Source: Candidatus Omnitrophota bacterium (GTDB taxonomy: Bacteria; Omnitrophota; Gorgyraeia; Gygaellales; Profunditerraquicolaceae). From it: a stretch of DNA of 64,000 nt. Both the position numbers and the translations under genes were made by a program. The stretch's first letter is position 1. Every line of letters starts with the position of its first letter. The DNA lies in assembly GCA_049517335.1 (NCBI GenBank), contig JBEKSD010000002.1, positions 78,523 through 142,522 on the forward strand, given 5' to 3'. This document shows, in pieces, positions 1-64,000 of the stretch. The notes under the pieces were generated by a model, which saw only the letters and a list, made by a program, of their open reading frames with translations, did not search any database and was not told the DNA's origin.

Positions 1-18
1 ACCCAGAAGAGCAAAAAA

Positions 19-447
19 GTGCGGAAAATAACAATAAAAAATCTTCAAAGGAAGATTCCCGTCTATCCCAAAAGGATAAAAACAGCGGTTCTTAAAGTCT
101 TTACCGCGGAAGGTAAAAAATTATCCCTTGATATAACTGTCTCTTTTGTAAATGATAAATTAATCAGGGAATTAAACCGTAAATTCTTAAAAGTAAACCA
201 CCCAACCGACGTACTGGCCTTTGACTTAAGCCGTGCTCAAGGTAAGAAGCATCTGGTTGCCGACTTGGTCATATCTACGGACACAGCCGAGCACAACGGG
301 AAAATTTATAAAACTTCCACGCAGTACGAACTGGAACTCTACGCAATACACGCAGCGCTGCACCTTTTAGGTTATGACGACCGAACCTTAAAAGGCGCAA
401 ACCTCATGAGAAAAAAAGAATGCCAATTCATAAAACAGACGCCTTAG
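19..447 (+). CDS. ybeY: rRNA maturation endoribonuclease YbeY
   Basis: 142 aa; C-terminal HAALHLLGYDD matches the YbeY H-x3-H-x5-H zinc motif with the third His replaced by Asp. Confidence 0.7.
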   Translation: MRKITIKNLQRKIPVYPKRIKTAVLKVFTAEGKKLSLDITVSFVNDKLIRELNRKFLKVNHPTDVLAFDLSRAQGKKHLVADLVISTDTAEHNGKIYKTSTQYELELYAIHAALHLLGYDDRTLKGANLMRKKECQFIKQTP

Positions 448-1178
448 TTTTAAATAAACGGGAATTCCGCGAAACCTCCCTTATCGCGGATTTATTTACC
501 CGTGATTTTGGTAAAATTTGCGGCTTATTTAAGGCTATCCGCAGCGAACCGACAAAGTTCGCAAGCCCATTGGAAATATTTTCGCTCAACGAAATCATCT
601 TCTATTCCGGTAGAAGCTCGTCTCTACATCTGGTGAGCCAGTGCGATATAAAAGATAATTTCGGTGTTTTAAGACAAAGTATGACAAAAATAGGGGTGGC
701 AAGCTTCATGATGGAGCTTCTTTCGACGCTAATGCCACTGGAAGATAAAAACGAAGAAATATTTGATTTAACCGTAAACTGCCTTAATGAACTTAAAGTA
801 TGCGCTAATCCCAATAAAATAATGACTATCTTTAAAATCAAGGTGCTCGCACTCTCCGGTTTTAAGCCGCATTTTGATTCCTGTATATCCTGTGCGGACA
901 AAGTATCGGGACAGTCGAAATTCAGCCTTGCCTTGGGAGGGCTACTTTGTGGGAAGTGCGAAAAGAAAGATTTTACTTCGCGTAATATCTTCCGCGGCAC
1001 AGTAGCGTCCATCCTGCATATTGAAAAAAGCGACTTACGGGGCGCATTAAACCTCGGGATGAACCCCCAGATCAAACGGGAACTAGAAGCTATCCTAAAC
1101 GCATTTTTAAATTTTCACCTTGAGAAAGAATTAAAATCCCAGAAAGTATTCAATAAAATAGCGGCAATTTCAGTTTAA
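420..1178 (+). CDS. recO: DNA repair protein RecO
   Basis: N-terminal OB-fold-like ALVLNKREFRETS segment plus CxxC...CxxC zinc motif (CISCADK...CGKC); 252 aa. Confidence 0.75.
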   Translation: MPIHKTDALVLNKREFRETSLIADLFTRDFGKICGLFKAIRSEPTKFASPLEIFSLNEIIFYSGRSSSLHLVSQCDIKDNFGVLRQSMTKIGVASFMMELLSTLMPLEDKNEEIFDLTVNCLNELKVCANPNKIMTIFKIKVLALSGFKPHFDSCISCADKVSGQSKFSLALGGLLCGKCEKKDFTSRNIFRGTVASILHIEKSDLRGALNLGMNPQIKRELEAILNAFLNFHLEKELKSQKVFNKIAAISV

Positions 1179-1208
1179 AGTTTAAAATCAAAAAACTGGA
1201 GAAAATAT

Positions 1209-2141
1209 ATGAAAATAGTTATCGTCGGGCCTGGGGCAATCGGCTGCTTATTAGCTTCATTCTTATCCAAGAGCCGTGACGAAATCTGGCTGCTGGATAA
1301 GAATAGCGCACGCGTAGCTAAAATAAACGAAAACGGGATATCTGTTGAAGGCATATCCGGAGAATGTAGCGTAAAAGTAAAAGCTACGGTTGAAACAGAA
1401 AAAATCGGAAAAAGTGATTTAGTAATAATCTCCGTTAAGTCGTATGATACCAAAGAAGCAATATTGGCATGTAAAAACCTGATATCCGATAATACTTCCG
1501 TCTTGACCTTGCAGAACGGCTTAGGTAATCTTGAAATTATCGGTGAAACTGTGGGCACAGATAAAGTAATCGGAGGCGTAACAAATTTAGGCGCGACATT
1601 GTTAGGCGCGGGGAAGGTAAGGCATGCGGGTAAAGGCGAAACCATAATCGGGCGCATAGACGGAAAAATCACCGTCCAGATGCGCCGTATACGCGAGATT
1701 TTCAACGCCTGTGGCCTTGAAACAAGGATATCCAAAGACATAAAAGGCATCTTATGGTCAAAATTAATAATTAATGCCGGCATTAACGCGCTTACCGCCA
1801 TAACAAGACTGCATAACGGTAGAATAATTGAATTTGAAGGAACGCGCAAAATCCTTCGCGAAACAGTCACGGAAGCAGTGCGTATTTCAAAAAGGAAAAG
1901 AATCAAGCTCATTTATGACGATCCGCTGGCAAAAGCCGAAGCAGTATGCGAGGCAACTTCAGGGAATATTTCATCAATGCTGCAGGACGTTTTAAGAAAA
2001 AAACGTACGGAAATTGATTTCATAAACGGCGCCATTGTCCGGCAGGCTCAAGAATTAGGCATACCCGTCCCTTCAAACCAAATGCTGGTTGACCTGGTAA
2101 AAACCATAGAAACAAGTTATAAATTCGCCGTCAAAGAATAG
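1209..2141 (+). CDS. panE: 2-dehydropantoate 2-reductase (ketopantoate reductase)
   Basis: N-terminal Rossmann motif MKIVIVGPGAIG; ApbA/PanE-like length and layout; panB nearby. Confidence 0.7.
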   Translation: MKIVIVGPGAIGCLLASFLSKSRDEIWLLDKNSARVAKINENGISVEGISGECSVKVKATVETEKIGKSDLVIISVKSYDTKEAILACKNLISDNTSVLTLQNGLGNLEIIGETVGTDKVIGGVTNLGATLLGAGKVRHAGKGETIIGRIDGKITVQMRRIREIFNACGLETRISKDIKGILWSKLIINAGINALTAITRLHNGRIIEFEGTRKILRETVTEAVRISKRKRIKLIYDDPLAKAEAVCEATSGNISSMLQDVLRKKRTEIDFINGAIVRQAQELGIPVPSNQMLVDLVKTIETSYKFAVKE

Positions 2142-2149
2142 ACGAACAG

Positions 2150-3859
2150 ATGAATGTAGCTGAACTTAGCGCACTATTCCGCAATATTGCAAGCATACTG
2201 GAAATAAGGGGCGAGAATGTTTTCCGTATCCGCGCGTACGAGAAAGCCGCCGAAAGTATTGAGCGTTTCCCTAATACGCTTGAAACCCTGATTAAAGAAG
2301 ACAGGCTTAGCGAAATCCCCGGTATCGGCAAAGACCTCTCGTTAAAGATTAAAGAATTCTACGCAACAGGAAAGATCAAAGCTTACGAAGACCTAAAAAA
2401 AACAATCCCCCAAGGCCTGCTTGAGCTCCTTAATATCCCTTCGGTCGGCCCGAAAACTGCAAAACTCCTTTTTGAAAAATTAAAAATTAAGAGCCTTGCC
2501 GACCTTGAAAAAGCCATCAAGCAGAATAAATTAACCGGGCTAGCCGGAATAAAAGAGAAAACGATCCAAAATATCGCAAAAGGCCTTGAAATATTAAAAA
2601 AGGGGAGAAAACGCATGACCCTCCAGCAGGCAATGGACCTTTCAGATACTTTCCTCTCCAATATGAGCAAGACCCCCGAAGTAAAAGACATTGAAACTGC
2701 GGGATCCCTGCGGAGGAAAACGGAAACTGTCGGTGACATTGATATACTGATTACCTCAAAAGAACCGGAAAAAATAATGGATCTTTTTGTAAAATTACCC
2801 GACGTAAAAACTGTTTTAGCTAAAGGCGAAACTAAATCCTCAATACGCACCAAAAACGACATTCAGGTTGACTGCCGCGTGGTTGAACAAAGGTCATTCG
2901 GGGCTGCCTTATTATATTTTACCGGCTCCAAAGACTTTAATATCAGGCTCCGGCAGCTTGCTATAAAAAAAGGGTTAAAAATAAATGAATACGGCGTATT
3001 CAGGAAGGATAAATTTATCTGCGGCAGGACGGAAGAGGAGATCTTTAAGACCCTCGGCATGAGTTTCGTGGTGCCTGAATTGCGAGAAAACAGAGGGGAG
3101 ATAGAGCTGGCTTTAAAGGGAAAATTACCTGAGCTGATCGGGTTAAAAGACATTAAAGGTGACCTACATGTTCATTCCGAATGGTCTGACGGGCTTAACT
3201 CCATTACCGAGATGGCCGAGGCAGCAAAGGCTTTAGGATATTCCTATATTGCCGCAACCGACCACTCACAAAGTTTAAAAGTCGCTGGTGGCTTAAACGT
3301 TAAGAGACTGCTGGAGAAAAAAAAGGAAATTGAAAAAATTAACTCACGCTTGAGTAATTTCAGGGTCCTCTTAGGTACGGAAGCAGAAATAGATTCTGAC
3401 GGTAATATTGATTATAGCGATAAAATCTTGAAAGAAATAGACATCGTTGTTGCCGCCATACATTCTGGTTTTAAACAGGGGAAAGATAAGCTTACCAAGA
3501 GAACAATCAAAGCCTGCTCCAATAAATACGTACATATAATCGCCCATCCTACGGGAAGGCTCTGGGGGATGCGGGACGCTTATGAACTGGATTTTAAGGA
3601 AATTTTTAAGGCTGCCCATGATACGAATACTGCATTGGAAATCAACTCTTACCCCGAGCGCCTTGATTTAAACGACAACAATGCCCGTGCAGCAGTTGAA
3701 GAAAAAGTAAAATTAGCCGTTAATACGGATGCCCATAGAATTGAACACTTAAAAGCAATACAGTTCGGCCTTGCGGTCGCCCGCAGGGGCTGGGTGGCTA
3801 AAGATGACGTAATCAATACTTTAACAGTAGATAATTTATTAAAAAAAATAAAAAAATAA
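2150..3859 (+). CDS. polX: DNA polymerase X family protein with C-terminal PHP phosphoesterase domain
   Basis: 569 aa; Pol-beta-like HhH/palm N-terminus (GIGKDLSLKI, DIDIL); PHP His/Asp motifs (HVHSEWSDG, ATDHSQS). Confidence 0.8.
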   Translation: MNVAELSALFRNIASILEIRGENVFRIRAYEKAAESIERFPNTLETLIKEDRLSEIPGIGKDLSLKIKEFYATGKIKAYEDLKKTIPQGLLELLNIPSVGPKTAKLLFEKLKIKSLADLEKAIKQNKLTGLAGIKEKTIQNIAKGLEILKKGRKRMTLQQAMDLSDTFLSNMSKTPEVKDIETAGSLRRKTETVGDIDILITSKEPEKIMDLFVKLPDVKTVLAKGETKSSIRTKNDIQVDCRVVEQRSFGAALLYFTGSKDFNIRLRQLAIKKGLKINEYGVFRKDKFICGRTEEEIFKTLGMSFVVPELRENRGEIELALKGKLPELIGLKDIKGDLHVHSEWSDGLNSITEMAEAAKALGYSYIAATDHSQSLKVAGGLNVKRLLEKKKEIEKINSRLSNFRVLLGTEAEIDSDGNIDYSDKILKEIDIVVAAIHSGFKQGKDKLTKRTIKACSNKYVHIIAHPTGRLWGMRDAYELDFKEIFKAAHDTNTALEINSYPERLDLNDNNARAAVEEKVKLAVNTDAHRIEHLKAIQFGLAVARRGWVAKDDVINTLTVDNLLKKIKK

Positions 3860-3901
3860 TTTCTTTAAAAAAATCTTTGTGATAAAATTAAGCTTAAAAA
3901 A

Positions 3902-4726
3902 ATGTTCATAATAATCAATAAAGAAGAGCTGGCGCAGGAAATAACCAAGCTTGAAATCCAGGCGCCGCAAGTAGCGGATAAAGCCAAAGCAGGACAATTT
4001 GTAAAAATTATCATCAGTGAAAAGGGCGAGGCAGTGCCTTTAACTTTAGCTGATTGGGATAAAGAAAAAGGCACAATTACTTTAATTTTTCAGAAAGCCG
4101 GTTTTACCACAAAAACATTGGGGTTGCTTAACCGAGAGGACAATATCAACCATATACTCGGGCCACTTGGGCACCCTACTGAAATAAAGAATTTAGGGGA
4201 AGTTTACTGTATAGGCGCAGGTGTGGGTATTGCCGAACTATATCCTGTGGCGCGCGCTTTTAAGAAAGCAGGGAACCGTGTTATCGGGATTATCGGCTCG
4301 CGCAAAAAAGAGCTGGTTATTCTGGAGGACGAACTGCGTAAAGTTACGGACGAATTATTCATTACTACTGATGACGGTTCTTACGGAAAAAAAGGACTTG
4401 TTACCGATATTTTAAGAGAGTTGTTTGAAGTAATTGAAAAATCTACGCATACCAAATATCCGGCGCAAGTCTATGCAATCGGCCCGGTAAGAATGATGCA
4501 AGCAGTTGCGGAGTTTACACGCAATTATCAGGTAAGAACTATTGTCAGCGTAAACCCGATTATGGTTGACGCAACCGGCATGTGCGGCTCATGCCGCTGC
4601 ACTGTCGCAGGCAAAACTGTGTTTGGCTGCGTGGACGGCCCTGATTTTGACGGGCACAAACTGGATTTTGAAGAATTAGTAAAAAGACTGGATTCATTTA
4701 AAACACAAGAAGATAAACTTAAATAA
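3902..4726 (+). CDS. nfnA: NfnA/SudB-like ferredoxin-NADP(+) reductase small subunit (FAD, 2Fe-2S); PyrK-like fold
   Basis: 274 aa; C-terminal cluster motif CGSCRC...C.DGPDFDG; a GltD-like partner lies 2.6 kb downstream. Confidence 0.55.
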   Translation: MFIIINKEELAQEITKLEIQAPQVADKAKAGQFVKIIISEKGEAVPLTLADWDKEKGTITLIFQKAGFTTKTLGLLNREDNINHILGPLGHPTEIKNLGEVYCIGAGVGIAELYPVARAFKKAGNRVIGIIGSRKKELVILEDELRKVTDELFITTDDGSYGKKGLVTDILRELFEVIEKSTHTKYPAQVYAIGPVRMMQAVAEFTRNYQVRTIVSVNPIMVDATGMCGSCRCTVAGKTVFGCVDGPDFDGHKLDFEELVKRLDSFKTQEDKLK

Positions 4727-4732
4727 TTTTTT

Positions 4733-7324
4733 ATGAAAAATAACGGTATAAAAAATAAAACCGCCCTTAAAACTAACCTGCACTATAAATCTCAGGACAT
4801 GGACTTTGACTACATAAATTGTACCACGGAATTACTTTTTGATAAATTCAAAACAACAGAAAAAGGCCTTTCGGAAAATGAAGCCTCCCGCAGGCTAGCC
4901 GACTACGGCTATAATGAACCCGCCAAAAAAAAGAAAAGAACCATTGCTAGGGAAATTCTGTCCAAGTTCGTTAACCCTCTAGTTATAGTATTGCTTATCA
5001 TTGCTGGTTTCTCATTGTTTTTCGGTGAGAAAATAAGCGCTTTAATAGTTTCCCTCATGGCTATTATGAGTGTTACGCTTGCTTTTGTGCAAGAACACCG
5101 CGCAAGCAAGGCAGCTGAAAAGCTTAGCGAAATGGTGCGTACTACCGCCACCGTTATACGTAATGGTAAACCAAAAGAGATAAGTATTAAGGAAATAGTT
5201 CCTGGAGATGTTGTTGATCTTTTCGCAGGAGACATGATTCCCGCTGATTTACGCATAATTTCCTGCAAGGACCTGTTTATTAATCAGGCTTCTTTAACCG
5301 GAGAGTCTTTCCCGATTGAGAAAGTAGCTACTCCTATTACTCCCAAAAATAATTCTATTTCTGAATTAAATAACATTGCCTTTATGGGTTCAAGTGTTGT
5401 TAGTGGTACCGCTTTGGGTGTAGTCATAAAAACCGGCATAGCTACACAATTCGGAGAACTCTCACGTAAACTTACTACCATACGCATAGAAACTAGCTTT
5501 GATAAAGGAGTTAATAAGTTTACGATGTTAATGGTTAAGGTAATGATTTGTATGGTCGTGGTTATCTTTGCTATCATTGCTTTTCGCCATGGGAATTTTA
5601 TTGAAGCGCTGCTTTTTTCTCTTGGTGTTGCAGTTGGTCTTACGCCCGAAATGCTTCCCATGATTGTAACACTGAATCTTTCCAAGGGTGCAATTTCCAT
5701 GTCAAAAAAAGAAGTTATTGTCAAACGTCTGAATTCTATTCAGAACTTCGGTGCCATGGATGTCTTATGCACGGATAAAACCGGTACTCTTACCATGGAC
5801 AAGATTGTGTTAGAAAAACACTGCGATGTAGTGAGAAAAAATGACGATGATACCCTACGCTACGCTTACATCAATAGTTTTTATCAGACGGGCCTTAAGA
5901 ACCTTTTAGATAGGGCAATACTTAAGTATGAAAAATTACTGGTAAAGCAATATAAAAAGGTTGATGAGATACCGTTTGATTTTTCTAGGAAGATCATGTC
6001 TGTAGTAGTCGAGGCAGAGGATAAACACAAGATTATTTCAAAAGGTGCGCCGGAAGAGATATTCAAAAGATGTACTCAGTACGAGTTGGACGGAGAGATT
6101 AATGATATTGACCCACTTATTATTTCAGATCTAAAAGAGGAATTTGATAGTTTAAGCGCAGATGGTTTTAGGGTTTTGGCTGTCGCATATAAAAATTTCG
6201 ATAATAAGAAAGACGCATATTCAAAAGATGATGAGAAAGATTTGATTCTTAAAGGCTACATTGCTTTCCTTGATCCTCCAAAAACAAGTTCAAAAAGGGC
6301 TATTCAAGCGCTTAAAAAACTGGGTATAGATTTTAAGGTTTTAACTGGAGACAATGAATTAGTCACTAGAAAAATATGCAGTGAAGTTGGCCTGGATGTC
6401 AAAGGGTTAGTAACCGGAGATATAGTAGAAAAGGCAAGTGATAACGAACTAAAAGAGTTAGTGAAAACAACTAATATTTTTTCTAGGCTTTCACCTATGC
6501 AAAAAGAAAGAGTAATTCATGCCCTACATGCCAATGGGCATATCGTAGGCTATCTGGGTGACGGCATAAACGACGCTCCGGCATTAAAAAGTTCGGATGT
6601 CGGGATTTCGGTAAATAATGCAGTAGATATTGCCAAGGAATCGGCTGATATCATCTTGCTTAAAAAGAGCCTTATGGTCTTAGAGGACGGTGTAGTAGAG
6701 GGAAGAAAAGTCTTCGGTAATATTATTAAATATATTAAGATGGGTTCAAGCTCTAACTTCGGGAACATGTTTAGCATGACTGGCGGTAGCTTGTTTTTGC
6801 CGTTTTTGCCGATGTTGCCTATCCAGATTCTTTTGAATAATTTCCTTTATGATGTATCGCAGATTGCGATTCCTACTGATCAGGTTGATAATGAATATAT
6901 ACTGAAACCTAGGCCTTGGAACGTTAAGTATATCAGGAATTTTATGATGATTATTGGGCCAATCAGCTCAATTTATGATTTTCTAACTTATGGGGTTATG
7001 TTATTTATTTTTCATTCTTCAGCCGAACTTTTTCATACCGGTTGGTTTATAGAATCATTATGTACTCAGACTTTAGTTATACATATAATCCGAACAGGAA
7101 AAATTCCTTTTGTTGAGAGCCGGCCGAGTAGATTCTTAATGTTGATGTCTTTGCTTATAGTTTCTATAGGCATTGCTATCCCATTTAGCCCATTAGCTAA
7201 ACCTTTCGGGTTTGTAAAGCCGCCGCCTATGTATTTTGTGGCACTATTTATTATGACTGTTACTTACTTGTTTCTTGTTCAATTAGTTAAGAAATGGTTT
7301 ATTAGGAAGTACGGTTATGAATGA
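4733..7324 (+). CDS. mgtA: Magnesium-translocating P-type ATPase
   Basis: 863 aa; DKTGTLT phosphorylation motif, PEMLP motif in TM4, GDGINDAPAL hinge; no heavy-metal-binding N-domain. Confidence 0.8.
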   Translation: MKNNGIKNKTALKTNLHYKSQDMDFDYINCTTELLFDKFKTTEKGLSENEASRRLADYGYNEPAKKKKRTIAREILSKFVNPLVIVLLIIAGFSLFFGEKISALIVSLMAIMSVTLAFVQEHRASKAAEKLSEMVRTTATVIRNGKPKEISIKEIVPGDVVDLFAGDMIPADLRIISCKDLFINQASLTGESFPIEKVATPITPKNNSISELNNIAFMGSSVVSGTALGVVIKTGIATQFGELSRKLTTIRIETSFDKGVNKFTMLMVKVMICMVVVIFAIIAFRHGNFIEALLFSLGVAVGLTPEMLPMIVTLNLSKGAISMSKKEVIVKRLNSIQNFGAMDVLCTDKTGTLTMDKIVLEKHCDVVRKNDDDTLRYAYINSFYQTGLKNLLDRAILKYEKLLVKQYKKVDEIPFDFSRKIMSVVVEAEDKHKIISKGAPEEIFKRCTQYELDGEINDIDPLIISDLKEEFDSLSADGFRVLAVAYKNFDNKKDAYSKDDEKDLILKGYIAFLDPPKTSSKRAIQALKKLGIDFKVLTGDNELVTRKICSEVGLDVKGLVTGDIVEKASDNELKELVKTTNIFSRLSPMQKERVIHALHANGHIVGYLGDGINDAPALKSSDVGISVNNAVDIAKESADIILLKKSLMVLEDGVVEGRKVFGNIIKYIKMGSSSNFGNMFSMTGGSLFLPFLPMLPIQILLNNFLYDVSQIAIPTDQVDNEYILKPRPWNVKYIRNFMMIIGPISSIYDFLTYGVMLFIFHSSAELFHTGWFIESLCTQTLVIHIIRTGKIPFVESRPSRFLMLMSLLIVSIGIAIPFSPLAKPFGFVKPPPMYFVALFIMTVTYLFLVQLVKKWFIRKYGYE

Positions 7325-8688
7325 TGCCTAAATTGACGTCCAAACAAGGACCCAAAGAACGGATTAAAAATTTTTTCGAAGTTGCGCTGGGTTTCTCTAA
7401 AAAAGAAGCTGAAGAGGAAGCTAAGCGCTGCCTTCAATGTAAAGAGCCACTTTGCGTTAAAGGATGTCCGGTTGAAATTGATATACCGGCATTTATAAAG
7501 TTAATAAAAGAAGGCGAGCCTGAAAAGGCGCTAAAAAAAATAAAAGAAAAGAATGCCCTGCCTGCTGTCTGCGGAAGAGTTTGCCCGCAGGAAAACCAGT
7601 GTGAAGCAGTGTGCGTATTAAATAAAAAGAAAATCGCAATAAATATCGGGGCATTAGAAAGATACGCGGCAGACCATGGAATTAACAGGCCAGTCACCAA
7701 CGAGCCACTCCGCAAAAATATAAAAGTGGCTGTTGTGGGAAGCGGGCCTGCAGGCCTTACCTGTGCAGCTAGCCTTGCAAAAATGGGCTATATAGTGATG
7801 CTCTTTGAATCCTTGCACCTTCCCGGCGGGGTTTTATCTTACGGTATCCCGGAATTCCGCCTGCCTAAGGAAATAGTCCAGAGAGAGGTTGAATACATAA
7901 AAAACTTGGGCGTTGATTTAAAAACGGACATTTTAATCGGAAGTACATACTCCTTAAACGACCTTTTTGCTGCCGGCTACAAGGCAATTTTTTTGGCTGT
8001 GGGCGCAGGTTTACCGCAGTTTTTGGGCATTCCAGGAGAAAACCTTGCCCGAGTTTATTCGGCAAATGAATTCTTAACCCGGACAAACTTAATGAAAGCC
8101 TACAAGTTTCCCGAATACGCCACGCCTATAAACATAGGAAAGAAAGTGGCGGTTATCGGAGGAGGAAATGTGGCTTTGGATTCGGCAAGAACAGCTTTAC
8201 GCCTAGGAAAACAGGTCTTCTTAGTTTACCGCCGGACGGAACTGGAGATGCCCGGCCGACTTGAAGAGATTACAAACGCCAAAGAAGAAGGGGTTATTTT
8301 TAAATTCCTCACCCAGCCAATAAGGATACTCGGGGATGACTCCGGATTTGTCAAAGGCTTGGAGTGCATAAAAATGGAGCTGGGAGAAATGGATTCATCC
8401 AACAGAAGAAAACCCATTCCGGTTAAAGGCTCAAATTTTATTTTAGATGCAGATACGGTTATTGTGGCAATAGGGCAAAACCCTAATCCGCTCTTAGCAA
8501 AAACAACTGAAGGCTTAAAGATTAAAAGTAACGGCACAGTTATAGTTGATGAAAACTATATGACTTCATTAGCAGGAGTATTTGCCGGAGGCGATATAAT
8601 CACTGGCGCAGATACCGTAATTCAGGCAATGGGCGCAGGAAAGAAAGCCGCAATAGCCATAGATAAATATCTAACCCGCGGAGGATAA
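7321..8688 (+). CDS. nfnB: NfnB/GltD-like NADPH-dependent oxidoreductase large subunit (2x4Fe-4S, FAD)
   Basis: 455 aa; N-terminal Cys clusters CLQCKEPLCVKGCP and CGRVCPQENQCEAVC; two dinucleotide-binding GxGxxG regions. Confidence 0.65.
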   Translation: MMPKLTSKQGPKERIKNFFEVALGFSKKEAEEEAKRCLQCKEPLCVKGCPVEIDIPAFIKLIKEGEPEKALKKIKEKNALPAVCGRVCPQENQCEAVCVLNKKKIAINIGALERYAADHGINRPVTNEPLRKNIKVAVVGSGPAGLTCAASLAKMGYIVMLFESLHLPGGVLSYGIPEFRLPKEIVQREVEYIKNLGVDLKTDILIGSTYSLNDLFAAGYKAIFLAVGAGLPQFLGIPGENLARVYSANEFLTRTNLMKAYKFPEYATPINIGKKVAVIGGGNVALDSARTALRLGKQVFLVYRRTELEMPGRLEEITNAKEEGVIFKFLTQPIRILGDDSGFVKGLECIKMELGEMDSSNRRKPIPVKGSNFILDADTVIVAIGQNPNPLLAKTTEGLKIKSNGTVIVDENYMTSLAGVFAGGDIITGADTVIQAMGAGKKAAIAIDKYLTRGG

Positions 8689-8693
8689 ACGAG

Positions 8694-9524
8694 ATGCCAA
8701 AGATAACTGTTCAGGATATTCTGGCCTTAAAAGGTAAACGTAAAATAACCATGCTTACCGCTTATGATTATCCGCTTGCGGCATTAGTGGATAAAACAGG
8801 CATTGATATGATTTTAGTCGGAGACTCACTGGCTAATGTTGTTTTAGGGCTTGATTCAACGACAAAAGTGGGTATGCCTGAAATGCTGCATCATGCAAAA
8901 GCGGTAACCCGTGCGGTAAAACACGCGCTGGTAGCCGGGGATATGCCTTATGATTCTTATCAGGTCAACCCGGAAGAATGCGTAAAGAACGCAAGAAGGT
9001 TTATCTCTGAGGCAAACTGTGACTGTGTAAAGCTTGAGTGGTTTGACAAATGCTTGGAGGTAACCGAAAAAATCATCAAGGCGGGAATTCCGGTAATCGG
9101 GCATATTGGTTTAACTCCGCAAACCGCAGAAAAAATAGGCGGTTTTAAAGTTCAGGGAAAGGATGCAGAAGCCGCTAAACGCTTAATTGAGCAAGCACTT
9201 GAGCTGGAAAAACTAGGGGCCTTTGCGCTTGTCCTTGAATGCGTACCGGATAAGATTGCCGAAATAATCACAAAGAAGCTTAAAATCCCGAGCATCGGAA
9301 TAGGCGCTGGCTCCCATTGCGACGGGCAGGTTTTGGTGATGCACGATATGCTCGGCCTTTTTGAACGCTATACCCCGAAGTTTGTAAAAAAATATATCAA
9401 TCTTTCTCCCATGATCTTGAAAGCCATTGAAGAATTTAAAACAGAAGTTGTTGAAGGGAAATTTCCTGGTCCAGAGCATACCTTCAGTATCAAAGAAGAA
9501 GAAATAAAAAAACTTAAAGCATGA
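8694..9524 (+). CDS. panB: 3-methyl-2-oxobutanoate hydroxymethyltransferase
   Basis: 276 aa; conserved KITMLTAYDYP and VGDSLANVVLG motifs. Confidence 0.85.
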   Translation: MPKITVQDILALKGKRKITMLTAYDYPLAALVDKTGIDMILVGDSLANVVLGLDSTTKVGMPEMLHHAKAVTRAVKHALVAGDMPYDSYQVNPEECVKNARRFISEANCDCVKLEWFDKCLEVTEKIIKAGIPVIGHIGLTPQTAEKIGGFKVQGKDAEAAKRLIEQALELEKLGAFALVLECVPDKIAEIITKKLKIPSIGIGAGSHCDGQVLVMHDMLGLFERYTPKFVKKYINLSPMILKAIEEFKTEVVEGKFPGPEHTFSIKEEEIKKLKA

Positions 9525-10264
9525 AAATTAAAGATAGAATAATCAAATATTTAAGCGCAGCAATATTCCTTATTGCCGGCCTTAGCTTTATAGCCAAATT
9601 CGGAGGGCCTCAGATATTAAAGTATTACGTCCAAACAGGCATAGGCGACTGCGAAAGAATCCCGATTTTTTGCATGTCTCCGTACGAAACGATAGACGTT
9701 TCAAAACCGAATTCCGCATACATGGCCGAACTTGTTCCTTATAAAGCTTACAAAATCTCGGCATATGTACCGAAAGGTTTTAACGTCGTGCAGGAACTGA
9801 TTATGAAAACAAGCTTTAAAAAACATAAGCGCATGTTTAAGGGAGATATTATTTATATGCTTTGTCAGGATAAAGATTTTTTTACCCGACTATACCCCCA
9901 ATTGAAAAAAGAGGGCGTAAACGACAACTATGAGTTCATCCGCCGCGTTATGTACGCGAAAGAGGATGAAATCAATAATATAACCGATACCTTTTTCGTA
10001 ATTATGAAAGGAATATTCATTCCGGATATCGGAAACCAGTTAAACGCAAAAATGATACGGGTAAATCTAGGCGGATTCAAAGGCTTCATAAATTACAATA
10101 TGGAAAAAACGGGGAATTATTTTGACTGTAACGTTGTTGACGGAGAAGGGAAATTTTTTAAGGTATATATTAAAGATAAAAGCAGGGTTCTTAATTTGGA
10201 GAAGGTTTTTACCATTCTCTCAACCGTAAAATGCATTGACGCGGGAATTCTCTTGCCCCGTTAG
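9521..10264 (+). CDS. hypothetical protein with N-terminal transmembrane anchor
   Basis: 247 aa ORF; 4-nt overlap with panB; no recognisable motif. Confidence 0.4.
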   Translation: MKIKDRIIKYLSAAIFLIAGLSFIAKFGGPQILKYYVQTGIGDCERIPIFCMSPYETIDVSKPNSAYMAELVPYKAYKISAYVPKGFNVVQELIMKTSFKKHKRMFKGDIIYMLCQDKDFFTRLYPQLKKEGVNDNYEFIRRVMYAKEDEINNITDTFFVIMKGIFIPDIGNQLNAKMIRVNLGGFKGFINYNMEKTGNYFDCNVVDGEGKFFKVYIKDKSRVLNLEKVFTILSTVKCIDAGILLPR

Positions 10265-10308
10265 AAATATTATGGTAATATATTTTTCTATTTGAGGTTA
10301 TTAAATTT

Positions 10309-11622
10309 ATGCCTGAGAACTTAATGGAAAAAATAGTTTCTTTCTCTAAGCGCCGCGGGTTTATTTTCCAGTCATCGGAAATATACGGCGGCTTAAGCAA
10401 TACCTGGGATTACGGACCGTACGGTATTGAGCTTAAGAACAATTTAAAACGCGCCTGGTGGAAAACAAATGTTTACGAGCAGGACGATATTTACGGTATG
10501 GACGCAGCCATCCTTATGCACCCCAAAGTCTGGGAGGCAAGCGGGCATGTTAATAATTTCTTTGATATATATTTAGATTGCCTAAACTGCAAAAAAAGAA
10601 TAAAAGTTGACGACCCAACTTTCAAGAAAGTAACTAATACCTGTCCTTATTGTGGCGAGTCTGGACTCACTGATCCAAGAGAATTTAATTTAATGTTTAA
10701 AACTCATCAGGGTCCAATTGAAGAAGCAGCCAATCTGATCTATCTTCGTCCTGAAACCGCGCAGGGGATGTTTGTTAATTTCTTAAATATCCTTGATTCA
10801 AAACACTCTAAGTTGCCTTTTGGGCTGGCTCAAATAGGAAAAGCATTCCGCAACGAAATCACTCCGGGAAATTTTACCTTCCGTACCCGGGAATTTGAAC
10901 AGATGGAGATTGAGTATTTTGTCAACCCTGAAGAAGCAGATAAAAAATACGAAGAGTGGATTAATGCCCGGTTCAATTGGTATTTAGGGTTGGGGCTAAA
11001 AAGAGATAACATACGTTTAAGGCCGCACGGAAAAGAAGAACTTGCGCATTATGCCTTGGCGTGTACCGACATAGAGTATAATTTCCCGTTTGGCTGGTCT
11101 GAGCTTGAAGGGATTGCCAACCGCACGGATTTTGACCTAAAGCAGCATGCTAAAGTGAGTGGTAAAGATCTAAGGTATTATGACGACGCAACGAAAGAAA
11201 GATTCTACCCTTATATAATTGAGCCTTCCGGCGGAGTGGACAGGAGCATTTTAGCGTTCATGGTCGATGCTTACCATGAGGAGAAAGTAAAGGGAGAAAC
11301 GCGCGTAGTGATGAAATTACACAAAGAGCTGGCTCCGATAAAAGTTGCAATTTTACCGCTTTTACGCAACCGGCCTGAAATCGTAGAGCTGGCAAAAAAA
11401 ATCAGCGCGGAATTAAAAAAGAAACTTGCCACTGTTTACGACGATACCGGCTCTATCGGCAAGCTTTACCGTCGGCAGGATGAAGTCGGCACGCTTTATT
11501 GTATTACGGTTGATGTACAGTCTTTGGAGGATAAACAAATTACGGTTCGCGATCGCGACACGATGTTGCAAGAACGAGTTTCGGTCGATAAAATAAAAGA
11601 ATATCTTGCAGATAAGCTATAA
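10309..11622 (+). CDS. glyQS: Glycine--tRNA ligase (alpha2 homodimeric type)
   Basis: 437 aa; SKRRGFIFQSSEIYGG N-terminus and class II synthetase motifs. Confidence 0.85.
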   Translation: MPENLMEKIVSFSKRRGFIFQSSEIYGGLSNTWDYGPYGIELKNNLKRAWWKTNVYEQDDIYGMDAAILMHPKVWEASGHVNNFFDIYLDCLNCKKRIKVDDPTFKKVTNTCPYCGESGLTDPREFNLMFKTHQGPIEEAANLIYLRPETAQGMFVNFLNILDSKHSKLPFGLAQIGKAFRNEITPGNFTFRTREFEQMEIEYFVNPEEADKKYEEWINARFNWYLGLGLKRDNIRLRPHGKEELAHYALACTDIEYNFPFGWSELEGIANRTDFDLKQHAKVSGKDLRYYDDATKERFYPYIIEPSGGVDRSILAFMVDAYHEEKVKGETRVVMKLHKELAPIKVAILPLLRNRPEIVELAKKISAELKKKLATVYDDTGSIGKLYRRQDEVGTLYCITVDVQSLEDKQITVRDRDTMLQERVSVDKIKEYLADKL

Positions 11623-11642
11623 AAAGGAGGGTTTTAAAAGTA

Positions 11643-14381
11643 ATGGTAAAGAAATACGTTTACAGTTTTGGCGGAGGTAAAGCAGACGGAAATGAAAGCA
11701 TGAAAAATCTTCTGGGTGGCAAAGGCGCCAACCTGGCTGAAATGGCAGGGCATAAAGATTTGAAACTTCCTGTTCCTCCGGGATTTACGCTTACTACCGA
11801 GGTTTGCACATATTATTACCAGCACCACCGGACTTATCCTTCTACCTTAAAAACAGAAGTAAATAAGGCGTTAGCGCATGTTGAGAAATTAATGCTCAGG
11901 AAATTCGGCGACGTGGAAAGCCCGTTATTGGTTTCCGTGCGCTCGGGCGCAAGAAAGTCCATGCCCGGAATGATGGAAACGGTTTTAAACGTCGGCCTGA
12001 CTGAAAGGACTATCCCCGGACTGATCAAGCAAAGCGGAGGCAATGCGCGTTTTGTTTATGATGCCTACCGCCGACTGATTATGATGTATTCCGACGTTGT
12101 TATGGAGAAAGCGGCAGGTATCGAGCCAAAAGACGAACAGGGAATACGCAAGCAGCTAGAAAGAATTATGTTGCAGATAAAGAATGAAAAAGGCTATAAG
12201 AGCGATACCGACTTAACTGCCGAAGATTTAAAGAAGCTCTGCAACCTTTTTAAGGCGAGAATCAAAGAAGTATTAAAGAAGGAATTTCCGGATGAACCTA
12301 TGCAGCAATTATGGGGCGGTATAGGCGCCGTATTTGCTTCATGGAATGGCAAGCGCGCGATTTCCTACCGCCGCATTGAGAGGATTCCCGATGAATGGGG
12401 AACCGCGGTAAACGTGCAGACCATGGTATTCGGCAATATGGGCAATGATTCCGCAACCGGCGTTGCCTTCAGCCGTAACCCCGGCACAGGAGAAAACTAT
12501 TTCTACGGCGAATATTTACTTAACGCCCAGGGCGAAGACGTTGTTGCGGGCATCCGTACGCCAGCCCCCATAAATGAATTATCAAAATCAGAACACAATA
12601 AAGAACTGGTCACACTGGAAAAATCCATGCCTAAACTCTATAAAGAACTGGTTAACTACCGTGACCGTCTGGAAAAACATTACCGCGATATGCAAGATAT
12701 TGAATTCACCATAGAAAAAGGCCGCCTGTTTATGCTTCAGTGCCGCGTGGGAAAACGCAACGGCCCGGCAGCAGTATGCATGGCTATGGAGATGATAAAG
12801 GAAAAACTGATTAAACGGGAAGAAGCAGTTCTAAGAGTTTCCCCTGAGCAGCTTGACGAGCTGCTTCATCCGATTATTAATCCTAAAGCAGAATTAACCC
12901 ATAAGCCGCTGGCTAAAGGTTTACCTGCAGGGCCGGGAGGAGCAACAGGGCAGATTGTTTTTTCCGCAAATGATGCAGTAGAATGGACAAAGCAGGGCAA
13001 AAAAGTAATACTGGTGCGCGAAGAAACCAACCCCGAAGATGTTGAGGGTATGCGCGCAGCTGAAGCAATTCTGACTGCCCGGGGAGGAATGACTTCACAC
13101 GCCGCCTTAGTTGCCCGTGGCTGGGGAAAATGCTGCGTTGTCGGATGCTCTGCGCTACATGTTGAATTTGATAAGAAAGAAATATCTATCGGAGGTAAAA
13201 CCTTAAAAGAAGGCGACTGGATTACCTTAAACGGAAGCAAAGGGAATGTCTATGAAGACAAGCTCCCGATGATGGACGCCACAAAGGAAAATAAAGTCCT
13301 TAACGCTTTCTTAAAGATTTGCGCTGACATTAAGAAACTGGGGATTCGCACTAACGCCGACACTCCAGAAGATGCGGCTAAAGCAAGGGAATTCGGCGCA
13401 GAAGGTATCGGCTTGTTCAGGACCGAGCACATGTTTTACGGCAAAGGCTCTGATGAAGCCTTGTTCCTGCTGCGTAAGATGATTATTTCAAAGACCTTGG
13501 AAGAAAGGACAAAAGCCCTTGATGAGCTGGCTCCTTATGTCAAAAAAGACATAAAAGGAACCCTTGAAGCTATGGATGGATTCCCGGTAGTTATCCGTTT
13601 ACTGGACCCGCCCCTTCATGAATTCGTACCGCGCGATTCCGAAAAGCTTGAGCACCTTGCAAAAGAGCTTAACATCAGTATGGAAGAATTGTCCGAGCGC
13701 GCAGAAAATTTACACGAATCTAACCCGATGATGGGACACCGCGGGGTACGTTTGGGAATAACTTATCCTGAAGTAAGCAGTATGCAGGTCCGCGCGATAT
13801 TTGAAGCTACGGCAGAGTTGATTAAAGAAGGCAGGAAACCTTATCCGGAGATTATGATCCCCGTTGTCTGTGACGTAAAAGAACTGACTAACCAGCTTGA
13901 GTTATGCCGCAAGGTTTATGCCGAAGTGCTGAAAAAATATGGGTTAAAAAATATCAAGCATATGTTCGGGACGATGATTGAAATTCCGCGTGCGGCATTG
14001 CTTGCGGATAAGCTTGCGGAAGTTGCTCAGTTCTTCTCATTCGGGACTAACGACTTAACCCAAATGGGATTTGGCTTTTCGCGCGATGATATTGGGGGCT
14101 TTGTTCCGGATTATCTGAAATTGGGTATTTTACCGGAAGACCCGTTCCAAAGCATTGACCAGGAAGGGATAGGCCAGCTTATTAAAATAGGCATTGAACG
14201 CGGCCGCAAGACAAATAAAAAACTTGAAGTGGGCATTTGCGGCGAACACGGAGGAGAGCCGAAATCAGTTGAATTCTGCCATAAAGTCGGCATGAATTAT
14301 GTCAGCTGCTCGCCGTTCCGTGTTCCGATTGCGAAATTAGCTGCAGCTCAGGCGGTATTAAAAGAAAAAAGAAATAACTAA
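11643..14381 (+). CDS. ppdK: Pyruvate, phosphate dikinase
   Basis: 912 aa; PEP-utilising enzyme motifs (GGMTSHAALVARGWGKCCVVG catalytic His region), C-terminal TIM-barrel motifs. Confidence 0.9.
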   Translation: MVKKYVYSFGGGKADGNESMKNLLGGKGANLAEMAGHKDLKLPVPPGFTLTTEVCTYYYQHHRTYPSTLKTEVNKALAHVEKLMLRKFGDVESPLLVSVRSGARKSMPGMMETVLNVGLTERTIPGLIKQSGGNARFVYDAYRRLIMMYSDVVMEKAAGIEPKDEQGIRKQLERIMLQIKNEKGYKSDTDLTAEDLKKLCNLFKARIKEVLKKEFPDEPMQQLWGGIGAVFASWNGKRAISYRRIERIPDEWGTAVNVQTMVFGNMGNDSATGVAFSRNPGTGENYFYGEYLLNAQGEDVVAGIRTPAPINELSKSEHNKELVTLEKSMPKLYKELVNYRDRLEKHYRDMQDIEFTIEKGRLFMLQCRVGKRNGPAAVCMAMEMIKEKLIKREEAVLRVSPEQLDELLHPIINPKAELTHKPLAKGLPAGPGGATGQIVFSANDAVEWTKQGKKVILVREETNPEDVEGMRAAEAILTARGGMTSHAALVARGWGKCCVVGCSALHVEFDKKEISIGGKTLKEGDWITLNGSKGNVYEDKLPMMDATKENKVLNAFLKICADIKKLGIRTNADTPEDAAKAREFGAEGIGLFRTEHMFYGKGSDEALFLLRKMIISKTLEERTKALDELAPYVKKDIKGTLEAMDGFPVVIRLLDPPLHEFVPRDSEKLEHLAKELNISMEELSERAENLHESNPMMGHRGVRLGITYPEVSSMQVRAIFEATAELIKEGRKPYPEIMIPVVCDVKELTNQLELCRKVYAEVLKKYGLKNIKHMFGTMIEIPRAALLADKLAEVAQFFSFGTNDLTQMGFGFSRDDIGGFVPDYLKLGILPEDPFQSIDQEGIGQLIKIGIERGRKTNKKLEVGICGEHGGEPKSVEFCHKVGMNYVSCSPFRVPIAKLAAAQAVLKEKRNN

Positions 14382-14383
14382 AC

Positions 14384-14459
14384 TAGGGACGGTTCTCAAG
14401 GCGAAGCTAAACTGTCCCCTAAAGGGGACAGTTTAAGATTAAGTTGAGAACCGTCCCTA
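14384..14459 (+). terminator. Nested double hairpin after ppdK: a 16-bp outer stem encloses a 12-bp inner hairpin
   Basis: TAGGGACGGTTCTCAA...TTGAGAACCGTCCCTA outer arms; AAACTGTCCCC/GGGGACAGTTT inner arms; lies between the ppdK stop and the sigma gene start. Confidence 0.5.
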
Positions 14460-14468
14460 AAACAACCT

Positions 14469-15284
14469 ATGGAATCCTTAAAATTATACCTCAAGGAAGT
14501 CAGAAACATACCTTTATTGACTCCACAGGAAGAAATTAATCTGACCCGTAGAGTGAAGAAAGGTGATGAGCAGGCGCGTAAAGGCATGATCCGCGCAAAC
14601 CTCAGACTGGTCATAAATATTGCTAAGCGCTATATGTATTTGGGTATCCCGCTCATAGACTTAATAGAAGAGGGGAACCTCGGGCTTATCAAAGCAGTTG
14701 AAAAATTTGAACCAAAGAAAGGCTTCCGCTTTTCAACTTATGCCGCATGGTGGATTAAACAGGGGATTACCCGTTCAATTTCAGAACAGGGAAAAATGAT
14801 CCGCATACCTGTTTACATGAATGAGCTAATCTCCAAATGGCGCAAGGCCAAAGAGCGGCTTTCCCAGAAGTTAAAACGCCTGCCGAAAGATGAAGAAGTT
14901 GCCAAAAAAATCAAGCTTACAAGAGATAAAATTGAACAGATAAACTTCTGGATGAGCTCATCCACGTCCTCACTTGATACTCCCATAGGGGATGAAGAAA
15001 ACAGCCAGGTCTCTGATTTAATAGAAGATAAGACCTCCGCTTCGCCGGATGCGACCGTCGGGATTATGATGGACAAAGAAAGAGTGAACAACCTTCTTGA
15101 TATAATGAGCGGGAGGGAAAAAGAAATACTTGATATGCGCTTCGGGCTTAATGACAATAAACCGCACACACTGGCGGAAGTTGCGCAAAAGCTGGGAGTT
15201 TCCCGCGAAAGGGTACGCCAGATAGAAGAAGCGGCTTTAAAGAAACTCAAAAAATTCGTAACCGATCAGGAGGGCGAGTTATGA
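14469..15284 (+). CDS. RNA polymerase sigma factor, sigma-70 family (short group 1/2-like, regions 1.2 to 4)
   Basis: 271 aa; region 1.2 LYLKEVRNIPLLTPQEE; region 2 RANLRLVINIAKRY; region 4 HTH LAEVAQKLGVSRERVRQIE. Confidence 0.75.
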   Translation: MESLKLYLKEVRNIPLLTPQEEINLTRRVKKGDEQARKGMIRANLRLVINIAKRYMYLGIPLIDLIEEGNLGLIKAVEKFEPKKGFRFSTYAAWWIKQGITRSISEQGKMIRIPVYMNELISKWRKAKERLSQKLKRLPKDEEVAKKIKLTRDKIEQINFWMSSSTSSLDTPIGDEENSQVSDLIEDKTSASPDATVGIMMDKERVNNLLDIMSGREKEILDMRFGLNDNKPHTLAEVAQKLGVSRERVRQIEEAALKKLKKFVTDQEGEL

Positions 15285-15805
15285 GCCCTAAAATCAACTT
15301 AAAAGGAATAATAAGGAATATCCCGGATTTCCCCAAGCCTGGAATTTTATTTTATGACATCACAACCCTGCTCAACGATAGAAAGGCACTTAAATACGCA
15401 GTTAATGAATTAGTAAAAAAATTTAAAAGTAAAAGAATAGATAAAGTGGTTGCCGTTGAAGCAAGGGGTTTTATTTTCGGGGGAGCGATTGCGCACCAAC
15501 TGAACGCGGGATTTGTCCCAGTCAGAAAAAAAGGAAAACTCCCGTGGAAAACCAATTCGGCAACTTATGCATTAGAATACGGGACAGATACCCTTTATAT
15601 GCATAATGACGCCATAAAGCCTAAAGACAATATTCTAATCGTTGATGACCTGTTGGCAACCGGCGGCACGATTAAAGCAGTAACGGATTTAGTTAACCAG
15701 CTAAAAGGTAATATAAAAGGGATAATTTTCCTCATTGAGCTGCTGGATTTAAAAGGTAAAGAAAAGCTTAAAGGTTATCCGGTATTTTCTTTGATAAAAT
15801 ATTAA
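15281..15805 (+). CDS. apt: Adenine phosphoribosyltransferase
   Basis: 174 aa; PRPP-binding motif [10 protein letters not shown]; N-terminal [12 protein letters not shown]. Confidence 0.85.
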
Positions 15806-15863
15806 GCAAAATTCTGCAAATCGGAGGTGGAGGTACCCAGCCTATGTTGGCAATAATAATTAC

Positions 15864-16121
15864 CGGACGCCCCTTATTTCGCCTATTTACGCTGATTTAT
15901 CCGGATTACCCCCTATGCTCATCCAGGTTGGTGAATGGGAAATTTTGTTAAGTGGTGATTCCACCCAGCTGGCGGAGCGGGCCCGTAATGCCGGAGTTGA
16001 TGTAACGCTAGAGGTGTGGGATTGTATGTGACATGTATGGTATTACTTTACGCCCTATGTACCCGAGAGCAAGCGTGCCATTAAGAAAATTGGAGAGTTT
16101 CTACGTAGCCATATAGACTAA
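15864..16121 (+). pseudogene. 3-prime remnant of an alpha/beta-hydrolase (esterase/lipase fold-3) gene with an in-frame TGA
   Basis: Frame 3 reads [82 protein letters not shown], resembling esterase C-termini; no N-terminal portion; stops upstream in the same frame. Confidence 0.6.
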
Positions 16122-16221
16122 ACCTGATACGTAAATCAGTTTAAGATAGCCCATGCATCAAAGGCGAGAAAAAGAATTAAAATCAGGTCAGGGTAGGGAA
16201 TATTTAAAAATTATTTTATCT

Positions 16222-16295
16222 GCGCCTATAGCTCATAAGGATAGAGCAGCAGTTTCCTAAACTGCGTGCGGCAGGTTCGATTCCTGCTAGGCGCA
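16222..16295 (+). tRNA. tRNA-Arg (anticodon CCT)
   Basis: 74-nt cloverleaf folded by hand: acceptor GCGCCTA/TAGGCGC, anticodon stem GCAGT/ACTGC, loop TTCCTAA, T-loop TTCGATT. Confidence 0.85.
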
Positions 16296-16306
16296 TCTAT
16301 TTATCT

Positions 16307-16957
16307 ATGTATAACTTACACACCCATACATTATTAAGCGATGGGGTATTACTTCCTTCGGAAGTCGCGGTGCGTTATCTTGATAAGGGCTATAAGGTAA
16401 TCGCGATAACCGACCACGCTGATTACTGTAACATTAAACCCCTAATAAACGCCGTTACCGCTTTCTGCAGCCATTGGCCCAAAAATTCCGGCATAACCGT
16501 CCTACCCGGCATTGAGTTAACCCATATCCCTCCCGAACAATTTAAGCCTCTGGCTAAATACGCGCGAAAAAACGGGATTAAGGTAATTGTCGCTCACGGC
16601 GAAACTACAATGGAGCCGGTAATAACGGGAACTAACCGCGCAGCGATTATGTCCGATATTGATATCCTCGCGCACCCCGGATTAATAAACGATGGAGACA
16701 CACTGCTTGCAAAGGAGAGAAATATTTTTTTGGAACTAACCAGCCGCAGAGGGCATTCAGATACCAATAATCACGTGGCAAAACAGGCGTTAAAACACGG
16801 TGTAAAACTGATATTGAATAATGACAGTCATGAACCGCAAGATATAATCACGCCTGAAGAATTAGCCGAAATAGGGACTAATTCGGGAGTCAGTAAAGAG
16901 GGTATTGATATTATATATAGGAACATAGAAGAATTTATAAAAAGGAGGAAAGGATAG
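16307..16957 (+). CDS. PHP-domain metal-dependent phosphoesterase (histidinol-phosphatase-like)
   Basis: 216 aa; N-terminal HTHTLLSDG and internal ITDHAD PHP motifs. Confidence 0.6.
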   Translation: MYNLHTHTLLSDGVLLPSEVAVRYLDKGYKVIAITDHADYCNIKPLINAVTAFCSHWPKNSGITVLPGIELTHIPPEQFKPLAKYARKNGIKVIVAHGETTMEPVITGTNRAAIMSDIDILAHPGLINDGDTLLAKERNIFLELTSRRGHSDTNNHVAKQALKHGVKLILNNDSHEPQDIITPEELAEIGTNSGVSKEGIDIIYRNIEEFIKRRKG

Positions 16958-16958
16958 G

Positions 16959-17423
16959 ATGAAACGAAAAAATATAGTTCTCGTATTTGTGTCTTTGTGT
17001 GTCCTCGTGTTCGCCGGGTGCGCCATGATGCAGCAGGATAAATCCTTAAGCTCTAGTACCTCAACATTAGAGCCGCAGGCAATGATTAAATTTCCCGATG
17101 TCCCTGTTCCCAGCGGTTTCAAAAGCCTACCTAGCCAGTCATATTCCTTTGAAAGCTCGGGCGTGCGGGTCGGAGTCTTAAAATTCCAGGGAAAAGCTGA
17201 AATAGACCAAATCGTGAATTTTTACAAAGAACAGATGGTAATGTATAACTGGAATCTGCTGAATGTAATTGAATACGGGGACCGCCTCTTGAATTTTGAC
17301 CGCGAAAATGAAACCTGCGTCATTACCCTGATACCGAAAGGAAAAACGGTTATAATTACTGTTTCTTTGGGGCCGAAATCGCAGGCAGTTACTAAAAAAA
17401 CGAAGAAAGAACCGGTAAAATAA
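16959..17423 (+). CDS. hypothetical lipoprotein
   Basis: 154 aa; signal peptide with lipobox LVFAGC. Confidence 0.45.
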   Translation: MKRKNIVLVFVSLCVLVFAGCAMMQQDKSLSSSTSTLEPQAMIKFPDVPVPSGFKSLPSQSYSFESSGVRVGVLKFQGKAEIDQIVNFYKEQMVMYNWNLLNVIEYGDRLLNFDRENETCVITLIPKGKTVIITVSLGPKSQAVTKKTKKEPVK

Positions 17424-17449
17424 TATAAGGTGAGAGAAGCGTAAAAAAC

Positions 17450-17482
17450 TCTTGACAAACATAGAGTTATGTGATAAAAAGG
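17450..17482 (+). promoter_or_regulatory. candidate sigma-70 promoter (TTGACA, 17-nt spacer, extended -10 TGtGATAAA) heading a roughly 200-nt leader of the porin gene
   Basis: TTGACAaacatagagttatgtgaTAAAAA; the -10 is weak. Confidence 0.25.
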
Positions 17483-17674
17483 ACATAATATAATTTGGAT
17501 ATACCATTGGAGATGGCTTTAATGTTCGGCGGAAAGGAGGATGAAGCATATAAAATAAGCCGGAGGCCAGAGAAAATCCAGTGATATACTATAGAAAATA
17601 TACCTAGGATACAATTGAAGAACCTAGTTAAGTGATATAGTCAAGAATTTTATTTATCAAGGAGGATTAAGCAA

Positions 17675-19099
17675 ATGAGGAAACATTTAATATTAGTTCT
17701 GGCATTAGCGTTAGTAGCCGGCTTAACCGTTGGCGCCTACGCTGAAGTCCAGAATGTAAAGTTAAGCGGAGACCTAACAGTCTTGGGCTTATCCCGCGAC
17801 TTATGGATTACTTCTCACCCCGCTGAAAATACTCTGGCGAGCATTGCCCGTTTAAGAGTTGATGCTGACTTAACGGATAATGTCATAGCCACGGTAAGGC
17901 TGATCAATGAAAGATATTGGGGAGCAACGATGGAGACAGGAAGTACTTCTACGAGCGATATGTCAGAAAACACCAATATTGACCTTGATTTAGCCTATGT
18001 AACCTTAAAAGAGTTCCTGTATTCACCGCTGACCTTAACCGTTGGCCGTCAGGAACTGCATTTCGGAAACGATATGATTATTGGTGACGCTTATACCAAT
18101 AACCATGCTTCCAAAGACAGCGTATTCAATAATACCATTGACAAAGATTTAAGTATGCGCAAATCATTTGATGCTATCCGCGCAACCTTAAATTATGACC
18201 CCTTGGTTATTGATGTTGTAGGCGCGCAAATTAGAAAAAACTATACAACTTATACGAATATAGCGGGTTATACAACTAATGCCTTAACTAAAGATGACCA
18301 GGAAACCCTCATTGGTATGAACGCTAATTACGCTGTTAGTAAAACAACAGACGTAGAAGGTTATTTCTGGAGTAGAAGAATAGGTAAGGATTCTATTACT
18401 GCCGGCAACAAACAAGACACGACCAATGTCGCTGGTGCGCGCATCGTTACCAAACCTATTACAAACTTGACTTACCAATTAGAAAGCGCATTTGAGTTTG
18501 GTAGAAATACGGTTAATACCAATACTTACACTGACCTGATAACCGCCGCTCCTTCTAAGGACTTGCAGCGCAGGGCTTGGGCACTTGAAACATCAGCAAC
18601 TTATGACTTTAAAGACTACAAGAAGATTGGCCAGTATAAGCCGACAGTAACCGCGCTTTATGCTTATTTTAGCGGTGACAGAGGTTCCGGAAGCGGTAGC
18701 AAAACCAACGGCGCTTGGGATCCGATGTATGAAAACCAGAAGTTCGGCGACATCGCCAATGCAGCATTCAACATGAGCGACGGACACACAGCAGGCGGTA
18801 TCGTAACAATGAAGCCTGTTGATGATGTCATGTTAAAAGGCGAATATTATGCTTTTTGGTTGGATAAGAGATATGCCGATGGCCAGCAAGTTGCCGTAGT
18901 AGCAACCGACGAAGTTGCAACGATGACCCATAAGAAATTCGTAGGACAGGAACTTGACCTTTCAGCAACCTATGACTACACTGAAGATGTGCAGTTCGGC
19001 ATCCTCGGTGGTATGTTCTTCACCGGCTCAGCTCTCGCAAAAGATAACAACCGTAATGTGGCAAGTGAAGTTATTGGTTCAATGAAGGTAACATTCTAA
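17675..19099 (+). CDS. outer-membrane beta-barrel protein (porin-like)
   Basis: 474 aa; cleavable signal peptide (AYA-EV); alternating amphipathic strands; C-terminal aromatic residue (..MKVTF). Confidence 0.55.
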   Translation: MRKHLILVLALALVAGLTVGAYAEVQNVKLSGDLTVLGLSRDLWITSHPAENTLASIARLRVDADLTDNVIATVRLINERYWGATMETGSTSTSDMSENTNIDLDLAYVTLKEFLYSPLTLTVGRQELHFGNDMIIGDAYTNNHASKDSVFNNTIDKDLSMRKSFDAIRATLNYDPLVIDVVGAQIRKNYTTYTNIAGYTTNALTKDDQETLIGMNANYAVSKTTDVEGYFWSRRIGKDSITAGNKQDTTNVAGARIVTKPITNLTYQLESAFEFGRNTVNTNTYTDLITAAPSKDLQRRAWALETSATYDFKDYKKIGQYKPTVTALYAYFSGDRGSGSGSKTNGAWDPMYENQKFGDIANAAFNMSDGHTAGGIVTMKPVDDVMLKGEYYAFWLDKRYADGQQVAVVATDEVATMTHKKFVGQELDLSATYDYTEDVQFGILGGMFFTGSALAKDNNRNVASEVIGSMKVTF

Positions 19100-19118
19100 T
19101 AAAAGTTATGTAACATAA

Positions 19119-19157
19119 AAAAGCCCTTGGGGGCGTAAGTCTCCGAGGGCTTTTTTA
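19119..19157 (+). terminator. Rho-independent terminator
   Basis: AAGCCCTTGGGGGcgtaagtCTCCGAGGGCTTTTTTATT hairpin followed by a T-run. Confidence 0.6.
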
Positions 19158-19168
19158 TTACCCATTAT

Positions 19169-20734
19169 ATGCTATATCTTGCTTTCATCTTCCACATGCA
19201 CCAGCCATACTATAAGGATCTCCTCACCCAAGAGGCAGAGCTTCCGTGGGTGCGGCTGCACGGGGTCAAGGATTACCTTGATATGGTGCAAATCTTGGGG
19301 CAATTCCCGAAAATTAAACAGAACTTTAACCTTGTCCCGTCACTACTGGAACAAATTGAAGGCTACGCAAACGACACTTTAAAAGATAAATTCCTTCAAT
19401 TATCCTCTAAGCCCACAAATGAGCTCAGTTCTTCCGATCAACAATTCATACTTGATAATTTCTTTTCTATAAATATAGAGAAAGTCATCGCAACGCACCC
19501 GCGGTATTATGCTCTCTATTTTAAGCGCCTTAATAAAGAACAATTTACTGAACAGAACTTTTTAGACCTGCAGGTTTGGTTTAATTTAGCCTGGATTGAC
19601 CCCTCATTTAGAAATGAGATAGCTGAATTAAAGAAACTTATACGCAAGGCCCGTTTTTTTAGCGAAGAAGACAAGCAGGTTGTTTTAAGCAAACAGGCTG
19701 AAATCCTACAAAATATAATCCCTGTGTATAAAAAATTTATGCAGTCAAAACAGGTTGAATTCACGGTAACGCCTTATTACCACCCCATTCTGCCGCTTCT
19801 CTATAATACAAACATAGCAAAGGAAGCTAACAGCAAAACCATCCTGCCAAAAGTTAAATTTTCTTATCCGCAGGACGCAGAAACCCAGATAAATTTAGCG
19901 GTTGATTACTTCAAAGCAAAATTCGGCTCAGCACCAGTTGGTATGTGGCCATCTGAACAGGCGATAAGCGAACACATATTGCCTTACATAATTAAATCCG
20001 GAATAAAATGGATTGTCTTGGATGAAGCGATATTATTTAAGTCCCTAAGAAGAAAAAAGAGGGATACTAACCTGCTTTACCAGCCGCATTTTATAAAGAG
20101 AGAGGAAGGTGAGCTTTCAATAGTATTCCGCGACAGGAATTTATCAGATTTAATCGGATTTGTATACCATAAGTGGACAGCGGAAAACGCAGTTTCAGAT
20201 TTTATCAGGCACCTTGAGGAGATTGCCTCAAGTTTTAAAGACAGGGATATTTTGGTAACTATTGCTATGGACGGGGAAAACGCGTGGGAATATTATTCAA
20301 ATGACGGGCATGATTTCCTTCAGCTGCTTTATCAGAGGCTTTCGGAATCAAAGATGATTCAAACAACAACGGTAAGCGAATATTTGAATCTTAAGCCTAC
20401 TGCATTAAAAATTGACAGGCTTGCCGCCGGCTCATGGATTTTTGGGGAATTCGGAAAATGGATAGGCAATCCGAAAAAGGCGAAAGCGTGGGAATACCTT
20501 GCTAAAGCCAGGCAAGAGCTAGAAGAAATCAGAACAGGAATTAATTCCAGCTCCGCCAATATAAACTTCGAACTTGCATGGAAACAAATGTATATTTTAG
20601 AGGGGAGCGACTGGTTCTGGTGGTTTGGCGAGGATCCCGATGGCAGTTTTGACCGCCTTTTCCGCAGGCATTTAACAAACTTCTATAATATAATAGGTAA
20701 GGAAGCCCCAGAATATACAACTCGCCCCTTATAA
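19169..20734 (+). CDS. Glycoside hydrolase family 57 protein (alpha-glucan branching/amylase-type)
   Basis: 521 aa; N-terminal FHMHQPYY GH57 signature; internal GEF(G)KWIG and WFWWFGED-like motifs. Confidence 0.75.
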   Translation: MLYLAFIFHMHQPYYKDLLTQEAELPWVRLHGVKDYLDMVQILGQFPKIKQNFNLVPSLLEQIEGYANDTLKDKFLQLSSKPTNELSSSDQQFILDNFFSINIEKVIATHPRYYALYFKRLNKEQFTEQNFLDLQVWFNLAWIDPSFRNEIAELKKLIRKARFFSEEDKQVVLSKQAEILQNIIPVYKKFMQSKQVEFTVTPYYHPILPLLYNTNIAKEANSKTILPKVKFSYPQDAETQINLAVDYFKAKFGSAPVGMWPSEQAISEHILPYIIKSGIKWIVLDEAILFKSLRRKKRDTNLLYQPHFIKREEGELSIVFRDRNLSDLIGFVYHKWTAENAVSDFIRHLEEIASSFKDRDILVTIAMDGENAWEYYSNDGHDFLQLLYQRLSESKMIQTTTVSEYLNLKPTALKIDRLAAGSWIFGEFGKWIGNPKKAKAWEYLAKARQELEEIRTGINSSSANINFELAWKQMYILEGSDWFWWFGEDPDGSFDRLFRRHLTNFYNIIGKEAPEYTTRPL

Positions 20735-20781
20735 CAGTAAACTATTGACAGACAATGAGTTTTATGCTATAAAAAGCCGAT

Positions 20782-21345
20782 ATGGATAAGAAGGATATTT
20801 ACGAGCATCTGGCTAAAATATATCTTGATGCTTCGTCCACAAAAAAGAAGAAAAATAAAGTTTACTCCAAAATATTCAAAAATCTTTTCTTAATCAGCCT
20901 TGTGTGTGTTTTTGGATTATCCACCGTTTTGCTTTCAAATTTACGCAGGCCTAAGATAAATAATTCTGAAGTTGCCCTCATCTTGGCTCCTGAAGCCTTA
21001 AAAATCAACTTTAATTTTGACCCCGCTAAAAAAGAAACTCTTACCCTTGATTTAAACCGACTTAATTTAAACAATTACAAAAGAATCGCCTTTTCGGTAA
21101 AGAAACTGGATATTTCCAACACAATCGCTTTAAGGGTTGAATTTATAAGCGCGTATAAAGAAAGATCGGAAGTTTACCTGAAAAATATCCCTAGCAAATG
21201 GCAGGATTATACGTTTAATCTTTCTGATTTTAAGAATATAACTGATTGGTCGGAAACAAAAAATTTATCTTTTACGGTTGAAGAATGGAATACGAAAGAG
21301 AATAAAGGAATAGTTTATATAGATAACGTTAGAGTATTAAAATAG
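20782..21345 (+). CDS. hypothetical single-pass membrane protein with a CBM/CIA30-like beta-sandwich domain
   Basis: 187 aa; basic N-terminus, TM helix, C-terminal pattern ending IVYIDNVRVLK typical of carbohydrate-binding modules. Confidence 0.4.
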   Translation: MDKKDIYEHLAKIYLDASSTKKKKNKVYSKIFKNLFLISLVCVFGLSTVLLSNLRRPKINNSEVALILAPEALKINFNFDPAKKETLTLDLNRLNLNNYKRIAFSVKKLDISNTIALRVEFISAYKERSEVYLKNIPSKWQDYTFNLSDFKNITDWSETKNLSFTVEEWNTKENKGIVYIDNVRVLK

Positions 21346-21358
21346 AGAGGAGTGTTAG

Positions 21359-22495
21359 ATGCGTATAATCTGCGTCACCAATCAAAAGGGCGGGTGCGGT
21401 AAAACCACGACAGCGATTAATCTGGCTGCGTCTTTATCCTTAAATGACAGGAAAGTATTGCTAATTGACCTTGACCCGCAGGCGCACGCTACTTTAGGCC
21501 TGAATATAAAAGCAGACTTAAGCATCTATAACGTCTTATCCAAAATTACCAGTAAGAAAGCTCAGCTGGAAGAAATCATTAAAAACGTAAACCCTAATTT
21601 TGACATAGCGCCTTCTGGCATGATTTTGAGCACCTTAGAACAGGAGTTGGCAGGAGAAATCGGAAGGGAATCGTGCCTAAACGATACCATTAACAATTTT
21701 AAGGGCTCTTACGATTACCTGATAATTGATTCGCCCCCCAATCTGGGGATTTTGACGGTTAACGCCATACGCGCCTCAAGCGAGGTAATCATCCCGGTTG
21801 AAGCAAGCCGTTTTTCCCTGGAAGGAGTGTCCCAGCTTTTAAGTATTATTGAATTGATTAAAGACCGCCTGAACCATAAGGTCAGGCAGCGGGTTTTAGT
21901 CGCTAATTTTGATTCGCGCCTAAGGCATTCGTTTGAAATGCTGAATAAGATAAAAGCTGATTTTAAGGATATATTGTTCAGCAATATTGTGCACGTAAAC
22001 GTAAAACTGAAAGAAGCGCAAAATTCGGGGACGCATATTTTCAATTTTGACAAGTATTGCCGGGGCGCCAAAGATTATTTCAGCCTGAGCCGGGAAATTA
22101 TCACCGCGGAAACCGAAGTTCCTGAAAAATTCCCCACGGAGCTTAAGGATATTGTAAAAAGATTCACCGAGAAAAAAATGGCTAAGGTGGAAAAACGCCT
22201 TAACGAGATATTAAAGGAGGAACTGCCTAAGCTTAATGAAGTGGTGTTTTCAGTATCCGCACCGGCCGCAAAAGAGGTATTCCTTGTTGGTGAATTCAAT
22301 AATTGGAAGGCGGATGAATCCGGGAAGATGAATAATGTTGACGGGACCTGGATAAAAAGCCTCATGCTTCATCCGGGGAAATACCGTTACCGCTTTATCA
22401 TTGACGGCTCCTGGACAGAGGATGAAAAGAACCCGCTTAAAGAAAGCAACCCTTTCGGTACGCTTGACTCATTTGTTGAGGTAGAAAAAGCATGA
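21359..22495 (+). CDS. ParA/MinD-family ATPase fused to a C-terminal AMPK-beta/CBM48 glycogen-binding domain
   Basis: 378 aa; deviant Walker A NQKGGCGKTTTAINLA, LIDLDPQA, IIDSPP; C-terminal 90 aa VFLVGEFNNWKADESGKM...GKYRYRFIIDGSWTEDEKNP align with the AMPK beta GBD/CBM48. Confidence 0.75.
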   Translation: MRIICVTNQKGGCGKTTTAINLAASLSLNDRKVLLIDLDPQAHATLGLNIKADLSIYNVLSKITSKKAQLEEIIKNVNPNFDIAPSGMILSTLEQELAGEIGRESCLNDTINNFKGSYDYLIIDSPPNLGILTVNAIRASSEVIIPVEASRFSLEGVSQLLSIIELIKDRLNHKVRQRVLVANFDSRLRHSFEMLNKIKADFKDILFSNIVHVNVKLKEAQNSGTHIFNFDKYCRGAKDYFSLSREIITAETEVPEKFPTELKDIVKRFTEKKMAKVEKRLNEILKEELPKLNEVVFSVSAPAAKEVFLVGEFNNWKADESGKMNNVDGTWIKSLMLHPGKYRYRFIIDGSWTEDEKNPLKESNPFGTLDSFVEVEKA

Positions 22496-22818
22496 ACGCT
22501 GGAAGAGAAGAAAAAGAGATACAGGAGGGAAAGTTTTTTGCCATAATTTCGTATTTAAGCTTCCTGTGTATAATTAGCCTTGTCTTAAAAAAAGACAACA
22601 AATTTTCCCTTTATCATGCCAAGCAGGGCCTTGTGCTCTTTGTTTTTGAAGTCGGCTCTTTCATATTAACCATTATCCCTATTTTGGGAGGCGTAGTGAG
22701 GGTACTCAGCCTGATAATTTTTATCCTTGCTTCCCTTTGGTGTATCTTGCAGGTTTTAATGGGCAATTACAACCGTCTGCCCGTAATCTCAGAGATAGCG
22801 GATAATATTACAATTTAA
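22492..22818 (+). CDS. small membrane protein (DUF4870-like)
   Basis: 108 aa; two TM helices and YHAKQGL motif; 4-nt overlap with the parA-like gene. Confidence 0.5.
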   Translation: MNAGREEKEIQEGKFFAIISYLSFLCIISLVLKKDNKFSLYHAKQGLVLFVFEVGSFILTIIPILGGVVRVLSLIIFILASLWCILQVLMGNYNRLPVISEIADNITI

Positions 22819-22829
22819 GGAGGTGGGAT

Positions 22830-23201
22830 ATGCCTTCAAAAAAGAAAACAATAGGAAAAAAAACGGTAAAGAAAAAGGCAGTAAAGAGGAAACCGGCTGG
22901 GAAAAAAACAGGTAAGAAAACGGTTAGGAAAGTGCCTGTTGTAAAAAAACCGAAAAAAGAACCCATCATAGGTAAAGTAACGCATTATTTCCCGCACGTA
23001 CGCGCGGCTGTAATCAAATTAAAGGCGCCCTTGGCAGTAGGAGATACCGTAAAAATTAAAGGCCACACAACGGATTTTAACCAGAGAGTCTCATCCTTAC
23101 AGATAGACCGCACGCCAATAACCGAAGCAAAAAAAGGACAGGAGATCGGCCTTCTTGTGGATTCACGGGTAAGGCAACATGATGTGGTAATCAAAATTTA
23201 A
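22830..23201 (+). CDS. Lys-rich N-terminal tail plus EF-Tu-domain-2-like beta-barrel protein
   Basis: 123 aa; the first roughly 45 aa are K-rich GKKTV(K/R)K repeats; C-terminus VGDTVKIKG...EIGLLVD resembles a translation-factor beta-barrel domain. Confidence 0.45.
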   Translation: MPSKKKTIGKKTVKKKAVKRKPAGKKTGKKTVRKVPVVKKPKKEPIIGKVTHYFPHVRAAVIKLKAPLAVGDTVKIKGHTTDFNQRVSSLQIDRTPITEAKKGQEIGLLVDSRVRQHDVVIKI

Positions 23202-23222
23202 ACAACAGGAGGGGAGTCAGCT

Positions 23223-23405
23223 ATGAGGCTTTTGGCAATTGAAAAGAAAGCGAAGGATTTAGGTATCACTGATACCTGGAAATACTCCAAGAGTGACTTA
23301 ATTAAGCTTATCCAGAAGAAAGAAGGCAATCAGGAGTGTTTTGCCACAAAATCGCGTTCAAAATGCAACCAGTTTATTTGCTGCTGGAGGGCTGACTGCA
23401 CATGA
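23223..23405 (+). CDS. small protein with Rho_N/SAP-like N-terminus and C-terminal Cys cluster
   Basis: 60 aa; LLAIEKKAKDLGITDTWKYSKSDLIKLI then C-x7-C-x4-CC-x4-C. Confidence 0.35.
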   Translation: MRLLAIEKKAKDLGITDTWKYSKSDLIKLIQKKEGNQECFATKSRSKCNQFICCWRADCT

Positions 23406-23587
23406 AATATCGCTGCCAGATCTGTGACAGGGATATTGACGATTATGTCAGCATTGCCCATATAAAGGCCGAAGAATATCTTATTGATCTTATTCAAAAA
23501 GACCATCCGGAATGGCACGAAAGCAAGAAAACCTGCCATAAATGTATCGAATATTACCGAAAATTAGTTAAAGAAAACGAAATTTAG
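23402..23587 (+). CDS. small zinc-ribbon protein
   Basis: 61 aa; CxxC ... CxxC; ATGA overlap with the preceding small ORF. Confidence 0.4.
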   Translation: MKYRCQICDRDIDDYVSIAHIKAEEYLIDLIQKDHPEWHESKKTCHKCIEYYRKLVKENEI

Positions 23588-23592
23588 ACAAT

Positions 23593-23628
23593 AAACCGGG
23601 GTCGGAATTAATTCCGACCCCGGTTTTT
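23593..23628. terminator. Perfect 28-bp palindrome flanked by A3/T5 (bidirectional terminator-like); founding copy of a palindromic element family
   Basis: AAACCGGGGTCGGAATTAATTCCGACCCCGGTTTTT immediately after a stop codon. Confidence 0.65.
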
Positions 23629-23696
23629 AACCTTATTTCTGAGTATATACTCATATTAACCCCAGCGTTAAAAGTAAGTAAGTTCGAGTAAAGTAA

Positions 23697-24035
23697 ATGC
23701 AGTTACAAGGAAGGCCCAAAAAATATAGGATTGTGCGCACAGACCCCAAAATTAGCCAATTTAGCCCAAGGGGCCGTCCAGGAAGGCCTAATGAAGCGGA
23801 TCTCACTATGGATGAGTACGAAGCCATACGGCTTTCAGATTATATGGGATTATCCCAGAAAGAAGCCAGCCAATCAATGCACATATCCCAGCAAACTTTC
23901 AGCAGAATCCTGAAAAAGGCCCGGAAAACAATAGCAAAAGGGCTGATTGACGGAGCAACTATAAAGATTCAGGGCGGCCAGTACGTAGTTACATCCCACA
24001 AAGATTTCCAACCAAATTCCTACAAAAAACTCTAA
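23697..24035 (+). CDS. DUF134/UPF0251 family putative DNA-binding protein
   Basis: 112 aa; N-terminal GRPKKYR...RGRPGRP and an HTH-like segment. Confidence 0.6.
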   Translation: MQLQGRPKKYRIVRTDPKISQFSPRGRPGRPNEADLTMDEYEAIRLSDYMGLSQKEASQSMHISQQTFSRILKKARKTIAKGLIDGATIKIQGGQYVVTSHKDFQPNSYKKL

Positions 24036-24346
24036 AATTCCGGTAAATACAAGTAAACAACTATAGACGCTGAGCCTCAAAAGCGGTCGACTTGGTACCA
24101 AAATCGCTATTTGCTCAACTTCCTATAATATACATTATGTTAACTTGATGATATTGAGAAAATTACCTTATCTTATTCTATCCCAATAGGTTATATTATA
24201 TTGTTTTTATGCTGTGGATAAGTCAAAAACCGTTTCCTTAAACTTACTTCTTTTTTAAAAGGTTGATATTCCGGTGGGATTACTTTCATTTTCCTATAAG
24301 GTTTTTTTGCGTTTAATCGCTTATTTCATCTTGCGGGTAAAACTGA

Positions 24347-24670
24347 CTATGGCAGGATAGATTGAGTTTTCTCCAAAGCGGTCGCGTTAATCCGGTCTAC
24401 GGCTTTCAATAAGCCCTCCCTCCGTTTTTGCTCAAAAAACAAGACAGGGTAGCTTTCTCGGCAAAGCTCCCACTCCCAGAGCCCTGATTTCAGGGGTTCT
24501 AGGGCCTGTTTTAGCCAGTATTTTAAGGGATCTCTGGAAATCCCTATAACTTCATTGATTGCATGAGTCGAAGTTTTCTGAGCTGAAAAACTGCCTATTT
24601 CCGGGCCATTTAGCCAAAGATGAATGGTAAAACTAAGGAGATTTTGCTCCCTGAGCTGCCTGGTAACCAT
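24347..24670 (-). CDS. orphan hypothetical ORF (possibly a gene fragment)
   Basis: 107 aa; no recognisable motif; followed by about 310 nt of AT-rich non-coding DNA. Confidence 0.25.
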   Translation of the reverse strand: MVTRQLREQNLLSFTIHLWLNGPEIGSFSAQKTSTHAINEVIGISRDPLKYWLKQALEPLKSGLWEWELCRESYPVLFFEQKRREGLLKAVDRINATALEKTQSILP

Positions 24671-24803
24671 AACCTATCCAGGCTCTTATAAATTGGGGGT
24701 TTCTGGAACCACTAGGAAAGGTATACGAGTGGCCAATTGACTTGGGTAAACCGGGGTCAGAGTCTAAGGGTTCTAACTCTAATTAATGCGTAAAATCATT
24801 TGA

Positions 24804-26522
24804 TTATTTTGGGAGTTTTTTTAAGCTATATAAAGCTGCCTGATTTGCGGGATCTATTGTTAATGTTTTCTGCCACATCTTTCTTGCTTCATCATAATTA
24901 TTCATTTTAGCATAAGTAATCCCAAGCCCGTTATATGCCTCAGGGTATTCTTTATTTAATTCTACGGCTTTTTCGTAATACCTAATCGCATCTATATATC
25001 TTCCGTTTTGCCCTACAGCGCTGGCTAAATTATTCCATGCCCTATAAAAATTAGGGTCTAAATCCAAAGCTGCCTTAAACTCCTCAATGGCTTCTGCGGT
25101 CATCCTTTTATTGAAATAACATTTACCCAATTCATTATGGTCTTCCGCATAATTCTTATCTAAACTTACCGCGATTTTATACTCTTTAATCGCTTCATCC
25201 AATAAACCTCTTTCAACATAAAAAGCGGCTAAGGTACTATGAGGCAGGGAATTGGTAGGATATTTATCTACCATATTCATCCAAAAAATAATATTGTTTT
25301 TATAGTAGAAATTACCCGTGAACGTAAAAATAGCATAAAAAATAATAATAGCTATTGCTATATTCTTAGAAAACTTCGAAATTAGCAACGCAAGGATCAA
25401 ACAAAAACCTACTGCCGGTAAATATAAATAACGGGGGGCAATGTAATTTGATAACGGGTATATTATGTTAGAAACTGGAATAAGACAGGCAAAGAACCAA
25501 AATACCCCAAATGCAACCAAAGGAAGCTTCTTATGCAATTTAAACGTAGTAAAAACAATTGATATTATCAATAAAACCGAAATTATAACTTTCAGGTTAA
25601 GTAACGAGTATGAAATTAAACCTGGATCATCCGGCAACGTAGAATGAATATTAACGGGAAAGAACATCCATTGAACATATCTGGCCAAAACCCTTAGCAT
25701 GGTAAGAATATTTGTATATAAATTCCTCATTGGGTATGTAATTAACGGATTATCAATGCTAGCCATTACAAAAAACCTGATAAAAATATAAAAAATCAAA
25801 ACGCCTAAATACCCCAAATAATACCTTTTAAAATGAGAAATAACGTCTTTGGGCCTTTTATTCAACAAATAATCGTAACCTAATAAAAGAATAGGGAAGG
25901 TAACAGACATTTCTTTAGAAAATAATGCCAAACAAAAAGAGACTAAAGAAGAGAAGTAAAACAACGCCCTCCTCCCTGCCTCCTCCCCCCTGCTTTTTAT
26001 ATAAAAAATAAAGGCTAAAATATAAAACAAGAAAGCAAGCAGATCCTTCCTAAAAGAAATACAGTTTACTGCTTCTACATTTACAGGATGAAGAGCAAAA
26101 AACAAAGATGCCAATATGGCTACTACCTCATTTCCTACTATTAAGTTTATAAACATGAAAAGAAGCAACGCATTCAACATGTGCAGGATAAGGTTTGTAA
26201 AGTGGTACCCGAAAGGGTTCAGCTTCCAAAAAGAATAATCTAGGAAATAAGTAAAAGTCCCTATCGGTCTGTATGTAAACTCTCCGGAACCTGTATCCTT
26301 TTTTCCAAGATAATCCAAATCCGAAACTTTAGTCAGGTAACTTCTGTTAAAAAGACGGGGGAAATTATTCCAGGATTTGACAAAATCATTATTCACTATA
26401 ACTGTAGAATCATCCCATATAAATGAATTTTGGAGGGAATTAGAATAAGCTAATGCCGTAAAAAACACTATGAATATAATAACCCATTTATTACCGCGTA
26501 AAATTGTATCTTTCGATATCAT
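24804..26522 (-). CDS. multi-pass membrane protein with C-terminal TPR repeats (DUF1736/PMT-like glycosyltransferase architecture)
   Basis: 572 aa; more than 8 TM helices, then 4-5 TPR units (AEAIEEFKAALDLDP, YDEARKMWQKTLTIDP). Confidence 0.6.
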   Translation of the reverse strand: MISKDTILRGNKWVIIFIVFFTALAYSNSLQNSFIWDDSTVIVNNDFVKSWNNFPRLFNRSYLTKVSDLDYLGKKDTGSGEFTYRPIGTFTYFLDYSFWKLNPFGYHFTNLILHMLNALLLFMFINLIVGNEVVAILASLFFALHPVNVEAVNCISFRKDLLAFLFYILAFIFYIKSRGEEAGRRALFYFSSLVSFCLALFSKEMSVTFPILLLGYDYLLNKRPKDVISHFKRYYLGYLGVLIFYIFIRFFVMASIDNPLITYPMRNLYTNILTMLRVLARYVQWMFFPVNIHSTLPDDPGLISYSLLNLKVIISVLLIISIVFTTFKLHKKLPLVAFGVFWFFACLIPVSNIIYPLSNYIAPRYLYLPAVGFCLILALLISKFSKNIAIAIIIFYAIFTFTGNFYYKNNIIFWMNMVDKYPTNSLPHSTLAAFYVERGLLDEAIKEYKIAVSLDKNYAEDHNELGKCYFNKRMTAEAIEEFKAALDLDPNFYRAWNNLASAVGQNGRYIDAIRYYEKAVELNKEYPEAYNGLGITYAKMNNYDEARKMWQKTLTIDPANQAALYSLKKLPK

Positions 26523-26554
26523 ATTTTAAGCCTATTCTTTACAGTATAATTATT

Positions 26555-27763
26555 TTATAAGGATTCAACGATGGCATTATAAACCGTTTCCGGCTTAATT
26601 GTTTTAAGGCACTTATTATCGCTGCAATCAGAATTTCTATGGTTTTGGGCTGATAAGCAGGGTGAACATGGCCAATTTGAGTAAATTATGCGGCTATTCT
26701 TACCTATGGGCCCGAAAACCTGCGGGCTTTCTGGTCCAAAAAGAATAAATTTCTTGATCACAGTAAGCATTGCTAAATGCACCAGTCCGCAGTCATTTGA
26801 AATCAGAACTTCTGAAATAAGGAATAATTCCATAAGTTCTTCTAGTGAAGTTTTTCTGGTAAAATCTATACACCGGGAATTACTGATAGCTCCGCGCATT
26901 AACCCGCTCTTTTTAGTGGCACCTTCGGTTCCTATGATAAGTATATAGTTCCTGCTATCTTGTAATAATAAATTAACAAGTGAAATAAAATTCTCCAACG
27001 GCCACTCCCTTAAAGGCAATACGCCTTCACCGGGATTAATAAGGAATATCCTGCGTTTGCTACCGATACCAGCATCTTTTAATTTCTTTTCTATGCTTTC
27101 TTTAATCTTAACCTTTGAGGCGTATTCCGGGAATACTAATTCTTCTTCAATTATTGCCGAATCTAATTGCGGATGATCTTTGGAGCTCGCTGAAACCGCT
27201 TGGGCAAAAGAAAGATAGGTTTTACTTACATGATTTGAAGGGTTATATTGAATTTTATGTGTGAGGAGGCTGCCTCTATATAACCCTTCAAAAGTATAAT
27301 GATGCAATCCTACTCTCTTTTTAGATCCGGACAGATAAGAAATTATTGCAGAAAAACGCGAAAAGAACTCCAAATCGAAAATAATATCTACGCCTTTTCT
27401 TCTTAATTGCCAGATTATTTTCAATGTATCCAAGACAAAAGTCAGAGGCGTTGTTTCGTCTATCGTAAGGATGTTACTATCCGGTATTATATTTCCGAGT
27501 AATTTAAAAATATCCTTATTTTTATTAAATGTTACAAAAAATACTTCGGCTAAAGGGTATTCTCTTTTTATATGGTTTAAAAGCGGATAGGATAAAATAA
27601 CTGTGCCTAATTCTGGTAGCTTTATAAAGGCTATTTTCTCAGGCGGTTTGTTTATTTTATTTTTTATGCGCAGTATTTTAGAAATATAAACCAGGATACT
27701 TAATAAAAAACATAAGGGTATTCCCAGCCAATAATCTATTTTTCTTGCCTTATCTATGTCCAT
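26555..27763 (-). CDS. Glycosyltransferase family 9 (heptosyltransferase-like)
   Basis: 402 aa; GT9 two-domain layout; C-terminal ...ISNDCGLVHLA... core. Confidence 0.7.
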   Translation of the reverse strand: MDIDKARKIDYWLGIPLCFLLSILVYISKILRIKNKINKPPEKIAFIKLPELGTVILSYPLLNHIKREYPLAEVFFVTFNKNKDIFKLLGNIIPDSNILTIDETTPLTFVLDTLKIIWQLRRKGVDIIFDLEFFSRFSAIISYLSGSKKRVGLHHYTFEGLYRGSLLTHKIQYNPSNHVSKTYLSFAQAVSASSKDHPQLDSAIIEEELVFPEYASKVKIKESIEKKLKDAGIGSKRRIFLINPGEGVLPLREWPLENFISLVNLLLQDSRNYILIIGTEGATKKSGLMRGAISNSRCIDFTRKTSLEELMELFLISEVLISNDCGLVHLAMLTVIKKFILFGPESPQVFGPIGKNSRIIYSNWPCSPCLSAQNHRNSDCSDNKCLKTIKPETVYNAIVESL

Positions 27764-27937
27764 ATTGACTTTAATTATATCACAGATTCGGCAAATACGC
27801 GCCCTAACTTATTATCTTATCTAGCTGCCACCTGAGGCTGGTATTATTAAACGATATTTGATAAATGTTTACGCCGGTATCTATGGAAAAATAATATACA
27901 GATTCCTGACCCCGGTTTAAAGATTTTCCTTTTGAAG

Positions 27938-28543
27938 TCAATATTTTCTTATTACTGTAATAAGCTTGCCTATAACCTTAAATTCTTCAAATATTGGCGG
28001 GTAGTTCTGATTAGCGGCTTCTAAATGGAACTTACCGGCTTTAGTACGTAGCCTCTTTAAAGTAACTTCATTATTATCTAAGAGTGCCGCGACTATATCG
28101 TTATTACTGGCATCAGGCCGTTTTTTGATAATGGCAATATCGCCATCAAGAATTCCAGCACCAATCATACTGTCGCCTTTAACCCTTAAAGCAAAAACAT
28201 CATCAAAGCCTAAGCGGCCAAGGAATAAATCATCGGCATCCACATAACCCTGGATTTCTTCATAAGCCAGATTCGGCTTACCGGCCATTATGGTGCCAAT
28301 TATGGGAATCTTGTTAAAGCTGGCGCACTCAGTTAATTCAATTGCCCGGGATTTATTGTTCATACGCCTGACCAAGCCTTTCTGCATTAAAGCCTTTAAA
28401 TAGTCCCTTACTGTGCCCGTGGATTTAAACCCCAGCTCCTCCCCTATTTCACGGATTGTAGGAGGGAGCCTCTCCCCTACCTGTTTACGGATAAAATTAA
28501 GCACTTTTTCCTGCTTCGCAGTCAAATTCGGCTTCTTTTCCAT
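27938..28543 (-). CDS. lexA: LexA repressor
   Basis: about 201 aa from the internal start MEKKPN; N-terminal wHTH IREIGEELGFKSTGTVRDYLKALMQKG; cleavage site A-G; S24 peptidase VKGDSM...K dyad. The track start at 28564 lies inside the operator palindrome. Confidence 0.85.
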   Translation of the reverse strand: MEKKPNLTAKQEKVLNFIRKQVGERLPPTIREIGEELGFKSTGTVRDYLKALMQKGLVRRMNNKSRAIELTECASFNKIPIIGTIMAGKPNLAYEEIQGYVDADDLFLGRLGFDDVFALRVKGDSMIGAGILDGDIAIIKKRPDASNNDIVAALLDNNEVTLKRLRTKAGKFHLEAANQNYPPIFEEFKVIGKLITVIRKY

Positions 28544-28555
28544 GCTTCCACATAT

Positions 28556-28573
28556 ACCACACATTTGTGTGGT
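28556..28573. promoter_or_regulatory. Perfect palindrome ACCACACA-TT-TGTGTGGT in the lexA promoter spacer (candidate LexA operator/SOS box)
   Basis: Lies between a TTGACA -35 and a TATATG -10 on the minus strand, 13-30 nt upstream of the lexA start codon. Confidence 0.45.
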
Positions 28574-28713
28574 TTGTCAAGAAAAAAAACAAGCACCTTA
28601 AGTTTTTGTTCAGCGCAGTCTTTTGCACAAAGCGCAAAGGAAAAGTGCCTTATTATAGTAACATGAAAATATTTGAGAGTATTTCGATAAAATGGTAGAC
28701 GGAATGCAGCGTC

Positions 28714-29184
28714 CTAAAATCCTTTTCTATTTACACTTGTTACAGTTATATCGCCACTCACACGCATCCCTCTTGATTCTTTTCCTGTAGCATTAGAACT
28801 GTCCGCTTGCTTCTCCTTAATAACAATCACAAAAGACTCTTCATTTATTGGAGGCTTACCTTTTTCCCACGGACGCACATATTTAAAAAAGATAGTCGTC
28901 TTCCCTGCCTTAAGCGCTTCGATAGTCCACAGTTGTTTTCCACCTGAACCGATAAGTTTAGGGTTGTTTCCTGAATATGAAGACCTTATCAATTCCAACA
29001 TATCTTTATCTAATGACCTTGCAAATTGCCATCTGTAACCGGTAGTCGCATTTGATTCCAGCGTAATCGTGAAACTCTGGCCAGCATAGGTTTCAATAAC
29101 TTTAACTTGTTTTTGCTCTTGCGCAAAACAAATCGAAGAAAAAAATAACAAAATAAATACGGATTGAATAAGCTTTTTCATCAT
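28714..29184 (-). CDS. Secreted chagasin-family (I42) cysteine-protease inhibitor
   Basis: 156 aa; signal peptide; NATTGYRWQ motif matches the chagasin NPTTG(Y/F)xW loop. Confidence 0.65.
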   Translation of the reverse strand: MMKKLIQSVFILLFFSSICFAQEQKQVKVIETYAGQSFTITLESNATTGYRWQFARSLDKDMLELIRSSYSGNNPKLIGSGGKQLWTIEALKAGKTTIFFKYVRPWEKGKPPINEESFVIVIKEKQADSSNATGKESRGMRVSGDITVTSVNRKGF

Positions 29185-29190
29185 TTATGG

Positions 29191-29217
29191 GGTCAGGCCC
29201 GAAGTTCGGGTCTGACC
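29191..29217. repeat. GC-rich hairpin GGTCAGGCCCGAAGTTCGGGTCTGACC directly upstream of the chagasin-like start; outer arms related to the palindromic element family
   Basis: 11-13 bp stem; no U-tract on either strand. Confidence 0.35.
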
Positions 29218-29333
29218 ACTGTTTTGGGTAAATTACCTATTTCCTAATTATATCACTTCCATTTCAAAATAGTAAATGATTTAGAAAAAAGGGTGGCTGA
29301 ACGATTACTAAACACATCTATTTTCAAATTCAC

Positions 29334-29484
29334 GAGGTGACTCCCTTGAGGACGGGCAGTAATATTGCACAAGGGGACGCCCTCTCTGTAAACAGCTATT
29401 GGCAAATTTGAGAGGTATTCCCGTTAAGGACCCCAGAAAGGAGTCACCATAGAAAGACTCTCTGTAAACAGGTAGGGCAAAATT
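29334..29484. repeat. Two tandem diverged copies (A 29334-29409, B 29410-29484) of an intergenic repeat family (GAGGTGACTCCC...CTCTCTGTAAACAG.TA..GGCAAA)
   Basis: A and B share their 3-prime halves; A carries GGTGACTCC and B its reverse complement GGAGTCACC; a third copy lies at 35079-35131. Confidence 0.5.
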
Positions 29485-29501
29485 AGAGCGGACAAACTTT
29501 C

Positions 29502-30167
29502 TTAAATACATAAAGATGAATCTTCACGAGAAACAATCCTACCATCCTTAAGATAAACCACCCTCGCTGCCTGCGAGCCGAGCTTAGGGTTATGCGTAGT
29601 CAATATAACTGTAAGGTTTTCTTTCTTATTTAAATCAGCCAGTAGGCCAAAAATATCCTCACCGCTTTTTGTATCCAGGTTTCCCGTTGGCTCATCGGCA
29701 AAAAGGATCTTTGGCGATGTAACCAAAGCACGGGCAATAGCCACCCTCTGTTTCTCTCCTCCGGAAAGCTCTTTTGGCAAATGATTTATACGTTTTCCTA
29801 GTCCGACCCGTTCCAATAATTCTCTCGCCTGCCTAGCCTGCTGCGACATGCGCGCAAAAAGCAAAGGCAGTTGCACGTTTTCAATCGCTGTAAGCGTAGG
29901 GATAAGCAAAAAATCCTGAAACACAAATCCTAAATACTTACGGCGCATTGAAACAAGCACATTCTCCTTTGCCTTCGAAACATCTTTACCAAGTATACTT
30001 AAACTCCCACTTGTAATTGTAGTTAAGCAACCAAGGCTATCAAGCAACGTAGTTTTACCTGATCCGGATGGCCCCATAATAGCGATAAAATCTCCTGCCG
30101 CTACCTCAAGATTAACATCACGCACAGCATAAATCTCTTCGGCCAAGAGTTTATAAACTTTAGTCAA
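29502..30167 (-). CDS. ABC transporter ATP-binding protein (MacB/LolD-type)
   Basis: 221 aa; Walker A GPSGSGKTT, signature LSGGEKQRVAIARAL, Walker B ILFADEPT. Confidence 0.85.
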   Translation of the reverse strand: MTKVYKLLAEEIYAVRDVNLEVAAGDFIAIMGPSGSGKTTLLDSLGCLTTITSGSLSILGKDVSKAKENVLVSMRRKYLGFVFQDFLLIPTLTAIENVQLPLLFARMSQQARQARELLERVGLGKRINHLPKELSGGEKQRVAIARALVTSPKILFADEPTGNLDTKSGEDIFGLLADLNKKENLTVILTTHNPKLGSQAARVVYLKDGRIVSREDSSLCI

Positions 30168-30199
30168 TTTATTTGCTTAAATTATATATTCTTTCATAA

Positions 30200-31387
30200 C
30201 TATTCTCCCGCGCGAATCGCTTCTACTGGTTTCATTAGCGATGCCCGCAATGCCGGATATGCCCCGGCCATCAAACCCATAGCCACCGTGGCAAAAAAGG
30301 CTATCAAAAGAAACTCTGGTTTAATCAATACGAGTTTCCCTGACGGCGCATAAGGGAGGGTGTGACGGATGATTTTTTCTACAAGCGCGCTTCCTATAGA
30401 GGCAAGCATCACTCCAAATAACCCGCCGAATACGCAGATAAGCACTGTCTCTGCCCAGATTACCTTAAAGATATCTAGAGCCGAAGCTCCTAAAGCCTTC
30501 ATTACTCCTATTTCACGTGTACGTTCAAAAACCGACATCAGTATTGTGTTGGTTACGCCGATAACCGCAATAAAAATAGCGATTAATGCTATGGAATTAG
30601 CCATTGCCCGCGCCGAAGCCACGAGGTTGAGAATCGTTCCGCGTACCTGGGCAAGGCTGACCACCTGAATCCCCGGTTCGTTGTAAAGCGATTCTTCGAA
30701 CTCACCTATCTGCTGAATATTCTTAAGCTTTATACCAATACCAGTGAGTTTACCTGGTAAATTAAATATACGCTGTGCAGTAGCAAGCGGGATAAAAATA
30801 ACTCCGTCATCTTGTGTTCCGGTACGCTCAAATATCCCTTTCACGGTAAGCACCTTATTAATTCCGGAAACAAAAATCTTATCACCTATTAATCTCTGCT
30901 CTAATTCCGCGGCTTCATAGCCCATGATTGTCTCATCTGCATCGGAACCGGAAAACCATCCGCCGGATTTAAACTTCGACCAAGGTTTTAACTCAATGTA
31001 AGATTTATCTATGCCCATGTAAAGAGCAAATGATCCACGGTTCTGCGGACCGCCTTCCTGATTATAAACACTGGAAACCAATTGGGGCGTGATCTTGTCT
31101 ATGTGCTTGTCTTGTATTATACGCTTATAAACCGCATCATCCATATAGCGTAGCCCGCCGCCACCTTGAAGCATCAGCGTTGCCGCCTCATAGGGACAAC
31201 CCTTAGCCGTAACTAAAAGATGGTAGCCCAATTTATCAATATCCTTATTTAACCCGTTTTGATAACCTGCATCAAAACCAAAAAGACTAACTAATACCGC
31301 AACTGCCACTGCCACGCCTCCTATGGTAAGAGCAGTGCGAATTTTCTTACGTTTCAGGTTCTTATACGCTAAAGAGATGAATTTCAT
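30200..31387 (-). CDS. ABC transporter permease, FtsX/MacB family
   Basis: 395 aa; N-terminal TM helix, large periplasmic domain, C-terminal FtsX 3-TM bundle. Confidence 0.8.
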   Translation of the reverse strand: MKFISLAYKNLKRKKIRTALTIGGVAVAVAVLVSLFGFDAGYQNGLNKDIDKLGYHLLVTAKGCPYEAATLMLQGGGGLRYMDDAVYKRIIQDKHIDKITPQLVSSVYNQEGGPQNRGSFALYMGIDKSYIELKPWSKFKSGGWFSGSDADETIMGYEAAELEQRLIGDKIFVSGINKVLTVKGIFERTGTQDDGVIFIPLATAQRIFNLPGKLTGIGIKLKNIQQIGEFEESLYNEPGIQVVSLAQVRGTILNLVASARAMANSIALIAIFIAVIGVTNTILMSVFERTREIGVMKALGASALDIFKVIWAETVLICVFGGLFGVMLASIGSALVEKIIRHTLPYAPSGKLVLIKPEFLLIAFFATVAMGLMAGAYPALRASLMKPVEAIRAGE

Positions 31388-31758
31388 TTAAGCTCAACTC
31401 CTTCTCCAATAACGGAAATTTGATTATCTTCTTTTTTTACCTTGCCCTCTGCCACTACCTTGCTACCGACTGCCTGCGGTATGGCTATTTCAGAAGGATG
31501 CAAGTCAACTAATATAACTCCCGTAGCATCCTTAAGCATGAACCATCCTCCGGCAGGGCATTCCTGGACAATTTTTCCCTCTAGCCGTACGGACTTCCCG
31601 GAGAACTGATCTGATTGCTTTAAAATTTCTGTCACGGTAGTAACTTTTGCTTGACTAAGCTGGCTGCCGTAAATTCCTGGCTTCTTAGCGCAGCCGTAGA
31701 GAACAAACCATATGGAAATACCCGAAATCAACGTAAAAACTAATAATATTTTCTTCAT
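31384..31758 (-). CDS. Lipoprotein with BOF/YgiW-like OB-fold domain
   Basis: 124 aa; lipobox LYGC; pattern TVTEILKQSDQFSGKSVRLEGKIV...FMLKDATGVILVDL...GSKVVAEGKV typical of YgiW/BOF OB folds. Confidence 0.45.
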   Translation of the reverse strand: MKKILLVFTLISGISIWFVLYGCAKKPGIYGSQLSQAKVTTVTEILKQSDQFSGKSVRLEGKIVQECPAGGWFMLKDATGVILVDLHPSEIAIPQAVGSKVVAEGKVKKEDNQISVIGEGVELK

Positions 31759-31770
31759 CTAAACTCTCCT

Positions 31771-32361
31771 TTATTTCTGCGAAAGTAGCAATAGATCCAA
31801 AAGAATCATATTTTTTCTCAATCCCCGTAACGTCGCCCGGAAATCCTCAGGGCTGTTTGAGCTTGGGTCTTTTACAGAAACATTCCCCTTGATAAAATCG
31901 TCCAGCGTCAGGCCTTTGAACTGTGAAGTAAATTTAGTATTCATAAACTTGCCTGCTTCTGGAGAAGACATCTTTTGGTAATAGAAATCGACTATCTTAC
32001 CGTTTAAATCAGTGGCCATAATAAGCTGCATCCCCCCGTATTTGCCTTTTTGGTTTACCCCATGGACATAGCCGATTGGATCTTTACCCTTAAGCACCGT
32101 GTAAAAAACATAAGGAACATCCAAATTCTCATATACCGGCTCAAGTTTGTCATTCAGTTTATCTTCCACTTCTTTCTTTAATGTTTCTCCACCTTTTTCC
32201 TTAATAGTAACAAAGGTGGTTTTATAGCCGGTGGACTCTGGAAAGATCCTCGCTATGTCTCGGTCAGGGTCATTAAGGCTACAGCCCACCGCAGCCCAGG
32301 CAGAGCTGACGAATAAAAACAGCACGGCAAGAACCATTAGAGTCTTAAATATTTTTTTCAT
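31771..32361 (-). CDS. secreted periplasmic protein (weak FMN_bind-like pattern)
   Basis: Start set at the internal MKKIFKTL signal peptide; no firm motif. Confidence 0.4.
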   Translation of the reverse strand: MKKIFKTLMVLAVLFLFVSSAWAAVGCSLNDPDRDIARIFPESTGYKTTFVTIKEKGGETLKKEVEDKLNDKLEPVYENLDVPYVFYTVLKGKDPIGYVHGVNQKGKYGGMQLIMATDLNGKIVDFYYQKMSSPEAGKFMNTKFTSQFKGLTLDDFIKGNVSVKDPSSNSPEDFRATLRGLRKNMILLDLLLLSQK

Positions 32362-32362
32362 C

Positions 32363-33376
32363 TTAGTCCCCCAAGAAATAGAATTGCACCACAAATCTAT
32401 CTTCCGGCTTTGTATTCATCATACCAAAATCATGCAAGTATGCCGCGCTCAGCTTTGTCGACTGGCTTAGCCTGTATGTTGCACCAAGAGTAAGTGTAGG
32501 CTCATCACTAGATTTTATATGCATATCATTAATCCATGATTTATACTGCAACTCAAACTCTATGTTCTGATGCGCAGGAAGCGTGTAAACTATCTCAGTA
32601 AGATAGCCCAATACCTCATTTTTATCATCGCGGCCATAAGCACATTCTCCCTTAAAAAGAAACGGTCCGTAAAGATACTGTCCGTCTAAACCTACTCTAT
32701 TCTTATTCATCGCATCGGGTGATAAAAGCTTATCTTCAGGAAAAGTACGCATGCCTTCGCTCTCTAGGGTGCGGCCAGATAATAATGAGAGCCCAGCTTG
32801 TAAATTTCTACCTTGGGGTGTTCCTATTCTTAACGTTGCCAGATAGCTGTCGTCCTGGCGGCGTATGCTCATGCCTGATCCTGTTTGCAGACTGGCTTCG
32901 TAATCAAACTTTGGAAATGATCCGCGCATCTGCACACCCCAGTCTTTGTTAAATCCAATATCCTGGTCAGCTAAAGTCTGCAGTAACGTGCTGTGCGTAT
33001 CTACCACCGGCTCAAGGCCAAACGAGGGGGTAAAATGCCCCCCTCTTATTTTAAGATACTGCGAGATTTTATACTCGAGCCAGGCATTATGAATCTCTGC
33101 TCCCCCTGCCTGGTGGGAATTCTCCCTGCTATCATAGGCAGCGCGCATCTGCAGGTCAGCGGTAAGAAAATCTCCGTAATCTCCGGAAAACTTACGGTAT
33201 AATTCAAAACCTGCGGAGCTGTTCATTGTCCCGTTTTTGTCAATCCAACCATCCCGACTGGAATAACCTCCTATAAGGTTTAGTTCCTTATAGAAAAACC
33301 CTTCAGAATCTGCAAAAGCCCAAGATACAGGAAATAAAGCTATTAAGGCTAAGACTATTAATGATTTATAGGGCAT
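32363..33376 (-). CDS. putative outer-membrane beta-barrel protein
   Basis: 337 aa; signal peptide ...SWAFA; alternating aromatic beta-strand pattern; C-terminal YFLGD. Confidence 0.45.
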   Translation of the reverse strand: MPYKSLIVLALIALFPVSWAFADSEGFFYKELNLIGGYSSRDGWIDKNGTMNSSAGFELYRKFSGDYGDFLTADLQMRAAYDSRENSHQAGGAEIHNAWLEYKISQYLKIRGGHFTPSFGLEPVVDTHSTLLQTLADQDIGFNKDWGVQMRGSFPKFDYEASLQTGSGMSIRRQDDSYLATLRIGTPQGRNLQAGLSLLSGRTLESEGMRTFPEDKLLSPDAMNKNRVGLDGQYLYGPFLFKGECAYGRDDKNEVLGYLTEIVYTLPAHQNIEFELQYKSWINDMHIKSSDEPTLTLGATYRLSQSTKLSAAYLHDFGMMNTKPEDRFVVQFYFLGD

Positions 33377-33384
33377 AAATCTTT

Positions 33385-33666
33385 TTACAATTTCCTGAAC
33401 TGTCGGATAAGCTGCAGTATCTCCTCAATCTTTTTTGCGCGCTCAACTCCTGACTTGCCCCGTATAGCTTCGCTGACGCAACCGTTAAAGTGTCTCTCCA
33501 AAACTTTATCTTCTACAGAAACAAGTGCTTTCATTACCGCATGCGTCTGATTGAGGATATCCACGCAATACTTGCGCTCTTCAATCATTCTCTGTATTCC
33601 CCGCACCTGGCCCTCTATCCTCTTTAATGCCACGATGCTCTCTGTGTGATTCGGATATTCCTTCAT
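33385..33666 (-). CDS. CsoR/RcnR/FrmR-family metal-sensing transcriptional repressor (DUF156)
   Basis: About 93 aa from the internal start MKEYPNH; RIEGQVRGIQRMIEE..YCVDIL.Q..AV..AL signature; C-terminal HFNGC. Confidence 0.7.
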   Translation of the reverse strand: MKEYPNHTESIVALKRIEGQVRGIQRMIEERKYCVDILNQTHAVMKALVSVEDKVLERHFNGCVSEAIRGKSGVERAKKIEEILQLIRQFRKL

Positions 33667-33694
33667 AATGCTTCCCTCCTTTATCGTTGTATAT

Positions 33695-33724
33695 AGCATA
33701 CAATAGGGAGGTATAGTATGTCAA
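33695..33724 (-). promoter_or_regulatory. candidate sigma-70 promoter of the csoR-like gene with an embedded ATAC-N-GGGAGG-TAT candidate operator
   Basis: Minus strand reads TTGACAtactatacctccctattgTATGCT, 18-nt spacer; the spacer holds a G/C tract flanked by ATAC/GTAT, reminiscent of CsoR/RcnR sites. Confidence 0.4.
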
Positions 33725-33738
33725 GTATTTTATTAAGA

Positions 33739-33779
33739 CCTGCCCGTGCAAATATTAGCTATAATTACATCCTACGGTA
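33739..33779. repeat. Copy D1 of a 41-nt duplicated segment (core TGCAAATATTAG.TATAATTA.ATC)
   Basis: About 80% identical over 41 nt to 34985-35025; lies between the MFS stop and the csoR promoter. Confidence 0.5.
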
Positions 33780-33785
33780 TTAATT

Positions 33786-34967
33786 CTAATCAGAATATGC
33801 TTTTTGTTTACTGATAGCGCTAATAAATATTGGTAAAGCGGCAATCTGTAAGACTACTGAAAAGATAATCAGGGCAGGCAGTGATTTAACATATAGAATT
33901 CCCATAATAGCGCTCCCTAAAAACCAGGCAATTCCAAATCCGGTATCAAATACACCGAATGCTGTGCTTCTCTTATCTCTGGAAATCACATTAGCGAGCG
34001 TTGCTTTAAGAAGAGATTCTTGCGCACCCAAGCCAATACCCCAGAGTATCATGCCGATAATAATCAAAAAGAACTTGCCCAAGAAGACAAACGGAGCAAA
34101 GAATGCCCCGAGGAAAAAGGCAACTAGCATCACCTTTGGGCCTATTTTGTCTAATAAGCGGCCGAAAATAAGAGAACTGATTCCCGCCATGGCCATAGCT
34201 ACCGCATAAAGAATCGGAATCCAATGCATGGGAACATTTTTTGTTTTATCAAAATGAAATGCGATTAAAGCAAAATCTGCGAATCCCGCTCCAATCAAGG
34301 CTCCACCTGACAGATAAAGCCAGTAAACCTTTGTTAATCCTTTGGTTTCTAAGCCTACAGCTTCTTTTTTATCTAAATCCTGAGGCTTAGGAAAAAACAA
34401 TCTTGCAGCTACAAGCATTACTATACACAATAGTGCTGATATCAAAAGAACGCCATATCCGTATTTATAACTATTTTTTATAAATAACACCCAAGCCACA
34501 ATTAAAGGACCTATTGTTGCACCAAACTGATCCATGAACTCATTAAGCCCGAATACCCAGCCGATACCCATTTCTTTGCCAGCGAAGGAAAGCATGGTCT
34601 CTACCGCTGGTTTCCTGATAGCTCTTCCTGTGCGCTCTAGGATTATCAACACGCAAGCCACGGGCCAATTACCTGCTAAGGCCAAGGCAGGCACGGCAAG
34701 CATATTAATTGCATAACCAACAAAGGCAAAAATCCAATATTTGTGAGTTTTATCGGCAAAAAATCCTGCTATGGAGCGTAGCGCGTAACCGAGTAATTCT
34801 CCAAGACCAGCTACAAATCCCACTACAACGGCACTAGCGCCTAAACTGGATAAAAATGCTCCATTAATACTTCTTCCTCCTTCATAGGTAAAGTCTGCAA
34901 ATAAATTTACAATGCCTATAATCAGCACAAATTCAAATGCAAGTTGAGCAATATTCTTTTTATTCAT
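33786..34967 (-). CDS. MFS transporter
   Basis: About 393 aa from MNKKNIAQ; 12 predicted TM helices. The track start at 34997 falls inside duplicated element D2, where copy D1 reads ACG instead of ATG. Confidence 0.75.
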   Translation of the reverse strand: MNKKNIAQLAFEFVLIIGIVNLFADFTYEGGRSINGAFLSSLGASAVVVGFVAGLGELLGYALRSIAGFFADKTHKYWIFAFVGYAINMLAVPALALAGNWPVACVLIILERTGRAIRKPAVETMLSFAGKEMGIGWVFGLNEFMDQFGATIGPLIVAWVLFIKNSYKYGYGVLLISALLCIVMLVAARLFFPKPQDLDKKEAVGLETKGLTKVYWLYLSGGALIGAGFADFALIAFHFDKTKNVPMHWIPILYAVAMAMAGISSLIFGRLLDKIGPKVMLVAFFLGAFFAPFVFLGKFFLIIIGMILWGIGLGAQESLLKATLANVISRDKRSTAFGVFDTGFGIAWFLGSAIMGILYVKSLPALIIFSVVLQIAALPIFISAISKQKAYSD

Positions 34968-34984
34968 AATTTTTATTATTAAAT

Positions 34985-35025
34985 CCTGTCCATGCAAATA
35001 TTAGATATAATTATATCTTGTAGTA
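34985..35025. repeat. Copy D2 of the 41-nt duplicated segment, immediately upstream of the MFS gene
   Basis: See D1; contains TATAAT-like and TTGCAT-like hexamers on the minus strand. Confidence 0.5.
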
Positions 35026-35078
35026 AGAGATAGTTCAAGATAATCTGATGCCTTTTTTTAGACTTGTCTGAAATTTAA

Positions 35079-35131
35079 GAGGTGACTCCCGTAAGGACGC
35101 CCAGAAATACGGCGCGACAGAAAGACTCTCT
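35079..35131. repeat. Copy C of the GAGGTGACTCCC...AGAAAGACTCTCT intergenic repeat family
   Basis: Shares GAGGTGACTCCCGTAAGGACGCCCAGAAA with copy A and AGAAAGACTCTCT with copy B; lies upstream of the MFS gene (minus). Confidence 0.5.
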
Positions 35132-35216
35132 ATATATAAGCTTTTATAGTTTATATTTAACTCACTCAACACCTGTCTAACCTTCTCCCTCGAATCTCTA
35201 CAGTTAAATTCCCTCT

Positions 35217-36353
35217 CTAAAACCTAACATATTTCTCCGCTTTCTTAATCATCTTAGTTTGCCTGCCTAAGTCTTTGAGAGAGTGAAGCTTTGCTCCATT
35301 TTCCCGCAACGCAAGTATCCGCTCAACCATCACCTGCCCTAAACCGGGAACGCGAAGCAGGTGGTATTTATCAGCATTATTGATATTCACGGGGAAAAAC
35401 TCCGGGTGCAACCTCGCCCACATCTCTTTTGGGTCAAGGCTAAGGGATAGATTGCCGTCTGCCTCAAGAGGAATTTCATCACCTAAAAAGCCGTATTTAC
35501 GGATAAGCCAGTCCGCCTGATAGAGACGGTGCTCGCGCGTTAAAAGGTCGCTGTTATTGACGCTCGATTGTTCACCGGGCAGTTCAGGAGAGCCTGCGCC
35601 GCGCTGGTAAGCGCTAAAATAGATTCGGCTTAAGCCTAATTCCTTATATAATTTCCAAGAGTAGCTGAGAATCTCCTTGTCTGTTTCTTCTGCAGCACCC
35701 ACTACAAACTGGGTAGTATGTTTAACTCCTGCGTAGTAAGAGCCTTTTGCCGTAAGGCGGCTAATGAGCTGTATCGGACGAATGATATCGCGAAGATAAT
35801 TTTTGGTAGTACTTAGATGCCTGAAATTATTTTCACCAGCAGTTTCAATATTTAACGATACAGCGCTTGCCAAGGCAAGGCTTGAGCGAATAGCCGCATC
35901 AGATGCGCCGGGAATAATTTTTAAATGAATGTAACCCCTGAACTGCTTCCTGCGCAAATTAAGCGCCACGCGGTTAATACGCTCCATAGTAGCATCAGGG
36001 CTGTTGCTTACTGCGCTGCTTAAAAAAAGGCCGCTTACCCTGCAGGTTTTGTAATAGGAAAGAAAGGTACTGGTTAACTCCTCAGGGCTCAAGGAACAGC
36101 GCTGGGCGTCTTTCCCAACTCTGAGTGGACAGTATTTACAGTTATTGACGCACTCATTAGAAAGCAAGGTCTTAAAAAGATACATGTATCCGCCGTTAGG
36201 AAGGGTAACCGGGTATATCCATTTATTATCTTTTGAGCGCTTGCGGTGCTCATCTTCTCGGGTTGCGCAGGCACAGGCAAGATCGTATTGTGAATCCTGC
36301 GATAAAATCGTAAGCTTTTCGGTAGTATCAAGACTTCTCTTAATTAATGCCAT
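35217..36353 (-). CDS. putative DNA modification/repair radical SAM protein (TIGR03916-like) with C-terminal HhH
   Basis: 378 aa; CVNNCKYCPLR radical-SAM cluster motif; C-terminal HhH LLRVPGLGQVMVERIL. Confidence 0.7.
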   Translation of the reverse strand: MALIKRSLDTTEKLTILSQDSQYDLACACATREDEHRKRSKDNKWIYPVTLPNGGYMYLFKTLLSNECVNNCKYCPLRVGKDAQRCSLSPEELTSTFLSYYKTCRVSGLFLSSAVSNSPDATMERINRVALNLRRKQFRGYIHLKIIPGASDAAIRSSLALASAVSLNIETAGENNFRHLSTTKNYLRDIIRPIQLISRLTAKGSYYAGVKHTTQFVVGAAEETDKEILSYSWKLYKELGLSRIYFSAYQRGAGSPELPGEQSSVNNSDLLTREHRLYQADWLIRKYGFLGDEIPLEADGNLSLSLDPKEMWARLHPEFFPVNINNADKYHLLRVPGLGQVMVERILALRENGAKLHSLKDLGRQTKMIKKAEKYVRF

Positions 36354-36355
36354 TT

Positions 36356-37141
36356 TTAGCGAGAACTTACTAAATCCTCTAAGGTTATTTCAGGATTGTG
36401 ATAACGTTTCCTGTTTAGAGTACTCCTTCCATACTGGATAGCCTCTTTTGGGCACCATTGAAGGCAGGCAAAGCATTGTTCGCATTTATGCAGCCATTCG
36501 GGCTTTCCGTTTACAAGCCTGACATTATTCACCGGACAGACCCTTACGCAGATCCCGCAACTATTACATTTATCATTAACCCAGAACCCTTTATCCTGAA
36601 ACGGTATTGATGGCGATGCCAGATTGTAGATTAGGCCTGAGAATATCAGGTTGGCCAGAAAATTACCTCGTTTTATCCTGCATTGTTTCCCCTCTCTGAT
36701 TATCCCGGCTATCTCTTTAATCCTTTTTTTCTCTTTTTCAAACAGCTTATTTTGTTTCTCTACCGCTAGAGCTCCGTAAAGAACCGTATAATTCCCGGGC
36801 ATCTGGATAAAAAATCCTGCGCTAAGCTGAATACCTAAAGATTTAAACAGCCTGGCATTTTGTCCAAGGGTATCTGCAGCCAAGCCGCCCCCTGTAGCAA
36901 TGGCGAAGAAATATTTACCGGGGTTACCTTTAAACTTCTTGATAAAGCGCGTAACGATTAAAGGCATCCCGAATTCATAAACAGGATAAATAATACCTAT
37001 ACAGTCTGCCGATAAATCGAGCTCATTGTTAATTACCTGCGCTATATTGATAATACTCGTATCCCTGAGCTCTTTGGCTAAATCCCGCGCTACTTTCAGG
37101 CAGTTCCCTGTTCCCGTAAAATAAAAGATAGTTGTCTTCAA
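36356..37141 (-). CDS. Flavodoxin-like/2x[4Fe-4S] ferredoxin fusion protein (EFR1-type)
   Basis: 261 aa; N-terminal IFYFTGTGNCLKVA flavodoxin signature; C-terminal CNSCGICVRVCP and CEQCFACLQWCP. Confidence 0.65.
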   Translation of the reverse strand: MKTTIFYFTGTGNCLKVARDLAKELRDTSIINIAQVINNELDLSADCIGIIYPVYEFGMPLIVTRFIKKFKGNPGKYFFAIATGGGLAADTLGQNARLFKSLGIQLSAGFFIQMPGNYTVLYGALAVEKQNKLFEKEKKRIKEIAGIIREGKQCRIKRGNFLANLIFSGLIYNLASPSIPFQDKGFWVNDKCNSCGICVRVCPVNNVRLVNGKPEWLHKCEQCFACLQWCPKEAIQYGRSTLNRKRYHNPEITLEDLVSSR

Positions 37142-37165
37142 TTACCCCCTCCCCTCTCCTCTTTT

Positions 37166-37660
37166 CTATCTGTAATTTCCAAATGCAAGCGGGATAGGAA
37201 AATCCAACCCCCTTAAGTGCGCGATGACAGCCTGCAGTTCGTCCTTCTTTACCGAACTTACCTTAATCTTTTCTCCTTCAATTTGAGTTTGCACTTTCAG
37301 GCCCAGCCCCTTTATGATAGCTGTCAGCTCTTTTGCCTTCTCCTTATCTATACCCATACAAATCTCAACTACCTGGCGAAGATACCCTTCAAAAGCCTTT
37401 TCAGGGTTATTATATTTTAGAACCTTAAGAGAAACATTCCTTTTAGCCAAACGGGTAAGCAAAATATCGGTAAGGGCACGTAGTTTGAAATCATTATCGG
37501 CAATCAAAGTAATGTTTTTCTCCTTGCGGTCATAAGCAATAGAAGCCTTGCTGTTTTTAAAATCATAGCGCTGCGAGAGCTCCTTATTTGCCTGATTTAC
37601 CGCATTATCCACTTCCTGCAACTCTACCTCAGAAACAATATCAAAAGAAAAATTTGCCAT
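37166..37660 (-). CDS. yajQ: YajQ/UPF0234 family nucleotide (c-di-GMP)-binding protein
   Basis: 164 aa; N-terminal FSFDIVSEVELQEVDNAVNQANKELSQRYDFK is the YajQ signature. Confidence 0.8.
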   Translation of the reverse strand: MANFSFDIVSEVELQEVDNAVNQANKELSQRYDFKNSKASIAYDRKEKNITLIADNDFKLRALTDILLTRLAKRNVSLKVLKYNNPEKAFEGYLRQVVEICMGIDKEKAKELTAIIKGLGLKVQTQIEGEKIKVSSVKKDELQAVIAHLRGLDFPIPLAFGNYR

Positions 37661-37673
37661 ATCCTATCTCCCG

Positions 37674-38582
37674 TTAAAATAATAAAATCCCAATATAAAC
37701 AAGATTAACCCCTATATTAACCAAAATCGTGAGTAAACACATTCTCTCAAGCAGGACACGGTTGTTAAAATTCCCTGAGGCCATTATACAGATAGCTAGA
37801 AGAGAAATAACGCCAACCGGTAAATAAAATAAGCCTCCGGCTAGCGGCAAACCTTTAGTCAAAGAAATCAAAAATATTATAATTCCGCTTATCGCTACTA
37901 AGAGATAAATAAAAGCGGCCTTCTCCTTGCCAAGCCTGACCACTAAATTCCTTTTATTGGCCTGGATATCTGCCTGATAATCAGGGAATTCATTTATTAA
38001 TATCACATTAAAGATCGAACAGGCAATGGGAATTGCGATCCAGTTCAGATGAGAATTTATGCTACCTGCTTGCAGGTAAAACCCCACTACCAGAGGAAGC
38101 CAACCATAGCTATAGGCTATAAATAACTCCCCAATCCCTCTTTTTACCCAGCGCAAAGGTGGTTTTGAATAATAAAAACCGGTAATTATACCGCTTAAGC
38201 CCAGAGGTATGGTCCAAGGGCCTGTTTTAAAATAAAACTGAAGCAGTAACCCAATTGCGCATGCGCTTATTATTATTAAACGACTGGCTAAATCGACTTT
38301 GTCTGAAGAAACCAACCCGTCCACAATGACCTGGCTGCCTCCGTAAAATGGGCTTCTTCCCAGTTTCGCCGAAAACCTGTCTTCATTTATATCATATATC
38401 TCTCCGTTAAAATTTGCCGAGAGCATAATAAGCACGACCGCGCCAAGCCCCCAAAGAAATACCGGAAAGTTGAAAACTTTTACCGTTCGTAAGGCAAGAA
38501 GTGAACCGGCCACAAAAGGCAGTGCACCTGCGAAATGAAACGGCAAACGAGCAAGCAAAATCCATTTAATAATCGTTTTCAT
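37674..38582 (-). CDS. UbiA-family prenyltransferase (MenA-like)
   Basis: 302 aa; about 8 TM helices; Asp-rich region NFNGEIYDINED. Confidence 0.5.
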   Translation of the reverse strand: MKTIIKWILLARLPFHFAGALPFVAGSLLALRTVKVFNFPVFLWGLGAVVLIMLSANFNGEIYDINEDRFSAKLGRSPFYGGSQVIVDGLVSSDKVDLASRLIIISACAIGLLLQFYFKTGPWTIPLGLSGIITGFYYSKPPLRWVKRGIGELFIAYSYGWLPLVVGFYLQAGSINSHLNWIAIPIACSIFNVILINEFPDYQADIQANKRNLVVRLGKEKAAFIYLLVAISGIIIFLISLTKGLPLAGGLFYLPVGVISLLAICIMASGNFNNRVLLERMCLLTILVNIGVNLVYIGILLF

Positions 38583-38973
38583 TTACCTTGGCGCGCAGGG
38601 ATTTCTTTTCCGAGCGCTTGCGTTTTGCTTCCAGAATTTTTAATTTTGCCCTGCGGGAACGCCGGCGCTTCTGCCTGCGGATTTTTTCTCTACGCCTATT
38701 TTCTTCGGAAAGCTTTCCTAAGGTCCGGGATTCAATCTTTTTTAACAATATTCTTCTGGCGAGCAGCCTATTTGCGGATTGAATTCGTTCCTGCTGACAT
38801 TTAACTTCAATGCCGGTGGGGATATGGCGCAGATATACGCAGGTTGAAACTTTATTTACATTCTGCCCTCCGGGCCCCTGCGCACGGATGAATTTCTCAA
38901 CAATATCCTTCTCCCGCACGCCCAGGCGCGCCATCAGTTCACGCGTTTCTTTTTCCTTATCCAAAGCAATCAT
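38566..38973 (-). CDS. arfB: Alternative ribosome-rescue factor ArfB (peptidyl-tRNA hydrolase, RF-like GGQ protein)
   Basis: 135 aa; GPGGQNVNKV motif plus basic C-terminal tail. Confidence 0.8.
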   Translation of the reverse strand: MIALDKEKETRELMARLGVREKDIVEKFIRAQGPGGQNVNKVSTCVYLRHIPTGIEVKCQQERIQSANRLLARRILLKKIESRTLGKLSEENRRREKIRRQKRRRSRRAKLKILEAKRKRSEKKSLRAKVNENDY

Positions 38974-39079
38974 TATTTCATTCCGTATTACCCTGTTTTT
39001 TTACATTTTTAAATATCATCAAAGTTATCAGGTAGGCGAAGAAGCCAAAAAGTAAACCCAATAGAATATACCTCCCTTT

Positions 39080-40054
39080 TTAAGAGCCTTCCTTTAATAA
39101 CGAAGGTTTGATGTTTACTCCAGCAAACCTTTCTTCTCCGTAGGATTCCTGAATCCAGCCGTTATCCAGACCGAAATTATGCATTATATCCTGCGCCTCT
39201 GTATATTCTTTTTCCTTAAGGCGGCGACCGATATCCGAAAACTCTCTTGCTTTATAATACGGCAGGTATTGGCTCATAAGGCTGATGTAGGTCTCAGGAG
39301 AAAGTTCCTCACTTATAAATTTCATAATTGAGTGCGTTCCCGAAACACCATTGGGTAAAACCAAATGCCTTAGAATAACGCCTCTCTGGATTATGCCTTC
39401 CTTGTCAATATCGGCAATGCCTACCTGTCTGTGCATTTCTTTAAGGGATGCCTGATTATATTCAGGGTAACTGGGCGCTGATGAATATTTAATTGCCATT
39501 GAGCTGTCGCCGTAGCGCATATCAACAAGGTAAATATCCACGATCCCTTCAAGCATCTTTATAATCTCCGGCAATTCATAACCAGACGTATTATAAACTA
39601 AAGGTATATTCAGGCCTTGGGGAACGGCAATCAGAAGGCTTTTTAGGATTTGCGGCATCACGTGGGTAGGCGTCACAAGGTTTATATTATGGCATCCTGA
39701 CTTTTGCAGTTGCAACATAAAATCCGCCAATTCTTCAGGTGGCACTTCCCTACCTTGGCCTAATTGACTGAATTCATAGTTCTGACAATATACGCAAGCC
39801 ATATTGCAGTGGGAAAAAAATATCGTCCCTGAACCGTTCTTTCCTGAAACAGCCGGCTCTTCCCCGTGATGGCCCATAAAACTACAGACCTTTGCCTTAA
39901 GACCCGTCTTACAGAACCCTACCTCACCCTTTTTACGGTTAACTTTACATTTACGCGGGCAAATTGAACAGGACTCAAGCATACTAAACGCTTTGTTGGC
40001 AATTCTTTGTAGTTTTCCGCTATTAAATGTTTCTAAATAAGAGGGAGAGCGCAT
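39080..40054 (-). CDS. Radical SAM protein, PFL-activase-like (possibly AmmeMemoRadiSam-type)
   Basis: 324 aa; N-terminal Cys-rich CSICPRKCKV...GFCKTG, then CNMACVYCQN CxxxCxxC. Confidence 0.6.
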   Translation of the reverse strand: MRSPSYLETFNSGKLQRIANKAFSMLESCSICPRKCKVNRKKGEVGFCKTGLKAKVCSFMGHHGEEPAVSGKNGSGTIFFSHCNMACVYCQNYEFSQLGQGREVPPEELADFMLQLQKSGCHNINLVTPTHVMPQILKSLLIAVPQGLNIPLVYNTSGYELPEIIKMLEGIVDIYLVDMRYGDSSMAIKYSSAPSYPEYNQASLKEMHRQVGIADIDKEGIIQRGVILRHLVLPNGVSGTHSIMKFISEELSPETYISLMSQYLPYYKAREFSDIGRRLKEKEYTEAQDIMHNFGLDNGWIQESYGEERFAGVNIKPSLLKEGS

Positions 40055-40578
40055 ATTTTCTTCAGTTGTTGCCCGTATATTTCCCTTATCCTGGTTAATA
40101 TATCTATATATTCTTTGGTCTTATAGTCCTGGTAAGTCCATTCCCCCGGTAGAAAAGTATTATGCTTAAAATACAAAGTTATTTCCGCAAATATCCCTTT
40201 GTCCAGATAAATACGGTGGATATAATCTTTAGTAGTTGCCAAAATATATTTAGCCGAGTCCAGGTATCCCGGGTCAATATTAACCAGGCGTAGCCCAAGC
40301 CTAGAAAATTTACCTTCTACTCTGTTAGTAAATAATTTTATTTTTACGAGTTCTTGTGGGTATATTAGGTTTGAAAAACTTAAGAATTTCTTTTTTAAGT
40401 TGCTGCCGAACTCAAACTCATAGTAATCGGTGAAATTAAAGGGGAGGATACTGCTTTCGTAATCAACGGCACCGAATTTTCTTTTTAAGATTGTTTCGGC
40501 TTTTTTTAATACGGATTCTTCCTTAAAAATCAGGCCCATTACCAGTTTGACGGGATTTGCTTTTCTTACCTTCCCCAT
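40033..40578 (-). CDS. hypothetical protein (DUF4416-like), overlapping the radical SAM gene
   Basis: 181 aa; NIDPGYL and AKYILATTKDYIHRIYL motifs recalled as DUF4416-like. Confidence 0.35.
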   Translation of the reverse strand: MGKVRKANPVKLVMGLIFKEESVLKKAETILKRKFGAVDYESSILPFNFTDYYEFEFGSNLKKKFLSFSNLIYPQELVKIKLFTNRVEGKFSRLGLRLVNIDPGYLDSAKYILATTKDYIHRIYLDKGIFAEITLYFKHNTFLPGEWTYQDYKTKEYIDILTRIREIYGQQLKKICALPLI

Positions 40579-40958
40579 GTCACTGCGGCAGGAGCTTCCT
40601 TAGGCAGGAATTGATTCACATATTGCGAGATCTTCTTACGCTGGTCTTCCCTTATTCTGTTAAAAAATATGGCGACATTAAATCCGCTACCGTCCGGCTC
40701 ATCCTGAACCCTCACAATCACGCCGTTACATTCAATAGCCAGATGTTTTACTCCCTCACTCATGGCCACAGGGAGGCTTAATTTTATAGCTACCCGCGTA
40801 AACGGCGGGATGTACTTATCAATACGGCAATAAGTGCCGAGGCAGCTAATATTCTGGGTTGCGGTCTTGAAATCAAAGCCGTTGGCCGCTACCTTAAGCG
40901 GCAGAGAATGGTCCAGGCGCGGATGCAGCCTTTTCTCTACGCCTATTTTCTTAATCAT
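40566..40958 (-). CDS. PilZ-domain protein
   Basis: 130 aa; RLHPR (RxxxR) and D.S..G (NISCLG) c-di-GMP-binding motifs. Confidence 0.65.
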   Translation of the reverse strand: MIKKIGVEKRLHPRLDHSLPLKVAANGFDFKTATQNISCLGTYCRIDKYIPPFTRVAIKLSLPVAMSEGVKHLAIECNGVIVRVQDEPDGSGFNVAIFFNRIREDQRKKISQYVNQFLPKEAPAAVTWGR

Positions 40959-41158
40959 TGTTTCTTCTCCGCTTTTTGCTTCTCCAAAAAGTCTTTATAG
41001 CATTTCTTGGCGCAATAGAATTTACCGTCGCGGTAATAACGTTTTAGCTTCTTGATAGGTTTATTGCAGGTTATGCAATTTGCCTGTTTCTCTACTTTTG
41101 GTTGTTCTGCTACAATTACCGGAGCCGCTACCTGCGGTGCCTGTGTCTGATCTGCCAT
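40955..41158 (-). CDS. small zinc-ribbon protein
   Basis: 67 aa; CITC...CAKKC; 4-nt overlap with the downstream PilZ gene. Confidence 0.4.
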   Translation of the reverse strand: MADQTQAPQVAAPVIVAEQPKVEKQANCITCNKPIKKLKRYYRDGKFYCAKKCYKDFLEKQKAEKKQ

Positions 41159-41183
41159 TTCTTTTTAAATTTCCTTTCGTTGT

Positions 41184-41522
41184 TTAAGCTTGTTGTGTGC
41201 TCACGTAATCCGCCAAGTATCCCTTATCAGTCAGCCCCAATTCTATGAATTCCAGCCCGATATGATTCCTGTAAGAGTGCGGCAGGGGCTGAGTACGGGT
41301 AACCTTGCCTATCGCCCTTAATGTCCGCGAAAAAATGTTAATTTCCAGCATTAACGGAGTTGCGGGAGGTATGAAACGTTCGCTTACGAACCCTAAACCG
41401 CCTAAGCTGATATTATCACAGATTGTGTTATCAATACGGGACTCGCCCCTTACCTGATAAGTAACGGGGGTACGCAGTTCAACACGGGGAAAACGCCTGT
41501 TATCTTTTGTAATAGCGGCCAT
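41184..41522 (-). CDS. PilZ-domain protein
   Basis: Start set at the internal MAAITKDN preceded by an AAGGAA SD; RRFPR (RxxxR) and DNISLGGLGF (DxSxGG) motifs. Confidence 0.6.
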   Translation of the reverse strand: MAAITKDNRRFPRVELRTPVTYQVRGESRIDNTICDNISLGGLGFVSERFIPPATPLMLEINIFSRTLRAIGKVTRTQPLPHSYRNHIGLEFIELGLTDKGYLADYVSTQQA

Positions 41523-41608
41523 GATTTCCTTAAAAAATATTTTAAGAGAAGCCGTGGCTTTCCTTCCCTGTTGTAAATAGTAACACATAATCCAACTGAT
41601 GTCAATAC

Positions 41609-41637
41609 TTTACAAGGGGGCGTAATTTTGTTATAAT
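41609..41637 (+). promoter_or_regulatory. sigma-70-like promoter for the exeA-like gene
   Basis: TTTACA, 17-nt spacer, perfect TATAAT, GAGGA SD, ATG at 41654. Confidence 0.5.
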
Positions 41638-41653
41638 CATTGATGAGGAAAAT

Positions 41654-42478
41654 ATGTATTCTGAATTTTTTCAATTAAAAGAGCGCCCCTTTAACGTCAC
41701 ATCAGACCCTGCTTTCTTCTATTTTAGCCGCAAACACAAAGAAGCCCTCTCCCATCTTCTTTACGGCGTCTCCCAGAGAAAAGGGATTATCGTTCTAACC
41801 GGAGAAATCGGTACCGGGAAAACTACGCTTTGCCGCTATTTCTTAAACCAACTCGGCTCAAACGTCAAAACAGCCTTTATCCTTAACCCCCATTTTTCAG
41901 AAATGCAATTACTGGAAGCTATAGTCAAGGATTTCGGCATTACGCCGCGCGATAATTCCCGTCTCGGCTTGGTTAAAGATTTAAATAGATTCCTGCTTAA
42001 TGAGTCCGAAGCACAGAATAACGTTGTTTTGATTATTGACGAAGCCCAGAACCTTAAGACCCAGATGCTTGAGCAGGTACGCCTGCTTTCTAACCTTGAG
42101 ACCGATAAGGAGAAATTATTACAGGTATTGTTAGTGGGGCAACCTGAATTAAATAAACGGTTAAATGTTTATGATTTGCGTCAACTCAGACAAAGGATAA
42201 TGGTCAGGTACCATATCGCTCCGCTAGAGGAAGACGAAATAAAAAATTATATTTATCATCGTTTAACCGTTGCGGGCTCGGATGGAAGGATAATCTTTAC
42301 AGATGAAGCCGTTAAGATGATCTGGAATTTCTCCGCCGGTACTCCCCGTTTGATTAATATGCTTTGCGATCGTTCGCTCTTAGCCGCCTTTGTCGTCGAA
42401 ACGCACAAGATTGACGCAGAGATTATAAAAAGAAGCCTTGAAGAACTGGAAAGTTATTTTGTGGGAGAAAAACTTTGA
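41654..42478 (+). CDS. ExeA/GspA (MshM)-type AAA ATPase for secretin assembly
   Basis: 274 aa; Walker A GEIGTGKTT, Walker B VLIIDEAQ, ExeA-like N-terminal FFQLKERPF. Confidence 0.75.
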   Translation: MYSEFFQLKERPFNVTSDPAFFYFSRKHKEALSHLLYGVSQRKGIIVLTGEIGTGKTTLCRYFLNQLGSNVKTAFILNPHFSEMQLLEAIVKDFGITPRDNSRLGLVKDLNRFLLNESEAQNNVVLIIDEAQNLKTQMLEQVRLLSNLETDKEKLLQVLLVGQPELNKRLNVYDLRQLRQRIMVRYHIAPLEEDEIKNYIYHRLTVAGSDGRIIFTDEAVKMIWNFSAGTPRLINMLCDRSLLAAFVVETHKIDAEIIKRSLEELESYFVGEKL

Positions 42479-42963
42479 GTATAATCTATGACGCTCTTAA
42501 GAAAGTTGAACAATCAGGCACTCCTCTTTTAAAAAATAAAAGCGATAAGGAAATAACTGTGCCTAAAAATAAGGTGAAAAGATACCTTATCTATATTTTA
42601 TTTATGGCGCTGGGATTATTTTTCGCGAACATTCTTTTATCTTACCTCGGACCGGCGCTCACCAAAGTTAAAGCCGTAAATGAAACCAAAAGTAACCTCA
42701 CCCAAAACAAACTTCCTATTCAGCCACCCGTACAGCAAACCCTTCCTCCTCCTGCTATTATAGAAAAACCCGCACCTCCTCCTAAGCCAACGCTTGCGTT
42801 AAACGGAATATTTTTCTCAGGAGAGGAAAGTTACGCGCTTATTAATAATCAGATTGTAAAAGTGGGGGATAAAATCAGCGGGGCTGTCATTAAGAAAATT
42901 TCTTCCGATGAAGTGCTGCTTAATTTTGAAGGGTCGGAAATAAAGCTAACTACGGCCCATTAA
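42475..42963 (+). CDS. GspB/ExeB-like protein (TM anchor, Pro-rich linker, C-terminal beta domain)
   Basis: 162 aa; TM helix; PPVQQTLPPPAIIEKPAPPPKP; C-terminus LNGIFFSGEESYALINNQIVKVGDKI; ATGA overlap with the exeA-like gene. Confidence 0.5.
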   Translation: MSIIYDALKKVEQSGTPLLKNKSDKEITVPKNKVKRYLIYILFMALGLFFANILLSYLGPALTKVKAVNETKSNLTQNKLPIQPPVQQTLPPPAIIEKPAPPPKPTLALNGIFFSGEESYALINNQIVKVGDKISGAVIKKISSDEVLLNFEGSEIKLTTAH

Positions 42964-44044
42964 TCCTGTTTCTGAGCGCCTCTTTTATAATAGCAAACGG
43001 AATATTATCAACAACTTTCACCTTTCCTATTCCGGCGCAAAGCACAAACCTGTTTCTTTTCCCGGTGAATTTCTTATCTTTATAATGAGCACTAATAATA
43101 TTTCCCGAGTCTATTTTCTCAATAGTTATCGGCAGACCCGTTTCTTTTATGACCTTTTCAATACGCCCTAAAGTCTTACTATCAGTTAAACCAAGCGCAA
43201 CGCTTATATCGCCTGCCACAAGCATACCTATGGCCACCGCTTCCCCATGATTATAAGAGTTGTACCTGCCGGCTGTCTCAATCGCATGCCCCAAAGTATG
43301 GCCGAAATTTAATATAGTACGAAAACCTCTTTCTTCGCGTTCATCTTTACTTACGATATCGGCTTTGATTTTACTACAACGCTCAACAATAAACTCTAAA
43401 TACGTCTGTCTCTTTTTTAAGACGGATTTATAATTTTTTGCAAGGAAAGAAAACAACTCCTTGTCTTTTATAATCCCGTATTTGATGACCTCTGCCAACC
43501 CGGTTTTCAACTGCCGGGAAGAGAGGGTCTGTAAAAAATTGGTGTCGCTAAAGACAAGCCGCGGCTGATAGAATGCTCCCACAAGGTTTTTGCCTGCTGA
43601 CAGGTCTATAGCGGTCTTGCCTCCGATGGCCGAATCCACCTGAGCCAATAATGTAGTCGGTATTTGAATATAGGGAACCCCGCGTTTATAAATAGAAGCG
43701 ACGAAACCGCCTAAATCTCCTACCACTCCTCCACCGAAAGAAATTATGAAGACTCTTCTGGCTTTATCAAAGCCTGCTAAATCTTTAATTACTGCGGAAG
43801 CAGTTTCTACGGACTTACTTTTCTCGGTATCTGGAATTATCCTGAATCTGGCAGTTATACCCGAAGCCCTTAGTGAAGATTCCAGAGCTTTACCGAATTT
43901 CGTTCTTATAAGCTTATTTGTAATTATAAAAGCATCTGTACCTAATTTTAAAGCTCTGATTTCCCTGCTAAGGCGCTTAAGGATACCGCTTCCTACAATA
44001 ATCTTATAAGAGCGCTTCTTAAGATTTACTTTTATTATTTTCAT
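42950..44044 (-). CDS. aroB: 3-dehydroquinate synthase
   Basis: 364 aa; GGGVVGDLGGF NAD-binding glycine-rich motif and metal-binding His residues. Confidence 0.85.
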   Translation of the reverse strand: MKIIKVNLKKRSYKIIVGSGILKRLSREIRALKLGTDAFIITNKLIRTKFGKALESSLRASGITARFRIIPDTEKSKSVETASAVIKDLAGFDKARRVFIISFGGGVVGDLGGFVASIYKRGVPYIQIPTTLLAQVDSAIGGKTAIDLSAGKNLVGAFYQPRLVFSDTNFLQTLSSRQLKTGLAEVIKYGIIKDKELFSFLAKNYKSVLKKRQTYLEFIVERCSKIKADIVSKDEREERGFRTILNFGHTLGHAIETAGRYNSYNHGEAVAIGMLVAGDISVALGLTDSKTLGRIEKVIKETGLPITIEKIDSGNIISAHYKDKKFTGKRNRFVLCAGIGKVKVVDNIPFAIIKEALRNRINGP

Positions 44045-44052
44045 TGTCGGTT

Positions 44053-44820
44053 TTATTCTACTGCTTCTATAGAAACAATTTCAATAATGGGGTATTTCCC
44101 TTGGTAGCCGCTGAGTTTTCCGGTGACTTTTACTTTATTATAATTAATAGCGTCCAAACTTTTTTTATTACCCTTAAGAAGGTAAGTTTTGTCTAGGGAG
44201 ACGAGCTTATGGGTGGCTTGACGGCCGAATATCCTGCCGTAAGGCTGAATGATCCCTGTTATCGCGACTAAATCCGGTGAGGGCAGATCCAAAACCGGGG
44301 TAGGAATTAATTCCGGTCCCGGTTTTGACTCCGGTTTTTGCGCCGGCTTTACAAACTTCTTATTTACATAACCGAAGCTGTTGCGAATGGGCTCAATTTG
44401 AAACCAACCATTGGCATCCCCTAAAACATTTACAATCTCATCTTTATTAACCTTCCCTAAGATTTGCGAGTTCTCAGAAGGCTTAAGCCTGACATTAATC
44501 CTGTCTTTAGTGGCTTTAGCACTGCTACAGCTGGGTTCAAGCGGAAGACACTCAAATAAAGACTTTTTTACGAAAGAAGGGGCGTTTTTAGGCAGGCGTA
44601 TCCTATACCAGTCATATAATTCAGCACTTACCTCAACTGTATCATGGCTCTTTAATACGCAAATTACTTCGGAGGAGACCGTGGTATCGGCCCTGACATT
44701 AATGTTGTCAGAAGATATTTCCCCGTTAAATTTCCGGAATTCCTGCGCGAATGTAGTTGTGGCTGACAAAACCGCCACTGTCAACAGGACGAATACTATT
44801 CTAGGCAAAAAACAGCGCAT
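44053..44820 (-). CDS. secreted protein with two bacterial SH3 (SH3b) domains
   Basis: 255 aa; signal peptide; two INVR....(D)WYRI / GWFQI SH3b-like units joined by a Pro-rich linker. Confidence 0.6.
   Translation of the reverse strand: MRCFLPRIVFVLLTVAVLSATTTFAQEFRKFNGEISSDNINVRADTTVSSEVICVLKSHDTVEVSAELYDWYRIRLPKNAPSFVKKSLFECLPLEPSCSSAKATKDRINVRLKPSENSQILGKVNKDEIVNVLGDANGWFQIEPIRNSFGYVNKKFVKPAQKPESKPGPELIPTPVLDLPSPDLVAITGIIQPYGRIFGRQATHKLVSLDKTYLLKGNKKSLDAINYNKVKVTGKLSGYQGKYPIIEIVSIEAVE
44291..44326. repeat. Copy P2 of the palindromic element, in-frame inside the SH3 gene (encodes linker SKPGPELIPTPVL)
   Basis: AAAACCGGGGTAGGAATTAATTCCGGTCCCGGTTTT; 36 nt, 12 codons, imperfect palindrome; compare 23593-23628. 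Confidence 0.5.
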
Positions 44821-44827
44821 TTTTTAG

Positions 44828-45133
44828 TTATTTCTTTTCTGCTTTCGGAGCTGCGGTTTTTGCGGGTGCGGGTTTTGCAGCTACTGCGGCGCCTGTCGCA
44901 GTCGCTGCTGCGGGAGCGCCTTCCGCTCCGGCAACAGTTACTTCGGCAGGTTTTTCAATCTTTTCTTTCTTGATCTTAAGCCTCACAGCCTTGATTTTAG
45001 GCAGGCGGTAAACATCATCCCCTTCTTTCCACTGCCCTTTTTCCATCATTGACCTGAGGCGCTCGCTGCGCTTTAGGACGGACCTTTGTTTTTTGTCTTT
45101 TTCGGAAACTGCTAACGACGGATGAATTGACAT
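44828..45133 (-). CDS. small basic protein with Ala/Pro-rich low-complexity C-terminus
   Basis: 101 aa; N-terminus HPSL.VS.KDKKQRSVLKRSERL then KxxK repeats; resembles the small-basic-protein family by recall. Confidence 0.4.
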   Translation of the reverse strand: MSIHPSLAVSEKDKKQRSVLKRSERLRSMMEKGQWKEGDDVYRLPKIKAVRLKIKKEKIEKPAEVTVAGAEGAPAAATATGAAVAAKPAPAKTAAPKAEKK

Positions 45134-45139
45134 TATCCC

Positions 45140-45700
45140 TTATAACCTCCTTAAATGGCAACCCTGGTATTTTTTAGCCAATTGAGCTAATAAAGATTGC
45201 GCGGTTTCTTTGTCAGTAAATTTCCCCACACATAATATCGTATAATTGCCTTTAGATATGATTTGCGGCGAAAAACCCTTCTTTTTCAAAAGCTCGGCTT
45301 CTTTCTGGGCGAAAGCCCTTGTTTTGTAACTTGCAAGCTGGATAGTGTATCCTGCCCCGTATTCAGCCGCCTTTTTTGTATTTTGAGCGGGACTCGTATT
45401 TACGCTTACTATCGGAAGCGGCTCAAACTGTTTAGCCTGTAATGTATTTACGGCAGCCGTAACGGCAGCCTTATCTTCCGTGCTCTCCGTATTTTTTAAA
45501 GGTGCAATACGCTTGCCTTTTTCAACCCCGATAGAAAAACATATTATGCCTGTTACGGCAATCCCTATGATTAAAATAATTTTCTTTTCATAAGCGCGGA
45601 TAAAAGAATAAAAACGCTCCTGTTCATGCAAGCCTTTTACTTGGGGTTTACCGGATTGCGAAAATAAATCAAGCTGCAGGTTCTCTTCTTTTTCCATCAT
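45140..45700 (-). CDS. SPOR-domain membrane protein (septal peptidoglycan binding)
   Basis: 186 aa; TM helix; C-terminal SPOR pattern YTIQLASYKTRAFAQKEAELLKKKGF...ILCVGKF. Confidence 0.6.
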   Translation of the reverse strand: MMEKEENLQLDLFSQSGKPQVKGLHEQERFYSFIRAYEKKIILIIGIAVTGIICFSIGVEKGKRIAPLKNTESTEDKAAVTAAVNTLQAKQFEPLPIVSVNTSPAQNTKKAAEYGAGYTIQLASYKTRAFAQKEAELLKKKGFSPQIISKGNYTILCVGKFTDKETAQSLLAQLAKKYQGCHLRRL

Positions 45701-45716
45701 ACGGGGTATTATATCT

Positions 45717-46784
45717 TTACTTTAATGGTAATTTCAAGTAATTTTTAGTTTTAATTTTTTTTACTACTTTAAGGAACGCCTCGACGACTTTAGGGTCAAA
45801 TTGTTTATTGCTTTTCTTCTTTATCTCCCTCACCGCAGAAGCAATATCCATCCTTTCGCGGTAAGGCCGGCCGTAAACCATAGCCTCAAAAGCGTCGGCA
45901 ACGGACATAATACGCGCACCCAGGGGAATCTGCAATTTCTTCAACCGCGATGGATACCCCGTGCCGTCATATTTTTCATGGTGATGCATGATTATCGGGA
46001 TAACCGGTTTCAATGTCTGGAATGACCGGAGTATATTTGCGCCCTTTTGCGGATGGGTTTTGATTATATTATATTCTTTAGGCGTCAATTTTGTGGTTTT
46101 AGTCAGTATTTCAAGCGGGATTTCCGCTTTGCCCGCATCATGCAGCAAGCTGGCATATTTCAGGCTCTCAATCTGTTTTTCATCCAGATGCATCTGATTG
46201 CCTATTGAGGTTACCAGCCGACTGAAATACGGGGAATGAGTAAATTCTTGTGGTACACGGGTATCCAACAAAGTAACCAGCGATTTTATGCTCCCTAACA
46301 CTGTCTTTTGCTGCTCCTCGTAAAGCTGCAGGTTTTTAATCCCGATTACCGACTGTTCAATGAGGGTATTAAGTATCTGCTGGTCAAATTTTTCAAAATG
46401 CGGCTGGCCTTTTCTGCGCCGTAGGATGATAATTCCTATTATATCTTCGCAGATCATCGGGCTCGCAAGAAGTCCGTCCTTCCTAATTGTGGAAAGATTC
46501 CGCAGAATCTGTTTTTCAATACGGTTTGTAATCCTGCGTTTTTTATCACAGACAACTTTCCTTTTCCTGTCAGCGATGCATCTTATAAGCGAACACTGGT
46601 GGGCCTGATCAAGAATTAGAATTGCGCAGTATTGCGTATTGAATATCTGGCAAATTAGTTTGGTAAGGCGGGAGACCAATTCTTTAAGCTCATAAGTAGA
46701 ATTAATCAGCCGGTATATACTGTGTATACCTGAAGCTAAAGTGTTATACTTTTTCGTAGGGGTAAAATAGTTTTTTATATTCAT
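45717..46784 (-). CDS. GAF plus HD-GYP domain c-di-GMP phosphodiesterase
   Basis: 355 aa; HD motif (LLHDAGK) and HHHEKYDGTGYP. Confidence 0.8.
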   Translation of the reverse strand: MNIKNYFTPTKKYNTLASGIHSIYRLINSTYELKELVSRLTKLICQIFNTQYCAILILDQAHQCSLIRCIADRKRKVVCDKKRRITNRIEKQILRNLSTIRKDGLLASPMICEDIIGIIILRRRKGQPHFEKFDQQILNTLIEQSVIGIKNLQLYEEQQKTVLGSIKSLVTLLDTRVPQEFTHSPYFSRLVTSIGNQMHLDEKQIESLKYASLLHDAGKAEIPLEILTKTTKLTPKEYNIIKTHPQKGANILRSFQTLKPVIPIIMHHHEKYDGTGYPSRLKKLQIPLGARIMSVADAFEAMVYGRPYRERMDIASAVREIKKKSNKQFDPKVVEAFLKVVKKIKTKNYLKLPLK

Positions 46785-47898
46785 CTAACGCGTACCTATC
46801 GGTCATGCCCGCGATATAATCGCAAACTACTCTCTTCACGCCGTCTTTTGGTATTTTCTTCTGTATTTGCGCCGGTAACTGCTCCGGTTTCTTAAGATAG
46901 TCCTTAAATAACTCGGTTATAAAACGTTTTGCTTTATTACTCATCCTTACCACCCGGTAATGGTGATAAAGATCCGCCATAAGGAACTTCCGTAAAGGCT
47001 TCCTTAAGTCCAGCATCTCTTTACTAAAAACAACTACTTTAATGCCGCATTTTTTTGCTTTGAATGCGGAATCCAACTTAAGCCTCTTTAGGTTATTTTC
47101 CGTCTGCGATATGAGATCGGTAACCTGAATATCAATAAGAGACCTGATAATCTGGTATTTACGCAATTCGACATTTATTTTAGCATATTTAGAACCTATT
47201 TGTCTATTTATATTCTCCCAGATAGCCAGTCTTTCAAGTTCACCTTCCCTGATAAGTCCGGAAGTCAGGCCGTCATCTATATCGTGGTTATCGTAGGCGA
47301 CCTCATCGGCAATATCAACTACCTGCGTTTCAAGTGTGGGCATCTCTTTAGCGGAAAATTCCCTGATTTTTCCGGCTTTATCAAAAAGGGAAGAATGCCT
47401 TACGATACCTTCCCTTACCTCCCAGCTTAAATTCAGGCCGGGAAAACCGGGGTATCTTTCTTCAAGATAATCCACCACTCTTAAACCATGGACATTATGA
47501 TTAAAACCGCCACAGTCTTTCATTAATTCATTCAGCACCTCTTCCCCTGAATGGCCGAAAGGAGTATGGCCCAAGTCATGCGCAAGGGCAATGGCTTCGG
47601 TTAAGTCCGTGTTTAACCTCAGTGCCGAAGCTATAGTGCGGGCGATTTGAGCTACTTCTATCGTATGGGTCAGCCTTGTCCGGTAATAGTCCCCTTCATG
47701 GTTTACGAATACCTGCGTCTTATATTCAAGCCTCCTGAAAGCGGCAGAATGTATTATCCGGTCGCGGTCCCTCTGATAAACAGAGCGATAAGCATGTTCC
47801 TTTTCGGGATACTTCCTCCCTTTTGAGTTACAGCTCTTCATGGCGTAAGGCGCCAGAAAAACATCCTCGTATTCTCTAATTTGTCTTTGATTCAGCAT
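46744..47898 (-). CDS. dgt: dGTP triphosphohydrolase-like HD phosphohydrolase
   Basis: 384 aa; RLTHTIEVAQIAR HD motif; dGTPase-like length. Confidence 0.8.
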   Translation of the reverse strand: MLNQRQIREYEDVFLAPYAMKSCNSKGRKYPEKEHAYRSVYQRDRDRIIHSAAFRRLEYKTQVFVNHEGDYYRTRLTHTIEVAQIARTIASALRLNTDLTEAIALAHDLGHTPFGHSGEEVLNELMKDCGGFNHNVHGLRVVDYLEERYPGFPGLNLSWEVREGIVRHSSLFDKAGKIREFSAKEMPTLETQVVDIADEVAYDNHDIDDGLTSGLIREGELERLAIWENINRQIGSKYAKINVELRKYQIIRSLIDIQVTDLISQTENNLKRLKLDSAFKAKKCGIKVVVFSKEMLDLRKPLRKFLMADLYHHYRVVRMSNKAKRFITELFKDYLKKPEQLPAQIQKKIPKDGVKRVVCDYIAGMTDRYALDEYKKLFYPYEKV

Positions 47899-48352
47899 CT
47901 CTTAAACGTTTATATAAATCTTTGAGCGACTGCGAAATCACCCTTACCTCGCCGATGGTGGCAATAAAATTAGTATCGCCTACCCAACGCGGCACGATAT
48001 GCAGATGCAGGTGCTCGGTAATTCCCGCTCCTGCCGCACGCCCGAGATTTGCGCCGACATTATATCCGTCGGGTTTTAATACTGTATCGAGCAGCATCTT
48101 GGCTTTGTTTAACGCTCTTATAAGGTCCAGCATCTCTGTTTCTTTAAGCTGGGCAATATCAGGGATATGCCTCTTTGGAGAAACCATAAGGTGGCCGTTA
48201 TTGTAAGGGTATAGATTCAGCATGCAAACGCAATGCCTAGTCCGAAAAACTACAAAATCCTTTTGTGAGTCGCAAAAAATACAGCGGGATTTCTTTTTCG
48301 CTTTACTGATATAGTTTATCCTCCACGGCGCCCAGAGTGTATCCATAGTCAT
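47876..48352 (-). CDS. HIT-family nucleotide hydrolase
   Basis: 158 aa; HLHLHIVPR histidine triad; N-terminal CxxC. Confidence 0.8.
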   Translation of the reverse strand: MTMDTLWAPWRINYISKAKKKSRCIFCDSQKDFVVFRTRHCVCMLNLYPYNNGHLMVSPKRHIPDIAQLKETEMLDLIRALNKAKMLLDTVLKPDGYNVGANLGRAAGAGITEHLHLHIVPRWVGDTNFIATIGEVRVISQSLKDLYKRLRDAESKTN

Positions 48353-48837
48353 AGTTTGACGAGTTTTAACTCAATCTTATTGTTTAATTCAATTATTCCG
48401 TAGGTATTTTCTTTGGCATAAACTTTATCGGTAGGGCTGCCCGGGTTAAAAAATATAATTCCGTTCTTTTCCTGATTCAGGCCCAAGTGCGAATGGCCGA
48501 AAATAACAATGTCCACCGAATCATTCCTGAATATCTCGCTTAAAAACTCTACTAAATTTGCCGCAGCCCCATAACCGTGGTAAACGCCTATCCTGAATTT
48601 ACCGGCGCTGACTATCTGCTTTTCCGGAAACTTATTCCTGACTTCCGCCGGGTCCATATTGCCGCAAACCGCTATTACATTGGGACAAACTTTTTTTAGC
48701 TTATCTATAACACTACAATCCACTAGATCCCCGGCATGGATTATCAAATCCGCCCCCTTAAAATCCTCAAGCATCTTCTTTGGGAGCTCCTGCGATTTAT
48801 CGGTTAAATGTGTATCGGAAAGTACCCCTATTTTCAT
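48349..48837 (-). CDS. YfcE/MJ0936-family metallophosphoesterase
   Basis: 162 aa; GVLSDTH, HAGDL, GHSH motifs. Confidence 0.75.
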   Translation of the reverse strand: MKIGVLSDTHLTDKSQELPKKMLEDFKGADLIIHAGDLVDCSVIDKLKKVCPNVIAVCGNMDPAEVRNKFPEKQIVSAGKFRIGVYHGYGAAANLVEFLSEIFRNDSVDIVIFGHSHLGLNQEKNGIIFFNPGSPTDKVYAKENTYGIIELNNKIELKLVKL

Positions 48838-50426
48838 ATTATCACTCTCGGCTTATAAAATAAATCCAAAATTTGGTTTAAATTATTGGCATCCCACGTC
48901 CAGATTTTTTCTTCCAGAGCCCTTAACCGCGCATTCGTGTCAATATCGGAAAGCGTAATAATAATTTTCCTCTGTAGTTTATGGCGGTATTTTTTGCATT
49001 CTTTTGCGAAATCGGTGACGTCCTCTTCGGTAAGTATTTCCCGTTTGACAGCCATAATCCATAAACTGTCATTAGACCTGCCGATAAGTCCGTCTTTTAA
49101 GGTTTTTGAGTTGAATTCAAACTGCTTTACTTCCCTGAAATGGTTCAGCCGTACCCGCTTTCTTTCCAGCAGGAACGTTTCATCTTCAAAAAGGCGCATC
49201 AGCTCAGTCAGGCGTTGGGAAATCGACTTTTGTGCGGCCAAGAGGAATTCTTCAATCATATCTTCTATGTGGTCGCGGAATTTTTTCTTCTGGTTCTGGG
49301 CGTCAAATGTAAGCGACTGGAGTTTTTCCTGATACACAAACTTAAGCCAGAATCCGAAGACACGGTCATTAATTTTTAAGAAATCCCCGCTTTTAGTTAT
49401 GGTATCTGCCTCAAGCAGACGATTGATATCCGCATTAAGCTCTTTCTGCGTCTTTTTTAAGACATGCGCGATATCCTTGATTTTATTCCTGCCGTTTGAA
49501 ATTAAATAAAGCAGTGATATCAGGTCGTTTTCATGCGCCGAGTCCGAAAAACGCTTGAGGTAGTTGGAAAACCTTTGATTTAAAGCACCCGATGAGTCAA
49601 ATAAAAGATTTTCCAGAATATCCGCGAGGTGATTTTTATCCGGCTTAAGGAGTGAATTGCCGACCAGTTTTAGATAAAAGGGGTAGCCTCCAGTAAAATG
49701 CACTATAAAATTCTCTAACCCCTTATCCAGATTAGGGCCTTTAAGGTTTAAGTTGAGGAATATTTCCGCATCCCTTGTGTCAAACGGCTCAACATTAATT
49801 ACCTCAAAATTGCCGAATAAAAGCGAGAGGTTCCGGGAGAGTATCGAGTGCGCTTTAAACTTAAGCGAGCTTATGATTACATGCAAGGTTGATTTCTGGA
49901 TAATCAAAAGTTTGGACCATTCCTTATAAAGGTTATTGAAACCGACGTGTTCTAAATTATGGAACTCGTCAAATATTATTACGCTAAATTTTCCGGTCTC
50001 CTGATGGATGCTCTCGGTCAAAGAAAGAAGATCGGTAAATATATTAACCTTCTTCCTCTTTTCCATCGCAACCAGGATATTCCTGATTTTTTCAACTGTC
50101 TTTGGGATATACTTATCCGATTTAGAAAGGAGGAATTCAAGATCTTCTCTTAAAGGGATACCGCTTACGGATAAGAAGTTATAAAGAAGTACCCCGATGA
50201 AACGTCGGATAAATGAATTCAAAGACTCCGGCCTTACTTCCAGATAAAGCAGGATTACCCGGTTATCGCAGAAGACATTTAAGAATTTATGGATTATCGC
50301 GGTTTTGCCGACTAATTCATCCCCGGTGATAGCGATATTCTGGCGGTAGCCCTCTTTTAAATCAAGGGCCCGTTTCTCCAGTATGTTCAGGTATTCAGTC
50401 CTGCCAAAAAAATTATCCTTTATCAT
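48834..50426 (-). CDS. AAA+ ATPase of the archaeal-type ATPase (PF01637-like) family with C-terminal DUF234-like domain
   Basis: 530 aa; FFGRTEYL...ITGDELVGKTAIIHKF Walker A region, DEFH Walker B. Confidence 0.6.
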   Translation of the reverse strand: MIKDNFFGRTEYLNILEKRALDLKEGYRQNIAITGDELVGKTAIIHKFLNVFCDNRVILLYLEVRPESLNSFIRRFIGVLLYNFLSVSGIPLREDLEFLLSKSDKYIPKTVEKIRNILVAMEKRKKVNIFTDLLSLTESIHQETGKFSVIIFDEFHNLEHVGFNNLYKEWSKLLIIQKSTLHVIISSLKFKAHSILSRNLSLLFGNFEVINVEPFDTRDAEIFLNLNLKGPNLDKGLENFIVHFTGGYPFYLKLVGNSLLKPDKNHLADILENLLFDSSGALNQRFSNYLKRFSDSAHENDLISLLYLISNGRNKIKDIAHVLKKTQKELNADINRLLEADTITKSGDFLKINDRVFGFWLKFVYQEKLQSLTFDAQNQKKKFRDHIEDMIEEFLLAAQKSISQRLTELMRLFEDETFLLERKRVRLNHFREVKQFEFNSKTLKDGLIGRSNDSLWIMAVKREILTEEDVTDFAKECKKYRHKLQRKIIITLSDIDTNARLRALEEKIWTWDANNLNQILDLFYKPRVII

Positions 50427-51097
50427 GGTAGATAATAATAGGGATTCTCAGAGATATACCCTTTCCTAACTTCAAAATGCAAATAAACGTTTTTGTCCCT
50501 GCCGGCTGAACCTGCCTTGGCGATTAATTGGCCCTTTTGGACAACGTCTCCGGCTTTTACGAAAATCTGGCTGTTACGGGCGTAAACCGTTGAAAGGCCA
50601 TCTCCGTGGTCAATAATTAGAGTTTTTCCGAACCCGCCGAAATTCCCAGATGAAAAAACCACTTTCCCGCTGCGGGATGCACTGACGTCGGAATTAGTTA
50701 CCGGCCGTATATTTATCCCTTTATTGACCATATTATTATAGACGGAACCAAACGAAGCAATCACCCTTCCTTTTATAGGCCAGATAAAATCATCTCCCGA
50801 AGAAAATACTGGAAGAGGTTCCTGTCTCTTTTGACCCGGGATAAATATCAACTGTCCAACCTCGAGCGCGGTTGCGTCTGAAATACGGTTAAGCCTTGCC
50901 AAATTATCCAAGTCTACGCCGTAAACCTTGGAAATCCCCCATAAAGTCTGCCCCCGCTCCACCCGGTGGTATATACCGCTTGAACCTTGAGGAAGGGCTT
51001 CCGGAGAAATTAAAGGCGTGGTTGCGCATCCAAAAAGAGTAAACGCACAAAAAATAAAGGTTAAAATTATTAAATACTTCTTGCTTTTATTCAGCAT
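50423..51097 (-). CDS. LysM plus M23 family peptidoglycan metalloendopeptidase
   Basis: LysM (LWGISKVYGVDLDNLARLN); M23 (GINI...DHGDGLSTVYA.N...VKAGDVV.KGQLI...G...HLHFEV). Start set to the internal MLNKSKK because the track start abuts the tRNA. Confidence 0.75.
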   Translation of the reverse strand: MLNKSKKYLIILTFIFCAFTLFGCATTPLISPEALPQGSSGIYHRVERGQTLWGISKVYGVDLDNLARLNRISDATALEVGQLIFIPGQKRQEPLPVFSSGDDFIWPIKGRVIASFGSVYNNMVNKGINIRPVTNSDVSASRSGKVVFSSGNFGGFGKTLIIDHGDGLSTVYARNSQIFVKAGDVVQKGQLIAKAGSAGRDKNVYLHFEVRKGYISENPYYYLP

Positions 51098-51111
51098 TTT
51101 TAAAAAAATCA

Positions 51112-51182
51112 AGCGGGCGAAGGGAATTGAACCCTCCTATCCAGCTTGGGAAGCTGGTGTTCTACCGATGAACTACGCCCGC
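51112..51182 (-). tRNA. tRNA-Gly (anticodon CCC)
   Basis: 71-nt cloverleaf on the minus strand: acceptor GCGGGCG/CGCCCGC, anticodon loop TTCCCAA, T-loop TTCAATT, discriminator U. Confidence 0.85.
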
Positions 51183-51186
51183 AAAC

Positions 51187-52476
51187 TTACCTGCCGGTAG
51201 ACAGACATTCTTCCATTACTTTTATAGAACAATAATTCCCGCACATGGTACAGACGCCCGAAAGTCCGGGTTTTGAAGATTGCCTGTATGCCCTTGCTTT
51301 ATCAGGGTCAATTGACAATGCTATTTGTTTTCTCCAGTTACGCTTTTTGCGTGACTCCGACATTAATCTATCCCAGACAACCGCCCTACTCTTAATCTTT
51401 ACCAAATCAGCGGCGTGTGCTGCAATCCTTGAGGCAATTACCCCTTCCCTTACATCATCAACCGAAGGGTGCCTTAAATGTTCCGAAGGAGTTACGTAAC
51501 AAAGGAAATCAGCTCCCGCGCTTGCGGCTATTGCCCCGCCTATTGCGCAGGTTATATGATCGTATCCTGCTGCGACATCCGTAACCAGCGGCCCCAATAC
51601 ATAAAAAGGCGCTCCCTGACAGATTTTTTTCTGGAGCGCGATATTTTTTTCTATCTGATCCAAAGGGACATGGCCCGGTCCCTCAATCATTACCTGCACA
51701 TTCCTTCTTCTTGCTTCCTGCGCAAGTTCGCCTAAGATCCGTAATTCAGTAATCTGGGGTTTATCGGTTGCGTCTAAAACAGATCCCGGCCTTAAACCGT
51801 CCCCCAAGCTTATCGTAACGTCGTATTTATAACAAATATCCAGTATTTTATCAAAATACTGGTAAAAAGGGTTCTCTTTACCGTTCCTTTTAATCCATGC
51901 TGCCAAGATTGCCCCGCCTCTTGAAACAATGCCCATTAGCCGTTTCTGTTTAATCAGGGCGTTTAAGCTTTTTTTCGTTACGCCGGAGTGTAGGGTAAAA
52001 AAATCCACCCCTTCTTTTGCCTGAGCCTCAAGTACGCCGAGCATATCATCAGAGTCAAATTCTAAAAAATCCTTTCTTTTCTCTTGCGCATTTACGGCGA
52101 TTTCATAAACAGGGACGGTGCCGACGGGAACAGTTGAACGTTTAATAATCTCACCCCGAATTCTTTTAAGGTGTGGGCCTACGCTTAAATCCATTACCGT
52201 ATCAGCCCCGTATTTAATGGCGGTGCTGAGCTTTTTTAATTCTTCATTTAGCTTTGATTTATCGGTTGAGGTGCCAATATTGGCATTGACTTTTGTAGAT
52301 AGACCCAATCCGATACCGCAGGGTTTTTTAAGGCGGCGGTTAATATTCTGTGGGATTACGATCTTGCCTTTACGGATGTTCCTAAGGAGAGTAAGAAGAG
52401 GAATTTTCTCCTGCCTTGCAACTTTTCTTATTATGGGAGTTGCGATGTTTTTTTTAGCTGCTTCCAACAAAGTCAT
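51187..52476 (-). CDS. thiC: Phosphomethylpyrimidine synthase
   Basis: 429 aa; ThiC core motifs; C-terminal CxxC..C cluster (CTMCGNYCS). Confidence 0.9.
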   Translation of the reverse strand: MTLLEAAKKNIATPIIRKVARQEKIPLLTLLRNIRKGKIVIPQNINRRLKKPCGIGLGLSTKVNANIGTSTDKSKLNEELKKLSTAIKYGADTVMDLSVGPHLKRIRGEIIKRSTVPVGTVPVYEIAVNAQEKRKDFLEFDSDDMLGVLEAQAKEGVDFFTLHSGVTKKSLNALIKQKRLMGIVSRGGAILAAWIKRNGKENPFYQYFDKILDICYKYDVTISLGDGLRPGSVLDATDKPQITELRILGELAQEARRRNVQVMIEGPGHVPLDQIEKNIALQKKICQGAPFYVLGPLVTDVAAGYDHITCAIGGAIAASAGADFLCYVTPSEHLRHPSVDDVREGVIASRIAAHAADLVKIKSRAVVWDRLMSESRKKRNWRKQIALSIDPDKARAYRQSSKPGLSGVCTMCGNYCSIKVMEECLSTGR

Positions 52477-52477
52477 T

Positions 52478-53113
52478 TTAATTTAAAACCTTATAAATAC
52501 GGTCTGCAATTTCCTTAAAGTTATCTTTTTCTAATATTGCCCTGCAAATAGCCGCCCGCTTTGCTCCCTGAGCGACTACGCTTTCTATATTGTCTTGCTT
52601 AATATCCCCTATAGCAAAATAGGGAATTTTGATTTTCCCTTCTAATTCCTTAAGGCCTCTTAAGCCGATTGGCGGATAATCGGGTTTTGTTTTTGTAGCG
52701 AACAGCGGGCCTATCCCGATGTAATCCGCACCCTGCCTCTGGGCAATTCTGGCCTGCTTTAGGCTATGACAGGAAACCCCAATTATTTTATTTTTACCCA
52801 GCAGTTTCCTTGTCTTCTTTACGGATGAGTCATTTTGCCCCAGATGCACCCCGTCGCAATCAGCAATCTTTGCTATTTCAGGGTAGTCGTTTATGATAAA
52901 TATTTTTCCGGAACTCTTAAATATCCTATTCAGCCTTATAGCTTCTTTCAGAAGGTTATTTTTATTTTCGTCCTTCGCCCTAAGCTGAATGATATCAATC
53001 TTTGAATCTTTAATTTTACCGGCAATTAAGTTTAACGGCTTATTGGCGCACGTTTTTTTATCTAATATGAGGTAAAGACGCGATTTTTTTAAGAGCTTCT
53101 TTTTCGGTTTCAT
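52478..53113 (-). CDS. thiE: Thiamine-phosphate synthase
   Basis: 211 aa; RLYLILD start, IIQLRAK, IGVSCHS, YIGIGPLF motifs. Confidence 0.8.
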   Translation of the reverse strand: MKPKKKLLKKSRLYLILDKKTCANKPLNLIAGKIKDSKIDIIQLRAKDENKNNLLKEAIRLNRIFKSSGKIFIINDYPEIAKIADCDGVHLGQNDSSVKKTRKLLGKNKIIGVSCHSLKQARIAQRQGADYIGIGPLFATKTKPDYPPIGLRGLKELEGKIKIPYFAIGDIKQDNIESVVAQGAKRAAICRAILEKDNFKEIADRIYKVLN

Positions 53114-53501
53114 AAAGGCGGTAGCGCATTTTCTTAAAGCCTATGGCAGCCTGTTTATTTATAAGCTTGCTGAATTCTTCCAACACGCGGATACTCTCTT
53201 TAACCCTCTGGATGTTGGCAATGAATATATCTTCCACATCGGCCCTTTTAAGTTCTTTAGCGAAGATATTTATACCCACGTCCTCCGCGCTGTAGCGGCA
53301 TCCCAGTAAATCCTCTTTGTTGATAAGCGATTCTATTAAACTGCTGATTTCATGCCTTGTGTTTTTTAATTCGCGGGTAAGTTTTCGGTCCTCAAGCAGG
53401 AAACGGGTAATTTCTTCGCAGACACGTAAACCTTCCTTACTGCGGTTTATGTTTGCGTCAATTATCCTGATTATTGAATTTAGCTTAATTTGTTTTCGCA
53501 A
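53058..53501 (-). CDS. ThiE-associated N-terminal (ThiD2-like) domain protein, overlapping thiE by 56 nt
   Basis: 147 aa; RIIDANINRSKEGLRVCEEI motif typical of the domain often fused N-terminally to ThiE. Confidence 0.4.
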   Translation of the reverse strand: MRKQIKLNSIIRIIDANINRSKEGLRVCEEITRFLLEDRKLTRELKNTRHEISSLIESLINKEDLLGCRYSAEDVGINIFAKELKRADVEDIFIANIQRVKESIRVLEEFSKLINKQAAIGFKKMRYRLYETEKEALKKIASLPHIR

Positions 53502-53964
53502 TTTTTTTGATAAGGTTTGTAGTAGAGCGGTCTTTGGCTAATTTCACCGTCTTTACCCTGCCGCCGTATGATTTAACAAAATCCGCTCCCACAATACCTC
53601 TGCCTTTCCAATCAGACCCTTTAACTAATATGTCGGGTTCTAATACCTGAATTATTTTTAAAGGGGTTTTCTCGCCGAAGACAACGACAAAATCTACGCT
53701 TTGTAAGCCGGCTAAGACTCTTGCCCTGTCAAATTCATTTACTACCGGACGGCCTAAGCCTTTTATCTTCCTGACGGAAGAGTCAGAATTTATAGCGACA
53801 ACAAGACAGTCGCCTTTTGCTTTAGCTTTTTCAAGGTACATCACATGCCCGTAATGCAATATGTCAAAACAACCGTTGGTAAAAACAATTTTTTTACCTC
53901 TAGCCTTCAGGGCTCTGATTAACTTCTTAAGGCTACCGAGTTTCTTTACTTTTGTTCCTGACAA
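53485..53964 (-). CDS. D-glycero-beta-D-manno-heptose-1-phosphate adenylyltransferase (RfaE domain II-like cytidylyltransferase)
   Basis: 159 aa; FTNGCFDILHYGH nucleotidyltransferase motif. Confidence 0.75.
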   Translation of the reverse strand: MSGTKVKKLGSLKKLIRALKARGKKIVFTNGCFDILHYGHVMYLEKAKAKGDCLVVAINSDSSVRKIKGLGRPVVNEFDRARVLAGLQSVDFVVVFGEKTPLKIIQVLEPDILVKGSDWKGRGIVGADFVKSYGGRVKTVKLAKDRSTTNLIKKIAKTN

Positions 53965-54524
53965 AGCATCTGCTCCACAAGTTCACAAATAATATGCCCT
54001 ACGGTAATATGCGCTTCCTGAATTCTTGCCGTAACAGCAGAAGGGACAATAAACGAAACATCCGCCAGTTTTGCGAGTTCCCCTCCGTCTCCGCCGGTGA
54101 GGGCGACCGTCTTTATGCTGCTTTTCTTCGCCTGTTTTAAAGCAAGTGCGACATTCTTTGCTTTCCCGCTGGTTGAAATACAGATTAATATATCGTTTTT
54201 CTGGGCCAGGGCTTCAACCTGTTTGGAAAACACCACATCGTAACCGTAGTCATTAGCTAATGAGGTGAGCACCGAGGTGTTGGTGGTTAAAGAAACAGCT
54301 GCAAGCGCGGTTCTGTCGCGTTTAAAACGCCCAATAAGCTCAGCTGCGATGTGCTGGGCATCGGCAGCTGAACCACCGTTACCGCAAAGGAGCACCTTGC
54401 CTCCCTTTTTAAGACAATCAATGATGAGGTCGGCGATATTCTTAATCTGTCCGACATAGCTACGCAATAACTCTTCCTTTACCTGGATACTTTCCAATAA
54501 TATGTCTTTTATTCTGTCTCTCAT
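53946..54524 (-). CDS. gmhA: Phosphoheptose (sedoheptulose-7-phosphate) isomerase
   Basis: 192 aa; SIS domain; GNGGSAADAQH motif. Confidence 0.8.
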   Translation of the reverse strand: MRDRIKDILLESIQVKEELLRSYVGQIKNIADLIIDCLKKGGKVLLCGNGGSAADAQHIAAELIGRFKRDRTALAAVSLTTNTSVLTSLANDYGYDVVFSKQVEALAQKNDILICISTSGKAKNVALALKQAKKSSIKTVALTGGDGGELAKLADVSFIVPSAVTARIQEAHITVGHIICELVEQMLCQEQK

Positions 54525-54555
54525 ATTTTACCCTCTTTTTTTTAAATGGGTTCGT

Positions 54556-55590
54556 CTAGCCAAAGAATACCTTGGCAATATCATAGAGCTCTTTGTCAAC
54601 GAGTTTCAGCTCTTTAACCGCATCCTGTAAAGGCACGTCAATAATTTTTATGCCAGAAAGCGCGACCATCCTTCCGAATTTCTTGTCCTTAATCAAATCA
54701 ACGGCTGCAACTCCGAAACGTGTCCCTAAAACGCGGTCAAAAGCCGTAGGCGAGCCGCCCCTCTGGATGTGGCCTAAAACGGTAACCCGGGTCTCATAAC
54801 CGGTTCTTTTTTCAATTTCTTCGGCAAGGATAGCGCCGATACCCCCTAAGCGCACATGACCGAATGAATCAAGTTTCTGCTCCTGAAGTACCGTATCGCC
54901 TTCTTTAAAATGCGCACCTTCTGCAACCACCACGATACTGAAAGTTTTCCCCCGTGAATGCCTTTTTCTTATTATATTGCATACCTCATCCATATCTATC
55001 GGCAATTCCGGGATCAATATGACATCCGCCCCTCCGGCAATGCCTGCTTCAATGGCAATCCAACCGGCATGTCTGCCCATTACTTCAGCTACCATAATCC
55101 GGTGATGGCTTTCCGCAGTCGTATGCAGCCTGTCTATGCATTCCATTGCCACGTTTAATGCCGTATCAAAACCAAAAGTATAATCTGTTGCCGAAAGGTC
55201 ATTATCAATTGTTTTGGGCACGCCGACAATATTCGGTATGCCGTCCTTGATTAATTTTGCGGCAACCCCCAAAGTATCTTCCCCTCCTATCACCACAAGG
55301 GCGCCGAGTGAGAGCTTTTTAAAATTCTCCTTAACCCTCTTCAAGTCTTCCTCTTTTTTGTAGGGGTTGGTTCTGCTAGTGCCAAGTATGGTGCCGCCGC
55401 GAGGCAATATGCCTGAGACAGCTTCAATATTTAAAGGCATGGTATCAGCTTCAACAAGCCCCTTCCAGCCATTTTTTATACCTATAAATTCATAACCTTC
55501 TAAAAGGCCTTTTCTCACCATCGCCCGAATAACCGGATTTAACCCCGGGCAATCTCCTCCTCCTGTTAAAACTCCGACTTTCAAACTCAT
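54556..55590 (-). CDS. pfk: 6-phosphofructokinase, probably pyrophosphate-dependent
   Basis: 344 aa; GGDCPGLN, IGGEDT (Asp where ATP-PFKs have Gly), PKTIDNDL (Lys where ATP-PFKs have Gly). Confidence 0.8.
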   Translation of the reverse strand: MSLKVGVLTGGGDCPGLNPVIRAMVRKGLLEGYEFIGIKNGWKGLVEADTMPLNIEAVSGILPRGGTILGTSRTNPYKKEEDLKRVKENFKKLSLGALVVIGGEDTLGVAAKLIKDGIPNIVGVPKTIDNDLSATDYTFGFDTALNVAMECIDRLHTTAESHHRIMVAEVMGRHAGWIAIEAGIAGGADVILIPELPIDMDEVCNIIRKRHSRGKTFSIVVVAEGAHFKEGDTVLQEQKLDSFGHVRLGGIGAILAEEIEKRTGYETRVTVLGHIQRGGSPTAFDRVLGTRFGVAAVDLIKDKKFGRMVALSGIKIIDVPLQDAVKELKLVDKELYDIAKVFFG

Positions 55591-55615
55591 CTCTAAACCT
55601 CTCCTCTCTTAAAAA

Positions 55616-56215
55616 CTACATTCTTCCGTAGCCGCTAAACGGTATTACCGGCTGCTGTTTTTTATCTTTTTCTTCCTGCGGAACAATTTTTACGATATGT
55701 GTATTCACGAATATCTTCTCTTCTAACCCCAAAACTTCCTGCATCTTTCCTTTGGTCATCTCTTCAAGACGTTCGGTTAAACCCGGGATATTCGCTTCGG
55801 ACCTTAAAACCACGCGCAATTCTACGGTAATGCCCCTTTTGTTGGCCTTTACGTCTGGCCTTAACTCTTTCACTTCCGGCATAAAGCTAACAATCCTTTT
55901 AATCAGATCCTCAACGGCTGAAAGCGCGATAGTCACTTCTCCGGAAGCAGTCTTAAAGGCAATTGTTTTCTCTCTCTGGAACCTCCCCAAGATTAACTGG
56001 GCCAATGAGATACTCACCAGTATAAGAAGGATACCGGAAAGTGCGATAATCACCCTCACGTGTGCATTCTGCTGAACATAAAGAATGGCGCTATTGATAT
56101 ACTGTGCACCCTGCGGCTGAAGGGAAGAAAAAGAAAAGATAAGAGTCAAGATAATTAAAGCTACGCCTATTAACACTAATACCGCAGTATAAAATAATAT
56201 TCCCAATGTCCTCAT
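55616..56215 (-). CDS. Asp23-membrane-anchor (AmaP)-like membrane protein
   Basis: 199 aa; two N-terminal TM helices; adjacent to an Asp23 family gene. Confidence 0.4.
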   Translation of the reverse strand: MRTLGILFYTAVLVLIGVALIILTLIFSFSSLQPQGAQYINSAILYVQQNAHVRVIIALSGILLILVSISLAQLILGRFQREKTIAFKTASGEVTIALSAVEDLIKRIVSFMPEVKELRPDVKANKRGITVELRVVLRSEANIPGLTERLEEMTKGKMQEVLGLEEKIFVNTHIVKIVPQEEKDKKQQPVIPFSGYGRM

Positions 56216-56252
56216 CTTCCCTCACTCCTTCCTTACCTGCCGGTAGGCAGGC

Positions 56253-56609
56253 TTACTCTTTTTCTATCGCCTTTACTTTTATATTTATGTCCCTGACCGA
56301 TAAACTGGTCATTTTCTCCACCGACTGCCTGACATTTTCCTGAACTTTATTGGCAATCTCGGGAATATTGTATCCGTATTTTATTATTAACGGGATTTCT
56401 ATGGCCGCCTCGCCGCTTTTATTTATTTCAACTTTTATCGCGGAGTAAGATTTTTTGCCGACTATTGAAAACAACCCGCTTTGCAAATTCCCTCCCACGC
56501 GCTTAACGCCTTCTATCTCTACGGCTGCGATAGCAGCAATGGAAGCAATCGCGTTTTTGTGTATTTTAATTGCGCCTAAATCCGTTATAGACTCATCCTT
56601 ATGCTGCAT
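56253..56609 (-). CDS. Asp23/Gls24-family alkaline shock protein
   Basis: 118 aa; IAAIAAVEIEGV ... IKVKAI pattern. Confidence 0.7.
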   Translation of the reverse strand: MQHKDESITDLGAIKIHKNAIASIAAIAAVEIEGVKRVGGNLQSGLFSIVGKKSYSAIKVEINKSGEAAIEIPLIIKYGYNIPEIANKVQENVRQSVEKMTSLSVRDINIKVKAIEKE

Positions 56610-57974
56610 TTATTCCTCTCCTTTGCTTTCAATGTTAAGCATATCAGGCACAAAATGAGTGGATATGTCCCCTTTTAAGAATTGCGGGTGCTGGAGAAGC
56701 TTTAAATGGAAGGGTATCGTAGTTTTGATGGGCGCGATGGTGAATTCGTTTAAAGCCCGCGCCATCGTCTGTATGGCCTCCGCCCTGTTATTGCCGCGGG
56801 TGATCACTTTGGCGACAAGCGAATCGTAATACTGAGAAATCTCATATCCCGGGTAAATATGGGTATCCACGCGCACATTCGGACCGCCGGGCAGGATTAA
56901 AGTCTCAATTTTCCCGGGAGAAGGCATAAAATTATTTTCAAAATCTTCGGCATTGATACGACATTCAATGGCCGCGCCTCTCATGGGTACCTGATCCTGT
57001 TGTATCTTTATTTTTTCTCCCGCAGCGATACGAATCTGTTCCTTTATCAGGTCTATTCCGGTTACCATTTCAGTCACCGGGTGCTCTACCTGAATGCGGG
57101 TATTCATCTCCATGAAATAGAAATTATTTTGCGAAGGGTCAAACAGCAACTCTATTGTGCCTGCTGAAACATAATTTATGGACTTGATGCCTTTTAAGGC
57201 AAGCTCCCCTAAACGTTTGCGCAATTTGGCATCTACGACCGGCGAAGGGCTCTCTTCAAGAAGTTTTTGGTGCCTCCTCTGGATACTGCAGTCCCTTTCT
57301 CCCAGATAAATCGCATGCCCGAATTTGTCGCTGAGAATTTGTATCTCAATATGGCGCGGCTTCTCGATGTATTTTTCAATATAAACGCTGGGGTTTCCGA
57401 AATTAGCCTCAGCTTCGCTTTGCGCGGTCATCAAGCTTGAAATAAGAGTCAGGTCGTTGTGGCAGACACGCATACCCCTGCCCCCTCCGCCGGCAGCAGC
57501 TTTTATAATGACGGGGTAACCGATACTTTTTGCAATTCTAACTGCTTCTTCTTTGTTTTTGATGGCGCTGGCACTTCCGGGGATGATGGGGATGCCGGCT
57601 TTCTGCATGGTTGAGCGCGCAACCATTTTATCTCCCATTAGCCGGATATTTTCCGGGGTAGGGCCGATAAAGGTTATTTTACAAGATTCGCATATTTCGG
57701 CAAAGTGGGCGTTTTCAGAGAGAAAACCGTATCCGGGATGTATGGCCTCAACATCGGCAATTTCTGCAGCACTGATTATGGCCGGGATATTAAGATAGCT
57801 TGAACTGCTGGCAGCTTTTCCGATGCATATTGCTTCGTCCGCAAAACGCACATGCAATGAAGAACGGTCAACTTCGGAATAAACCGCAACGGTCCTAATC
57901 CCTAATTCGCGGCAGGCGCGTATAATCCTAAGGGCGATCTCGCCCCGGTTGGCAATCAGTATTTTAGAAAACAT
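56610..57974 (-). CDS. accC: Acetyl-CoA carboxylase biotin carboxylase subunit
   Basis: 454 aa; [14 protein letters not shown]; ATP-grasp motifs. Confidence 0.9.
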
Positions 57975-57982
57975 TTTATACT

Positions 57983-58444
57983 TTAGAGGGGTTCAACGAG
58001 GAGTATCGGCTGCCCAAACTCAACCGGCTCGGCATTATCAACTAAGATTTCAAGTATCTTTCCCTTAATCTCGGATTTAATTTCATTCATCAGTTTCATC
58101 GCTTCAATGATACAAATGACCTGGCCCGGTTCCATGACCTGGCCCACCTCCACATAAGGAGGTGCTTCCGGAGAAGGGGCGCGATAAAACGTCCCAACCA
58201 TGGGCGCTTTGACTTCTACGGTCTTAAGCGACGATTTATCCTGCTCTCCTAGAGTTTGTAGCTTCGCCTGCTGAGCTTCTATCTGGACACTCTGCCTTTC
58301 AACCAGAATAGGTCCGTTGAAACCTTCCTGAGGCGAAGAAGTCTTTTTTAACTTAATACGCATGCCGTCTTTTTCAATTTCCATCTCCATGAGGCCGTTT
58401 TCATTCATCAAAGTTATCATTTCTTTGATTTCTTTAATATTCAT
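57983..58444 (-). CDS. accB: Biotin carboxyl carrier protein
   Basis: 153 aa; biotinylation motif EAMKLMNEI. Confidence 0.85.
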
Positions 58445-58455
58445 TTATACTCCTT

Positions 58456-59022
58456 TTAGGCAACCCTCTCTACGTAATTACCGCTGCGGGTATCCAGTTT
58501 AATTTTGTCTCCCTCGTTAATAAATAAAGGAACCTGCACTATTGCCCCGGTGTCAATTTCAGCCGGCTTGGTGCCGCTTTTTGCGGTATCGCCCTTGATG
58601 CCGGGCTCGGTATGAATGATATTAAATGCAATGAAATTGGGAAGATTGACGGTAAGCGTGTCTCCTTTATAGAAATTACCCGCTACCTCCAGGTTATCTT
58701 TAAGGAATTTTTTTGTATTTTCGGAAAGGTTGTCTTCGGATATAGGGATATCTTCATAGGTCTCAGTGTCCATAAAGTGGTACATATTCCCAGAATGGTA
58801 CTGATATTGCAGCTTCCTCTCTTCCACAAAAGCTTCATCAATCTTTTCGTCTCCGCGGAAGGTTATTTCTTGTATATTGGAAGTCTTCATATTGCGCACC
58901 TTTGCCCGCACAAAAGCCGAACCCTTGCCCGGCTTAACATGCTGCGCATCTACTACTACATAGACTATCCGCTCCACTAAAATCGTTATTCCTGATTTAA
59001 TTTCATTAATTGATAGCGCCAC
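58456..59022 (-). CDS. efp: Translation elongation factor P
   Basis: 188 aa; KPGKGSAFVRAKVRN loop (modified Lys position). Confidence 0.9.
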   Translation of the reverse strand: MALSINEIKSGITILVERIVYVVVDAQHVKPGKGSAFVRAKVRNMKTSNIQEITFRGDEKIDEAFVEERKLQYQYHSGNMYHFMDTETYEDIPISEDNLSENTKKFLKDNLEVAGNFYKGDTLTVNLPNFIAFNIIHTEPGIKGDTAKSGTKPAEIDTGAIVQVPLFINEGDKIKLDTRSGNYVERVA

Positions 59023-60073
59023 TTAAAACTTTTACCCCTTTCTGTGTTACTAATACCATATCTTCTATTCTTACGCCGAATTTACCGGGTAAGTATATGC
59101 CCGGTTCAACGGTAAAAATCATTCCCGGCCTTAAAATACAGTTTTCTTTTGCCGAAATACCCGGCTGCTCATGGACTTCAAGGCCTATCCCATGGCCTAA
59201 ACTGTGCCCGAAAAAGTGCGCAAATCCTTTCTTTCCAATATATTGCCTTCCAGCTGCATCAACTTTTGCTGCCTTCACTCCGGGCTTAACCGCTGCAATA
59301 GCCCTTCTTTGCGCTTCTGCGACAATGCTATGGATTTGTCTTAAGAGAACCTTAATTTTACCCAAAAAGAATACCCTTGTCAAGTCAGATTTATAGCCGT
59401 GGTAATCAATGCCTAAATCTATCAATACCAATTCATTGTTACGGATTTTGCGGTAACCGGGAATATGGTGAGGAAGGCTTGAATTAGGACCGGAAGCGAC
59501 AATAATGTCAAAGGCAGAGTTGGTTGCCCCAAAATACCTTATAAACCGTTCAAGTTCAGCAACCACCTCAAGTTCCGTGGTGCCAGGTTTTATGAATTTT
59601 TTGATATGTCTTAATGCTTCCCCGGTAATTTGAACCGCCTTTTTCATTTTCGCTATTTCTGAAGGCTCCTTTACCTGCCTTAAGGCTTCAATTATGCCGT
59701 GGGATGGTATTATTTTAGTTTCTCCGGAGATCTCCTTCTTTATCCTGTTATATTCGGCATAAGGAAGATACCTTTCTTCAAAAGCAAGGCGGACCAATTT
59801 TAATTCTCTAGAGGAAGAGGCGATTAATTCAAATACTGAGCCGTTGGCCTTTCTAACTATAGCAATATCTTTCAGTGCTCTTTGCGCTTCTTCCGTATAA
59901 CGTAAGTCCGTAAAATAAATATTTCCCTTACGGGAAGCTAAAAAATAAGAATCACGGCTGGGATATTTAGTCAGATAAGTTATATTAGCGGGCGTTGAAA
60001 CAAGGATGGCATCAAGCTTTAGTGCGTCTAACTCCTTAGAAAGTTTATGTAATCGTTCATTCATATCAATCAA
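59006..60073 (-). CDS. pepP: Xaa-Pro aminopeptidase (M24 family)
   Basis: 355 aa; metal ligand motifs HGLGHGIGLEVHE and DLGIDYHGY. Confidence 0.8.
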   Translation of the reverse strand: MIDMNERLHKLSKELDALKLDAILVSTPANITYLTKYPSRDSYFLASRKGNIYFTDLRYTEEAQRALKDIAIVRKANGSVFELIASSSRELKLVRLAFEERYLPYAEYNRIKKEISGETKIIPSHGIIEALRQVKEPSEIAKMKKAVQITGEALRHIKKFIKPGTTELEVVAELERFIRYFGATNSAFDIIVASGPNSSLPHHIPGYRKIRNNELVLIDLGIDYHGYKSDLTRVFFLGKIKVLLRQIHSIVAEAQRRAIAAVKPGVKAAKVDAAGRQYIGKKGFAHFFGHSLGHGIGLEVHEQPGISAKENCILRPGMIFTVEPGIYLPGKFGVRIEDMVLVTQKGVKVLSGAIN

Positions 60074-60114
60074 AAAAGGTAAGAGCCTTTAGGCCTTGAC
60101 TCTTTTTTTTAAGT

Positions 60115-60549
60115 TTAAATAATATCTAATAAAGCTTCCAGCCCCAAAAGGTAGCTCTTATGTCCAAAACCTAGAACCGTTCCCTTAGCTACGGGGCTGA
60201 TTAAGGATTGATGCCTGAATTCTTCGCGGGAGTAAATATTGGAAAGGTGCACTTCAACAGTGGCAATTCCAGAAGCGACAATGGCATCCCTTATGGCAAC
60301 GCTAGTATGGGTATATGCCGCAGGGTTTATAAGCAGGCCGTCAAATTTGCTTTTTGCTTTGCCTATCAAATCCACAATTTCGCCTTCATGGTTTGACTGT
60401 TTTATGGTGAGTTTTACTTTCTTCTTTTCCGCGAGGTTACGGAGTTTGGCGTTGATTTCTTTTAATGTCAACCGGCCGTAGGTTAGCGGTTCCCTCTGCC
60501 CCAGCAGATTCAGATTAGGACCATGTATAACTAAGATTTTTTTTGTCAT
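60115..60549 (-). CDS. aroQ: 3-dehydroquinate dehydratase type II
   Basis: 144 aa; [17 protein letters not shown] and NPAAYTHTS motifs. Confidence 0.85.
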
Positions 60550-60560
60550 AGTCTATGCAA

Positions 60561-60716
60561 TTAACTTTCCGCCTCATCAATAAGCATAACTGGAATCCCG
60601 TCTTTTATGGGGTATTTCCTTTTGCATTTCTTGCAGACGATTTTATTCTCTTTCAATTCAACATCCCCTTTGCACGCGGGGCATATTAATATATCCAAGA
60701 GCTCTTTATCGATCAT
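60561..60716 (-). CDS. Trm112/UPF0434-family small zinc-binding protein (missing from the ORF track; under 60 aa)
   Basis: Translates to MIDKELLDILICPACKGDVELKENKIVCKKCKRKYPIKDGIPVMLIDEAES; ATGA overlap with the upstream DUF1844 gene. Confidence 0.6.
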   Translation of the reverse strand: MIDKELLDILICPACKGDVELKENKIVCKKCKRKYPIKDGIPVMLIDEAES

Positions 60717-61099
60717 TTTATACCCTCCTGCTGCTTAGCGAGATACATAGTCCTTAGTTCATAGAGCACATTTTCAAGCAGCTTACTTTCTTCAGGGTTG
60801 AGGTTGCCTTTGGTCTTCTCCTGAAGCATACCCAAAGTATCAATTAAGAACTGCGCCTGCTGTGGCTCATATTCGGTTTTATTCGTTGCCGGGTTGGGTA
60901 TCTGACCCAAGGCAATTGATGCCTGAAGGGCAAGCGTAGTGATGAAAAAATTAAAATCCGGCTCAGGTGCGTTTAATTTACCTTGGTTTTTTAGCGCTTC
61001 TTTTTCCTTATCTACTGCTTCCTTCCAGCTTTCGTCGTTTTTTTTCTGATTTTCGTCCATAATTTTAAACGATTGTGATTCCGGCATAGCCAACGACAC
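60713..61099 (-). CDS. DUF1844 domain protein
   Basis: 128 aa; PEPDFNFFITTLALQASIALG...IDTLGMLQEKTKGNL matches the DUF1844 consensus. Confidence 0.6.
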   Translation of the reverse strand: MSLAMPESQSFKIMDENQKKNDESWKEAVDKEKEALKNQGKLNAPEPDFNFFITTLALQASIALGQIPNPATNKTEYEPQQAQFLIDTLGMLQEKTKGNLNPEESKLLENVLYELRTMYLAKQQEGIK

Positions 61100-61880
61100 T
61101 TCTAAAATCTCCCGTTGACTCTCCGCTGGTTTGATATTTGACTAACTCACCCCTATTTGCGCCCAATGCCTTTGCCGCGCAAATCAAAGCCGTTACAGGA
61201 GCGTACCCACACATGGATATACCCAGTTTCAAGACCCTATCCATTAATTTATCTTCGTTTAATTCCAGTATTGCTTCAATCGCAAGCTTATCTTTTTTTT
61301 CTGCCGCGTCCTGCGATTCATAATGGGTCATATCGGAAGAGGCAATTAAAAGGCATTCTTTTTTACCGCCTAAAACCCCGGCAACGGTCTTTCCGATTTC
61401 CTTTAAAGCCGTTAAATTATCACTCCTAAAAGCTATCGGTACAATTTCAAAATTCTTTTTTAAATACTGTAATAAAGGTAGCTCTACTTCCAGAGAATGC
61501 TCATACTTGTGCGCAAGAAAATCATCTTTTAGATACTTGGAGGCCCCTAAAATGTCCTTTGCCAGGTGGCTGTCTATTTTAACTGCGCCTAAGGGAGTCT
61601 GCCAGAGGCCTTCACTCATGATACTGAATTCCGGGCCTTCACCGGTATGGTTCGGGCCAAAGAGGATGATTTTATCCCTGATCACAATCCGGGAAAGTAC
61701 AGCTGCCGCTACTTTTCCGGAATATTCATAACCGGCATGGGGTAGGACACAGCCGATAACCTCCGATTTGCGTTGCCCCTCGTCAATGAGGCCTTTAATC
61801 TGATTTTTAAGCCCAGGAGGGGAAGAAAGATAAAATGCCCTTCCCGCCTCACCGCCTGCTACGGGTTTCCTCACGATCAT
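61065..61880 (-). CDS. MEMO1-family protein (AmmeMemoRadiSam system protein B)
   Basis: 271 aa; HAGYEYSG motif and dioxygenase-like His/Asp ligands. Confidence 0.75.
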   Translation of the reverse strand: MIVRKPVAGGEAGRAFYLSSPPGLKNQIKGLIDEGQRKSEVIGCVLPHAGYEYSGKVAAAVLSRIVIRDKIILFGPNHTGEGPEFSIMSEGLWQTPLGAVKIDSHLAKDILGASKYLKDDFLAHKYEHSLEVELPLLQYLKKNFEIVPIAFRSDNLTALKEIGKTVAGVLGGKKECLLIASSDMTHYESQDAAEKKDKLAIEAILELNEDKLMDRVLKLGISMCGYAPVTALICAAKALGANRGELVKYQTSGESTGDFRSVVGYAGITIV

Positions 61881-61882
61881 TT

Positions 61883-62794
61883 TTACAGATTCCTTGAAAG
61901 GAATTCTTTTGCTTTACGTAACTCTTCAGGCGTAGCCGGATAATGCGCTTCAATAACTTTAATGGTTTCCTGTTTAAGGTAAGGTTTTAAACGCTTAAAA
62001 TCCAGCTCTCCTTGACCCGGTGCCTGATGGTCACGGCAGCCGGTAATATCATGCAGATGTATGCCAAGCATTAAATAAGCATAAGAGCTTAAGAAGTCCA
62101 GATGTTTTCCTAGTTTGAGGTTTTCTATAAGCTGGGCATGTCCCGTATCATGCCAGTAAAAAATATTTGAACCCTTAAACCTTTTAAGGATTAATCCGAT
62201 TTCTTCAAATGAAGGTATTTCACGGTAATAATAGCGGGTTTCAAGTCCGAGTAATACGCCTTTTTCTTTTGCGTATGAATTCAATTCATCCAGACTCAGG
62301 AGCGTTTTTTCAAAATAAGCATTTGCGAAAACGTTCCTCTCCCTGATTATATCATCCCGCAGCTTATTAAACTCTCCCGATTCTTTCTTGCCTGATTCGT
62401 AGAGGCTGATAAGGACTTTTGTCCGCTCTTTAAGCTCAACCCTACCGCAGTGAAGCACAACGGCTTTAGCGCCTAAGCTTACTGCGCTATCTATTGAGCG
62501 CTTTGTATATTTAAGCGCGCATTTACGTTCATCCTCATCAAGGGAAGACATGGAATAACAGTCCGGCAGCGCTTTTTCTCTTGAGAACGCTTCGGGAAGC
62601 GGGCAGTAATTGTGCACGCTGGAAACCTTAATTGAGCTGTTTTTGATTAAGCTTACGATTTCCGAAACCATCACAGGCTCAAGGTTAAAACTAAGCTCAA
62701 CGCTGTCGAAACCTAACCTCCCTATTTCAAAGAGCATCTCCCTGCCGCTTTTATGGCGGAAGGCATTCCACGAGGTTGAAAGCGCAAAATCCAT
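61883..62794 (-). CDS. Sugar phosphate isomerase/epimerase (xylose-isomerase-like TIM barrel)
   Basis: 303 aa; AP-endonuclease-2/TIM family pattern with Glu/His/Asp metal ligands. Confidence 0.6.
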   Translation of the reverse strand: MDFALSTSWNAFRHKSGREMLFEIGRLGFDSVELSFNLEPVMVSEIVSLIKNSSIKVSSVHNYCPLPEAFSREKALPDCYSMSSLDEDERKCALKYTKRSIDSAVSLGAKAVVLHCGRVELKERTKVLISLYESGKKESGEFNKLRDDIIRERNVFANAYFEKTLLSLDELNSYAKEKGVLLGLETRYYYREIPSFEEIGLILKRFKGSNIFYWHDTGHAQLIENLKLGKHLDFLSSYAYLMLGIHLHDITGCRDHQAPGQGELDFKRLKPYLKQETIKVIEAHYPATPEELRKAKEFLSRNL

Positions 62795-62799
62795 TTTTA

Positions 62800-62970
62800 C
62801 TATCTTCTTCCTTTGGCTTTCTTGCGTTTACGCTCGCTGGGCTTTTCGTAGTATTTACGGTCGCGGACTTCCCTTAAAACCCCTTCCTGTTCAATCTTTT
62901 TCTTAAAACGCCTTAAAGCCGACTCAAACGACTCGTCTTTTTTAACTTCTATTTCGGACAATATAATCAT
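62800..62970 (-). CDS. rpsU: 30S ribosomal protein bS21 (missing from the ORF track; 56 aa)
   Basis: Translates to [56 protein letters not shown]; strong AAGGAG SD. Confidence 0.8.
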
Positions 62971-63046
62971 CTCCTTTCTTAAATTAAGCCATAACTTACG
63001 CCTGGCTACTCGCTCTCCCTAATTTGAAACAAAGGATAAGATAATT

Positions 63047-63075
63047 ATATTATCACTTATTTTCTAGGGTGTCAA
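63047..63075 (-). promoter_or_regulatory. sigma-70-like promoter upstream of rpsU
   Basis: Minus strand reads TTGACAccctagaaaataagtgaTAATAT, 17-nt spacer. Confidence 0.4.
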
Positions 63076-63088
63076 CCCCGCATCGCTC

Positions 63089-63790
63089 CTACTCAATCTC
63101 AAAGGAAATCACCACATTAAAGGATAATTCCCGGTAATCCAGCTCCTTGGGGAAATTCGGAAAAGGAGAAGCATCTTTTACGCTCTTGAGGGCTATTTCG
63201 CGTAGGTACCCTGCTGCGGTTGATTTCTCCGCAACTAAACGTGATTCCCTAAGGTAACCGTCATTTGAAATCACAAAGGTTATATAAACCTCTCCCGTAT
63301 CGGCGTGAATGTAATTCTGGTAGGCAGCACGGCGGATTTTCTCTCTAACAATCTGATAATAACTTATGTAGGAAGGGTTATTTATTTTATCCAGGTCAAC
63401 CGGAGGAAGACTTATTTTTTTCCGGATTGAGATCACGTCCAGCTTAACTAAAGCAGGCTTCATTAATGCAGAATCGCGTAAATTAAACTGCTTTTCCTCT
63501 TGGTTAAAAAACTTTTCCTTATCAAGATAAGCAGGCGGAACGCGGTTATCAACAGTTATTTTTGAGGGTATCTTCAGAAAGGGTTCGCTCTTATTAGGTA
63601 AAACCGGCCTGATATTTAGGCTGGGTCTTTTCTCTTTAATCACGCGAGGTTTTAAATAAGTAACCTCAATTTTCGTTTCTTTTTTGCTAAAGAATGGTGA
63701 AAGAGAAAAAGAAGTATTTTGCGACAATACCGCAATGTGCACTGCCGTAGAAATTACTAATGTAGCTATAAGTAAGCGTTCTAAATACAT
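63089..63790 (-). CDS. TonB-family C-terminal domain protein
   Basis: 233 aa; N-terminal TM helix, Pro/Lys-rich spacer, C-terminal TonB_C pattern GEVYITFVISNDGYL...FNVVISFE. Confidence 0.6.
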   Translation of the reverse strand: MYLERLLIATLVISTAVHIAVLSQNTSFSLSPFFSKKETKIEVTYLKPRVIKEKRPSLNIRPVLPNKSEPFLKIPSKITVDNRVPPAYLDKEKFFNQEEKQFNLRDSALMKPALVKLDVISIRKKISLPPVDLDKINNPSYISYYQIVREKIRRAAYQNYIHADTGEVYITFVISNDGYLRESRLVAEKSTAAGYLREIALKSVKDASPFPNFPKELDYRELSFNVVISFEIE

Positions 63791-63830
63791 GCTAATAGTA
63801 TACCAAGCGATGGCTTTTGAAACAAGAAGA

Positions 63831-63877
63831 AAACAGGGGCGTTTAGCTTTAAGGATAGTTAAGAAACGCCCCTGTTT
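63831..63877. terminator. Perfect 14-bp stem hairpin (AAACAGGGGCGTTT/AAACGCCCCTGTTT), bidirectional terminator-like
   Basis: T-rich tract on both flanks; probably terminates a minus-strand gene lying beyond the window end. Confidence 0.45.
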
Positions 63878-64000
63878 GAGCTTTGACTTTGATTTTTAAA
63901 AAGTATAGTCGATTTTTAAACTAAAATTTCTCCCCGGGTTAGGGTAATAGAATTTGTCCCCTATCGTATGTCCAGAGGAGAAAGACGAAAGGATACCGGC

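Follow-up and report, generated by a model that had tools for sequence, protein, structure and literature searches.

A direct repeat around an MFS transporter gene beside an Omnitrophota csoR operon: probable by-product of a cassette insertion next to a predicted type-2 CsoR operator

Type-2 operators of CsoR-family repressors follow the rule 5'-TAC-X9-GTA-3' (PMC3902906), and the streptomycete consensus for them, from Streptomyces lividans csoR and copZA, is ATATACCCCTNAGGGGTATAT (PMC3902906). The same dyad flanks a G/C tract in the type-2 operators of S. lividans, B. subtilis, S. aureus and L. monocytogenes (PMC3902906). The locus described here lies in a 64-kb stretch of Candidatus Omnitrophota DNA (the window), and it resembles the type-2 systems in that a box of this kind overlaps the core promoter of a csoR gene, predicted to be autoregulated, whose product carries the C-H-C ligand triad. 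It is unlike the type-2 systems with copZ and copA in that csoR is accompanied by a porin, two lipoproteins and a MacB-type ABC exporter, and in that both the binding and the effector are predicted. A preliminary description of the locus reported a 41-nt segment duplicated on both sides of an MFS gene upstream of csoR, and took it for a regulatory input shared by the MFS gene and the csoR regulon. The genes concerned are as follows.

35217-36353, minus strand: radical-SAM/HhH DNA-repair-type gene, upstream of the MFS gene
33786..34967, minus strand: MFS transporter gene, 393 aa, Pfam MFS_1, ATG at 34967; a lineage-specific insertion
33385..33666, minus strand: csoR-like repressor gene, 93 aa, PF02583, with C34/H59/C63 and the Shine-Dalgarno sequence AAGGAGGG at 33681..33674
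32363-33376, minus strand: porin-like OMP, downstream of csoR in its operon
31771-32361, minus strand: lipoprotein of 196 aa, same csoR operon
31384-31758, minus strand: BOF/YgiW-like OB-fold lipoprotein, csoR operon
30200-31387, minus strand: MacB/FtsX-type permease, csoR operon
29502-30167, minus strand: ABC ATPase, last gene of the csoR operon (29502..33376 without csoR)

Along the direction of transcription, the radical-SAM/HhH gene is followed by a 249-nt spacer, the MFS gene, a 119-nt spacer, csoR and the rest of the operon. The intergenic gaps within the csoR operon run from -4 to 32 nt, and the order csoR, porin, lipoprotein, BOF, permease, ATPase is conserved in related loci (L053-L090). 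The regulator therefore heads a tight, conserved operon, which bears out the earlier suggestion that it shares control with the downstream ABC/OMP locus. A literature search for a CsoR-regulated MacB/porin system gave nothing relevant among the papers listed.

The assignment of the repressor to its family is clear (PF02583 at 90.6 bits, cutoff 22.8, residues 9-88), and its best NCBIfam match is RicR, under the equivalog cutoff. A scan with the porin gave 40 related metagenomic loci, in 17 of which csoR lies directly upstream of the porin gene. In all 17 of these orthologues C34, H59 and C63, the Cu(I)-type x-C-H-C fingerprint, are conserved. The N-terminal H7 is also conserved among orthologues. 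The C-H-C triad makes Cu(I) the most likely effector; the conserved H7 makes nickel possible, through an H-C-H-C (InrS-like) reading of the same residues. Apo-CsoR would bind the box and repress csoR together with the porin, lipoprotein, BOF and MacB-type ABC genes, and the effector, most likely Cu(I), would release it from the operator. The elements of the csoR promoter are given below.

33695..33724, minus strand: csoR promoter, with the -35 TTGACA at 33724..33719, an 18-nt spacer and the -10 TATGCT at 33700..33695
33698..33714, minus strand: predicted CsoR type-2 operator ATACCTCCCTATTGTAT, located in the -35/-10 spacer, its TAC-N9-GTA dyad enclosing a C-tract

The operator reads ATACAATAGGGAGGTAT on the plus strand. 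Its layout on the gene strand, A-TAC-CTCCCTATT-GTA-T at 33714..33698, follows the type-2 rule, and it overlaps the first 3 nt of the csoR -10. A motif search of the 64 kb and of the orthologous promoters gave this box as the sole convincing occurrence in the window and a box in 17 of 17 promoters from the csoR-porin loci, 23-91 nt ahead of csoR. At the position of the window box, eight close orthologues read TTGACATAC(T/C)ATACCCCCCTATGGTATA(A/C)T and also conserve the -35, and the spacer columns are invariant in the nine-sequence alignment (A1); the promoters of L105 and L106 also carry the box. Across the orthologues the boxes range from the clade consensus ATACCCCCCTATGGTAT to perfect palindromes such as ATACCCCCCGGGGGTAT, with the near-perfect form ATACCCCCTAGGGGTAT in distant orthologues.

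The preliminary description likened this site to RcnR/CsoR operators of the TACT-G6-N-AGTA type. A box of the CsoR family is indeed present, but it belongs to type 2 and not to the RcnR type. What it has in common with type-1 RcnR/FrmR systems is a G-tract set within an A/T-rich inverted repeat in the promoter of the regulator, which is likewise a PF02583 protein. It differs from TACT-G6-N-AGTA in its ATAC/GTAT flanks, in the 9 nt from TAC to GTA and in the interrupted GGGAGG tract, and the fourth ligand position of the protein is occupied by Cys rather than His. It also departs somewhat from type-2 operators: the C-tract of the window box is interrupted (CCTCCC) and one half-site is TGTAT rather than GGTAT, two changes relative to the clade consensus. 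Together with its -10 (TATGCT), the box is the most degenerate of the clade. One might speculate that constraint on it was relaxed after read-through from an upstream promoter. The only conserved regulatory site at this locus is, to judge from these alignments, an ordinary CsoR operator in the promoter of the repressor's own gene.

The duplication lies outside this box. Its two copies and the elements that coincide with them are listed here.

34976..35017, minus strand: repeat copy A, gene-strand GATATAATTATATCTAATATTTGCATGGACAGGATTTAATAA; native 5' flank of the MFS gene
33730..33771, minus strand: repeat copy B, gene-strand GATGTAATTATAGCTAATATTTGCACGGGCAGGTCTTAATAA; incomplete second copy of the 5' flank of the MFS gene
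35010..35038, minus strand: predicted MFS sigma-70 promoter, with the -35 TTGAAC at 35038..35033, a 17-nt spacer and the -10 TATAAT at 35015..35010
35003..35018, no strand assigned: perfect 16-bp palindrome AGATATAATTATATCT, overlapping the MFS -10, with three mismatches in copy B

The 41-nt duplication reported earlier is real. In the registers first given (33739-33779 and 34985-35025) 33 of 41 positions match (80% identity), and the best ungapped register, 33730-33771 against 34976-35017, gives 36 of 42 (86%). The two copies are 1246 nt apart. They share an identical run of 12 nt (CTAATATTTGCA) and another of 8 nt, and the six differing positions (14% divergence) are evenly spread. Extension past 42 nt on either side by gapped alignment is not significant; an extension into the left flank, including a likeness to the 3' end of the MFS gene, was rejected, as 116 of 300 and 507 of 2000 shuffles did as well. 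A comparable 3'-end likeness in L001, the closest MFS homologue, is marginal (39 of 1000 shuffles).

Both regions are A/T-rich, with TATAAT-like and TTTAATAA-like strings of a kind that recurs in promoters, and the last ~10 nt of both copies are apparently of independent derivation, so that a chance resemblance of two promoter regions might be suspected. Against this, when both intergenic regions were shuffled, matches per 42 averaged 22.5 and never exceeded 28, compared with the 36 observed. The 25-nt core of the repeat, TGCAAATATTAGNTATAATTANATC, has exactly two matches in the 64 kb at up to three mismatches, where shuffles of the whole window lead one to expect none (0.00), and the 20-nt part that contains G and C likewise has two matches only, with 0.07 expected. 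Chance is effectively refuted by these statistics and is hardly credible as an explanation. No third copy of the repeat occurs in the 64-kb window, nor was a further copy of the 42 nt found in viral contigs, and the 21-nt core is absent from 94 retrieved loci save those identical to the window. The repeat and the insertion structure are known from one genome, L052 and L093 being the identical sequence.

A structured RNA was considered and rejected for the repeat. Folds of both copies, the MFS leader and the MFS-csoR spacer are no better than those of shuffled sequences (z-scores of 0.09 to 0.85 for both copies and the spacer), and Rfam gives no match at the gathering threshold for the repeats, the only match at E<=1 being a chance one of 16 bits.

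As the preliminary description stated, one copy lies near the csoR -35 and the other just upstream of the MFS start, with the genes on the minus strand. Copy A opens with GA-TATAAT; within it lie the -10 of the MFS gene, the probable transcription start and the greater part of the 5' leader. It ends (at 34976) 8 nt before the ATG at 34967..34965. The predicted MFS promoter agrees with the consensus at 10 of 12 positions, better than any other promoter match in the region; its -10 alone falls within the repeat, the -35 lying outside. The leader is A/T-rich and has no Shine-Dalgarno sequence. The earlier suspicion that translation does not start at 34997 is sustained in that the true start lies downstream, at ATG 34967, from which homologues align from residue 1 (MNKKN) and upstream of which nucleotide homology to them ends within 6-27 nt. 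The codon at 34997 is, however, an in-frame TTG and not an ATG; the ATG that reads ACG in copy B is at 34993..34991, out of frame. A leader peptide starting from the latter was rejected, the reading frame having only four codons and the start being ACG in copy B.

The 5' flank is in part common to MFS relatives in unrelated genomes, and copy A can on that account be identified by alignment as the cassette's own 5' flank. Three of these relatives (L095, L103 and L104) have a leader, GATTTAATAATAAAAATT-ATG, identical to that of the window gene. Farther upstream in L095 a match of 29 of 41 positions (p=0.004) spans ACAA and the left portion of copy A, and the 5' flank of the MFS gene in L108 matches the right 22 nt of copy A at 18.

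Copy B begins 14 nt past the MFS stop, and 5 nt separate its end from the csoR -35. It has TGTAAT where copy A has TATAAT, and no -35, and is probably functionally inert. Its final ~9 nt (TCTTAATAA) have homologous counterparts upstream of csoR in relatives, the homology of the window starting at 33738 for L105 and at 33734 for L053; they are ancestral csoR-upstream sequence, which places the junction at a microhomology. Two adjacent mismatches at the right end fit the same assignment of copy A to the cassette: copy A has AT, as in the MFS leader, and copy B has TC, as in the csoR-upstream DNA of L105.

The origin of the DNA between the copies is apparent from the related loci. The MFS gene, the repeat and the upstream radical-SAM gene are absent from all of the ~40 related csoR/porin/ABC loci. 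In L053 (87% nucleotide identity) the segments that match window positions 35146-35074 and 33734-33300 are only 33 nt apart, compared with 1339 nt in the window. In L105 and L106 (89% nucleotide identity, CsoR 94-95% identical) the csoR promoter has a pyruvate kinase gene immediately next to it. The csoR-upstream DNA of the closest relatives becomes related to the window only 5-9 nt before copy B ends. Since the relatives' flanks are almost contiguous, or their homology starts from 33738, the MFS gene and both copies of the repeat lie in DNA that the relatives lack. Neither an empty-site nor a tandem-cassette intermediate allele was found, and the exact recombination event is accordingly inferred.

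These comparisons bear directly on the proposal that the duplication is a shared operator, in which one factor would bind both copies, repress the MFS gene at -10/+1 and act on csoR from about -40 to -80, so that transporter and metal operon are co-regulated. Both copies do lie within promoter regions, the 16-bp palindrome that covers the MFS -10 in copy A is perfect and looks like a repressor site, and the two copies share the identical 12- and 8-nt runs. Yet the sequence is absent from every related csoR locus, L105/L106 and L053 included, and from the retrieved flanks of other MFS loci, and the window holds just the two copies. The palindrome is broken in copy B by three asymmetric mismatches, the -10 is lost there as well, and the evenly spread differences do not spare the half-sites. 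Within ~10 kb, CsoR and a LexA homologue (27938-28564) were the only regulators found, and the CsoR box is very different from the repeat and is missing at the MFS promoter. We know of no LexA-box type that resembles the 42-nt repeat. With both copies traced to the cassette flank, a common operator is improbable. The preliminary description had itself named lack of conservation in related strains among the grounds for refuting this proposal; the duplication is absent from the related loci, and the idea of a shared input is not supported. The MFS gene probably has its own promoter, independent of CsoR. No terminator is predicted between the MFS gene and csoR, and the MFS promoter therefore probably reads through into the operon.

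The distribution of the MFS gene is that of a mobile unit. Its homologues number in the thousands, and copies at 83-93% amino-acid identity come from MAGs whose labels include Sedimentisphaerales, Aminicenantes and Omnitrophota. Each relative examined has a different genomic context, with no csoR, porin or rSAM gene as a neighbour. Nucleotide homology to L001 is bounded by 34973 and 33793, just inside both copies of the repeat. The gene shows no compositional anomaly, its GC content of ~0.40-0.42 being the same as that of its neighbours. In a test of 41 loci for flanking direct repeats around the MFS gene, the only significant case was L039, with 25-nt repeats whose score was reached in one of 3000 shuffles; L032 has an 11-nt match. 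None were found at L095, L096, L099, L100, L102, L107 or L108. Flanking direct repeats were accordingly rejected as a general trait of the cassette. A contig carrying P0011 and P0018, considered as tandem MFS paralogues, proved to hold one region as an inverted duplicate, which may be an artefact of assembly.

We therefore consider it probable that the 42-nt repeat is a by-product of the lineage-specific insertion of a mobile single-gene MFS cassette, and not a shared operator. The cassette would have landed between a ~73-nt intergenic element, described below, and the promoter of the autoregulated csoR operon. Copy A, the 5' flank of the cassette, would supply the -10, the transcription start and the SD-less, A/T-rich leader of the MFS gene. 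Copy B would be a truncated second copy of this flank, left 3' of the gene and joined to csoR-upstream DNA at a short A/T-rich microhomology (ATTTAATAA / TCTTAATAA). Two histories are the simplest for this event: a donor in tandem or concatemeric form may have contributed slightly more than one cassette unit, or the coding part of a tandem duplicate may have been deleted later. A recent simple duplication would be identical in its two copies. The 14% divergence therefore indicates that the duplication is old or that the copies come from different cassette alleles.

Several recombination systems also place repeats around acquired DNA. The target-site duplications of transposons are identical, 2-14 bp long and outside terminal inverted repeats, and are accompanied by a transposase. 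A target-site duplication was rejected: the present repeat is 42 nt long and 86% identical, no terminal inverted repeats were found around the duplication and no transposase was found within about 10 kb. Integron cassettes offer a closer likeness in their single ORF, very short conserved 5' leader, many unrelated contexts and similar flanking repeats. They differ in that the present unit has no RYYYAAC/GTTRRRY cores, imperfect hairpin, IntI or array, and its upstream repeat copy contains a promoter element. An integron attC was thus rejected as well, with no attC cores (GTTRRRY/RYYYAAC) within ~60 nt of either copy, no significant fold, and no integrase among the 20 ORFs profiled.

Another reading is that the two copies are attL/attR-like ends, formed when a circular MFS cassette of ~1.25 kb integrated by a site-specific or Campbell-type event, and that the cassette is possibly still excisable. 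The direct repeats immediately flank a promoter-proximal single-gene insert at a spacing of 1246 nt, and their right ends are hybrid, copy A being donor leader and copy B recipient DNA there. In bracketing acquired DNA, in these hybrid ends and in the microhomology join, the repeats do resemble attL/attR or tandem-duplication junctions. Repeats around inserted DNA are also present at two other loci (24 nt in L055, 25 nt in L039), but the sequences of the L055 and L039 repeats are unrelated. Unlike att junctions, the locus has no recombinase gene (no integrase or transposase family among the 20 ORFs at 24347-42478, that is, within about 10 kb), no hairpin, no conserved att sequence elsewhere and no intermediate. 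The recipient lineage has no pre-existing 42-nt target, eight other close MFS loci have no flanking repeat, and the copies are 14% diverged. The hybrid ends and the two analogous cases leave this reading some weight, and on balance we regard it as rather unlikely.

The ~73-nt element at the upstream side of the insertion occurs twice more in the window.

35067..35140, minus strand: ~73-nt repeated intergenic element, upstream copy; left edge of the DNA common to MFS-less relatives
29323..29473, minus strand: two tandem copies of the ~73-nt element, at 29473..29401 and 29397..29323, close behind the 3' end of the ABC ATPase gene

The score of the tandem copies was reached by none of 500 shuffles. 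The element brackets the csoR module and has no further copies in the 64 kb; it is also present in L053, L055, L061, L105 and L107. It was rejected as a structured RNA (z-score of -0.02; 11 copies without consensus structure or covariation). No origin was identified for the 56 nt between the element and copy A.

In L054 and L055, a TauE-like and an azoreductase-like gene are inserted at the same site between 24-nt direct repeats, and the insertion truncates csoR. The L055 repeat matches at 22 of its 24 positions, and each inserted gene has a copy of the 73-nt element in front of it. A broader reading would make the interval between the element and csoR a recurrent capture site for one- or two-gene cassettes in Omnitrophota, independent of an integrase and leaving repeats of 24-42 nt. 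This reading also cites the movement of the MFS gene between phyla as a near-naked ORF. The L054/L055 insert and the L039 repeats keep it alive, and it is highly doubtful. If it were true, the 73-nt element and the flank duplications would be marks of a new kind of cassette mobility.

For the regulation of the locus the consequences are small: the operator is the autoregulatory site expected of a CsoR protein, and the duplication carries no regulon signal. A wider caution follows, namely that a statistically significant duplication in a promoter region can be the scar of an insertion and not a sign of shared control. The MFS gene itself is a strikingly mobile single-gene unit, found at 83-93% amino-acid identity across MAGs that are labelled as different phyla. 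Its insertion set a constitutive-looking promoter upstream of a predicted metal-repressed operon that has the most degenerate box and -10 of its clade. The operon that received it belongs to a wider family: a predicted CsoR-controlled porin, lipoprotein and MacB-type operon, rather than CopZ/CopA, with textbook CsoR boxes, is present in many sediment and peat bacteria.

The gene for the major facilitator superfamily (MFS) transporter belongs to a clade (loci L001-L051 and L095-L108) whose members share 83-93% amino-acid identity across metagenome-assembled genomes (MAGs) labelled as different phyla, including Omnitrophota, Sedimentisphaerales/Planctomycetota and Aminicenantes. The gene always stands alone, each time among different neighbours, and the 5' leader that moves with it is only ~13-20 nt long. 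From these comparisons, the clade looks like the product of recent cross-phylum transfer within peat and sediment communities, with errors in MAG binning being possible. In L039, a locus with a frameshifted copy of the gene (86% nucleotide identity to that of the window), the copy is bracketed by a 25-nt direct repeat (3814-3838 and 5183-5207; 21/25 identical), the core score of which was reached by one of 3000 shuffles. The left repeat copy lies within a small ORF that is GIY-YIG-type in appearance, as judged by eye. One gene set including the MFS gene is present twice, in inverted orientation, in ENA contig_157420 (35.9 kb; L095 and L103), and the two arms differ by frameshift-like changes. 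A palindromic artefact of assembly, not true paralogy, is the probable explanation of this duplicate.

The site of the MFS insertion in the window is occupied by a different insertion in L054 and L055, two loci of the csoR-porin type, where csoR has lost its promoter and its first ~55 codons to the insertion. The cargo in L055 consists of a TauE-like gene (119 aa) and an azoreductase-like gene (206 aa), and the insertion has a 24-nt direct repeat around it (419-442 and 1767-1790; 22/24 identical). Each of the two inserted genes is preceded by a copy of a ~73-nt intergenic repeat with the approximate sequence CTGTTTACAGAGAGTCTTTCTG...GTCCTTACGGGAGTCACCTCTCAAATTT.

Copies of the ~73-nt element and the alternative insertion
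Window 35067-35140, minus strand: element copy
Window 29401-29473, minus strand: element copy
Window 29323-29397, minus strand: element copy
L053 3050-3121: element copy
L055 266-333: element copy
L055 995-1067: element copy
L055 5830-5890: element copy
L061 8591-8875: four tandem element copies
L105 6142-6201: element copy
L107 4190-4220: element copy
L055 266-1806 and the corresponding region of L054: insertion other than MFS, at the site of the MFS insertion in the window

The copies fall into two sequence subtypes. In the window they flank the csoR-to-ABC module in direct orientation, and no further copies occur within its 64 kb. The element gave no match in Rfam, no consensus fold and no covariation; it may be a REP-like sequence, or else mark a module boundary that is prone to recombination. 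In L105, the closest csoR relative, the gene called at the porin position (within 5087-6201) encodes only 239 aa, compared with 337 aa in the window, and the element follows within ~300 nt, its window counterpart lying downstream of the ABC gene. The short gene and the element close behind it suggest a deletion of the intervening genes for the lipoprotein, BOF protein, permease and ATPase.

The operator and -10 region of the window (33695-33714) is the most diverged in the clade: it reads CCTCCC where the others have CCCCCC, TGTAT where they have GGTAT, and TATGCT in place of TATAAT/TATACT. A possible cause is relaxed constraint following the insertion of an upstream promoter. In the minimum-energy fold of read-through RNA from the MFS promoter (33674-33712, minus strand), the Shine-Dalgarno sequence of csoR (GGAGGG) is base-paired to the C-tract of the operator (CCUCCC); the stability of the fold is no better than that of shuffles (z = 0.27). 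Transcripts starting at csoR's own promoter would not contain the C-tract.

The CsoR-headed operon (29502-33666) encodes a porin-like outer-membrane protein, two lipoproteins (one of 196 aa, the other a BOF/YgiW OB-fold protein) and an ABC exporter of the MacB/FtsX type. Dozens of metagenome loci from sediment and peat (L053-L090) keep this gene order, and 17 of them have csoR with a canonical CsoR box. Neither CopA nor CopZ is encoded in the operon, and its proteins show no visible enrichment in His, Met or Cys. A literature search found no description of a CsoR regulon with porin, lipoprotein and MacB-type ABC genes. In the alignment, a His ~10 residues before the (L/V)xR(I/V)EGQ motif is kept in 17/17 CsoR orthologues (His7 in the window; codon 33646-33648), giving an H-C-H-C pattern like that of the nickel sensor InrS. 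On the basis of this pattern, the effector of this CsoR may be other than copper.

Follow-up and report, generated by a model that had tools for sequence, protein, structure and literature searches.

GspA and GspB (ExeA and ExeB), the secretin-assembly pair found in type II secretion systems (T2SS), are encoded by an AAA+ ATPase gene followed by a translationally coupled gene for a single-pass membrane protein (PMC9239104; PMC4098917). N0 domains of secretins are a shared target of the HR domains in GspB, GspC and PilP (PMC9239104). In the short-GspA, long-GspB archetype of Alteromonas/Pseudoalteromonas, GspA is without a periplasmic peptidoglycan-binding region, and DUF3391 forms part of GspB (PMC9239104); this domain is almost always fused to HD-GYP (10.1101/2021.11.05.467447). 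Taken together, these two observations hint independently at wiring to c-di-GMP. A second relative, MshM-MshN of the Vibrio MSHA pilus, has an ExeA-like MshM that consists of the ATPase only, and the MSHA system is under c-di-GMP control (PMC4624765), the input proposed below for the present locus. In V. cholerae, transposon insertions in mshM and in mshN act as suppressors of the motility defect seen in a c-di-GMP phosphodiesterase mutant, and deletion of mshM or mshN left MSHA pili unreduced (PMC4624765). An ExeA-like mutant of P. aeruginosa showed fewer pili and reduced twitching, and the study apparently reports PilQ as no different (PMC6321873).

The PilZ-FimX-PilB circuit of Xanthomonas and Pseudomonas provides a precedent for a small single-domain PilZ protein that serves as adaptor to the ATPase of a pilus machine in a c-di-GMP circuit (PMC8389850, PMC5595344). 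In that circuit the adaptor works on the hexameric extension motor PilB, whereas the suspected target here is a GspA-type AAA+ ATPase. FimX is the c-di-GMP sensor of that circuit, and its PilZ protein is not known to bind c-di-GMP; the PilZ proteins described here, in contrast, carry canonical c-di-GMP-binding motifs.

We analysed a 64-kb window of a Candidatus Omnitrophota MAG chromosome, a stretch rich in housekeeping genes, for which a sequence-only reading had proposed c-di-GMP control of a secretin, pilus or T2SS assembly step. Every gene named in that reading was recovered at its position from ORFs, Pfam and NCBIfam, and its interpretation was supported in part. The features are as follows.

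37166..37660, minus strand: YajQ/DUF520 protein (DUF520 at 8.7e-60)
40033..40578, minus strand: DUF4416 protein (PF14385 at 4.6e-59), 13-nt overlap with PilZ_A
40566..40958, minus strand: PilZ_A, single-domain PilZ protein, 130 aa (PF07238, 38.4 bits)
40955..41158, minus strand: 67-aa four-Cys zinc-finger protein, 4-nt overlap with PilZ_A
41184..41522 (ORF could reach 41588), minus strand: PilZ_B, single-domain PilZ protein (PF07238, 44.1 bits)
41577..41605, minus strand: promoter-like site TTGACA-17-TACTAT, serving the PilZ_B string
41609..41637, plus strand: promoter-like site TTTACA-17-(TG)TATAAT, upstream of the ATPase gene
41654..42478, plus strand: short GspA/MshM-type cytoplasmic AAA+ ATPase, 274 aa (AAA_22 at 1.1e-29)
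42475..42963, plus strand: GspB-like bitopic partner, 162 aa (T2SSB/T2SSC-like), translationally coupled to the ATPase gene
45717..46784, minus strand: GAF-like HD-GYP protein, predicted c-di-GMP phosphodiesterase (HD_5 at 1.9e-42)

The ATPase retains intact Walker A (GEIGTGKT) and Walker B (VLIIDEAQ) motifs. Unlike GspA, it has neither a TM segment nor a peptidoglycan-binding domain (PF01471), the lack of a peptidoglycan-binding region being shared with the short archetype; the label "ExeA-like" holds for the ATPase domain and not for the rest of ExeA. Database names for the protein are "general secretion pathway protein A" (JGI) and TsaE (NCBI), the latter probably wrong. Its partner gene follows with a 4-nt overlap (TTGA, with a TTG start), and the partner comprises an invariant N-terminal helix (MSIIYDALKK), a TM helix (31-58), a Pro-rich linker and a periplasmic HR domain (109-159). 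The Pfam T2SSB score of 26.5 lies under the cutoff of 28.4 and OutB's C-terminal extension is absent, but the predicted structure of the periplasmic domain has the GspC/GspB/PilP HR fold, which agrees with the proposed GspB likeness. The HR domain probably binds a secretin N0 domain, and the invariant cytoplasmic helix is likely to dock on the ATPase. The pair further differs from described GspAB in belonging to a different phylum, in having no T2SS or secretin gene beside it in this region, and in its PilZ and zinc-finger neighbours, which are undescribed for GspAB.

Homologs of the ATPase at 49-54% identity connect the pair to MSHA-type pili. In nine loci of other phyla they lie directly behind the secretin gene in mshIJKLMNE-like operons, between the secretin and an MshN-like TPR protein, which is the exact position of MshM; the N-terminal motif MS(I/L)IxxALKKA is common to these MshN-like partners and the partner in the window. 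The correspondence is incomplete: the window partner has an HR domain where MshN has TPR repeats, the pair is detached from a pilus operon, and c-di-GMP input in Vibrio runs via the MshEN domain of MshE and not via PilZ proteins. Two Omnitrophota loci (L034 and L050) do place N-methyl prepilins (GspH-like) and an MshEN-T2SSE ATPase after the pair. Neither the 64-kb window nor its 10-kb flanks contained a secretin or pilus gene. Type IVa pilus genes are reported in nearly all Omnitrophota (PMC10066038), so the objection that the genome holds no secretin system, named in advance as refuting, probably fails.

PilZ_A and PilZ_B, the only two PilZ genes of the window, both score above the PF07238 gathering score of 22.5, and PilZ_A has tblastn matches in 43 related loci. 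Degenerate c-di-GMP-binding motifs had likewise been named in advance as refuting; both proteins are canonical (RLHPR and NISCLG in PilZ_A, RRFPR and NISLGG in PilZ_B), and this objection fails. RxxxR and (D/N)xSxxG are also canonical in 89/93 non-proximal paralogs, and NIGAGG replaces the second motif in about half of the proximal PilZ orthologs. The zinc finger (C28-x2-C31-x17-C49-x3-C53, followed by a basic C-terminal helix) keeps all four Cys and an RYYRDG core invariant across 52 homologs. It weakly resembles LIM/MYM and nothing more strongly; none of 101 homologs has a Pfam domain, and every named homolog is from Omnitrophota. Only one of the 4-nt overlaps attributed to this trio was found, that of the zinc finger with PilZ_A, as 25 nt lie between the PilZ_B and zinc-finger genes. 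Nor is the trio a self-contained unit: PilZ_A runs into DUF4416, for which no solved relative was found, and the minus-strand string, divergent from the ATPase pair, continues into a radical SAM gene.

The promoter proposed for the ATPase gene (TTTACA, 17 nt, TATAAT) was borne out as a promoter-like site with a TG element and an 11/12 match to consensus, and its position is kept in relatives (including L001-L004, L019 and L038). The -35 elements of this site and of the minus-strand site are 4 nt apart, and the TGTCAA element of the latter is kept in close relatives. The minus-strand site sits inside the longer PilZ_B ORF; the most likely PilZ_B start is ATG 41522 (112 aa, AGGA ribosome-binding site).

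We compared 80 related loci, with counts by phylum based on 50 Omnitrophota loci and 24 from other phyla. A PilZ gene stands immediately divergent from the ATPase gene, in the position of PilZ_B, in 40/50 Omnitrophota loci versus 0/24 in other phyla, and one lies within 4 kb in 46/50. All 134 PilZ ORFs of the 80 loci, a number that includes one artefactual merged ORF running across the ATPase start in L068, are upstream of the ATPase gene, in stacks of up to five; none was found downstream within 10 kb in any locus. This one-sided placing is more than chance. Contigs reached via the zinc-finger protein carry the same block. Tentatively, and at somewhat less than an even chance, we interpret the conserved neighbourhood as a secretin-accessory module with PilZ adaptors that couple a secretin to c-di-GMP. 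The core would be the two-gene module of short GspA/MshM-type ATPase and GspB-like inner-membrane protein, serving a secretin encoded elsewhere in the genome as part of a type IV filament machine (type IVa pilus, T2SS or Tad). PilZ_A and PilZ_B, predicted c-di-GMP receptors from their canonical motifs, would be transcribed with the zinc finger divergently from the pair, from back-to-back promoters. When loaded with c-di-GMP they may be small adaptors that work on the ATPase or its partner's N-terminus, possibly assisted by the zinc finger, and thereby tie secretin assembly or engagement to the cellular c-di-GMP level; there is no record of a PilZ-ATPase fusion or interaction. The HD-GYP enzyme may help set that level from outside the unit, and YajQ would be a bystander. 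The recurrence of this layout across the phylum hints, and does not prove, that pilus or secretion machines receive a new signalling input.

The MSHA-type context of homologs, the prepilins beside the pair in two loci, the canonical PilZ motifs and the phylum-wide adjacency speak for c-di-GMP control of a secretin, and the absence of a secretin in window and flanks speaks against it, as do the NIGAGG motif in about half of the proximal PilZ orthologs, the unreduced pili of the V. cholerae deletion mutants, the equally conserved aroB gene and the weak linkage of YajQ and HD-GYP described below. The genes may instead be neighbours by descent, a realistic possibility that we consider less than likely: the pair would serve a secretin, and PilZ and zinc finger would act on unrelated targets (PilZ_A with DUF4416, for example, or the PilZ proteins as general c-di-GMP receptors), within a block of about 12-15 kb that is vertically inherited and little rearranged. 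The entire block from HD-GYP to radical SAM is syntenic, and this conservation may reflect descent and not function. Plainly unrelated genes are kept as often as PilZ, namely aroB beside the pair (37/43 loci), the small basic protein h101 (40 loci) and SPOR (32 loci); synteny alone is therefore no proof of function. A PilZ gene is found no more than 100 nt from DUF4416 in 25/27 loci, a tighter tie for PilZ_A than that to the ATPase. Ten Omnitrophota-type loci have the pair without a proximal PilZ, and in other phyla the homologous pair comes without any PilZ gene. Against descent alone, the proximal PilZ keeps to the ATPase gene where DUF4416, radical SAM and zinc finger are lost or 3-5 kb away (L005, L036 and L006-type loci), PilZ paralogs accumulate on one side of the pair only, and the back-to-back promoter architecture is conserved. 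Furthermore, one locus that lacks the proximal PilZ (L046) has a different set of c-di-GMP parts there: within 7 kb stand a HAMP-GAF-GGDEF protein, a free-standing MshEN domain and an MshEN-ATPase.

It is quite improbable that the ATPase belongs to exosortase (XrtA)/PEP-CTERM-type exopolysaccharide export, with PilZ tying c-di-GMP to polysaccharide export and not to a secretin. The best curated family match is TIGR03015 ("XrtA/PEP-CTERM system-associated ATPase"), full length, with P-loop and DEAQ motifs in common (313.6 bits, E 1e-93); two homologs at 49% identity (L079 and L080) have a polysaccharide-export-like gene order (chain-length determinant/tyrosine-kinase-like), judged from N-terminal sequences alone. 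The score nevertheless falls under the family cutoff of 324.5 bits, the partner has the modelled secretin-binding HR fold and is neither a kinase nor Wzz, the window showed neither exosortase nor PEP-CTERM genes, and a neighbour-joining tree places the Omnitrophota clade beside MSHA-type proteins with L079 and L080 outside; the prepilins and T2SSE ATPase in L034 and L050 point the same way. A single co-functional c-di-GMP island over 9.6 kb (YajQ, both PilZ proteins, HD-GYP and the ATPase pair) seems to us the least credible explanation. Four c-di-GMP-related families do fall within that span, but eight clearly unrelated genes are scattered among them (UbiA, an RF-1 domain gene, radical SAM, DUF4416, AroB, SH3, a small basic protein and SPOR), four of them between YajQ and the PilZ genes, and the window holds no diguanylate cyclase motif. 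YajQ, itself a clear match to NF003819 ("YajQ family cyclic di-GMP-binding protein"; 193 bits versus a cutoff of 146), has the ATPase gene within 10 kb in just 1/33 Omnitrophota loci; we rejected it as a member of the conserved neighbourhood, and the island is largely refuted in this respect. HD-GYP is nearby, about 3 kb from the pair past aroB, SH3, small basic protein and SPOR genes, and recurs in the zinc-finger-derived contigs. Its linkage is loose, with HD-GYP in the approximately 10-kb flanks of only 24/80 related loci, at +4-5 kb from the ATPase gene among the nearest relatives and at +8-10 kb among others; it belongs to a different gene string and is outside the transcription unit of the pair. 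The catalytic signature is directly visible in the protein, as HD and HHHEKYDGTGYP (HHExxDGxGYP motif). The GAF part of the proposed GAF-HD-GYP assignment scored below threshold (17.9 bits versus a gathering score of 22.4), and the ortholog at L086 has a GAF_3 match on record.

We combined ORF calls with Pfam and NCBIfam annotation to lay out the gene order of the 64-kb window (~41% GC; NCBI protein records MGA27747xx, on a 149-kb contig). Two PilZ genes (PilZ_A and PilZ_B) flank the gene for a 67-aa four-cysteine protein, the zinc finger, and divergent from PilZ_B stands a pair consisting of an AAA_22 ATPase gene and the gene of its HR-domain partner. The remaining genes are nearly all housekeeping (recO, panE/panB, PPDK, sigma-70, thiC/thiE, accBC, efp, aroQ and others), and the nearest relatives of the ATPase in a homolog search are Omnitrophota MAG proteins with up to 80% identity.

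Gene order around the PilZ genes and the ATPase/partner pair (window coordinates).
37166-37660, minus strand: YajQ/DUF520
37674-38582, minus strand: UbiA
38566-38973, minus strand: RF-1-domain protein
39080-40054, minus strand: radical SAM protein
40033-40578, minus strand: DUF4416 protein
40566-40958, minus strand: PilZ_A
40955-41158, minus strand: 67-aa four-cysteine protein
41184-41522 (ORF to 41588), minus strand: PilZ_B
41654-42478, plus strand: AAA_22 ATPase
42475-42963, plus strand: T2SSB/T2SSC-like protein (the partner)
42950-44044, minus strand: AroB
44053-44820, minus strand: SH3_3 protein
44828-45133, minus strand: small basic protein (TIGR04137)
45140-45700, minus strand: SPOR protein
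45717-46784, minus strand: HD-GYP protein
46744-47898, minus strand: dGTPase

The ATPase (274 aa) consists of the ATPase domain only (AAA_22, 1.1e-29), with intact Walker A (GEIGTGKT) and Walker B (VLIIDEAQ) motifs; the C-terminal transmembrane (TM) segment and periplasmic peptidoglycan-binding domain (PF01471) of GspA/ExeA were absent from it by Pfam. The sequence-only reading had called this gene ExeA/GspA-like, a label that stands for the AAA+ domain and the Walker motifs but does not extend to the TM/PF01471 region. Short GspAs of this kind, likewise devoid of that region, occur in Alteromonas (PMC9239104). In public annotation the protein is named both "general secretion pathway protein A" (JGI) and TsaE, the tRNA t6A ATPase subunit (NCBI). 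We rejected the TsaE identity because TIGR00150 reaches only 24.9 bits where its cutoff is 60.1; the NCBI name is therefore not credible, and correcting this probable mis-annotation is a practical gain of the analysis.

The partner gene overlaps the ATPase gene by 4 nt and begins with TTG, a start validated by the MSIIY N-terminus, which is invariant in 61 homologs. Modelled from a 61-sequence alignment, the partner is predicted to begin with a short N-terminal helix, followed by a TM helix (31-58), a Pro-rich linker modelled as disordered and a C-terminal beta-domain with pLDDT >90. This predicted single TM helix with a periplasmic HR domain, a fold that in GspB, GspC and PilP binds secretin N0 domains, is the architecture of GspB/OutB; the earlier description of the gene as GspB-like is upheld by it, but not by Pfam T2SSB (PF16537), for which the score of 26.5 bits is under the gathering score of 28.4. 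A partner carrying the MSIIxxALKK motif lies directly downstream of the ATPase in 48 of 53 Omnitrophota-type loci.

Short GspA/MshM-type ATPases are widespread beside pilus and secretion secretins. We fetched 80 loci around ATPase homologs (labelled L001, L002 and so on), and in nine of those from other phyla (L062, L065, L066, L069, L070, L073, L075, L076, L078) the gene of the homolog stands immediately after a secretin gene, with secretin calls outside L062 made by phmmer and some loci being short contigs with only part of the operon. Pfam gives the order in L062 as PilM/N-like, two small proteins, secretin, ATPase, TPR protein and MshEN-T2SSE ATPase, which is that of the Vibrio MSHA operon (mshI-J-K-L-M-N-E). 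These nine homologs occupy the position of MshM between mshL and mshN, whereas the window's ATPase does not: its pair stands alone, with the PilZ genes on one side and aroB on the other. Two Omnitrophota loci (L034, L050) carry the ATPase, the HR partner, three N-methyl prepilin-type genes (one of them GspH-like in each locus), a further ORF with no family match, and an MshEN-T2SSE ATPase gene. Judged from gene order alone, L079 and L080 resemble a polysaccharide-export context, and in a rough NJ tree this type falls outside, while the ~270-aa Omnitrophota/PVC clade adjoins the MSHA-type proteins. Given these homolog contexts, the most fitting description of the pair is a short GspA/MshM-type ATPase plus a GspB-like partner, an archetype previously recognised in Alteromonas and Pseudoalteromonas (PMC9239104). 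A secretin-accessory role of the pair is highly probable. Pfam detected no secretin, T2SS or T4P genes among the large ORFs of the window, and 10-kb extensions at both ends contained no secretin, only housekeeping and TonB-receptor genes; according to the literature, as distinct from this genome, Omnitrophota generally encode type IVa pili (PMC10066038).

The N-terminal peptide MS(I/L)IxxALKKA (window 42475-42513, and partners in L062, L053-55 and L079/80), invariant in the HR partner, recurs in MshN-like TPR partners and, loosely, in the downstream partner of L079/L080 (MGKISMALERAEKE); ATPases of this family may all dock through such a peptide.

Both PilZ proteins pass the PF07238 gathering score of 22.5 (PilZ_A 38.4 bits, PilZ_B 44.1 bits). 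We checked their c-di-GMP-binding motifs for degeneracy, and each protein retains RxxxR and (D/N)xSxxG (RLHPR and NISCLG in PilZ_A, RRFPR and NISLGG in PilZ_B). Among aligned orthologs of the proximal PilZ, the one immediately divergent from the ATPase gene, an RxxxR-type motif is seen in nearly all, and (D/N)xSxxG is canonical in 19 of 41, the rest having mostly a Ser-to-Gly variant such as NIGAGG. The combination of NIGAGG with a kept RxxxR marks a large proximal-PilZ subclade (L006, L007, L009, L011, L014, L015, L026, L029, L032 and others). The 67-aa protein has the pattern C-x2-C-x17-C-x3-C, with C28, C31, C49, C53 and an RYYRDG core invariant in 52 homologs; this is the CxxC...CxxxC four-ligand arrangement of a treble-clef zinc finger (LIM / MYM-FCS / TRASH-like), with no significant sequence or fold match to any named family. 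A PDB sequence search with DUF4416, the zinc finger, the ATPase and the partner returned nothing informative and no solved DUF4416 relative. All genes of the proposed PilZ/zinc finger/PilZ trio are present, but the 4-nt overlaps attributed to it occur at one junction only, and 25 nt separate PilZ_B from the zinc-finger gene. In one Omnitrophota subclade, a conserved ~111-aa protein, whose N-terminus is hydrophobic and which matches no Pfam family, is encoded between two PilZ genes upstream of the ATPase gene (L006 9071-9406, with equivalents in L009 and L014).

We located promoter-like sites in the divergent intergenic region. The TTTACA-17-TATAAT site previously noted upstream of the ATPase gene is present at 41609-41637, and its position is conserved in relatives as TTTACA-17-TGnTATAAT. 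An opposite-facing TTGACA-17-TACTAT lies at 41605-41577, inside the longest PilZ_B ORF, so the PilZ_B start is probably at 41522, behind AGGA. In many relatives (L001, L003, L015, L019, L024, L025, L035) only 6-7 nt separate the end of the -10 element from the ATPase ATG, which suggests leaderless mRNAs; in the window itself this spacer is 16 nt long and contains a GAGGA ribosome-binding site (41609-41653). A near-palindromic AGCCGTGGCT at 41550-41559, with the minus-strand promoter-like site on one side and the start of PilZ_B on the other, is kept in L001, L019, L038, L020 and L028 and, in variant form, in L002; it could be an operator or 5'-leader element.

PilZ linkage was quantified by an iterative HMM search over all ORFs of the 80 loci. 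Among the 50 Omnitrophota-type loci having enough upstream sequence, a PilZ gene is immediately divergent from the ATPase gene in 40 and within 4 kb in 46, and loci with full upstream flank contain up to five PilZ paralogs. The 24 loci from other phyla contain no PilZ gene, and none lies downstream of the ATPase gene in any of the 80. Contigs found via distant zinc-finger homologs carry the block in the order HD-GYP, SPOR, small basic protein, SH3, aroB, pair, PilZ, zinc finger, PilZ, DUF4416, radical SAM, with the pair on the opposite strand. Within the window the pair converges on aroB, followed by the SH3 protein, the small basic protein and a SPOR-domain membrane protein (42950-45700), a neighbourhood recalling the pilMNOPQ/hofQ-aroK-aroB-damX(SPOR) linkage of gammaproteobacteria. 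A complete Omnitrophota genome (L046, CP070655.1) has no proximal PilZ. On the same side of its pair (3070-7463) it encodes a response regulator and, within 7 kb, an MshEN-T2SSE ATPase, an MshEN domain standing alone and a cyclase of HAMP-GAF-GGDEF architecture; one type of c-di-GMP receptor may here have been exchanged for another.

The other c-di-GMP genes are tied less closely to the pair. The HD-GYP protein, earlier read as a GAF-HD-GYP phosphodiesterase, has HD_5 (145.3 bits) and the motifs LHDAGK (HD) and HHHEKYDGTGYP (HHExxDGxGYP) in translation, but its GAF match (PmGH-family N-terminal sensor) is sub-threshold at 17.9 bits, under 22.4; a GAF_3 match is on record for the ortholog in L086. 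Its gene is split from the pair by four unrelated genes, at a distance that varies among loci. A YajQ family protein is indeed encoded (NF003819, 193 bits against a cutoff of 146; DUF520, 201.9 bits), but it is linked in only 1 of 33 loci and should be dropped from the cluster. Among YajQ family members, c-di-GMP binding is known for some only. An Rfam scan of the whole window returned two tRNAs and no c-di-GMP riboswitch, and a regex scan of the window found no GGDEF or EAL motif. DUF3391 was also considered as a PilZ-like domain and rejected: an HD-GYP census shows it to be an HD-GYP-associated N-terminal domain, which leaves it as a circumstantial c-di-GMP link only.

We infer a mechanism in which the ATPase and its HR-domain partner would form an inner-membrane complex touching the N0 ring of a secretin whose gene lies elsewhere. 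The co-regulated PilZ proteins would bind c-di-GMP and act on the ATPase or on the cytoplasmic helix of the partner, with the zinc finger as a possible bridge, and the c-di-GMP level would then set pore assembly or engagement. A direct PilZ connection to the pair is quite possible, if somewhat short of probable. The main rival, in which the PilZ genes owe their position to descent and their products work on other targets, is a serious though doubtful alternative. It is favoured by aroB, which is retained next to the pair as often as PilZ (37 of 43 loci) within a block that is syntenic throughout, so conservation alone is no proof of a functional PilZ tie. It is also favoured by DUF4416, whose gene overlaps PilZ_A by 13 nt and lies within 100 nt of a PilZ gene in 25 of 27 Omnitrophota loci: its coupling to PilZ_A is tighter than that of the ATPase, and DUF4416 and PilZ may be a functional pair in their own right. 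A role of the ATPase in PEP-CTERM export would agree with its best curated family, TIGR03015 (XrtA/PEP-CTERM-associated ATPase), but the score of 313.6 bits is under the 324.5 cutoff, and we consider this role very improbable. A bolder form of the c-di-GMP reading, in which Omnitrophota stand-alone PilZ proteins and a dedicated small zinc-finger partner serve a GspA/MshM-type AAA+ ATPase as adaptors that depend on c-di-GMP and control a type IV filament machine at secretin assembly or engagement via the HR-domain partner, is tentative and rather unlikely.

Published phenotypes bear on such ATPases. In the V. cholerae MSHA system, deletion of mshM or mshN did not lower MSHA pili, and mshM/mshN insertions suppress the motility defect of a mutant in cdgJ, a c-di-GMP phosphodiesterase gene (PMC4624765). 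A P. aeruginosa ExeA-like mutant had fewer pili and reduced twitching, and PilQ, in the portion of that report available, was apparently no different (PMC6321873). Known c-di-GMP entry points for pili and T2SS, MshEN domains and PilZ-FimX-PilB at the motor ATPase (PMC5013675, PMC8389850), act at the extension motor, whereas the proposed Omnitrophota entry would be at secretin assembly or engagement. Our literature search found no described link of PilZ with GspA, GspB, MshM or AAA_22, and the Omnitrophota genome papers mention neither PilZ nor c-di-GMP. Control of pili and T2SS by c-di-GMP is known, and what comparative genomics and one predicted fold add is the pairing of PilZ with a GspA/MshM module, which suggests that c-di-GMP might enter type IV filament machines at a point other than the motor ATPase. 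The phylum-wide pairing of such a module with predicted c-di-GMP receptors of canonical motif offers a concrete, testable idea of how short GspA/MshM ATPases are regulated, and these poorly understood proteins would, if it is true, gain a defined regulatory role. Omnitrophota, a group of uncultured nanobacteria, are thought to use type IV pili for host attachment (PMC10066038), and a pilus-pore signalling switch would bear on this lifestyle.

Elsewhere in the window, we observed an unusual architecture at 21359-22495, where one protein joins a ParA/MinD-like ATPase (AAA_31, CbiA) with a glycogen-binding module at its C-terminus (AMPK1_CBM / CBM48); a GH57 glycoside hydrolase gene (19169-20734) adjoins it.
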